Source: an uncultured Alphaproteobacteria bacterium (GTDB lineage: Bacteria; Pseudomonadota; Alphaproteobacteria; Rhizobiales; Methyloligellaceae). From it: a DNA stretch of 24,000 nucleotides. Made by a program: the position numbers and the translations under genes. A model generated the notes under the pieces. The model worked only from the letters and a program-made list of their open reading frames with translations. It ran no database searches and was not told the DNA's origin. The stretch is taken from NCBI GenBank assembly GCA_963732955.1, contig CAVTBH010000003.1:383727-407726 (forward strand). The letters are read 5' to 3'. Shown piece by piece: positions 1 through 24,000 of the stretch (positions are counted from its first letter, which is position 1; every line of letters starts with the position of its first letter).

Positions 1-1
1 C

Positions 2-409
2 TTAGCCCGGATTGCCAGCGAACTTCTGGGTCTCTTCACAGAGCGTGACCCAGTCTTGCGCGGAGTTTGTCCAGATCTCCAAATTGGGCTTCAATCCGGT
101 AACGTCGTCGAGGGTCCCGGCCTTGAGAAACAACACGCCGGGAAAGGCCTTGGCATCGGTGGCAATCGCCGATCCGCATTTGCCGCAGAACATGCGCAGC
201 ACCGGCTGGCCCGAGGTGCCAACATCCTCATAGACCATCGGCTGCCCGGTCATATGCACGCTGTCGCCCGCCACGCCAAGATTTATCGAGAAGGCTGAAC
301 CGGTTGCCTTTTGGCAATGTGAACAGTGACAGATCGCGAGCATTTGCGGCTCGGCATCGGTCTCGTATTTGACGCTGCCACACAAGCAGCTGCCTGAGAG
401 TTTCGACAT
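2..409 (-). CDS. GFA/CENP-V family (glutathione-dependent formaldehyde-activating enzyme-like) Zn-Cys protein
   Basis: Complete 135-aa ORF (stop at 2-4). Cys motifs SCLCGS, CHCSHCQKATG and FCGKCGS are typical of the GFA fold. AGGAG (416-420 on the complement) lies 6 nt upstream of the ATG at 409. Confidence 0.8.
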   Translation of the reverse strand: MSKLSGSCLCGSVKYETDAEPQMLAICHCSHCQKATGSAFSINLGVAGDSVHMTGQPMVYEDVGTSGQPVLRMFCGKCGSAIATDAKAFPGVLFLKAGTLDDVTGLKPNLEIWTNSAQDWVTLCEETQKFAGNPG

Positions 410-463
410 GTCTTACTCCTAACAATCAAGTGTTGCGCCAATTCGTCAAAGGTCCGTGGCTGA

Positions 464-982
464 TCAGTCTTGGTGGTCGTGGTCGTGATCATGGTCCGCG
501 TCGTGGTGGTGCTCGTGGTCCATGTCGGGCATGGCGGCACTCGCCTTGGGCTTGAGCGGCATGAATTCCGCTCCCCATGCCTCTTGACCCGGCATCTTCA
601 CGAACACGACGACGGTGCTGTCCTGGTCGAGCTTATAATCGCCTTTGCCCTTGAAGATGTTGTCGCCCGCCGGCGTGAGCTTGATCGTCGCCACCTCCTT
701 GCCGCTGCCGTCGTGTACCACGGCTTTGCCCTCGCCTCCCGCCGTCGGAACGTTCTCGTTGGCATGGTTTGCCAAATAAACCGTGATCTCGCCCGGTTTT
801 TTGGTCACGAGTTCGATGTGGTAGGGCCCAGCCATGCGTCTCTGGCCACCATGCGGTGCGGGATGGGTGTCGAAATACTCAGCAGTGTGAGCCCAAGCCG
901 GGGCCGGGGCGACCGCTAACAGCGCTAAGCCCATGAGGGGCAACGCCATGCCCGTGAGGGCCGAGATCCACTGTGTCTTCAT
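464..982 (-). CDS. Secreted protein with His/Asp-rich C-terminal tail, putative periplasmic metal-binding protein
   Basis: 172-aa ORF with a GGAGAGGA RBS upstream of the ATG at 982. Sec-type signal peptide ending APAWA, followed by HTAEY (predicted mature N-terminal His). Beta-rich middle part. The tail is MPDMDHEHHHDADHDHDHDHQD. No family recognised. Confidence 0.6.
   Translation of the reverse strand: MKTQWISALTGMALPLMGLALLAVAPAPAWAHTAEYFDTHPAPHGGQRRMAGPYHIELVTKKPGEITVYLANHANENVPTAGGEGKAVVHDGSGKEVATIKLTPAGDNIFKGKGDYKLDQDSTVVVFVKMPGQEAWGAEFMPLKPKASAAMPDMDHEHHHDADHDHDHDHQD
470..525. repeat. Short GTGGTC/GTGATC-type codon repeat encoding the (His-Asp)n tail
   Basis: The plus strand reads gtggtcgtggtcgtgatcatggtccgcgtcgtggtggtgctcgtggtc. 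This is low-complexity coding sequence inside the 464..982 CDS. Confidence 0.6.
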
Positions 983-1039
983 AAGTTTCCTCTCCTTCCT
1001 GTTCGGTGCGCGTCGGGCGCCCTTTCTGCATTGCGTAAC

Positions 1040-3064
1040 TCAGTGCACGTGATCCGCCGCGGGCGGCAGAATTTGCGGTTCATGCTGTAGCTGTGCGAGT
1101 TGGGCCGTCAGGAGTCCGCCGTCGCTCCAGCCGGCACTGTCGTCTCGCGGGATCCAGCGTCCCCGCAGATAGCCGAACCTGTCGACCAGCAGCTCCATGT
1201 GGGGTGGGATCTCGCCACCGCCGAAAAGATCGGGGTTAGCAATGGTCCGCCGGAACTCCTCGTAGCTGCGTCCGATCTCGCTGTCGCCTTCGACCACCGG
1301 AAACGGGATCTGCCGCACCCATTGTGGGTCCGGCGTTGACCCTCCCCAGGGAATGGCAATGACCTCGGCGCCGCTATTCTTTATCGCCTCGTACTCGGAA
1401 CGAATGGCGTCGAGCCGCGCCTTGTCTTCAGGCCAGGTGAAGAACACGAGAAGCACCGTCTGCTTGTTCCGGAAATCCTTGAGAGTGCGGGTCACACCGT
1501 GCTGATCGATGAAGGTAAAGTCTGGGGCGCCCAGATCTTTCGACGGCCGCTCCGGCACCACGCGTGGCGTCAGCGTTCTGCTTTGGTAGCCTCGCGAAAT
1601 AACGTGAATATAATTGACGAGATCCCAGCGATCGTCCTCGGTCAGCCGGCCGGCGAAGGGCGGCATGCCGGCAACCGGAAACCCGGTGCCGATCCAGTTG
1701 TAGAAGTCTCCAACCTGGTGCTGTGCCGTATGAGGCTCGGTCAGGAGGTCGATCGGCTTCTTGGGCAGACTGGCGGCGAGCGGCCCATCGCCTTTGCCCT
1801 GGAGACCGTGGCAGGGGGTGCAGTTGGCCGCAAACAAGCTCGCGCCGCGGGCGATGGAAATGGCGTCGAACGGGACCACGGTGTTTCGGTAGGAATCGAC
1901 GCTGGCTCTGGTCGATATGGCGTACAGCGAAACCCCGATACCGGAGAGAGCCAGCACCACAATCGCGCTCAGCACGGACCGGCGCCAACGAAAGCTTGAG
2001 CGTCTCCAAGCAAAGACGAGAGAGACTGCCGCAGCGAAGAGCCCCGCGCCGATGAGAAGATCGGTGGCTGTGCCGGGCACGCCGAGGTCCAAGGTGCCCG
2101 CAATCGAGAATCGGAACGGATAGGGCCAGTAGGCAATGGTGGCGTGCTTGGCTGGAATCGCACTGGCGCACAAGGTGGCGGCCAATATCAACAGCGCAGC
2201 GAGCGTGAATTCCACCGTCACGCCCCGGCGCAACGGACGCCACGCCGCCGCTTTCGGTGGGTTGCTAACCTCGAGCTGCGGCACCCAGACGAATCGGGCG
2301 TAAGCAGCGATCACCAGGATCGCGCAAAGCAGTAACAGTTTGGTCAGCAGGTATGCCCCGTAGTCCGTCGACACGAGCGCGGCATAGCGGCCGTCCACTT
2401 GCAGATTGCCGACGAGGACACCGGTGATGAGGATCACGATCATGATCGGCAGAGCCATCACCGAGAAGCTGTGAATTGCCTTCACACCCGAGGGTCCGGC
2501 GGCACCATCCGTGCGCCTCAAGGCGCTATAGACCACGGCGAGAAAGGCTGGCAGCCCTCCGAACCAGATGCCGGCCATGAGGATGTGGAGCGCATAGATA
2601 CTGACAGGGAACAGCGGCAACTCCTCCGCGACCGCGTGGCTCGAGAGCGCTGCCGCCATCAGCGCCGTCCCGGCGGCCGTAGCGCAGAGCAGATAACGCC
2701 ACCGGGCGCTTGGCGCCTTGCGGACATAGATCGCGATCGGGAGCAGCAGGAACACCAGGCCCATGCGCGCCGCCCACACCCGTCCCAGCCAAGTGTTCTT
2801 GACAACACCGAGCCACGCCCCGGGCTTCCACGCATTCGCCACAACATCCGTGATCTCCGCCGTCTTGGCGGCGAGCTCGACAAGCATGAGCACGGCAAGC
2901 GCCGCCACCAGCCATGGCAGCGCGCGCTCAAGCCGATCGAGCAACGGATCGTGGAAGGTGGCCTTGTCGTAGCTGGCGACGACGAAAAAAACGCAAGTGC
3001 CAAGCACGATCATGTTGGCGACAAGCTGCAGCCACTTTGCGACAACGCCAGCCACTTCGATCAT
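1040..3064 (-). CDS. copD: CopD-family copper membrane protein fused to a c-type cytochrome domain and a Cys-less AhpC/TSA (peroxiredoxin/thioredoxin-fold)-like domain
   Basis: 674-aa ORF. About 10 hydrophobic helices by eye in the N-terminal 400 aa, placed directly after copC. Haem motif CTPCHG, followed by GMPPF and DRWDLVNYI (class I cytochrome c pattern). The C-terminus APDFTFIDQHGVTRTLKDFRNKQTVLLVFFTWPEDK...GAEVIAIPWGG resembles AhpC/TSA but lacks the catalytic Cys. The ATG at 3064 lies 2 nt after the copC stop (TAGGAATG). Confidence 0.8.
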   Translation of the reverse strand: MIEVAGVVAKWLQLVANMIVLGTCVFFVVASYDKATFHDPLLDRLERALPWLVAALAVLMLVELAAKTAEITDVVANAWKPGAWLGVVKNTWLGRVWAARMGLVFLLLPIAIYVRKAPSARWRYLLCATAAGTALMAAALSSHAVAEELPLFPVSIYALHILMAGIWFGGLPAFLAVVYSALRRTDGAAGPSGVKAIHSFSVMALPIMIVILITGVLVGNLQVDGRYAALVSTDYGAYLLTKLLLLCAILVIAAYARFVWVPQLEVSNPPKAAAWRPLRRGVTVEFTLAALLILAATLCASAIPAKHATIAYWPYPFRFSIAGTLDLGVPGTATDLLIGAGLFAAAVSLVFAWRRSSFRWRRSVLSAIVVLALSGIGVSLYAISTRASVDSYRNTVVPFDAISIARGASLFAANCTPCHGLQGKGDGPLAASLPKKPIDLLTEPHTAQHQVGDFYNWIGTGFPVAGMPPFAGRLTEDDRWDLVNYIHVISRGYQSRTLTPRVVPERPSKDLGAPDFTFIDQHGVTRTLKDFRNKQTVLLVFFTWPEDKARLDAIRSEYEAIKNSGAEVIAIPWGGSTPDPQWVRQIPFPVVEGDSEIGRSYEEFRRTIANPDLFGGGEIPPHMELLVDRFGYLRGRWIPRDDSAGWSDGGLLTAQLAQLQHEPQILPPAADHVH

Positions 3065-3066
3065 TC

Positions 3067-3465
3067 CTATTTCTCCGGTGCGTTCCCTTGCACCGTGAAA
3101 TCGTAGGCGTCGTTGACGACATGGCCATCGACGGACAACACGCGGTACGTGACGGTGTACTTGCCGGGCGCGAGAGCGGGCAGCGGCAGCACGAGCAACT
3201 TCGGATCATCGCTTGCGATCGCCGGCTTGACCTCGGTCACCGGCTTGCCCGAGGCGTCGACCACGGCGAGCGAGGCGTAGTCCCCCTCGATTTCCTCGTC
3301 GAACCAGAGCGCCACCCGCGTCGGTGCAGTCGCGACGTTGGCGCGCTGCGCAGGTTCGGCTTTGATGAGTTGGGCATGGGCATAGGCGTGCGAGGCGAGC
3401 GCCACAAAGAGCACCAGCGCGAGGCTCGCGGCGATCATGTCCGCGATCCGCTTTACAGTTTTCAT
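3067..3465 (-). CDS. copC: CopC-family periplasmic copper-binding protein
   Basis: 132-aa ORF. Signal peptide ends HAYA, and the mature N-terminus HAQLIKAEPA...VALWFDEEIE matches the CopC pattern (N-terminal His, H-x-x-L, P, L-x-F). The C-terminal YRVLSVDGH is typical of CopC. GGAG RBS upstream. Confidence 0.85.
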   Translation of the reverse strand: MKTVKRIADMIAASLALVLFVALASHAYAHAQLIKAEPAQRANVATAPTRVALWFDEEIEGDYASLAVVDASGKPVTEVKPAIASDDPKLLVLPLPALAPGKYTVTYRVLSVDGHVVNDAYDFTVQGNAPEK

Positions 3466-3578
3466 GGTTTCAGCTCCGTTCTCATCACTTCAATACCATT
3501 CTGCTGAAGGTTTCACTCGACAGCCAGCCTGCGGCCCTCAGTACTGAACTCGGTGTGCCGTCAATGCTCTGAGGGTTC

Positions 3579-4559
3579 TTATCGACTGACTGTTCTTTCT
3601 TCGCCACGGCGCTGCCCTAATGGCCCGCGCATCGCAGAGCGGGACTCGTTGCCCGTAAGGCCTTCCGCCGCGGCGGGAGCGACGTCACCACCGGAGACGA
3701 AGAAGTGGACGATCTCCGCCTCCAAGCCCGGCCACTCTCCGTGCCAACGCGAGCCTTCGCAATAGCGCGTCGAACCTCCCGTGGCGCAGGCCTGATAGGC
3801 GACGCATTGTTCACCCGCGGGCAGAGGCGGCTTCGCCAGATCGCAGTTGTTGCACGCCGCCCACCATTTCGCCGCCTGAGCTCCCCAGCCTGGGAAGAGC
3901 ATGTCCCGGCTGCTGTGCATGACCATCACTGGAAACGGGGCGGAGGGGCATTTGAAGGTCTCAAAGTCGGTCGCCGAGAAGCCGGCAGCGCTCGGCGCTA
4001 TGCCGGACAGAAGTCCCCTCGTATCGCCTAGGAGGGCGATGGCCGTCGACACCGTGCCGCCATCAGAATGGCCGGTCGCATATATCCGGTGGCTATCGAT
4101 GCACCACTTGTCCGCGATCTCCGCCGGCAGCTTCGCGAGCTCCTTCACCGTGTCGAGGGTCATCGGACGGTGAGTCGGGTAGCCAACGACGAACCCGTTC
4201 TGCGTCGCCTCGGTGGTGAGGTGGGTCAGAGTTTCATTCTTCGCCGCGCTCAGGCCTCCCGCTGCGTAAACCATCAGCAGGGGATGGGCGAAAGTCGGAT
4301 CGTAATTGCGAGGCGTTCTGACATTGTACCAAATTCCGTCGATCGATTTCTGGTTGTCCGTCGCACCAGCTTCCCCCAACTTCGTCCCCGCTTCGCAAGT
4401 GCCATGGCGGCCAGCGGTGGTGTAGTCGAATTGCGCGATATCCACGCCCTCGACCGGATCGGACTGCGAGCAGCCCGCAAGCGCCCCCGCAATTGCGGTG
4501 CCCAACATCCAAATGGATCGACGCTTATGCGCGCAAGACGATCCCCAACGCCACGGCAT
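3579..4559 (-). CDS. Exported alpha/beta-hydrolase, PHB-depolymerase/LpqC-family esterase lipoprotein
   Basis: 326-aa ORF. N-terminal KRR, a hydrophobic stretch and lipobox LAGC. Nucleophile elbow GHSDGG. Cys-rich C-terminus (CNNC, QCVAYQAC, YCEGSRWHGEWPG) resembles the COG3509/TIGR01840 esterase family. The start lies 6 nt after the stop of the upstream gene. Confidence 0.6.
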   Translation of the reverse strand: MPWRWGSSCAHKRRSIWMLGTAIAGALAGCSQSDPVEGVDIAQFDYTTAGRHGTCEAGTKLGEAGATDNQKSIDGIWYNVRTPRNYDPTFAHPLLMVYAAGGLSAAKNETLTHLTTEATQNGFVVGYPTHRPMTLDTVKELAKLPAEIADKWCIDSHRIYATGHSDGGTVSTAIALLGDTRGLLSGIAPSAAGFSATDFETFKCPSAPFPVMVMHSSRDMLFPGWGAQAAKWWAACNNCDLAKPPLPAGEQCVAYQACATGGSTRYCEGSRWHGEWPGLEAEIVHFFVSGGDVAPAAAEGLTGNESRSAMRGPLGQRRGEERTVSR

Positions 4560-4565
4560 GGCTCT

Positions 4566-5159
4566 TCATTGGGCCTTTCGCTGCGCTGCCGCTGTCCCCT
4601 TGGACAGCGTGGTCGAGTACCAGTAGAAGCCGATCCCGGCCAGGATCACCAAGCCGACGAACATATACGGCCTAAACCTGCTCCAGCCCTTGGCCACGCT
4701 GAAGGGGAATCGCGACACGTACTGTCCGTTGGCGTCACTGGTCGTCACCACTCCGACGAACTTCCCGGCCTCTTTGAAGTCGTGCTCGAAGGTCACGCTG
4801 CCGGTGGGATAGACCTTCGCCGGGAGATGCAGGACCGTGACGGCCTCTATATCGCTCTCGTCTCCGGTATCGCGAATGACCCGTACATCGAGCGGCTGTT
4901 CCCGCAACGGCGGATCGATCGCGTCGAATGCCACAATGGTATCGCCGAGCTCTGGGATGTCCTCACAGAATTCCTTGGTGCCGGTTGCTTCAGGCTGGTA
5001 ACCCGTGAAGTGCATCGCGTAGGGACCGATGCGCAGTTTGCACGTGTCCTGCTCCATGCTGAGGCCGCCATGCGCAAGGGCAAGTCGAGGAACCATGATG
5101 AACAACGCTGCCAAAGCGATCAGCAATGGCAGCGCCAAATTTCGGTATTGTCCGCTCAT
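4566..5159 (-). CDS. pmoD: PmoD/AmoD-like protein: signal peptide, about 140-aa periplasmic domain, C-terminal TM anchor
   Basis: 197-aa ORF immediately downstream of pmoB, the position pmoD occupies in alphaproteobacterial methanotrophs. Signal peptide ends LALA, followed by HGG. There is a Cys then Met-His segment (DTCKLRIGPYAMHF). C-terminal helix FVGLVILAGIGFYWY. GGAG RBS. The assignment rests on architecture and synteny, not on an alignment. Confidence 0.5.
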   Translation of the reverse strand: MSGQYRNLALPLLIALAALFIMVPRLALAHGGLSMEQDTCKLRIGPYAMHFTGYQPEATGTKEFCEDIPELGDTIVAFDAIDPPLREQPLDVRVIRDTGDESDIEAVTVLHLPAKVYPTGSVTFEHDFKEAGKFVGVVTTSDANGQYVSRFPFSVAKGWSRFRPYMFVGLVILAGIGFYWYSTTLSKGTAAAQRKAQ

Positions 5160-5174
5160 CCAACGCTCCTAAAG

Positions 5175-5203
5175 AGCGGGGAACCACGCCGTGGTTCCCC
5201 GCT
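5175..5203 (-). terminator. Intercistronic stem-loop between pmoB and the pmoD-like gene (partial terminator or mRNA-stabilising hairpin)
   Basis: AGCGGGGAACCACG c CGTGGTTCCCCGCT is a 14-nt perfect inverted repeat. On the minus strand it is followed by CTTTAGGAGCG, which is only weakly T-rich and contains the next gene's RBS. Confidence 0.5.
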
Positions 5204-5211
5204 GTCTTTAG

Positions 5212-6486
5212 CTAGTTAACCGAACCCTTCTTGGTGAAGTAAGGGACGATCGGCCCGTAAATGTTGGCGATCTCCCTCTTGCCGTCCGAGTCGAAGAAGA
5301 ACAGCAGCCCGCCAACGCGATTGTCGGGGTCATTCAAGAGGGCCGTCAGACGCTCCGTTTCCCAGGCGGCGTCGGTCAGATCGATATTTACCGTGCGCGT
5401 TTCACCGGGTTGGATCGGCGCGTCGTTGTCGACCTTCAGTCCTGCCGGCGGAAGAAGTTCCTTGGGGAAACTTGGATCTATTTCTGCCACCGCCGCTGGG
5501 ACCGCATAGTTCACGAATCGAAGACCTGCGGTCTCAAACTCGCCGATTTGGATCGGCTTCGTCCCCGTGTTGGTGACCTCTAACTCAAGCTTCATCGACC
5601 GGCCCGGCACGTCATACGTGGCCCGGTCCATTTTTATGGTGACGGTACGAGGTGCTTGCGGCAGCGGATCCACCTTGAACGTACCGCTCTGCAACGGGAC
5701 GGTGTTTGGATAGGCCGCATTCGCCCATTGAACGCCCAGAAATACCGTCAGGATCGTGGCGACGAGGAAAAATGCGCCCCAAAGACGATCCCCGCGGGTG
5801 ATGAGCACGTCCTCGTTGCCTTCCGTTATCACCAGATAGCGGGGGATAAGCATCGGCTTGCGCAGGAACCACAACATATAAACCAGCGCCGCAATGAACC
5901 AGAGCGCATGCCATTTGACCACGGTGCCAAATCCCCAGCTCGTGAGATCCGCGATCTGAGTGCCGTCGAGGGTCGTCGCTGGAAGCCGGAAATCCGACTC
6001 ATTCCCGGTGACGTCGATCCATGCGCCAGGTCCAAGGATGGCCCCCGCCCCACTGATGTTGAGCATGGCATGAACATGGTGCCGGCCGGGCTGACGTGCC
6101 TTGAACACGATCTTGAAATCATAGTCGCGATCGAGCTCTAGCTTGCCCGACTGGATCGCAGGCTGTCCATTGATGTAGCTCGCAACGCGGGCGAACACCG
6201 GTCCCGACGTTCCGCTCCCAAGAAACGCAGTCTCTGGCTTGGGCAGATTGTTCGGCCAATCCGTGAACAGCCTGAATTTGCCTGTGACGGTGAGAAGATC
6301 ATTCACTGCGAGTTTGTTCGTGCTCCACTTCACATCGTAAAAGTGGGCGGTTCGCATGCGCAGGAATGGCTCCTGGTTGCGCTCGCCATGCGCATAAGCA
6401 TCCGTGCCGATGCAACAGCCTAGCGACACCAAGACTCCGAGCCATCCGGCCAATCGCGTCAAGCGGCTTGCGAAGATCCCGATCAT
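5212..6486 (-). CDS. pmoB: Copper membrane monooxygenase subunit B (PmoB/AmoB family)
   Basis: The ORF track runs to 6570. The ATG at 6486 is preceded by GGGAGGAAGGA (about 6494-6504, complement) and gives 424 aa, a typical PmoB length. Signal peptide ends TDAYA, then HGERNQEP (N-terminal His ligand). GRHHVHAM carries the H-x-H Cu ligands. Two TM helices in the middle (FIAALVYMLWFL, LWGAFFLVATILTVFLG). Confidence 0.9.
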   Translation of the reverse strand: MIGIFASRLTRLAGWLGVLVSLGCCIGTDAYAHGERNQEPFLRMRTAHFYDVKWSTNKLAVNDLLTVTGKFRLFTDWPNNLPKPETAFLGSGTSGPVFARVASYINGQPAIQSGKLELDRDYDFKIVFKARQPGRHHVHAMLNISGAGAILGPGAWIDVTGNESDFRLPATTLDGTQIADLTSWGFGTVVKWHALWFIAALVYMLWFLRKPMLIPRYLVITEGNEDVLITRGDRLWGAFFLVATILTVFLGVQWANAAYPNTVPLQSGTFKVDPLPQAPRTVTIKMDRATYDVPGRSMKLELEVTNTGTKPIQIGEFETAGLRFVNYAVPAAVAEIDPSFPKELLPPAGLKVDNDAPIQPGETRTVNIDLTDAAWETERLTALLNDPDNRVGGLLFFFDSDGKREIANIYGPIVPYFTKKGSVN

Positions 6487-6566
6487 AGAGATTTCCTTCC
6501 TCCCACTCATTTTGTTGTGCGAACGCGTCTGTTTTTCAGACGCGTCCGTTGTCCCTCGAAGAGGCT

Positions 6567-7394
6567 TCACACCGGCTGCGTTTCAGCCGCGGCATGACGA
6601 TCTTTCTTGAACCCCATCATGGTCTTGAGCTTGTTGGGGACCCACACCACGCGAGCCAAGAACATGCCGATGTACCACCACAGGAGATACATCAGCGTGC
6701 AGGCGAACCCAGCGAAGAACGAGGCGATCACCGCCGAGTGTCCGCCGAATGTGCGGAGCGTCCCGCGCTCGATTAACCTCGAATATTCAGGCGTCGCCGT
6801 TCTGGTGAAGGCGTAGCCAATGTAGTCCCCGACTGACACCATGCTGTCCATGACTTCCATCGGCAGACGATAGGCTGCCAGCATCGGCCAGTTGCCGGCA
6901 TAGAAGATCAAGCCGAAACCCATCCCACCGAAAATGGCCGTCAGCAGAAAATTTCCGGTGAGAAGCAATATGGTGTCGAGGAGGATGGCTCCGGGGATCA
7001 ACGTCGCCGGCCAGATCAAGGTCATGGGGAAATCAGACCAAAGATGGAAGCCGAAGCCCCTGGCCATCCATTCCCCGATAAGCAGGCATACGATGCCAAA
7101 CGTGGCGCCGATCGGCAGCCTGAATTTCTCCCAGAACACATACTGGAGAGCCGCGGGAAACGTGATCGCCACGATCGGCGTCAGCGTCGGCCACCACTGC
7201 CGGTCCTTCCAGTCGACCCAGAAATCCCAGTCCCCGGCTAGAAGCATGAAATGCAGGTGAAACGCGGACAACACCGCCAGAAAAAGGACAATCGCGACGA
7301 GGATGTCGAACCACCGCGAAAGGGCCGCGCTCCATTTCGACCACGTCACCCCGTAGATTTGCACGGTCTCGGAGTCAGCCAACTTCTGCTGCAT
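6567..7394 (-). CDS. pmoA: Copper membrane monooxygenase subunit A (PmoA/AmoA family), divergent
   Basis: 275-aa ORF with a GGGAGGA RBS. Hallmark stretches are HLHFMLLAGDWDFWVDWKDR, LLIGEW, GNWP, TPEYSRLIERGTLRTFG. It carries an extra basic C-terminal tail of about 25 aa relative to canonical PmoA of roughly 250 aa. Confidence 0.9.
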   Translation of the reverse strand: MQQKLADSETVQIYGVTWSKWSAALSRWFDILVAIVLFLAVLSAFHLHFMLLAGDWDFWVDWKDRQWWPTLTPIVAITFPAALQYVFWEKFRLPIGATFGIVCLLIGEWMARGFGFHLWSDFPMTLIWPATLIPGAILLDTILLLTGNFLLTAIFGGMGFGLIFYAGNWPMLAAYRLPMEVMDSMVSVGDYIGYAFTRTATPEYSRLIERGTLRTFGGHSAVIASFFAGFACTLMYLLWWYIGMFLARVVWVPNKLKTMMGFKKDRHAAAETQPV

Positions 7395-7468
7395 ATTACG
7401 ATCCTCCCGGGAGCTCCGCCGGACAGAAGACCTGTCCGGCGGAGTGAATCTAGTTCTTTTGTTTTAGT

Positions 7469-8284
7469 TTAGACGGCGACGCCCGGCATTTCGGCGTCAG
7501 CGCGCCGGAAACATTCGAGCATGCCCTGCACGATCTGGATGAGCAGCCCACCAAGGGCGAGCACGCTCCAGCCAAGCACGACGAAGCCCCAATGAACCGG
7601 CGCCGAGAACACCTCCTCGATTTGGAAGAACGCGTGCATCCACTCGTTGTAGCCGAGGTTCGGCAGGATCAAGAATGGCCCAAGCACCGCCAGCACAAAC
7701 GGGACGGAGATGTTCTTGGCGAATTTCGGCAGCCTCGTCATCGCATACAGGAATGAGCCGACGCCGAACAACACGTAGAGCGGCATCGCGCCATAAAACA
7801 GCACGATGTGACTGGGCGTGAAGCTGGTGTCGCGAACCACGGTCTGATGCCACGAGGCATCCTGCTCAGCGAAGAAACTTCCGCCGAAATACACGGCGAA
7901 GGCGTAGACCATGATGAACATCACCAGGGTGAAGTAGCGCTTGATCTCCGTGCGCACCGGAAGCTGGTCCAGGTGCTTGTCGCGGGTGAACCAGATGTAC
8001 GACCACAGCGCAACATAGCTGGCCATGATCAACGTCAACTCGGCCCGCATCAGATTCATCCAGTAGGTGTCGAACTCTGGAAGGGTCGAATCGAGGCCAG
8101 CGGTGAATGCAAACATCTGCTGGTACGTGCGGTAGCACACCATCACGACCGCGATACCCAATATCGCGAGCACGGCGGTGCGCAACGAAACAAACCTATT
8201 GGGCGAGTAATCAGCCCTCTTGTATTCAGACCTCGGGGGCGAGCTTTCAATCGCTCCCGTCGCTCGAACAGCTGCCATCGTCAT
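7469..8284 (-). CDS. pmoC: Copper membrane monooxygenase subunit C (PmoC/AmoC family)
   Basis: 271-aa ORF with GGAGGA 6 nt upstream of the ATG. EQDASWHQTVVRDTSFTPSH gives D-x3-H-x12-H, and NEWMHAFFQIEEVFSAPVHWG gives N-x3-H-x13-H. Both match the spacing of the two PmoC metal sites. Confidence 0.9.
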   Translation of the reverse strand: MTMAAVRATGAIESSPPRSEYKRADYSPNRFVSLRTAVLAILGIAVVMVCYRTYQQMFAFTAGLDSTLPEFDTYWMNLMRAELTLIMASYVALWSYIWFTRDKHLDQLPVRTEIKRYFTLVMFIMVYAFAVYFGGSFFAEQDASWHQTVVRDTSFTPSHIVLFYGAMPLYVLFGVGSFLYAMTRLPKFAKNISVPFVLAVLGPFLILPNLGYNEWMHAFFQIEEVFSAPVHWGFVVLGWSVLALGGLLIQIVQGMLECFRRADAEMPGVAV

Positions 8285-8640
8285 TTTTCGTCCTCCATTT
8301 ACGTTCCTGTTGCTTTGCTATTCGGCCGCAGCCCGACCTGACGCCACGGCCGCACGAAACCTTCATTCATCCCCCCGGCACGCTTGGCGCGTGCCGCATA
8401 CCTGTGTGCTCCCCTCGCTTCCTCCCGAACCAACAGCGATCCCGTTGTCCGAAAGAGTCTCCCGGCCAAATCCCTCGTGACGTGGCTTGAGGGCGAGCAC
8501 AGCTGGCCTTTGACTCTTGAGGTATAGACTACAGCGTGCTGTCCGAACCGCCATTGAACTTACGTAGGAGGACGCAGTCCAAGGACTAACAAACACTCAA
8601 TTCATATTTGTATTGGGGCGACAGCGGGCGCTTTGATCTA
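8285..8640 (-). promoter_or_regulatory. Long untranslated leader and probable promoter region of the pmoC-led operon
   Basis: About 650 nt of non-coding DNA separates the ompW stop from pmoC, and long 5' leaders are known for pmoCAB mRNAs. A perfect 8-bp stem-loop sits at 8376-8396 (CGGCACGC ttggc GCGTGCCG). An AT-richer segment lies at 8580-8640. No convincing -35/-10 pair could be fixed by eye. Confidence 0.3.
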
Positions 8641-8933
8641 GGACAGACTTCTTGCGTGATCTCGCTTCAGCGAAGCATTATGTTGCGACGCAGCATAATT
8701 GGTGCGCTGCACTTGCAGTCATCGGTTGACCTGCTTCAGGCCGACTGCAATTTGATGCCTTTGCGGCCTGCGAAAGCCGAGGAGGCTCACACCCTGCCAG
8801 GCCTGATCTTCACGCTGGGGTGGCGCGCATCATTACAACGCCGCGACGTTGCCGCAGCCAAAGCCGGCTGGGCAACGCGATCGCGGCGGGTCAACGGAGA
8901 GAGGAGACGGCGTCTTACCGCCGCGGCTGAGCC

Positions 8934-9728
8934 TCAGAACTTGTAGCCAATACCGGCGCTCAGGATCCACGGATCGAGTTTCAGATTGTCCACGACCAGC
9001 GAGCGTCCAGCCAAGATGCCCTTCCCTCGCCAAGACACGTCCGGCTCCAGGAACATGTATTTGGCGTCGACGTTCAGCTGCCAGTTCCCGCCAATAGCGA
9101 TATCGGCGCCAAACTGCCCGGTGACGCCCCACGAGTCGTCGATCTTCACCGACTTTGCGACCGGCGCCAGGCCAGAGCCGACTTCCGAATCGACGAAGAT
9201 CGCGTAAGTGGGGCCCGCGCCGACATACGGCTTGAACGCGCCCATCGGGATATGGAACTGGAACAAGATGGTTGCGGGGATCGCCCAGGTGCTGGCGACT
9301 TCCCGACCGGTCCCGGTCACGGCGTTGATGGTATCGCCGAGCGCCCCGGTGGCGTCGACCGTATGCTTGGTCGCACAGCAGATCGCTTCGACGGCGAAGT
9401 TATTCGTCAGAAAGTAGGAGAAGTCGAGTTCCGGGATCCACTGGTTCGTTACCGATGCGTCGTGGCCGGGCAAGACGCCGCCACTTAGCGGGAAGAATGG
9501 GCCCGCCGGGTTGATGTAGGCTTTGTCGACATCGCCTTCCATGATCAAGTAGGTGGCACGCGCCCTGACAAGAAAGTGCCCCGCCCAGTCGCTCGAAGCC
9601 ACCGGCGCCGGCGGCGGCTCCAGCGAATCTCCTGCCATCGCAGGTGAGCCAGCACTCAAGATGACGCCCAGTCCCAAGGCGAACCCAATGGCCAGCGCCG
9701 AATGAGACATCTTTTGGCGACGTGTCAT
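8934..9728 (-). CDS. ompW: OmpW/AlkL-family outer-membrane beta-barrel protein
   Basis: The ORF track starts at a TTG at 9737. The ATG at 9728 gives MTRRQKMSHSALAIGFALGLGVILSAGSPAMA as signal peptide. Family-like stretches are FAVEAI, KPYVGAGPTYAIF, WGVTGQFGADI and the C-terminal LSAGIGYKF. Confidence 0.8.
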   Translation of the reverse strand: MTRRQKMSHSALAIGFALGLGVILSAGSPAMAGDSLEPPPAPVASSDWAGHFLVRARATYLIMEGDVDKAYINPAGPFFPLSGGVLPGHDASVTNQWIPELDFSYFLTNNFAVEAICCATKHTVDATGALGDTINAVTGTGREVASTWAIPATILFQFHIPMGAFKPYVGAGPTYAIFVDSEVGSGLAPVAKSVKIDDSWGVTGQFGADIAIGGNWQLNVDAKYMFLEPDVSWRGKGILAGRSLVVDNLKLDPWILSAGIGYKF

Positions 9729-10105
9729 GATTTCCAATCCCCCGTCTTCTCTCGTTTTATTCTTTCATCCCCCAGAATCCCAACAAACGCAGGAGTTGAA
9801 TTTTCATACGAGACGGTAGAACCTCTGTCCCTTCGACCAAAGTCCAAATGCTAAGCATGGCGGACAAGCTCCGGGATTGAATCAAGCGCGATGCGACCGA
9901 TGCCACTGCGCTCCACCACTCTAAGCGCCTGAAAGAGAATGAGTTTTTAAAACAAAAGTTGGAGAAAAATATTCCTCGGCATGGCCAATTCTGCTGTGGC
10001 AGAACAGTCACATAGCTGGCCTAAATTAAACTCAATTCGATTTGGTCGGGCCCCCGCCGAAAGGCGCCCTGCGAGACTGATCTACATCATTTTTGCGGAT
10101 CGGGG

Positions 10106-10149
10106 GGCACAAAGGCCAATAGCCCGCATCCAAGACTTCAACTTAAGCT
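10106..10149 (+). repeat. Copy A of a duplicated upstream element (GGCACAAAGGCCAATA ... GACTTCAACTTAAGCT)
   Basis: The 16-nt core is identical to 10761-10776. A second block, 14 of 16 identical to 10788-10803, follows at nearly the same spacing (12 vs 11 nt). Similarity continues to an RBS-like GTGAAGGAGGG, which is not followed by a start codon. Confidence 0.7.
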
Positions 10150-10270
10150 CGCGCGTGAAGGAGGGACGGAACGCCTTTCTTCCTTGGACGCCAAGCCGCG
10201 ATTGGCCCTGGCAGGCCAAAAACAAACGGCGCGGCCACAATAGCCACAATAAAAGAGAGAAGAGGAAGCG

Positions 10271-10615
10271 ATGAACGAGGATAGACGCAAGCTACTGATC
10301 ACCGGGGGTCTGACGGCGGGAGCGCTCGTGGCGGGTGCGCTGCCTGTGACAAAGGCCGCTGCCGAGGACGCAACGCACATGCATGCCGCTCTTTCGGCTG
10401 ATGGTGACGCGCTCGACGCGGCGGTCGAAAACCGATGCGGAACCTGCCAATTCTGGGGCGGGATGCGCAAGATCTCGGCAGACCATAAGTCGGTGTTCGC
10501 GCAGAGCCTCGGATGGTGCAACAACCCGAAGAGCCCGAACTACAACAAATTGACGAACGCCAATCACGAAATGACTGACGCCGGCGTTTGGACGAGGTGG
10601 CCGGCGCTGGCCTGA
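10271..10615 (+). CDS. Tat-exported small Cys protein, HiPIP-like (only 3 of the 4 canonical Cys)
   Basis: 114-aa ORF with a purine-rich RBS (GAGGAAG). Twin-arginine signal DRRKLLITGG. CGTCQFWGG and GWC resemble the first and last HiPIP cluster-ligand motifs, but the third Cys region is missing. Confidence 0.45.
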   Translation: MNEDRRKLLITGGLTAGALVAGALPVTKAAAEDATHMHAALSADGDALDAAVENRCGTCQFWGGMRKISADHKSVFAQSLGWCNNPKSPNYNKLTNANHEMTDAGVWTRWPALA

Positions 10616-10760
10616 CGTGCAAAACCGTTCCCTAGCGCAAGCGGGATGCGCAGACGCCTCGCTTGTTCCGGCCGGCGCCCGAAGGTGACACTTTCGGGTG
10701 CCGGCTGGAGCGAAGAGCTGGGGAGGGCTGTTCCCGGGCGCATTCGCGATGGTTGGGTTT

Positions 10761-10803
10761 GGCACAAAGGCCAATACCCCCTTCTCCGACTTCGACTTAG
10801 GCT
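10761..10803 (+). repeat. Copy B of the duplicated upstream element, 30 nt upstream of the RBS of the 10833 gene
   Basis: GGCACAAAGGCCAATA ... GACTTCGACTTAGGCT. With its flanking TT it forms the inverted repeat TTGGC-n6-GCCAA. Confidence 0.7.
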
Positions 10804-10832
10804 TGAAGTGTCTATCGTGGGGAGGACAACAA

Positions 10833-11048
10833 ATGGCTCAAGCGTATCAAGGCTCGGCCGTCACCATTTTCTACGATGAGAAGATCTGCCAGCACGCTGG
10901 CAATTGCGTCAAAACCCTGCCGAGCGTGTTCGACGTGTCGCGAACGCCGTGGATTGATCCCGATCGGGCCTCGCCGCAAGAGATCAAAGACGCCATTGCG
11001 AAATGCCCGACCGGTGCCCTCACCTTCAAGCTGACGGGAGATAATTGA
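10833..11048 (+). CDS. Small divergent 4Fe-4S mono-cluster protein (Fer4_19/DUF1271-like)
   Basis: The ORF track starts at 10698, but the ATG at 10833 follows GGGGAGGA. The 71-aa product MAQAYQG...ICQHAGNCVKTLPSVFD...WIDPD...IAKCPTGAL matches the C-x-H-x3-C ... C-P pattern of this family. Confidence 0.65.
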   Translation: MAQAYQGSAVTIFYDEKICQHAGNCVKTLPSVFDVSRTPWIDPDRASPQEIKDAIAKCPTGALTFKLTGDN

Positions 11049-11111
11049 GGGCGCGGCGCGGCGGGGCTGGCTCTGCCGACCGCGCGGGATCGGAATTGAT
11101 CGCCGCCCGCG

Positions 11112-12311
11112 CTAAAGGGCTTTGCGGCCGAAGGCGATGCCGGTCAAGGTCTGGTTGAGGTGCAGTCCGTTGAACTGCTCGCCATACGTATGGAAGCCGA
11201 TGACCTTGTGCTTCTTGTAAAGCCGCTCAAGCTGATGCCGCGACTGGCTGATCTCGGCATCGAGGCGCCGGAATAGGCAATCGAAGCCGAGAATGACGTC
11301 GACATCGTCGAGTTCGTCTTCGAGGAACACGAGCTCCTTGGCGGTCGATTCGACGATGTTGTGCGGGTAAGCCGCGGTGAACACCACCCCCTCGTCGACG
11401 GCGCAGAAGAACAGCAGGCTGCCATCCGCGTTCACTTTGCGGATCGAGCGACAATAATAATTGTCGCCGACCTTCACCGCCAAAGGATAGGAGGCGAAGC
11501 TGAGAGGACCGAGCTGATCCGGGTCGATGCCGATGGCGCTGGCATATTCGCTCGCCGCGGGTTCGGCGTTGAGCTCGGAGACGATGCGGTTTTCGGGGTC
11601 CGCTCGCGTCACCACCAGCTTGACGGGCTTCGGTCTCAGATTGTGAACGCTGAAGGTGCGGAACGGGAAGTCGGTCTTGCCGATGATCAGGACGGCGACC
11701 TTCTTGCCCTTGCTGCCACTGTGGATCAGATCGGTGGATTCGAACACCGCGTCATCGCCCGCAGAGCCGCCGACCAGGGGAATGCTGTTCAGCTCCCAGG
11801 AGATATAGCCGACAACGAACTCCTCCCGATTCGACACACCGTCCGTCAGCAGGATCGCGAAGAGACCATCATTCGTTTCTCTCGAGTTGGTCACGCCGGC
11901 GCGCGCCAGCAGCCTCTTGGTCACTTTCGTAGCGTTCTCGATGGTCGGATTTTCGATCACGTCGGAATAGAGGCGAAAGCCGGTGACCGGAAAGGCGAAG
12001 GCGACGAGGGCCCCTTGCGTCATCCCCTTGGGCGTGATCTCGCCGGCGGTCGAGCAGCCGCTGATCACCACACCAGGAAAAGCATCTTCCAATTCAGCGA
12101 TGAGAGCCTTGGCGTCGTGGCGGCCCTTGGAAAAGAACACGAGCAGATACTGGATCGGCCTTTTCCCGAGAACGCGTTTCACTTCGGCGACGGCTTTTTT
12201 GGTCGAAGTCTCACCGCTCGCCGCCACGCGAATTCCGGTGTTCTGCATCACATTGTCCACGTCCGAATTCCTTGCTCGAGGAAAAGCGACCGGGGCCACC
12301 GAGACTGGCAT
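11112..12311 (-). CDS. FIST-domain (FIST_N + FIST_C) sensory protein
   Basis: 399-aa ORF. The layout and the C-terminal GFHTYGEQ are typical of FIST_C. An alternative start at 12248 (MQNTGIR) is possible, and neither start has a strong RBS. Confidence 0.75.
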   Translation of the reverse strand: MPVSVAPVAFPRARNSDVDNVMQNTGIRVAASGETSTKKAVAEVKRVLGKRPIQYLLVFFSKGRHDAKALIAELEDAFPGVVISGCSTAGEITPKGMTQGALVAFAFPVTGFRLYSDVIENPTIENATKVTKRLLARAGVTNSRETNDGLFAILLTDGVSNREEFVVGYISWELNSIPLVGGSAGDDAVFESTDLIHSGSKGKKVAVLIIGKTDFPFRTFSVHNLRPKPVKLVVTRADPENRIVSELNAEPAASEYASAIGIDPDQLGPLSFASYPLAVKVGDNYYCRSIRKVNADGSLLFFCAVDEGVVFTAAYPHNIVESTAKELVFLEDELDDVDVILGFDCLFRRLDAEISQSRHQLERLYKKHKVIGFHTYGEQFNGLHLNQTLTGIAFGRKAL

Positions 12312-12384
12312 AGCCCGAGATCGCAGGCAATAGCATCACCCGGCGCGGCCGCTTTCCTTGCCAAAGAAGGTCTCTCGCCCAGGG

Positions 12385-13372
12385 TCATTGGATCTCTACC
12401 ACCACCCTGCCCCGTACGTCGCCTGCCATGATGGCCTTCGCCGTGTCGGCAACATCGGCAAGGCCGATGGTCGTGCGCATGGCGTTGAGCTTGTCGCGAT
12501 CGAGATCGCGCGCCAAACGCTGCCACGCCACAAGGCGCCGCGGTCGCGGGCACATGACGCTGTCGATCCCGTACAAGGTGATGCCACGTAAGATGAAGGG
12601 CGCAACCGAGGTGGGGAGATCCATGCCCTGCGCCAACCCGCAAGCCGCAACGGCGCCGCCATAGCTCGTCATGCTGAGCACATTCGCAAGCGTATGCGAG
12701 CCGACCGGGTCGACGCCGGCGATCCAGCGTTCCTTGCCGAGAGGACGCCCGGGCCCGGACAACTCGCTGCGATCGATGATCTCAGCCGCCCCGAGATTTT
12801 CGAGATAGGCCTTCTCGCTGGTGCGGCCGGTGACGGCGATCACATGCCAGCCGAGCTTGGCGAGAATTGCGATCGCCGTGGAGCCGACGCCACCCGCGGC
12901 GCCGGTGACCACCGCGGGGCCCATCGACGGCTGAAGGCCGTGGCCCTCAAGCGCCAGGATACACAACATCGCGGTATAGCCGGCCGTGCCGATGGCCATC
13001 GCCTCGTCGGCATGCAGACCTTCCGGCAGCGGCACGAGCCAATCGCCCTTGACCCGCGCGCGCTCGGCATAACCGCCGAAATGAGTTCTCGCCGAGCCCC
13101 CAGCCGTTGAGGATGACCTGGTCGCCAGGCTTGTAATCCGGGTGGATCGAGGTTTCGACCACGCCAGCGAAATCGATTCCCGGAATCATCGGAAATTTGC
13201 GCACCACGGGGGCCTTGCCGGAGATCGCCAGGCCATCCTTGTAGTTCACGGTCGAATGGGTGACGCGGACGGTGACGTCGCCATCCATCAAGTCGCTATC
13301 GTTCAAACTCTTCAGCGCAAGGGTCTGCGCATCGTCGCTCTTCTCTAACAAAAGTGCCTTGAAATCGCTCAT
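12385..13372 (-). pseudogene. acuI: Frameshifted YhdH/AcuI-family NADPH quinone oxidoreductase / acrylyl-CoA reductase
   Basis: The N-terminal part ([11 protein letters not shown]...[13 protein letters not shown]...[10 protein letters not shown]) and the C-terminal part ([24 protein letters not shown]...GRVVVEIQ) lie in different frames. Removing one base near 13081-13086 restores [28 protein letters not shown], which parallels E. coli Yhd[23 protein letters not shown]. Confidence 0.8.
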
Positions 13373-13657
13373 AACGGTCCTTGCAAGAACGGGCGCCTCT
13401 TTAAGCCTGGCCGGCATGGAGCAGGTCCCCGTCATTTTCGGAAAGGCCCCGGTTTGGGCCGGTTTCGTCGTCGTTGTGGTGCCTTCCCGTTATCGACCCA
13501 ATCGGCCGGTATTTCTTTTGGACTAAAGTATACCCAATCTCTGGGGTGCAGATGCTCGCCCTCCCTGGGAGGCGATGCGATGATGATAACGTTCGGTGAC
13601 CCGCGCGGGCCGGACACGCAACGAATAAGAAGATGCCAACCGGGAGGGTAAGCGCAG

Positions 13658-15571
13658 ATGAGCCGCTACGGCGAGGTCTATGAAAGCTGGCGAAAAGACC
13701 CCGAGTCGTTCTGGGCCAATGCGGCGTCGGATGTCGTCTGGCACAAACCGTTCGACAAAGTCTTCGACGGTGACGCCGGGATCTATGGCCGCTGGTTCGT
13801 CGGCGGCGAATGCAACACCTCCTATAACTGCGTCGACCGACACGTCGCCGAAGGACGCGGGAACCAGACCGCGATCATCTATGACAGTCCCGTGACCGGG
13901 ACCGAGAGGTCACTCACCTTCGCCGAGCTTCTCGACGAGGTCGAAACCTTTGCCGCCGTCCTCGCCGACAAGGGCGTGAGGAAGGGGGACCGCGTCGTCA
14001 TCTATATGCCGATGGTGCCGGAGACCGTTGTCGCCATGCTCGCCACGGCGCGGCTTGGGGCCGTTCACTCCGTCGTCTTCGGCGGCTTCGCCGCCGCCGA
14101 GCTCGCGGTCCGCATCAACGACGCCATGCCGAAGGCCGTGGTCTCAGCGTCGTGCGGCGTGGAACCCGGGCGCATCGTGCATTACAAGCCGTTGCTTGAT
14201 GCCGCGATCGAGATGGCCGACCACAAGCCTGACGCCTGCATCATCCTCCAGCGCACCATGGCGGAAGCGCCTCTCCTCAAGGGGCGCGACGACGACTGGG
14301 CTGAGTGCGTTGCGAACGCTCGGTCGCAAGGCCGCAAGGAGGCTTGCGTTCCGGTCGCCGCGACTGATCCGCTCTACATTCTTTACACCTCCGGCACGAC
14401 CGGACACCCCAAGGGCGTGCTGCGCGACAATGGCGGTCACATGGTGGCGCTGAAATGGTCGATGCCGAACATCTACGACGTGAAGCCGGGCGAAACCTAT
14501 TGGGCCGCATCCGATATCGGCTGGGTGGTCGGTCACTCCTATATCGTCTATGCGCCGCTCCTGAACGGCAACGCCACCATCGTCTTTGAAGGCAAGCCGG
14601 TCGGCACCCCAGACGCCGGAGCCTTCTGGCGGGTGATCTCGGAGCATCGGCCTGCTGCCCTGTTCACGGCGCCGACCGCGCTCCGCGCCATCAAGCGGGA
14701 CGACCCCCGGGGCGACTTCATCCGGCGCTACGACCTCTCCAGCCTGCGCACGCTGTTTCTCGCCGGCGAGCGCGCCGACCCCGACACCATCCTATGGGCC
14801 GAGGAGCATTTGGGCATTCCGGTGATCGATCATTGGTGGCAGACGGAAACCGGATGGGCGATCGCTGGCAATCCTGTCGGCCTCGGCCCACTGCCGGTGA
14901 AGCGCGGCTCGGCCGCGGTCGCCATGCCAGGCTATGACATCCAGATCCTCGACGACGGCGGTCATCCGGTCGAGACCGGCAAGCTCGGCAATATCGTGAT
15001 GAAGCTGCCGCTGCCGCCGTCCTGCCTGCCGACGCTATGGCATGCCGACGACCGCTTTCGCGCCAGCTATCTCGATGAGTTTCCCGGCTATTGCAAGACC
15101 GCCGATGCCGGCTACCGCGACGAGGACGACTACATCTTCATCATGAGCCGCACCGACGACATCATCAACGTTGCAGGCCATCGCCTGGCCACCGGCGCCA
15201 TGGAGGAGGTGCTTGCCTCGCACAAGGACGTCGCCGAATGCGCCGTCATTGGCGCTTTCGACACGGTGAAGGGCGAGGTGCCGGTCGGCTTTCTCGTGGT
15301 GAAGTCCGGCGTCGAGCGCGACCGGGCCGCGATCGAGAAGGAAGTCATCGAGCTCGTGCGCGAGCGAATCGGGCCGGTCGCTGCCTTCAAGACCGCCTTG
15401 ACGGTGTCCCGGCTGCCGAAAACGCGTTCGGGCAAGATCTTGCGCGGCACCATCAAGAAGATCGTCGACGGCCAGAGCTACAATCTGCCGCCGACGCTGG
15501 AAGACCCTGCCGCGCTCAGCGAGATCGAGACGGCCGTCGAGAGCCGCAAGCGTGCGGCAGTCACCGCCTAA
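13658..15571 (+). CDS. prpE: Propionate-CoA ligase (propionyl-CoA synthetase, acyl-CoA synthetase family)
   Basis: 637-aa ORF with a GGGAGGG RBS. The N-terminus ...ESFWANAA...WHKPF...RWFVGGECNTSYNCVDRHV and the YTSGTTGHPKG AMP-binding motif are PrpE-like, as is the length. Confidence 0.85.
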   Translation: MSRYGEVYESWRKDPESFWANAASDVVWHKPFDKVFDGDAGIYGRWFVGGECNTSYNCVDRHVAEGRGNQTAIIYDSPVTGTERSLTFAELLDEVETFAAVLADKGVRKGDRVVIYMPMVPETVVAMLATARLGAVHSVVFGGFAAAELAVRINDAMPKAVVSASCGVEPGRIVHYKPLLDAAIEMADHKPDACIILQRTMAEAPLLKGRDDDWAECVANARSQGRKEACVPVAATDPLYILYTSGTTGHPKGVLRDNGGHMVALKWSMPNIYDVKPGETYWAASDIGWVVGHSYIVYAPLLNGNATIVFEGKPVGTPDAGAFWRVISEHRPAALFTAPTALRAIKRDDPRGDFIRRYDLSSLRTLFLAGERADPDTILWAEEHLGIPVIDHWWQTETGWAIAGNPVGLGPLPVKRGSAAVAMPGYDIQILDDGGHPVETGKLGNIVMKLPLPPSCLPTLWHADDRFRASYLDEFPGYCKTADAGYRDEDDYIFIMSRTDDIINVAGHRLATGAMEEVLASHKDVAECAVIGAFDTVKGEVPVGFLVVKSGVERDRAAIEKEVIELVRERIGPVAAFKTALTVSRLPKTRSGKILRGTIKKIVDGQSYNLPPTLEDPAALSEIETAVESRKRAAVTA

Positions 15572-15755
15572 AACGTCCCGCTGAATCTTCTCAGGCTTCC
15601 CGCCCGGGGTGCCGATCGAGACAGGCTCCCAAAGTCTCTCACTACGTTTGGACTAATTGCCAATAGGCCGTTCCGGCGGGCGTACTAGACTGCGGCCTCG
15701 CGCGAGATGAGCGTCGTAAGAGCTCCTCGTCGCTGCCCCCTGGGAGGAGAAATTC

Positions 15756-17300
15756 ATGCAACTTATTGTAACGCCAGAAACTCCGGCCTCCGCGCTTGAG
15801 CGCGTCGGCGGCCAGATCAAGGTCCGCAACCGCTACGACAATTTCATCGGGGGTGAATGGGTCGCCCCGGTGAAAGGCCAATATTTCGATAACCCCACGC
15901 CGATCAGCGGCGAGATCATTTGCTCCGTCGCGCGTTCGACCGCCGAGGACATCGAGAAAGCGCTCGATGCCGCTCACGCCGCGGCGCCGGCATGGGGCAA
16001 GGCGTCGCCGACCGAGCGCGCAGCAGTTCTGTTCAAGATCGCCGACCGCCTCGAAGCCAACCTCGCCGACCTTGCCACCATCGAGACCATCGATAACGGC
16101 AAGCCAATCCGCGAGACCATGGCTGCCGACCTGCCGCTCGCCGTCGACCAGATCCGCTATTTCGCGAGCTGCATCCGTACGCAGGAAGGCTCGCTGTCGG
16201 AGATCGACGAGACCACCATCGCCTATCACTACCACGAGCCGCTCGGCGTCGTCGGCCAGATCATTCCCTGGAACTTCCCGATGCTGATGGCGGTCTGGAA
16301 GATCGCTCCGGCACTTGCAGCCGGCAACTGCGTCGTCCTGAAGCCGGCCGAGCAGACGCCGATGGGCATCATGGTGATCGTCGATCTGATCGCCGATCTG
16401 CTGCCGCCAGGCGTGCTGAACGTCGTCAACGGTTTCGGCATCGAAGCCGGCAAGCCGCTCGCCTCGAATCCGCGCATCGCCAAGATCGCCTTCACCGGCG
16501 AGACCACGACGGGCCGGCTGATCATGCAATACGCGGCCGAGAACATTATCCCGGTCACGCTCGAGCTCGGTGGCAAGTCGCCGAACATCTTCTTCGCCGA
16601 CGTACTCGACGCCGACGACGATTTCTTCGACAAGGCCCTCGAGGGCTTCACCATGTTCGCCCTCAATCAGGGCGAGGTCTGCACCTGCCCGTCCCGCGCG
16701 CTGGTGCAGGAGTTGATCTACGACGCCTTCATCGAGCGCGTGCTCGAGCGGGTCAAGAAGATCACCCAAGGCAATCCTCTCGATCCGACCACGATGGTCG
16801 GGGCCCAGGCCTCTTCCGACCAGCTCGAGAAGATCCTGTCCTATATCAGCATCGGCAAGGATGAGGGCGCCAAGGTCCTGACCGGCGGCAACAAGGCCGA
16901 CATCGGCCGCGGCTTCGAGAATGGCTTCTATGTCGAGCCGACGGTGTTCACGGGCCACAACCGGATGCGGATCTTCCAGGAGGAGATCTTCGGCCCGGTC
17001 GTCTCGGTGACTACCTTCAAGACCGAGGACGAGGCGCTCAGTCTCGCCAACGACACGCTTTACGGTCTCGGCGCGGGCGTGTGGACGCGCGACCTCAACA
17101 CCGCCTACCGCATGGGCCGCGGCATCAAGGCCGGGCGCGTGTGGACCAACTGCTATCATCTCTATCCGGCTCATGCCGCGTTCGGCGGCTACAAGAAGTC
17201 GGGCGTCGGGCGCGAGACGCACAAGATGATGCTCGATCACTATCAGCAGACCAAGAACGTCCTGGTCAGCTACAGCCCAAAGGCGCTTGGGTTCTTCTGA
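15756..17300 (+). CDS. NAD-dependent aldehyde dehydrogenase (ExaC/AcoD-like acetaldehyde dehydrogenase)
   Basis: 514-aa ORF with a [34 protein letters not shown] matches the ExaC-type N-terminus. Also ELGGKSPNI and the catalytic-region [11 protein letters not shown]. Confidence 0.9.
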
Positions 17301-17316
17301 GCCTTAGCGTTCCTCC

Positions 17317-17362
17317 CGCGGGACGGAAGATCGGACCAGTCTCCCAGATCTTCCGTCCCGCG
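17317..17362 (+). promoter_or_regulatory. Perfect 16-bp stem-loop between the aldehyde dehydrogenase and DUF779 genes
   Basis: CGCGGGACGGAAGATC (17317-17332), a 14-nt loop, then GATCTTCCGTCCCGCG (17347-17362). There is no downstream T-tract, so it is not a canonical intrinsic terminator. Confidence 0.6.
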
Positions 17363-17383
17363 TCTCCCGGGGCAGAGGCTTTC

Positions 17384-17803
17384 ATGACGGTTACGCGAGT
17401 CTCCCATACGGACGCTGCGTCGCGGCTGATCGACAAGCTGCGCGGCATGCACGGCGACCTGATGTTTCATCAGTCAGGCGGTTGCTGCGACGGCAGCGCG
17501 CCGATGTGCTACCCGCTCGGCGAGTTTCGCGTCGGCCATGGCGACGTGTATCTCGGCGCGATCGACGGCTGCCCGTTCTATATGTCCGCGGACCAATTTG
17601 AGTATTGGCGGCATACGCATCTGATCATCGATGCCGTCCCCGGCCGCGGCGCCGGATTCTCGCTGGAGGCGCCGGAAGGCATGCGTTTCCTGACGCGCTC
17701 GCGCCTGTTTAGCGATGCCGAGCTCGACGAACTCGACCGCTGCGGCCCTGCGCCGCGGGGATCCGAGGCCATGGCAACAATAAGGGCGGGCGAAACCGTC
17801 TGA
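17384..17803 (+). CDS. DUF779 family protein (usual partner of ExaC-type aldehyde dehydrogenases)
   Basis: The ATG at 17384 gives 139 aa. GDLMFHQSGGCCDGS, CYP, GCPFYM and QFEYW are DUF779 hallmarks. It sits directly downstream of the aldehyde dehydrogenase. Confidence 0.85.
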   Translation: MTVTRVSHTDAASRLIDKLRGMHGDLMFHQSGGCCDGSAPMCYPLGEFRVGHGDVYLGAIDGCPFYMSADQFEYWRHTHLIIDAVPGRGAGFSLEAPEGMRFLTRSRLFSDAELDELDRCGPAPRGSEAMATIRAGETV

Positions 17804-17902
17804 ACCGCAACGTCTTCTCTCACCATGATCGGTTTCTAGCGACTGATTGCGTCAGCCTGCGGGTTGACCGCTAAGGTCAGGCCCACGCACACTGACAGCA
17901 CC

Positions 17903-19495
17903 ATGACCGCTAAGCTCAGCATTCTCATCGCAGATCCCATCCACGACGAAGGCGTAAGCTTCCTCACCGGCCGGGACGCGTTCCGCTGCGACATCGTCAA
18001 GGACCTCACCGAGCCCGAGCTCATCGACCGCATCCCGGGCTATCACGCCCTGATCGTGCGTTCGAAGACGAAGGTGACGCGAGCGGTGATCAATGCCGGA
18101 AGCGATCTCAAAGCCATCGGCCGCGCCGGCATCGGCGTCGACAACATCGACGTTGCTGCCGCGACAGAGCAAGGCATCGTTGTCTTCAACACGCCTGACG
18201 CCAACGCGACGACCACCGCCGAGCTGACCATCGCCCACCTGCTGTCGCTCAGCCGCCACCTGCCGCAGGCAGACCGTTCGACGCGCCAGGGGGAATGGCG
18301 GCCGACGCATTTCGTCGGCACCGAGATCGCGGGCAAGACGATTGGCATCGTCGGCTTCGGCACCATCGGACGGCTGGTGGCCGAGCGGGCCCGCGGGCTG
18401 AAGATGACGGTGCTCGCTTACGATCCCTTCGTCACCGCGGAGAGCATGGCGGAGGCCGGCGCCGAGCCGGTCGATCTCGATGCGCTGCTCGCGCGCGCCG
18501 ACTATGTGACGCTGCATTGCCCGCTGTCGGAAAAAACGCGGCACCTCATCGACGACGCCCGACTGCGGCAGATGAAGCCCGGCGCGCGTCTCATCAATTG
18601 CGCTCGGGGCGGCCTCATCGACGAACAGGCGCTCTACCAAGCGCTCACGGACGGGCGCCTCGCCGGAGCTGCGCTCGACGTCTACGCCGCCGAGCCGCCG
18701 GCCGCGTCGGCCCTACTCGCGCTCGATACTGTGGTGCTGACCCCCCATCTTGGCGCCTCGACCCGAGAAGCGCAGCAGGCGGTCAGCCTCCGCATCGCCG
18801 AGGACCTCGCCAATTTCCTGGAGACCGGCGCGGCCCAGTCCGCCGTCAACCTGCCCTTCATCGCCAGCGAGCAATTCGGTCGGTCGCGGCCCTACCAGGC
18901 GCTCGCCTATTCTCTCGGCAGGTTGCTCGGGGCCATCGCCGAAGGGCCCGTCGAGGAAGTGGTGGTGCGGCTGTTCGGCCGTGTGGCCGAGCTCGACCCG
19001 CGCCCCATCACCGCGGAAGCCCTGGTCGGGCTGTTGAGCAAGCGCCTCACCGGCCGCGTCAATCGCGTCAACGCCGCGCACCTTGCCCATCGCCAAGGCA
19101 TTGCCATCAGGGAGTTGCGGTCGGAGGACGTGCAGGACTATCTCTCGCTGGTGGAAGTCAGCGCTACGGTGGGCGCCAGCGCCGTCACCGTTGCCGGTAC
19201 GCTGCTTGGCGGCTTTCATCCGCGCCTCGTTCGCATCGACGGTCATGACGTCGAAGCCGTGCTCGAGGGGCGCCTGTTGTTCACCCGCCACGAAGACCGC
19301 CCGGGCGTGGTCGGGGCCCTCGGCGGCATCCTGGGACGGGAAAACATCAACATCACGCGCATGCAGGTCGGCATGGTCGAGGGCAGCACGCTCGCCATCG
19401 CCTTAGTCGGAATCTCCGCGCCCCTGCCCCCGGCGGCGCTCGCCGAGATCAGGGCGCTGCCCGCGATCAAGCAGGCGATCGAGATCGAGCCATGA
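17903..19495 (+). CDS. serA: D-3-phosphoglycerate dehydrogenase, long form with C-terminal ASB/ACT regulatory domains
   Basis: The ATG at 17903 gives 530 aa. [14 protein letters not shown] is the NAD-binding motif. A C-terminal ACT-like segment ([22 protein letters not shown]) is present. Confidence 0.9.
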
Positions 19496-20685
19496 CACGC
19501 GCCCTTCCCGTCGACACGCGGCCCAAGCCTAAACTCCGCCCCGCCAATCCGTTGTTCTCGTCGGGGCCATGCGCCAAGCGGCCGGGCTGGACGCCGGCTG
19601 TGCTCGGCGACGCTCTTCTCGGACGCTCGCATCGTTCCCCGGAGGGCAAGGCACGGCTGAAGCTCGCCCTCGACAAGACGAGAGCGCTGCTGCGGCTTCC
19701 GGCCGAATACCGGATCGGCATCGTGCCGGGCTCCGATACCGGCGCCTTCGAGATGGCGATGTGGTCGCTGCTCGGTAGCCGCGGCGTCGATGTTCTCGTA
19801 TGGGAAAGCTTCAGCGCCGGCTGGGCCACCGACATCACCAAGCATCTCAAGCTGAAGGACGTCAGGGTGCTGGATGCGCCCTACGGCGCGCTGCCCGATC
19901 TCGCCAAGGTCGATTTCGATCGCGACGTGGTATTCGCCTGGAACGGCACGACCTCGGGCGTCCGCGTCCCCGATGCCGACTGGATTCCGCGCGATCGCGC
20001 CGGCCTCACTTTGGTCGATGCCACCTCTGCCGCGTTCGCCCAACCAATCGACTGGGCCAAGACCGACGTCGCCACGTTCTCCTGGCAGAAGGTGCTGGGC
20101 GGGGAAGCCGCTCACGGCATGCTAATCTTGAGCCCGCGCGCGGTCGAGCGGCTCGAGCGCTACGCGCCGCCATGGCCGCTGCCGAAGCTGTTTCGCCTGA
20201 CCAAGAGGGGTAAGCTCGATGCCTCGATCTTCGACGGGGGGGCCATCAACACGCCATCGATGCTGTGCGTCGAGGACTATCTCGATACCCTGGCCTGGGC
20301 CGAGAGTATCGGCGGCATCGACGCCTTGTTCGCGCGGGCCGACGCCAATGCACGCGTGATCTTCGACTGGATCGAACGCACCCCTTGGGTTGCCAATCTC
20401 GCCGCGGACCCGGCGACGCGCTCCAACACCTCGGTGTGCCTCAGCATCGTCGACCCCGCCGTCACCGCGCTTCCCGCCGAGCTGCAAGAGCGCATCGCCA
20501 AGACCATGGCGGTACTGCTCGACAAGGAAGGCGTCGCCAAGGACATCGGCTCTTATCGCGACGCGCCTCCCGGCTTGCGCATCTGGACCGGGGCAACGGT
20601 CGAGGCCGCGGATCTCGCAGCGCTGACGCCGTGGCTCGACTGGGCTTTCTCCGAGGCGGTCGCCGTGGTTTACCAAGCACGGTGA
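19492..20685 (+). CDS. serC: Phosphoserine aminotransferase (long alphaproteobacterial type)
   Basis: 397-aa [20 protein letters not shown] is the typical N-terminus of this SerC type. [10 protein letters not shown] contains the PLP-Lys region. The start overlaps the serA stop (ATGA), suggesting translational coupling. Confidence 0.85.
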
Positions 20686-20728
20686 TCTCCCTTTTTCTCT
20701 CTGACCGTCTCCCAAGACTGTCCAACTC

Positions 20729-20757
20729 GAGAGCGGATATACTCCGCTCTCTTTTTT
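20729..20757 (+). terminator. Rho-independent terminator after serC
   Basis: GAGAGCGGA tatac TCCGCTCTC (9-bp perfect stem) is followed by TTTTTT (20752-20757). Confidence 0.8.
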
Positions 20758-20782
20758 ATGAGCTAGCGGCGGGCCAAGACCC

Positions 20783-21472
20783 ATGAACCAGCAGCAACCG
20801 AAATTCGACGCCGTCTGCTTCGATTGCGACAGCACCTTGAGCCGGATCGAGGGCATCGACGAGCTCGCCGCGCGCTCTGGGCTCGGGCGCGAGATCGCCG
20901 TTATGACCGAAGCCGCGATGAACGGATCGCTCCCAATTGATGCCGTCTACGCCGAGCGGCTTGCCGCGGTCCGGCCCGATCAGGCGACGGTCGCCTGGCT
21001 CGGCCAGCGCTATGTCGAGGAGTTGGTCCCCGGCGCGAAAGATACGGTGGACGCGCTGCATCGGCTCGGCAAGGCGGTCTATGTCGTGAGCGGAGGCCTG
21101 TTGCCCGCGATCCGGCATCTCGGCTGGTTCCTCGGCATCCCCGCCGCGCGCGTGTTCGCGGTGCCGATCCAGTTCGATGCGAGCGGCGCCTATCGGAGCT
21201 TTGACGAGACGTCGCCGCTGTCGCGGGCGGAGGGCAAGGCGATGATCTGCCGCCACCTCGCGGCGCAGCACGCCGCGATTGCCATGGTCGGCGACGGAAT
21301 GACCGATGTCGCCGCCCGGGGCGCCGGCGCCTATGTCGTCGGCTTCGGCGGCGTCGCTCGTCGCGACGCCGTGGCGAGGGCGGCCGATCGCTACATCACC
21401 GAATCCACGCTGACGGCGACACTCGAGGTGCTGTTGACCGAGGACGAGCGCGACGCGCTCGCCCGCCTTTGA
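20783..21472 (+). CDS. serB: HAD-IB hydrolase, probable phosphoserine phosphatase
   Basis: 229-aa ORF. The DxDxT motif FDCDSTL lies near the N-terminus, with later GDGMTD (motif IV-like). Context is next to serA-serC. Weak RBS. Confidence 0.65.
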   Translation: MNQQQPKFDAVCFDCDSTLSRIEGIDELAARSGLGREIAVMTEAAMNGSLPIDAVYAERLAAVRPDQATVAWLGQRYVEELVPGAKDTVDALHRLGKAVYVVSGGLLPAIRHLGWFLGIPAARVFAVPIQFDASGAYRSFDETSPLSRAEGKAMICRHLAAQHAAIAMVGDGMTDVAARGAGAYVVGFGGVARRDAVARAADRYITESTLTATLEVLLTEDERDALARL

Positions 21473-21489
21473 TGCAAGGGGAGAAAGCT

Positions 21490-22167
21490 CTAGCCGAGCT
21501 GCTTCAACAACTCGCGCGCGGCTTCCGCCGATGACGCCGGATTCTGACCGGTGATCAAGAGGCCGTCGGCCACGACGTGCGGTTGCCAGTCCGCGCCCTT
21601 GGAATAGGTCCCGCCGCGCGCTTGCAGCATGTCCTCGACCAGGAAGGGCACGATCTCGGTCAGGCCCACCGCGGCCTCTTCGCTGTTGGCGAAGCCGGTG
21701 ACCGACTTGCCTTGCACGAGCGGCTTGCCGTCCGGCGCCTTAACGTGGCGCAGCACGGCTGGCGCGTGGCAGACCGCGGCGACCGGCTTGCCGGCCGCGA
21801 TGGTGCGTTCGATCAGCCCGATCGAGGATGGGTCTTCGGCGAGATCCCAAAGCGGACCATGGCCGCCCGGATAGAACACCGCGTCGAAGTCGCCGGGCGA
21901 AACCTCGGACAGTTTGCACGTTGCGGCGAGCGCCGCCTTGGCCTCGGGATCGGCCTCGAAGCGGCGCGTGTCGTCGGTCTGGAACGCCGGGTCGTTGCTC
22001 TTCGGATCGAGCGGCGGTTGACCGCCCTTCGGCGACGCCAGGGTGACATCGGCGCCCGCGTCCTTGAACACGTAATAGGGCGCCGCCAGTTCCTCGAGCC
22101 AGAACCCGGTCGGCTCGCCGGTATCGCCGAGCTTTCCGTGCGAGGTGAGTACCATCAGGATTTTCAT
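21490..22167 (-). CDS. DJ-1/PfpI-family (type 1 glutamine amidotransferase-like) protein
   Basis: 225-aa ORF. MKILMVLTSH..., the nucleophile elbow AAVCHAPAVL and the C-terminal LITGQNPASS are typical of this family. Confidence 0.85.
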   Translation of the reverse strand: MKILMVLTSHGKLGDTGEPTGFWLEELAAPYYVFKDAGADVTLASPKGGQPPLDPKSNDPAFQTDDTRRFEADPEAKAALAATCKLSEVSPGDFDAVFYPGGHGPLWDLAEDPSSIGLIERTIAAGKPVAAVCHAPAVLRHVKAPDGKPLVQGKSVTGFANSEEAAVGLTEIVPFLVEDMLQARGGTYSKGADWQPHVVADGLLITGQNPASSAEAARELLKQLG

Positions 22168-22373
22168 GCGCGGTCCTTTTCAAAGCGAAGGCGGCGCCCC
22201 CCGAAGAGGCGCGGTTCGCAACATGCTGCTGTTCGGTTTTGAATTGGTGTCGTCCGGACCGGGGGCAGGTCCCAAGGACGGCATCTTACCGTGCCCGGTC
22301 GGCGAAGGGAGTAGTTTTACGTTCGACCAAGGTACAAGTTGACCTCTCTCCGGGGGCGTGGCTAGCCTCGTTA

Positions 22374-22760
22374 ATGATTAGCTTGGGGGCATTGCATCGG
22401 CGGCGCCGAAGCGTCGCCAGGATTGCGCTTATCGGCATGGCTTTTTATGCCGTGCTCATCCCCTGGCACACCGTCTCCCAAGCCATCACCCCGCTTCTTG
22501 CCGCCGCGGAGGTCCTTACCGCACCCTGTCATGACCATGGGGCAGCGCCGGAAGGCCAGTCGGGGCCCGGCAAGTCGCGAACCAATTGCCCGATCTGCAA
22601 GGGGTTGGGCACGCTGAATCTCGCCACGGCGGCCCAGGCGTTCCTGGTCATCGCCAATGTCGCCGAGAGCACGCCCCTGCCGCAGGCACCGGACGAAGAT
22701 CTCGTGCCGGGAGAAGACGTTACACCGCAGAGCCGCGGTCCCCCTCTCCTCTCCATCTAG
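22374..22760 (+). CDS. DUF2946-like small membrane-anchored Cys/His protein (putative copper-related)
   Basis: The ATG at 22374 gives about 128 aa. An RRR-rich N-terminus is followed by one hydrophobic helix (IALIGMAFYAVLIPW), then CHDH and CPIC motifs. The family call is from memory of DUF2946 architecture, and the start is uncertain. Confidence 0.45.
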   Translation: MISLGALHRRRRSVARIALIGMAFYAVLIPWHTVSQAITPLLAAAEVLTAPCHDHGAAPEGQSGPGKSRTNCPICKGLGTLNLATAAQAFLVIANVAESTPLPQAPDEDLVPGEDVTPQSRGPPLLSI

Positions 22761-22865
22761 TTCCAACCTCCCCCACCTCGCCGACACGCCCTGCTGGTCG
22801 GCAGTCGTTTAGCCCCGCGTCTGCACCCGCTTTGCGGTGCGCGGATCGCGGTATTGGAGGGACAC

Positions 22866-23825
22866 ATGGAGAGATCACAGCTTTACCGAATTGCCGCGCT
22901 GGCTTTGCTTGGCTGCGCGGTATCGGGTTCGGCAAGTGCCCATTGCATTATCGGCAATCGGTTCTTTCCGGCGACCTTGGCCATCGACGATCCTTGCGTT
23001 GCCGACGAATTGTCGCTGCCGACGATCGCCGGCTTCAAGAACGGCGACGATCCGTCGGCGCAGGAGCTGGACGTCTCGGGAGAGTATTCGAAGACGATCA
23101 CCGAGAATTTCGGTGTGTCCTTCGAGGAAGCCTGGATCCATCTCGACACCCCGGGCGAAGGCACCCACTCGGGCTTCGACAATCTCGGCACGAGCTTCAA
23201 GTATCAGTTCGTGCGGGACGCCGCGGGCGAGCAGGCGATGTCGATCGCCCTCGACGTCGATTGGGGCGGCACCGGCAGCAAATCCGTCGATGCCGAGTCC
23301 TTCACCACTCTGGTGCCGACGCTGTTCTACGGCAAAGGCTTCGGCTTTATGCCGGACTCGGTCGCGTTCCTGAAGCCGTTCGCGGTGACGGCCCAGCTCG
23401 GCTATGCGATCCCGACCAAGTCATCCGTCACCGAGGTCGATGAGGACACGGGGCTTCCGGGCCAGGCGCCCAATCCGCGGGTCCTCGTCTGGGGCGGCAC
23501 GCTGCAATACAGCATGCCCTACCTCAAGTCGTCGGTTCGCGATCTCGGCCTGCCCGGCTTCATCAACCGCCTCATTCCGCTGGTGGAACTCGATTTAGAG
23601 TCGGAAGTCGCGAATTTCGACGGCGGGGAACGCACCACCGGCACCGTCAATCCCGGCTTGCTCTATGTGGGCGACAAGTTCCAGCTGGGCGCCGAGGCCA
23701 TCATTCCGATCAATCGCGCCAGCGGCGATAACGTCGGCGTTATCGGCCAGCTTCATCTCTATCTCGACGACATCTTTCCGAACTCGCTCGGCAAGCCGCT
23801 GTTTCAGACAGCGTTGCGCCAATAG
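22866..23825 (+). CDS. Secreted beta-strand-rich protein, putative outer-membrane beta-barrel channel (MetA/phenol-degradation 'transporter'-like)
   Basis: The ATG at 22866 is preceded by GGAGGG (the track start at 22854 is TTG). Signal peptide ends GSASA, then HCIIGNRFFP. Alternating hydrophobic strands run throughout (FGVSFEEAWIHL, AMSIALDVDW, FAVTAQLGYAI, VLVWGGTLQYS, VIGQLHLYLD). The C-terminus is not the classic aromatic residue, so the barrel assignment is tentative. Confidence 0.45.
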   Translation: MERSQLYRIAALALLGCAVSGSASAHCIIGNRFFPATLAIDDPCVADELSLPTIAGFKNGDDPSAQELDVSGEYSKTITENFGVSFEEAWIHLDTPGEGTHSGFDNLGTSFKYQFVRDAAGEQAMSIALDVDWGGTGSKSVDAESFTTLVPTLFYGKGFGFMPDSVAFLKPFAVTAQLGYAIPTKSSVTEVDEDTGLPGQAPNPRVLVWGGTLQYSMPYLKSSVRDLGLPGFINRLIPLVELDLESEVANFDGGERTTGTVNPGLLYVGDKFQLGAEAIIPINRASGDNVGVIGQLHLYLDDIFPNSLGKPLFQTALRQ

Positions 23826-23837
23826 GGGTCACGAGCC

Positions 23838-24000
23838 ATGCGCAAGTTCAATCTGATCGCCTTTGTGTTACCTTTGATTATCGCCTCTGCGGCTCAGGCC
23901 CATGCCATGCTCGACCACGCCAACCCCCCGGTCGGCAGCACGGTGGCGCGGTCGCCTGGCCAGGTCACGCTGACCTTTACCCAACAGCTCGAGCCCAAGT
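23838..24000 (+). CDS. copC: Second CopC-family copper-binding protein, 5' partial (runs off the window)
   Basis: Own translation from 23838 gives MRKFNLIAFVLPLIIASAAQA HAMLDHANPPVGSTVARSPGQVTLTFTQQLEPK. This is a signal peptide followed by a mature N-terminal His and the CopC pattern H-x-x-L...P...G...P..V.L.F. It is not in the ORF track because no stop lies within the window. Confidence 0.7.
   Translation, partial: MRKFNLIAFVLPLIIASAAQAHAMLDHANPPVGSTVARSPGQVTLTFTQQLEPK

Follow-up and report, generated by a model that had tools for sequence, protein, structure and literature searches.

The question raised by this locus is whether the co-directional genes around a set of CuMMO genes form one unit, and which enzyme and accessory proteins they encode. 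The window is the whole stretch of DNA that was analysed, 24,000 nucleotides from an uncultured alphaproteobacterium. ORF listing and translation placed every gene from ompW (9728) down to a GFA-family gene (2) on the minus strand, in agreement with the initial annotation. The features are as follows.

2-409, minus strand: GFA/CENP-V-family zinc protein, 135 aa (Pfam GFA, 1.5e-33)
464-982, minus strand: secreted "His-tail" protein, 172 aa, beta-sandwich with a His/Asp-rich C-terminal tail
1040-3064, minus strand: AOB-type CopD, 674 aa (Pfam CopD, Cytochrom_C, AhpC-TSA)
3067-3465, minus strand: CopC periplasmic copper-binding protein, 132 aa (Pfam CopC, 1.2e-24)
3579-4559, minus strand: secreted serine-esterase lipoprotein, 326 aa, lipobox L-A-G-C (PHB-depolymerase/feruloyl-esterase superfamily)
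4566-5159, minus strand: PmoD/AmoD-family copper protein, 197 aa (PDB 6cpd PmoD, E=1.7e-22)
5169-5211, minus strand: strong stem-loop directly 3' of pmoB, without a U-tract (MFE -31.1 kcal/mol, z=-6.3)
5212-6486, minus strand: CuMMO subunit B, xmoB/pmoB-like, 424 aa from MIGIF (Pfam Monooxygenase_B, 7.6e-143)
6521-6547, minus strand: 12-bp stem-loop in the pmoA-pmoB spacer (MFE -27.2, z=-3.2)
6567-7394, minus strand: CuMMO subunit A, xmoA/pmoA-like, 275 aa (Pfam AMO, 8.8e-96; NCBIfam AmoA_BACT)
7414-7444, minus strand: 13-bp stem-loop in the pmoC-pmoA spacer (MFE -29.8 kcal/mol, z=-5.0)
7469-8284, minus strand: CuMMO subunit C, xmoC/pmoC-like, 271 aa (Pfam AmoC, 1.2e-93; NCBIfam AmoC_BACT)
8285-8933, minus strand: 649-nt spacer upstream of pmoC, with a conserved block at about 8548-8648
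8934-9728, minus strand: OmpW-family outer-membrane beta-barrel, 264 aa from MTRRQ (Pfam OmpW, E=2.9e-41)

Ten genes could be supported in 2-9728, instead of the eleven counted initially. The one additional ORF of this stretch of genes (8363-8596, 77 aa, GTG start), inside the ompW-pmoC spacer, was rejected because a 1-nt indel breaks its frame in the 99%-related locus L003. The eight gap sizes given earlier were reproduced exactly (74, 80, 52, 6, 113, 2, 57, and 54 nt from pmoC downward). A Shine-Dalgarno-like motif is present before all genes, the weakest being that of the esterase gene. Pfam and NCBIfam supported GFA, CopD+Cytochrom_C+AhpC-TSA, CopC, Monooxygenase_B, AMO, AmoC, and OmpW, the 424-aa call for subunit B agrees with L001 and L002, and the exact 264-aa OmpW sequence was found in a protein collection.

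We consider it likely that positions 2-8284 hold a complete xmoCAB of an uncharacterised proteobacterial clade together with a conserved copper-supply block in an AOB-like layout, to which an esterase has been added. The copper-supply block would comprise an AmoD-type PmoD, the Ser-esterase lipoprotein, CopC, an AOB-type CopD, and the CrdA-like, His/Met-rich His-tail protein. Gene content, homology, conserved linkage, intact catalytic and metal-ligand residues, and junction hairpins were observed directly.

A comparison of homologous CuMMO neighbourhoods, which had been proposed as a check, covered about 170 related loci and showed a conserved block, xmoCAB-pmoD-esterase-copC-copD-"His-tail". 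The order was identical in L001, L003, L014, L084 (Azoarcus sp. DD4, CP022958), L004, and L005, whose hosts are alphaproteobacterial MAGs, one Rhodocyclales MAG, and the cultured propanotroph Azoarcus sp. DD4 (PMC6696649). The genes were rearranged yet linked in L006-L010, L015-L018, L025-L028, L030, and L033, and Gammaproteobacteria likewise retained the linkage in a changed order; copC adjoins copD in every arrangement found. The accessory genes were absent from all of about 35 pxmABC-order loci. In culture, the clade is represented by Azoarcus sp. DD4 and Bradyrhizobium; the latter has the CuMMO and pmoD-copC-copD without the esterase and His-tail genes, so these two genes are dispensable in some hosts. 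By this comparison, pmoC through the His-tail gene make up a real, evolutionarily conserved functional cluster. As to which accessory genes co-occur, the esterase, CopD-cytochrome c, and His-tail genes do, and the GFA gene is confined to close relatives.

The pmoC-pmoA stem-loop was also found in L003, L014, and L004, and conservation of the pmoA-pmoB one was limited to L003. The hairpin described earlier in the 52-nt pmoB-pmoD gap was confirmed, and the same junction carries a hairpin of different sequence in L014, L084, L004, L005, and L035; in the last three an added U-tract makes it a canonical terminator. The window's stem-loop is probably an attenuator or mRNA-stabilising element that parts xmoCAB from the accessory genes. 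Alignment of the window with L003, L089, and L090 placed the conserved spacer block 287-364 nt ahead of the pmoC ATG, and the 649-nt spacer probably holds a promoter or 5' leader for the monooxygenase genes. A simple promoter scan found nothing, with no sigma-70 consensus match in this spacer; no Rfam family was found there, and terminator-like sites were not enriched versus shuffles. The transcription units proposed here are predictions from sequence.

The co-directional genes from ompW to GFA had been grouped as one long co-transcribed "supra-operon". The common strand fits this grouping, as do the order retained in six to nine relatives and the short junctions: six of the eight gaps below pmoC either do not exceed 57 nt or are spanned by a hairpin that lacks a U-tract, with 6 nt between pmoD and the esterase gene and 2 nt between copC and copD. 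Such a supra-operon, and with it a single transcript, is nevertheless unlikely, because the 649-nt gap with its conserved block precedes pmoC, because a strong conserved hairpin follows pmoB, and because the esterase-copC-copD module is inverted in some relatives. In L006-L009 this module faces xmoCABD in convergent orientation, and in L027, L028, L030, and L033 it precedes the monooxygenase genes; it may therefore function as a unit of its own. OmpW homologues upstream of pmoC were found only in L001, L003, and L089, and the gene run continues past GFA, which had been taken as terminal: in every close relative GFA is followed by a co-directional Asp-nucleophile alpha/beta hydrolase gene and a NahK/ErcS-type hybrid kinase gene. 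GFA looks terminal because the window stops there, and by comparison the cluster extends beyond the window edge. That the esterase, GFA, and OmpW genes are all unrelated neighbours, on the same strand by chance, seems to us improbable, although for GFA and OmpW this is largely correct. GFA was present at the locus only in L001, L003, L014/L091, L089, and L090, and the two genes are limited to relatives with PmoA identity of at least 79% (GFA) and at least 88% (OmpW), so their earlier inclusion as cluster members was not upheld. ompW is probably a neighbour with its own transcription unit, and ompW upstream and the GFA, alpha/beta hydrolase, and ErcS-type kinase genes downstream are lineage-specific additions. 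The esterase family also occurs apart from CuMMO genes, in L171 and in Nitrospira, where close homologues sit in a KDO/phospholipid gene cluster away from amo, and the Bradyrhizobium clusters lack it. However, the esterase is linked to CuMMO genes in 26 loci with four or five gene arrangements, across Alpha-, Beta-, and Gammaproteobacteria and Binatia-like MAGs, and linkage through such rearrangements is unlikely to last without selection.

We then come to the enzyme itself. Subunit C scored 355 bits against NCBIfam AmoC_BACT (cut-off 319) and subunit A 337 against AmoA_BACT (cut-off 290), and all three subunits were above the cut-offs of the NCBIfam bacterial AMO models; subunit A scored 302 against TIGR03080, under its cut-off of 318. 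Alignment to known structures showed that the copper ligands are kept in PmoB and PmoC: the mature N-terminal His and HVH 137-139 of PmoB align to the CuB ligands of M. capsulatus PmoB (3rgb), and subunit C aligns with AMO subunit C (9leg/9pxf), including the motifs EQDASWHQ...TPSH and NEWxHAF...SAPxHW. PmoA was 75% identical to that of Azoarcus DD4, 66-68% to Bradyrhizobium, 56-60% to Haliea ETY-M and the ET-HIRO strain, 45-51% to the retrieved methanotroph CuMMO copies (mostly pxmABC-order), and 43-50% to nitrifier sequences (Nitrosospira-type and comammox AmoA). Elsewhere the window encodes a PrpE/Acs-like ligase, an AcuI-like reductase, and an ExaC acetaldehyde dehydrogenase that scores over its NCBIfam cut-off. 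Because PmoA is so much closer to the propanotroph than to methanotroph copies or nitrifiers, and because of these neighbouring genes, we infer an uncharacterised hydrocarbon-type CuMMO clade distinct from pMMO and AMO proper, with small alkanes, rather than methane or ammonia, as the probable substrate. For this exact clade a hydrocarbon substrate is putative, drawn from relatives and neighbouring genes; in Azoarcus DD4, growth on propane could also be explained by its five soluble di-iron monooxygenases (PMC6696649).

An alternative is that the host is an unrecognised alphaproteobacterial methanotroph and that these genes are a true particulate methane monooxygenase operon, which would fit several observations. 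The closest genomes are alphaproteobacterial MAGs of the Microflora Danica survey, in which Rhodomicrobium MAGs carrying a divergent putative pmoA were recovered, the locus includes a GFA-family gene, and the pmoCAB-pmoD-copCD arrangement is known in alpha-methanotrophs (PMC6189053). We give this little credence: besides the 45-51% identity to mostly pxmABC-order copies and the TIGR03080 score, the nearest named PmoA relatives are non-methanotrophs, the GFA-family protein scores 22.6 bits against TIGR02820, the model for true Gfa, and so falls below its cut-off of 234, and methanol dehydrogenase is absent from the window, where enzymes for C2/C3 acids and aldehydes are encoded nearby. The earlier "pmo" naming is doubtful on the same identities and relatives. 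Automated annotation would instead name an ammonia monooxygenase, given that the NCBIfam AmoA/B/C_BACT equivalog models are passed, the orthologue in Azoarcus DD4 bears the RefSeq name "bacterial ammonia monooxygenase, subunit AmoA", subunits A and C find their best PDB sequence matches among AMO structures (subunit B in pMMO 3rgb), and the accessory block is AOB-type. This is very improbable, as identity to Nitrosospira-type and comammox AmoA is just 43-50%, hao and cycAB were not found in the window or in the relatives' 10-kb flanks, and the carriers Azoarcus and Bradyrhizobium are heterotrophs.

Most accessory genes, by homology, already exist unnamed in ammonia-oxidiser operons. PmoD carries a signal peptide and, at its C-terminus, a membrane helix, and contains the motif C-x8-M-H...C; the second PmoD paralogue in the Nitrosospira-type locus L086 shares 54% identity with it. 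CopC has a mature N-terminal His and D-G-H. CopD combines about 10 TM helices with a cytochrome domain of the c type (C415-x-x-C418-H419, M467) and a thioredoxin-fold domain that lacks Cys, and has an invariant D-H-V-H at the C-terminus; in the AF2 model (pLDDT 69) the C-terminal domain resembles ResA/DsbE/AhpE folds. Its cytochrome-c/Prx-like extension had been thought unusual, but full-length homologues (46-48% identity) in Nitrosospira and Nitrospiraceae indicate that this 674-aa protein is the standard CopD of Nitrosospira-type and comammox Nitrospira amo clusters. The His-tail protein, also singled out earlier, has a full-length homologue in the ORF behind copD in the same two kinds of clusters; it is 44% identical to the Nitrosospira-type ORF, a relationship backed by a reciprocal scan, and is this previously unnamed ORF. 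Its homologues lie directly after copD in 39 of 55 metagenome cases, H44, G45, G46, R49, M50, H55, E57, and H73 are invariant, and the first mature residue, H32, is nearly so. The AF2 model (pLDDT 87) had H. pylori CrdA (9ll2) as top fold match, and the protein is a putative periplasmic copper-binding protein.

The esterase matched NCBIfam weakly (1.6e-9, under cut-off) and LC-Est1C and feruloyl esterases in the PDB. Among 29 homologues, Ser148/Asp202/His256 and 7 Cys show no or almost no variation (at least 90% conserved), and the lipobox is conserved. With its triad intact, the esterase is predicted to be catalytically competent, most likely on an envelope lipid or other periplasmic ester. 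By comparison with ammonia-oxidiser operons it is the sole conserved, clade-specific addition.

The betaproteobacterial AOB cluster amoCAB-amoE-amoD-copC-copD, represented by the Nitrosospira-type loci L086, L087, L096, and L100, shares the C-A-B order, an AmoD-type PmoD (C-x8-M-H), CopC, a ~673-aa CopD with cytochrome c and thioredoxin-fold domains, and the ~160-aa His-rich ORF. It differs in having amoE and amoD where the window has one PmoD paralogue and the inserted esterase lipoprotein; PmoA is 47-50% identical, and the window has a context of heterotrophic C2/C3 metabolism without nearby nitrification genes. The xmoCABD alkane monooxygenases of Rhodoferax/Polaromonas, reportedly three lineages tied to C2-C4 alkane oxidation (Rochman and colleagues, 2020, ISME J 14:714), likewise belong to Proteobacteria, come with a pmoD gene, and are CuMMOs outside both pMMO and AMO. 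The His-tail protein alone resembles Helicobacter pylori CrdA (PDB 9ll2/9ll4), a small secreted beta-sandwich with metal-binding His/Met; the likeness is one of fold only (Foldseek E=4e-4, TM 0.56-0.61 on target, 13-14% sequence identity). The extended pmo operon of Methylosinus trichosporium OB3b, pmoCAB-pmoD-copC-copD-pCuAC (PMC6189053), also continues from the monooxygenase genes through pmoD, copC, and copD to a small periplasmic putative copper protein. Unlike OB3b, the window ends this series with the CrdA-like His/Met protein instead of PCuAC, contains the esterase, and has the AmoD motif C-x8-M-H, not C-x7-M-x-H (motif classes from PMC6189053). The Azoarcus sp. DD4 cluster (L084; CP022958, about 2.353-2.362 Mb), which the genome announcement (PMC6696649) mentions only as "a copper membrane particulate monooxygenase", shares genes and order from xmoC to the His-tail gene, with PmoB 64.5%, esterase 53%, and CopD about 50% identical. 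DD4 differs in a TodX/FadL-type channel upstream in place of OmpW, an EthD-family ORF between esterase and copC, and DUF2946 and a TonB receptor downstream in place of GFA, hydrolase, and kinase.

In the proposed mechanism, xmoCAB would be driven by its own promoter inside the 649-nt spacer, and the post-pmoB hairpin would pass only part of the transcripts on to the accessory genes. CopC, CopD, and the His-tail protein would take up copper, possibly reduced by the CopD haem domain, and deliver it to PmoD or to the enzyme, which would oxidise C2-C4 hydrocarbons, not methane or ammonia.

As shown in the list below, ten genes were found between 9728 and 2 by six-frame ORF listing, all on the minus strand, and not the eleven counted in the initial annotation. 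An ORF at 8363-8596, in the spacer between ompW and pmoC, was considered as the eleventh gene and rejected, since its frame is lost in the 99%-related locus L003. The gaps of 74, 80, 52, 6, 113, 2, 57 and 54 nt were reproduced exactly, and the domain assignments made for the run were borne out by Pfam and NCBIfam. A Shine-Dalgarno-like motif precedes all ten genes, the weakest being that of the esterase gene.

Genes of the minus-strand run
8934-9728, minus, OmpW (six-frame ORF listing and translation)
7469-8284, minus, CuMMO subunit C (ORF listing; Pfam AmoC 1.2e-93)
6567-7394, minus, CuMMO subunit A (ORF listing; Pfam AMO 8.8e-96)
5212-6486, minus, CuMMO subunit B, 424 aa (Pfam Monooxygenase_B 7.6e-143; start as called in related loci L001 and L002)
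4566-5159, minus, PmoD (PDB 6cpd match, E=1.7e-22; without a Pfam model)
3579-4559, minus, esterase (ORF listing)
3067-3465, minus, CopC (ORF listing; Pfam/NCBIfam domain)
1040-3064, minus, CopD fusion, 674 aa (ORF listing; Pfam/NCBIfam domains)
464-982, minus, 172-aa secreted protein with DMDHEHHHDADHDHDHDHQD tail, here the His-tail protein (ORF listing)
2-409, minus, GFA-family protein (ORF listing; broad Pfam GFA/CENP-V domain)

The three subunit genes lie together in the order C-A-B, each matching its own Pfam model. The copper ligands of PmoB are intact (N-terminal His and H-x-H, by alignment to 3rgb), and so are the metal-site motifs of PmoC (D/H/H and N/H/H, by alignment to 9leg and 9pxf). 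Judged by family models, gene order and conserved copper ligands, xmoCAB is a copper membrane monooxygenase (CuMMO). With pmoD right after subunit B and copC and copD further on, the run has the layout of the extended amo/pmo operon, defined as xmoCAB plus pmoD plus copCD (PMC6189053).

PmoA relatives were collected by a profile scan of 185,579 species genomes and contig look-up by exact protein. PmoA was 99% identical in L003, an uncultured Alphaproteobacteria MAG of the Microflora Danica project, 79% in L014, a 'Hyphomicrobium' MAG, 75% in Azoarcus sp. DD4 and 73% in a Rhodocyclales MAG. Identities were 66-68% in several Bradyrhizobium species, 62-68% in many Gammaproteobacteria MAGs and 56-60% in ethylene-/ethane-oxidising Haliea and the ET-HIRO strain. 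Among methanotroph CuMMOs, the copies retrieved were mostly of pxmABC order, and PmoA was only 45-51% identical to them; with Nitrosospira-type AmoA the identity was 47-50%, and with one comammox-type AmoA 43%.

By these pairwise identities, which set 45-51% for methanotroph copies against 59-75% for Azoarcus, Bradyrhizobium and Haliea, and a TIGR03080 score of 302, below the cut-off of 318, PmoA does not group with methanotroph PmoA, and pMMO sensu stricto is unlikely; neither methanol dehydrogenase nor C1 assimilation genes were found within the 24-kb window. Ammonia monooxygenase is the answer of the NCBIfam models, as AmoA_BACT (337 vs 290 bits), AmoB_BACT (540 vs 336) and AmoC_BACT (355 vs 319) were all passed, and the best PDB sequence matches of subunits A and C are AMO structures, slightly above pMMO; that of subunit B is pMMO 3rgb. 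Since these models also take in an orthologue from a heterotroph, Azoarcus DD4, and label it AmoA, they are not nitrifier-specific, and the AMO label is therefore no evidence for nitrification. A bacterial AMO proper is very unlikely, as Nitrosospira-type and comammox sequences are only 43-50% identical and hao and cycAB were absent from the window and flanks. Azoarcus DD4 grows on propane, and its genome note says no more than that there is 'a copper membrane particulate monooxygenase' (PMC6696649). Because of the PmoA relatives, DD4 propanotrophy and the neighbouring C2/C3 enzyme genes, the enzyme is probably, by analogy, a hydrocarbon-type CuMMO for C2-C4 compounds. In RefSeq the DD4 protein (L084 7199-8023) is named 'bacterial ammonia monooxygenase, subunit AmoA', because the NCBIfam AMO 'equivalog' cut-offs are passed by this non-nitrifier clade; that the NCBI bacterial models call such enzymes 'ammonia monooxygenase' is an annotation hazard.

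The closest genome also holds a second CuMMO operon, L031, on the same contig as L003 (CAWDMD010000007.1). It consists of xmoCAB-pmoD only, with PmoA 59% identical, and lies ~24.5 kb upstream of the orthologous L003 operon; a second operon of this type in the window's source would fall just past coordinate 24000.

Two plus-strand genes beside the cluster fit C2/C3 alcohol and acid metabolism.

Metabolic genes beside the cluster
13658-15571, plus, PrpE/Acs-like short-chain (propionate/acetate) acyl-CoA ligase, adjoining the cluster
15756-17300, plus, ExaC-type acetaldehyde dehydrogenase, above the curated NCBIfam cut-off

OmpW belongs to the OmpW/AlkL family by its domain (Pfam OmpW 2.9e-41), its signal peptide and its C-terminal Phe, the sequence ending in ...GYKF; an AlkL-like part in alkane import is putative. 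A 'Zn alcohol dehydrogenase' adjoining the cluster was rejected, as NCBIfam assigns the gene to AcuI/YhdH-type acrylyl-CoA reductase. This gene (12385-13435, minus) is read in two frames overlapping near 13080-13098, and its product is intact (328 aa) in the near-identical locus L001, so the split is a frameshift or sequencing error. A FIST-domain sensor gene upstream of ompW (11112-12311, minus) is kept in L001 and L003, and is a possible regulator. Between the aldehyde dehydrogenase gene and HAD and DJ-1 genes lie serA (phosphoglycerate dehydrogenase) and serC (phosphoserine transaminase) (17864-20685, plus), overlapping by 4 nt. A DUF2946 protein (22239-22760, plus) was a weak match, just below the Pfam cut-off; in Azoarcus DD4 a DUF2946 gene and a TonB-dependent receptor gene directly follow the orthologous cluster (L084 14840-17763), which may be a further copper-uptake link.

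Gene neighbourhoods were compared by searching all loci with every window protein, and metagenomes were also scanned from the His-tail side. This comparison, which the initial annotation had proposed, showed that the accessory order recurs from Alpha- to Betaproteobacteria. The identical order xmoCAB-pmoD-esterase-copC-copD-His-tail was found in L001, L003, L014/L091, L089, L090, L084 (Azoarcus DD4), L004 and L005, and in all three betaproteobacterial loci an EthD-family ORF lies between esterase and copC.

EthD-family genes, 107 aa
L084, 11034-11357
L004, 13809-14129
L005, 13796-14116

A protein of the butane oxidiser Thauera butanivorans is recorded in the same 90%-identity cluster as the EthD-family gene. 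Other loci have the order xmoCAB-pmoD(-His-tail) followed by esterase-copC-copD on the opposite strand (L006-L009), xmoCAB-esterase-His-tail-pmoD-copC-copD (L010, L015-L018, L025, L026), or xmoCAB-pmoD preceded by esterase-copC-copD (L027, L028, L030, L033). Bradyrhizobium keeps pmoD-copC-copD without the esterase and His-tail genes. In Binatia/delta-like MAGs the esterase gene lies ~3 kb past pmoD, and the genes between them had no Pfam match. None of the accessory genes was found in the ~35 pxmABC-order loci. Gene order and homology thus mark the cluster as a genuine, conserved CuMMO-plus-copper-accessory unit. The accessory set had been regarded as unprecedented, which is true of the esterase and of the tail of GFA, hydrolase and kinase genes, which is lineage-specific; the CopD extension and the His-tail protein have precedents.

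The cytochrome-c/Prx-like extension of CopD is not unusual, as hundreds of ~673-aa proteins of this architecture came up in a protein search. These homologues, 46-48% identical at 100% coverage, carry CopD and cytochrome c (and AhpC/TSA-like) domains, and some of them bear the names of Nitrosospira and Nitrospiraceae. Homologous copD genes lie within an amoE-amoD-copC-copD arrangement in the Nitrosospira-type L086 and L087, and with ccm genes, copC-copD and amoCAB in the comammox-like L088. Full-length collinear and alike in its three domains, the protein is assigned to the CopD of ammonia-oxidising bacteria (CopD, cytochrome c and thioredoxin fold). Among 22 aligned homologues, C415-x-x-C418-H419 and M467, the predicted haem c site with Met axial ligand, are invariant, and so are several His of the membrane part and the C-terminal D-H-V-H. 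In the AlphaFold model (pLDDT 69) some ten helices make up the membrane part, and the C-terminal domain (pLDDT 85-90) matches the thioredoxin folds of ResA, DsbE and AhpE. Residues 495-674 have no Cys at all, neither CxxC nor peroxidatic; where the catalytic Cys would be expected stands F-F-T-W-P-E, of which F542 and P545 are invariant and W544 is kept in at least 90%. A peroxiredoxin or thiol-disulfide oxidoreductase, which the fold would fit, was rejected for the missing catalytic Cys, and in this Cys-free domain thiol chemistry is therefore excluded. The literature consulted on these operons regards copCD simply as copper-uptake genes (PMC6189053 among the sources). As far as we found, the extra CopD domains and the extra ORF after copD are in databases and undiscussed in the literature.

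The His-tail protein, also thought unusual, has a 44% identical 160-aa ORF (E=7e-30) right after copD in L086 and L087, and its homologues in Nitrosospira, Nitrosomonadaceae and Azoarcus bear the NCBI name 'hypothetical protein'. The reciprocal metagenome scan showed the CopD C-terminus directly before the homologue in 39 of the 55 cases with at least 700 bp upstream, and subunits A/B upstream in 10 of the 15 with at least 6.4 kb. Homologues without a preceding copD numbered 16 of 55, including L111, L122, L125, L127, L135, L153, L158 and L159. The family has ~450 representatives; a Pfam scan of 13 members at E up to 1 gave only noise. The protein was modelled as an eight-stranded beta-sandwich, confidently (pLDDT 87), and the top solved-structure match was CrdA, a copper protein of H. 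pylori (E=4e-4). H44, M50, H55 and H73 are invariant, and the first mature residue, H32, nearly so. From the modelled fold and the likeness to CrdA, a copper-binding or chaperone role may naturally be inferred. In the Methylosinus operon, PCuAC sits where this cluster has the His-tail protein. A Cys-less PmoD paralogue, sharing H-G-G...G-P-Y..H, was considered and rejected at an hhalign probability of 11.5%. CopC has a mature N-terminal His and D-G-H, which form the Cu(II) site in the CopC family, and no Met-rich site was found in its sequence. PmoD belongs to the PmoD/AmoD family, whose marks are a pair of conserved Cys with a Met/His motif, a cupredoxin-like domain in the periplasm and a TM helix at the C-terminus; C40-x8-M49-H50...C65 is invariant (alignment A3), and the hydrophobic C-terminus was read from the sequence; C-x8-M-H...C is the motif of the class of amoD-type in-operon copies (PMC6189053).

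The esterase is the component that distinguishes the clade. It always lies inside the copper-accessory block, mostly directly before copC, with no case among C, A and B. The triad of Ser148 (G-H-S-D-G-G, at the G-x-S-x-G elbow), Asp202 and His256 and seven Cys are invariant or at least 90% conserved in 29 homologues, which take in every CuMMO-linked one. A signal peptide that ends in the lipobox L-A-G-C (residues 27-30 of the long form; pattern [LVI][ASTG][GAS]C) marks the protein as a bacterial lipoprotein, and most proteobacterial homologues have a lipobox too. PDB sequence relatives are LC-Est1C and feruloyl/PHB-depolymerase-family esterases, and the PHB-depolymerase-type family HMMs gave 37.7 bits (cut-off 150) and 16.9 (cut-off 108); the protein is thus placed at superfamily level only, a placement that does not imply PHB activity. 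The family is not confined to CuMMO clusters, as homologues of ~53-54% identity were found in Ca. Nitrospira kreftii and Nitrospira ST-bin4, between genes for a CDP-alcohol phosphatidyltransferase and plsY and adjoining KDO synthesis genes.

Esterase homologues of comammox-type Nitrospira, in the run kdsB-pyrG-kdsA-kdsD-(CDP-alcohol transferase)-esterase-plsY
L083, 10001-10849
L169 and L170, 5001-5873

An amo linkage in comammox Nitrospira was rejected, as in Ca. N. kreftii and ST-bin4 the genes sit in this run instead. The adjoining KDO, CDP-alcohol transferase and plsY genes suggest, by analogy and weakly, an envelope-lipid ester as the substrate of the family. Alternatively, as the adjoining copC suggests, the esterase may free copper from an ester-containing chelate.

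The GFA-family protein scored 22.6 bits against the Gfa equivalog TIGR02820/NF003829 (cut-off 234.55). An S-(hydroxymethyl)glutathione synthase, or true formaldehyde-activating enzyme, was rejected for this score far under the cut-off, only the broad Pfam domain being matched. GFA was found only in alphaproteobacterial relatives with PmoA identity of at least 79%, and OmpW only from 88% upwards. GFA, previously taken as terminal, stands at the window end because the window edge cuts the cluster; two more genes follow it in 6 of 6 close relatives with sequence, at a gap of ~36 nt or less. The first of them encodes an alpha/beta hydrolase of ~300 aa that has an Asp nucleophile and the motifs H-G-F-P and G-H-D-R-G-G; its closest models are haloalkane dehalogenases. 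The second encodes a NahK/ErcS-family hybrid histidine kinase, and a divergent LuxR-type regulator gene follows.

The supra-operon from ompW to GFA proposed by the initial annotation is not favoured: a single transcript is unlikely because of the conserved block in the 649-nt ompW-pmoC spacer, the junction hairpins and the inverted esterase-copC-copD of other genomes. In the spacer, a ~100-nt stretch (8548-8648) is kept in L089 and L090, loci of identical accessory order, with diverging flanks. Lying 287-364 nt ahead of pmoC, the block is kept in relatives down to 88% PmoA identity and matched neither an Rfam family nor the sigma-70 consensus; it is consistent with an xmoCAB promoter or leader apart from ompW. 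A scan of 1-11200 gave no sigma-70 promoters and no intrinsic terminators above shuffles, and an Rfam scan of the whole window gave nothing. Strong hairpins were found at all three xmoCAB junctions. The one after pmoB has counterparts, unrelated in sequence, in L014, Azoarcus DD4, L004, L005 and L035, with a U-tract in the last three, and may be an attenuator or stabiliser that would set a high ratio of xmoCAB to accessory genes. The 6-nt and 2-nt gaps suggest that pmoD-esterase and copC-copD are coupled. That esterase-copC-copD can stand alone is shown, at the level of gene order, by its inversion in other genomes and by the 113 nt between esterase and copC.

Isolated pMMO and AMO enzymes lose most of their activity, and three leads bear on how copper and electrons reach them. 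In nitrifier amo operons 'copD' encodes a haem protein of three domains, which is shared with a large non-nitrifying, non-methanotrophic CuMMO clade. For this haem-c, thioredoxin-fold CopD, kept in operons of betaproteobacterial AOB, comammox Nitrospira and this hydrocarbon clade, we see a slim chance that, beyond copper import, it would be a dedicated CuMMO redox partner, reducing Cu(II) for metallation or passing electrons to the enzyme; its conservation, the invariant haem and His motifs (CxxCH, M467, C-terminal DHVH) and the tight linkage speak neither for nor against such a role. If true, this maturation machinery would have two further unrecognised parts, the CrdA-like His-tail protein and the esterase. 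An unnamed His/Met-rich periplasmic protein accompanies copD from Nitrosospira-type clusters to the clade of this window, and an esterase lipoprotein with intact catalytic residues has been recruited into the copper block in many hydrocarbon-type clusters. These three leads are genetically testable because a matching cluster exists in the cultured, sequenced Azoarcus sp. DD4 (CP022958). The main value of the finding is that it draws attention to CuMMO accessory proteins which are little described, can be tested and are shared with nitrifiers.

Follow-up and report, generated by a model that had tools for sequence, protein, structure and literature searches.

Which substrate is oxidized by the copper membrane monooxygenase (CuMMO) of an uncultured soil alphaproteobacterium, a member of the Hyphomicrobiales, and does the enzyme stand for a new lineage? 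In the 24,000-nucleotide stretch of DNA that was analyzed (the window), the CuMMO operon occupies positions 8284..5212 of the minus strand and comprises three adjacent open reading frames, which follow each other in the direction of transcription in the order C-A-B that a first-pass annotation had proposed. XmoC (271 aa, 7469..8284) belongs to the PmoC/AmoC family (Pfam AmoC, E=1e-93), XmoA (275 aa, 6567..7394) to the PmoA/AmoA family (Pfam AMO, E=9e-96) and XmoB (424 aa, 5212..6486) to the PmoB/AmoB family (Pfam Monooxygenase_B, E=8e-143), and at Pfam E-values of 1e-93 to 1e-143 a chance family match is excluded for all three. The xmoC ATG is preceded by the Shine-Dalgarno sequence GGAGGA. 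A 452-aa version of PmoB beginning with GTG (to 6570) was rejected as too long; in a public annotation of an identical contig the gene starts at M29. This start gives the 424-aa protein encoded at 6486..5212 and thus leaves xmoA and xmoB 80 nt apart rather than overlapping.

The copper ligands, claimed to be intact, could all be located. Alignment to PmoB from M. capsulatus Bath places cleavage of the XmoB signal peptide at ...DAYA|H33, giving a mature N-terminal His33 that makes up the CuB site with H137 and H139 (numbering as in Bath PmoB). H48 is retained and an arginine is present at the position of Bath H72. XmoC provides D142/H146/H159 for CuC (D-x3-H-x12-H) and N213/H217/H231 for CuD (N-x3-H-x13-H). 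As these ligands are kept in essentially all of the about 89 CuMMO loci compared, they speak for an intact enzyme and carry no information on the substrate. Judged from its sequence, XmoCAB is complete and probably functional. XmoA is indeed longer (275 aa) than the pMMO PmoA chains in the PDB (247-252 aa) and has a basic C-terminal tail (RVVWVPNKLKTMMGFKKDRHAAAETQPV, six K/R and two D/E); its supposed distinctiveness did not hold up, since such a length is usual among beta-AOB AmoA (273-274 aa) and non-methanotroph proteobacterial CuMMOs and a long XmoA with a basic tail is therefore no special feature.

The three genes are part of a cassette that continues with genes for a cupredoxin resembling PmoD, a serine esterase of the periplasm, CopC, a fusion of CopD with cytochrome c and thioredoxin-like domains, and a small secreted protein rich in histidine. 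All are read from the minus strand, neighbors being 2-113 nt apart, and terminator-like sites are missing between them. A single transcription unit is therefore probable. The pmoD/amoD-like gene (197 aa, 4566..5159; phmmer to PmoD structure 6cpd, E=1.7e-22) is situated 3' of xmoB in nearly all loci of the clade described below. [quoted passage not shown] Among 29 homologues, conservation is at least 95% for C40, H50 and the HGG at the mature N-terminus. The next gene (326-aa ORF, 3579..4559) encodes a periplasmic lipoprotein serine esterase, an alpha/beta hydrolase of the CE1/PHB-depolymerase type, which probably starts at M18 in view of a lipobox (LAGC) at residues 27-30. NCBIfam and PDB sequence matches to PHB-depolymerase/feruloyl esterases are weak; the AF2 model (pLDDT 85) retrieves feruloyl esterase, acetyl-xylan esterase and PHB depolymerase as best Foldseek hits (E=5e-13 to 2e-10). 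S165 (in GHSDGG), D219, H273 and six cysteines are invariant in 46 homologues. The gene occurs in most cassettes of the clade; the extended pmo/amo operons described by Fisher et al. lack an equivalent. CopC (132 aa, 3067..3465; Pfam CopC, E=1e-24), which scores 84.5 bits against the NCBIfam copper_CopC model and thus below its cutoff of 95, is kept across these cassettes. The fusion protein (674 aa, 1040..3064) consists of Pfam domains CopD (196-297), Cytochrom_C (404-487) and AhpC-TSA (513-601), and the same architecture (639-674 aa) is found in the JGI, DD4, Rugosibacter and Bradyrhizobium cassettes. The last cassette gene (464..982), conserved in 13 loci, encodes a 172-aa secreted protein with a mature N-terminal His32, an HGG motif (both at least 95% conserved in these loci) and a His/Asp-rich C-terminal tail; it has no match in Pfam, NCBIfam or the PDB and is a putative periplasmic metal (copper) binder. 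A co-directional gene for a GFA-domain protein (135 aa, 2..409, minus strand; Pfam GFA, E=1.5e-33) follows the cassette in alphaproteobacterial relatives only, with the same place in loci L001 and L011/L089. It was rejected as a true S-(hydroxymethyl)glutathione synthase at 22 bits versus an equivalog cutoff of 234.

XmoA is 99% identical to a MAG protein (locus L001), 75% to that of Azoarcus sp. DD4, 68% to that of Bradyrhizobium niftali, 59-60% to those of Haliea ETY-M and ET-HIRO (A2), 50-52% to AMO and 49.6% to Bath PmoA, with type II methanotroph PmoA chains scoring lower still; XmoB shares 45% with Bath PmoB. The first-pass annotation had put the similarity to pMMO at about half of the positions, which is confirmed, and had held that identity above, for example, 85-90% would make this an ordinary PmoCAB1 or PmoCAB2 operon; at about 50% or less it is not one. 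Among enzymes whose substrate is indicated at the level of the organism, those of the ethane/ethylene-linked ET-HIRO and Haliea come nearest (56-60%). In a concatenated CAB tree (neighbor joining, 819 columns, 300 bootstraps, actinobacterial HMO as outgroup) the window sequence forms a clade with 100% support together with B. niftali, Rhodocyclales and Betaproteobacteria-HGW-11 MAGs, a JGI contig and gammaproteobacterial MAGs, the latter from lake or groundwater. With the Cycloclasticus and UBA2780 lineages it forms a larger group at 81%, and neither the clade nor this supergroup includes beta-AOB AMO, Bath pMMO or Pxm. In the XmoA tree, ET-HIRO A1 and ET-SHO A1 reside within the Cycloclasticus lineage and ET-HIRO A2 within the UBA2780 lineage. 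Deep nodes are neighbor-joining nodes with 78-81% support, and Haliea and ET-HIRO are placed in the single-gene XmoA tree only, where deep support is weak. On this basis the clade appears nested, with the Cycloclasticus lineage, in a proteobacterial hydrocarbon-monooxygenase supergroup (81% support). Measured against the reference families it is distinct from AMO, pMMO and Pxm, with actinobacterial HMO most distant. The suggestion of an uncharacterized lineage has to be given up: the clade is already known and well populated in public genomes, including that of the cultured Azoarcus sp. DD4, and its Bradyrhizobium members were listed as "CuMMOs of unknown function" by Khadka et al. (2018). It is little-studied, and the present operon adds one more member.

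Azoarcus sp. DD4 (CP022958, ~2.354-2.362 Mb) is a betaproteobacterium, as opposed to the alphaproteobacterial host of the window, and yet exhibits the same gene order: outer-membrane channel, xmoCAB, pmoD-like, esterase, copC, copD-cytc-thioredoxin fusion and small secreted protein (XmoA 75%, XmoC 70% and XmoB 64% identical). It differs by a FadL/Toluene_X (FadL/TodX) hydrocarbon channel in place of OmpW, an additional 107-aa EthD-like gene, and genes for DUF2946 and a TonB-dependent receptor immediately downstream. A Rugosibacter MAG also carries the cassette. B. niftali contains xmoCAB, a small gene, copC and the copD-cytochrome c fusion without the esterase, between relaxase/T4SS genes on one side and an IS66 transposase gene on the other, surroundings that look like an integrative conjugative element.

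Among systems outside the clade, the ET-HIRO/ET-SHO, Haliea ETY-M and Cycloclasticus symbiont type shares the CAB order and the long XmoA and is linked to ethane and ethylene; its XmoA proteins are only 49-60% identical, its supergroup membership in the CAB tree is represented by the Cycloclasticus and UBA2780 stand-ins (81%), and the loci examined have only a pmoD-like gene after B and no esterase/copCD cassette. Rochman and colleagues reportedly described, in 2020, divergent betaproteobacterial xmoCABD in ethane and propane users not assimilating methane, the hosts being, as is said, alkane-utilizing Rhodoferax/Polaromonas. By description rather than by sequence, these clusters resemble the window cassette as divergent proteobacterial CuMMOs that include a D gene, are present as several paralogues in a genome and belong to hosts that are neither methanotrophs nor nitrifiers. 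Passages of other papers cite the Rochman et al. clusters as alkane-linked. The actinobacterial HMO (HmoCAB of M. chubuense NBB4, pHMO of Rhodococcus sp. ZPP), the one CuMMO type for which oxidation of C2-C4 alkanes has been proved heterologously, has the CAB order and is plasmid-borne and thus also mobile, but it is the most distant (A 41-43%, C 40-41%, B 30-31%) and has other accessory genes.

Since the clade nests in the hydrocarbon-monooxygenase supergroup, the substrate to be expected by default is a C2-C4 hydrocarbon and not the new substrate class that had been considered. We infer that XmoCAB is most likely a short-chain hydrocarbon monooxygenase using neither methane nor ammonia. The small hydrophobic molecule that it would hydroxylate is most probably a C2-C4 alkane, alkenes serving as co-substrates, and the enzyme, like other CuMMOs, would use the copper site(s) of PmoC for catalysis. 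Copper would be taken up and delivered by CopC/CopD, PmoD and the His-rich protein, and the reducing equivalents needed in copper handling may come from the cytochrome c and thioredoxin-like domains fused to CopD. The alcohol would be oxidized to the aldehyde by a dehydrogenase encoded outside the window, and the aldehyde possibly be taken on by the products of nearby genes on the plus strand: an ExaC-type acetaldehyde dehydrogenase (514 aa, 15756..17300; NCBIfam AcaldDHExaC 928 bits, cutoff 900; Pfam Aldedh), whose DUF779 partner is encoded in ORF 17081-17803 (Pfam DUF779), and a propionate/acetate-CoA ligase-like protein (637 aa, 13658..15571; Pfam ACAS_N and AMP-binding) with best NCBIfam scores below cutoff (PrpE 729 bits, cutoff 955; Acs 629 bits, cutoff 657). 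These genes lie at most 8 kb from the operon, and their synteny, retained only in the MAG of the closest Hyphomicrobiales relative, may be ordinary. The window contains no alcohol dehydrogenase, the one candidate having been rejected as an AcuI-like acrylyl-CoA reductase (NCBIfam). Genes for methanol dehydrogenase (MDH), hydroxylamine oxidoreductase (HAO) or soluble MMO are likewise missing among its open reading frames, as had been noted, which means little in 24 kb.

OmpW-family proteins include the alkane importer AlkL. A gene for such a channel (8934..9737, minus strand; Pfam OmpW, E=3e-41) is co-directional with xmoC, 650 nt upstream. The long leader between them (8285..8933, minus strand), 94% identical in a related MAG, contains no sigma-70 consensus match, intergenic terminator-like site or Rfam family. 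Elsewhere a channel gene adjoins xmoC in locus L087 (OmpW) and in DD4 (FadL/Toluene_X) and was not found in the other loci of the clade, so that one is seen in three of about 20 lineages. The OmpW channel, the FadL/TodX gene before the DD4 cassette and the ExaC/ligase neighbors count for a hydrocarbon. Against an alkane weigh, besides the rarity of such channel genes, the narrow conservation of these neighbors and the modest deep support of the trees, the following points: no clade member has a demonstrated substrate; a simple alkane pathway offers no task for the periplasmic esterase; and in DD4, a cultured heterotroph grown on propane and toluene whose genome paper mentions "a copper membrane particulate monooxygenase" without assigned function, propane oxidation is credited to two soluble di-iron monooxygenases and not to the CuMMO.

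An alkene such as ethylene or propylene could be the true substrate, the epoxide passing to a coenzyme M pathway on the same island. Some 6.5 kb past the window the host has another CuMMO operon, and immediately upstream of it lie genes of coenzyme M biosynthesis, an alkene/epoxide signature. These genes lie ~25-30 kb from XmoCAB on the same contig (XcbC 644 bits, cutoff 575; XcbE 500, cutoff 450; an XcbD fragment). Further genes of this contig encode an acyl-CoA synthetase of the ADP-forming type, an acylating aldehyde dehydrogenase similar to SauS and a protein resembling CoA-disulfide reductase. Haliea ETY-M, which assimilates ethylene with a pmo-like enzyme, has a 59% identical XmoA, and Betaproteobacteria HGW-11, carrier of cassette locus L003, is the top BLAST source for epoxyethane-pathway genes (PMC11507031). 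However, the coenzyme M genes pair with operon 2 and not with XmoCAB, an arrangement recurring in a Methyloceanibacter MAG, they occur within 10 kb in none of about 20 clade loci, and etnE was not seen in the available host sequence, which makes an alkene unlikely. Rather improbable, too, is a substrate beyond the simple gaseous hydrocarbons, be it a ketone, an ether or cyclic ether or an ester-forming compound whose product is processed by the esterase, or a role mainly in co-metabolism or detoxification. The conservation of an esterase predicted to be catalytically intact (S165/D219/H273, confident AF2 model) would fit, as would the promiscuity of CuMMOs, one paralogue of which oxidizes acetone, and the co-oxidation of 1,4-dioxane and chlorinated ethenes by DD4. 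Yet the dioxane activity is assigned to toluene monooxygenase, and since esterase homologues also occur away from CuMMOs, e.g. beside lipid-synthesis genes in Ca. Nitrospira kreftii, and the gene is missing in B. niftali, the esterase may serve envelope or lipid functions.

That the host is a novel Hyphomicrobiales methanotroph with a particulate methane monooxygenase is very unlikely. The enzymes belong to one fold family, pMMO (Bath and type II methanotrophs) and PxmABC having identical copper ligands, SerA relates the host to the methylotroph genera Hyphomicrobium and Methyloceanibacter, and the GFA-domain gene and serA-serC-serB-like genes are close by. Nevertheless, identity to any pMMO does not exceed 50% (about 50% for A, 45% for B), PxmABC differs in its A-B-C order at 41-54% identity, the clade lies outside both, and Azoarcus DD4 and Bradyrhizobium, not described as methanotrophs, also possess the cassette. 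The low GFA score and the lack of MDH in the window add to this; the ser genes are housekeeping genes. An ammonia monooxygenase of a non-canonical nitrifier, heterotrophic or undiscovered, has just as slim a prospect. All three subunits exceed the cutoffs of the NCBIfam AmoA/AmoB/AmoC_BACT equivalogs, beta-AOB AMOs (N. europaea 9CL6, N. briensis 9PXF, 9LEG) are the best-scoring solved structures for XmoA and XmoC, with PmoC next for the latter, and they share the AmoA length, an RTFGGH motif and the logic of the extended amoCAB-amoE/D-copCD operon. The literature also holds beta-AOB AMO to be derived from emo/pxm-like enzymes. But the same NCBIfam models label methanotroph PxmABC "amoABC" and hence are not function-specific, AMO is only 45-55% identical (A 50-52%, C 53-55%, B 45%) and outside the clade, neither hao nor cycAB was seen in ~42 kb annotated (window plus locus L019), and known hosts of the clade are heterotrophs.

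The GC content of the cassette region (57-59%, versus 63-69% in the housekeeping half of the window) and the conjugative/IS66 setting in B. niftali argue that the host probably gained the cassette horizontally. The balance tips slightly toward a complete XmoCAB in a self-contained, probably horizontally acquired mobile cassette of ~8 kb that likely serves C2-C4 alkane hydroxylation, in a clade carried by hydrocarbon-degrading and other heterotrophs and not by methane or ammonia oxidizers.

The CuMMO genes xmoC (8284..7469, 271 aa; Pfam AmoC, E=1e-93), xmoA (7394..6567, 275 aa; Pfam AMO, E=9e-96) and xmoB (ORF 6570..5212, 452 aa with a GTG start; Pfam Monooxygenase_B, E=8e-143) are adjacent and co-directional on the minus strand and are transcribed in the order C-A-B. 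Three subunit families encoded together, combined with the copper ligands, place them in the copper membrane monooxygenase (CuMMO) superfamily. Pfam matches and ligand positions thus bear out the first-pass annotation, which had described a C-A-B operon with intact ligands. Its location at 5212-8284 also stands, but the strand has to be corrected to minus and the start of PmoB shortened. The 452-aa GTG ORF is over-long for PmoB; in the public gene call for a contig encoding an identical XmoA, xmoB starts at M29 (424 aa, 6486..5212), which results in a 32-residue signal peptide ending in ...DAYA. The His-brace of PmoB is made up of the mature N-terminal His33 plus H137 and H139, in the numbering of the CuB site of Methylococcus capsulatus Bath. 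PmoC provides Asp/His/His ligands for CuC (D142/H146/H159) and Asn/His/His ligands for CuD (N213/H217/H231). Copper ligands are kept in essentially all of the approximately 89 CuMMO loci compared; they indicate an intact enzyme and are uninformative on its substrate. The unusual length of XmoA and its basic C-terminal tail, pointed out earlier, are real, but 275 residues are not peculiar: AmoA from betaproteobacterial ammonia oxidizers (beta-AOB) has 273-274 aa, and A genes of non-methanotroph proteobacterial CuMMOs are equally long (811 ± 22 nt versus 744 nt in Methylococcales).

A protein search with XmoA returned one 99% identical match, followed by an unbroken series of relatives descending from 87% to 60%. 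Genome scans assigned the former to a 417-kb contig of the uncultured alphaproteobacterial MAG MFD04944.bin.1.97 and revealed further relatives in Rhodocyclales and Betaproteobacteria-HGW-11 MAGs, many lake and groundwater Gammaproteobacteria MAGs, a Hyphomicrobium MAG (79%) and Bradyrhizobium niftali. In a neighbor-joining tree of concatenated XmoCAB (819 columns, 300 bootstraps, rooted with actinobacterial hydrocarbon monooxygenase, HMO), these sequences and the window operon form a clade with 100% bootstrap support. It is joined by another alphaproteobacterial MAG at 98%, by the lineage of a second operon from the same host at 78% and by the Cycloclasticus and UBA2780 lineages at 81%. The window enzyme thereby falls into the proteobacterial hydrocarbon-type supergroup (emo/ET-HIRO/Cycloclasticus/Haliea), with Cycloclasticus and UBA2780 serving as stand-ins at the 81% node, while beta-AOB ammonia monooxygenase (AMO), Bath pMMO and Pxm reside outside. 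The only tree that includes ET-HIRO and Haliea is that of XmoA, where deep support is weak; in it, the Cycloclasticus lineage contains ET-HIRO A1/ET-SHO A1 and the UBA2780 lineage contains ET-HIRO A2. Identities over trimmed alignments are 60% for XmoA from ET-HIRO A2, 59% for that from Haliea ETY-M and 56% for that from ET-HIRO A1. For the plasmid-derived references of actinobacterial HMO (M. chubuense NBB4 and Rhodococcus ZPP) they amount to 41-43% (XmoA), 40-41% (XmoC) and 30-31% (XmoB). The suggestion that the operon represents an uncharacterised, orphan lineage did not survive: the clade is already present in public genomes and in the literature, where Bradyrhizobium relatives were noted as 'CuMMOs of unknown function' and those from Polaromonas, Rhodoferax, Solimonas and Rhodomicrobium are listed likewise.

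Downstream of xmoB, a series of genes continues on the same strand with intergenic gaps of 2-113 nt and without a terminator-like site between them. The first (4566-5159, minus) encodes a member of the PmoD/AmoD family (E=1.7e-22 to structure 6cpd) with C40 and C65 and a hydrophobic C-terminal segment YMFVGLVILAGIGFYWY. The CuA-forming Cx7MxHxnC motif of the operon-encoded PmoD/AmoE class is absent; the protein exhibits C-x8-M-H (C40, M49, H50), and M49 is conserved in part only. Genes follow for a lipoprotein alpha/beta-hydrolase (3579-4559, minus), CopC (3067-3465, minus), a CopD-cytochrome c-thioredoxin-like fusion (1040-3064, minus), a secreted 172-aa protein (464-982, minus; mature N-terminal His conserved, tail rich in His and Asp), for which a homologue of known structure was not detected, and a GFA-domain protein (2-409, minus). 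Apart from the GFA-domain gene, this set accompanies xmoCAB in nearly all loci of the clade in the same or a permuted order, with the esterase (hydrolase) gene present in most. The flanks differ completely between lineages, and when catabolic neighbours were sought in about 20 clade loci, only the cassette was kept. The clade thus has a conserved accessory cassette, and 100% bootstrap support together with synteny in L002-L016, L087-L089, L091 and L092 (compared loci) places the window operon in the group typified by Azoarcus sp. DD4 and Bradyrhizobium. An outer-membrane channel gene was considered as a further constant partner and rejected, as it occurs in three lineages only. The 650-nt leader was scanned for promoters, terminators and Rfam families, with no usable result.

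In Foldseek, a model of the hydrolase built with 46 homologues (pLDDT 85, core >95) matched feruloyl esterases, acetyl-xylan esterases and a PHB depolymerase at E-values between 5e-13 and 2e-10. Ser165 (in GHSDGG), Asp219, His273 and six cysteines are invariant among the 46 homologues. Because of these fold matches and invariant residues, the protein is very probably an active periplasmic carboxylesterase. Nitrospira often has homologues (about 50-54% identical); in Ca. Nitrospira kreftii (L090:10001-10849), the single genome inspected, the gene resides beside the lipid-synthesis genes for PlsY and a CDP-alcohol phosphatidyltransferase and not beside amo. The idea that the esterase is specific for xmo cassettes was therefore dropped.

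With the esterase as query, a cultured carrier of the cassette, Azoarcus sp. DD4, was found. On its chromosome, genes for a FadL/Toluene_X channel, xmoCAB, pmoD-like, esterase, a 107-aa protein and copC are followed by the copD-cytochrome c-thioredoxin fusion, the small secreted protein, DUF2946 and a TonB-dependent receptor gene. Identities to the window proteins are 75% for XmoA, 70% for XmoC and 64% for XmoB. We know of no characterisation of this CuMMO. Strain DD4 is a diazotrophic heterotroph growing on propane, toluene and 1-propanol; the note on its genome names 'a copper membrane particulate monooxygenase' besides five soluble di-iron monooxygenases and CYP153, and the propane activity was later assigned to two of the soluble enzymes. 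A Rugosibacter MAG also carries the cassette. In B. niftali (L082/L083, chromosome 848-869 kb), it is situated between relaxase/TraG genes and TrbC/VirB3/VirB4/TrbL (T4SS) genes with an IS66 transposase gene alongside, and thus appears to lie within an integrative conjugative element. In the window, the cassette region has a GC content of 57-59% versus 63-69% in the serA-serC region. This contrast and the conjugative setting in B. niftali point at horizontal spread of the cassette. A Hyphomicrobium-like relative (L089:5679-7403, also L011) features a truncated aldehyde dehydrogenase gene (337 versus 514 aa) abutting a truncated xmoC (219 versus 271 aa). It looks as if the about 7.5 kb lying between the two genes in the window, from ompW to the CoA-ligase gene, were lost by deletion, which could have left this operon without promoter or start codon.

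SerA (17864-19495) is 66-71% identical to proteins from Hyphomicrobium and Methyloceanibacter, which identifies the host as an uncultured representative of the Hyphomicrobiales. Compared with the GTDB representative MAG, identities are 99% for XmoA, 98% for XmoC, 95% for XmoB, 87% for CopD and 91% for the aldehyde dehydrogenase, and the exact window XmoA is present on a short contig from run ERR11571143 and is also indexed on one exceeding 1 Mb; the window comes from a strain or species that is closely related to this MAG yet distinct. Upstream of xmoC, a co-directional gene for an OmpW-family outer-membrane channel (8934-9737) is accompanied by genes for a small ferredoxin, a NosP-like FIST protein, an AcuI-like acrylyl-CoA reductase, a PrpE/Acs-like CoA ligase, an ExaC-type acetaldehyde dehydrogenase (928 bits against a cutoff of 900) and the DUF779 partner of the latter, and by serA-serC-serB-like genes. 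The aldehyde dehydrogenase and the CoA ligase fit an alkane-to-acyl-CoA route, and their link to the operon is weak because they are syntenic in the nearest relative only. The ORFs at 12385-13435 were rejected as a zinc alcohol dehydrogenase of an alkane pathway, as NCBIfam identifies them as AcuI-like acrylyl-CoA reductase. This gene (minus) is split into overlapping N-terminal (12947-13435) and C-terminal (12385-13035) parts in different frames, which seem to share a single frame in the related MAG (L001), and is either a pseudogene or affected by an assembly indel. In agreement with the first-pass annotation, genes for methanol dehydrogenase, hydroxylamine dehydrogenase or soluble methane monooxygenase do not occur among the annotated ORFs of the window, nor does one for an alcohol dehydrogenase. 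At the end of the window (22239-24000, plus), a DUF2946 gene occurs together with a 323-aa ORF without annotation and a CopC-domain gene of which only the start lies within the window. In strain DD4, DUF2946 and TonB-dependent receptor genes follow the cassette (L091:14840-17763), and the DUF2946-linked genes in both organisms may constitute an additional copper-uptake module.

The same contig of the related MAG (L019:1-12606) carries a second xmoCAB-pmoD operon (XmoA 59% identical) on the same strand as the window operon and, judged by the overlap of L019 with the last window genes, about 6.5 kb past position 24000. It is directly preceded by genes for XcbC (644 bits, cutoff 575), an XcbD fragment and XcbE (500 bits, cutoff 450), after which, still ahead of the operon, genes for an ADP-forming acyl-CoA synthetase, a SauS-like acylating aldehyde dehydrogenase and a CoA-disulfide-reductase-like flavoprotein are found. 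The same arrangement of coenzyme M (CoM) genes and operon occurs in a Methyloceanibacter MAG (L017). CoM biosynthesis beside a monooxygenase is a signature of epoxide-forming alkene oxidizers, and the second operon therefore probably encodes an ethylene/propylene monooxygenase within an alkene/epoxide module. The host seems to carry an island with two enzymes acting on gaseous hydrocarbons. Between the two CuMMO operons (L019:15507-17189), a gene for a 'quinoprotein relay system zinc metallohydrolase 2' (TIGR04559, 404 bits, cutoff 280) is located next to another gene; a homologous pair, its second member annotated as SoxYZ-like, adjoins the cassette at locus L087 (5852-7590). The pair hints at a linked PQQ-dehydrogenase system, and a PQQ dehydrogenase gene was not found in the sequence available.

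Which substrate is oxidized by the window enzyme? Automatic annotation names ammonia: all three subunits score above the cutoffs of the NCBIfam AmoA/AmoB/AmoC_BACT 'equivalog' models, and AMO structures are the top-scoring PDB matches for A and C. The latter is explained by the origin of beta-AOB AMO, which published trees derive from emo/pxm-like enzymes. Identity to beta-AOB AMO is 50-52% for XmoA (9pxf N. briensis, 9cl6 N. europaea and 9leg) and 53-55% for XmoC and 45% for XmoB (9leg and 9pxf only), and in the tree the chains of 9pxf and 9leg group by themselves at 100%, apart from the 81% supergroup with the window operon. In addition, PGAP/RefSeq, relying on the same NCBIfam models, labels pxmABC of the methanotroph Methylomagnum ishizawai (plasmid pRS11DPr1, L086) as amoABC. 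We consequently do not accept the NCBIfam names as evidence of function and regard automatic 'ammonia monooxygenase' labels on such genes as unreliable. No hao or cycA/cycB gene was seen in the window and L019, covering about 42 kb of the contig, and ammonia oxidation is the least probable reading we consider. A novel pMMO would agree with the copper ligands and is very unlikely in view of the distances. Identity to Bath pMMO is 49.6% for XmoA (260 bits) and 45% for XmoB, and PmoA chains of OB3b and Methylocystis score lower still (244-255 bits). The wide divergence from PmoCAB1/PmoCAB2 of type II methanotrophs that had been proposed is thereby corroborated, identities staying clearly below 85-90%. 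All matches in the genomes of Methylocystis, Methylocapsa and Methylocella are pxmABC operons (47-52%), as are the Methylomonas matches at about 50%. These differ from the window operon in gene order (A-B-C versus C-A-B) and form a separate 100% clade, and Pxm is only 50-52% (XmoA), 51-54% (XmoC) and 41-44% (XmoB) identical, so that the window enzyme is not a Pxm.

The proximity of the second operon raises the idea that the window enzyme is itself an alkene monooxygenase whose product enters the CoM pathway nearby. Within 10 kb, CoM genes occur at no locus of the window's own clade; they were discarded as companions of this clade, being found only with loci of the second-operon type, and we regard this reading as unlikely. 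A different substrate, or co-metabolism in which the esterase takes part, would account for the retention of the esterase gene in most clade loci and also appears improbable. A related proposal holds that the cassette clade is a functionally new CuMMO class acting on neither methane, ammonia nor plain C2-C4 alkanes; its substrates may be, for example, atmospheric gases at trace levels, or an oxygenated or ester-forming compound on which the conserved periplasmic esterase acts. We consider this doubtful. With slightly better than even confidence we favor a non-methane, non-ammonia short-chain hydrocarbon monooxygenase that has its own copper-supply module and was acquired horizontally. Divergent betaproteobacterial xmoCABD clusters have reportedly been described by Rochman et al. 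in 2020 from ethane and propane users that do not assimilate methane.

On present evidence, the window operon adds incrementally to the CuMMOs already recognised as being of unknown function. The main gains are the conserved accessory cassette, the mis-annotation as AMO and the availability of a cultured, genome-sequenced carrier, Azoarcus sp. DD4, in which the substrate can be tested directly. Oxidation of methane, ammonia and short-chain hydrocarbons begins with a step controlled by CuMMOs, and pmoA/amoA-like genes are routine functional markers. The clade is widespread in Alpha-, Beta- and Gammaproteobacteria and mobile, and its automatic annotation as 'bacterial ammonia monooxygenase' can inflate estimates of nitrifiers and methanotrophs in soil, lake and groundwater metagenomes. 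Should the clade indeed be a new functional class, the host would pair such an enzyme with a CoM-linked CuMMO in one 'gas-oxidation island', and soil Hyphomicrobiales would gain an unrecognised part in volatile-hydrocarbon cycling. If the enzyme oxidizes ethane, propane or ethylene in these abundant soil bacteria, it would represent an added sink for non-methane volatile hydrocarbons.
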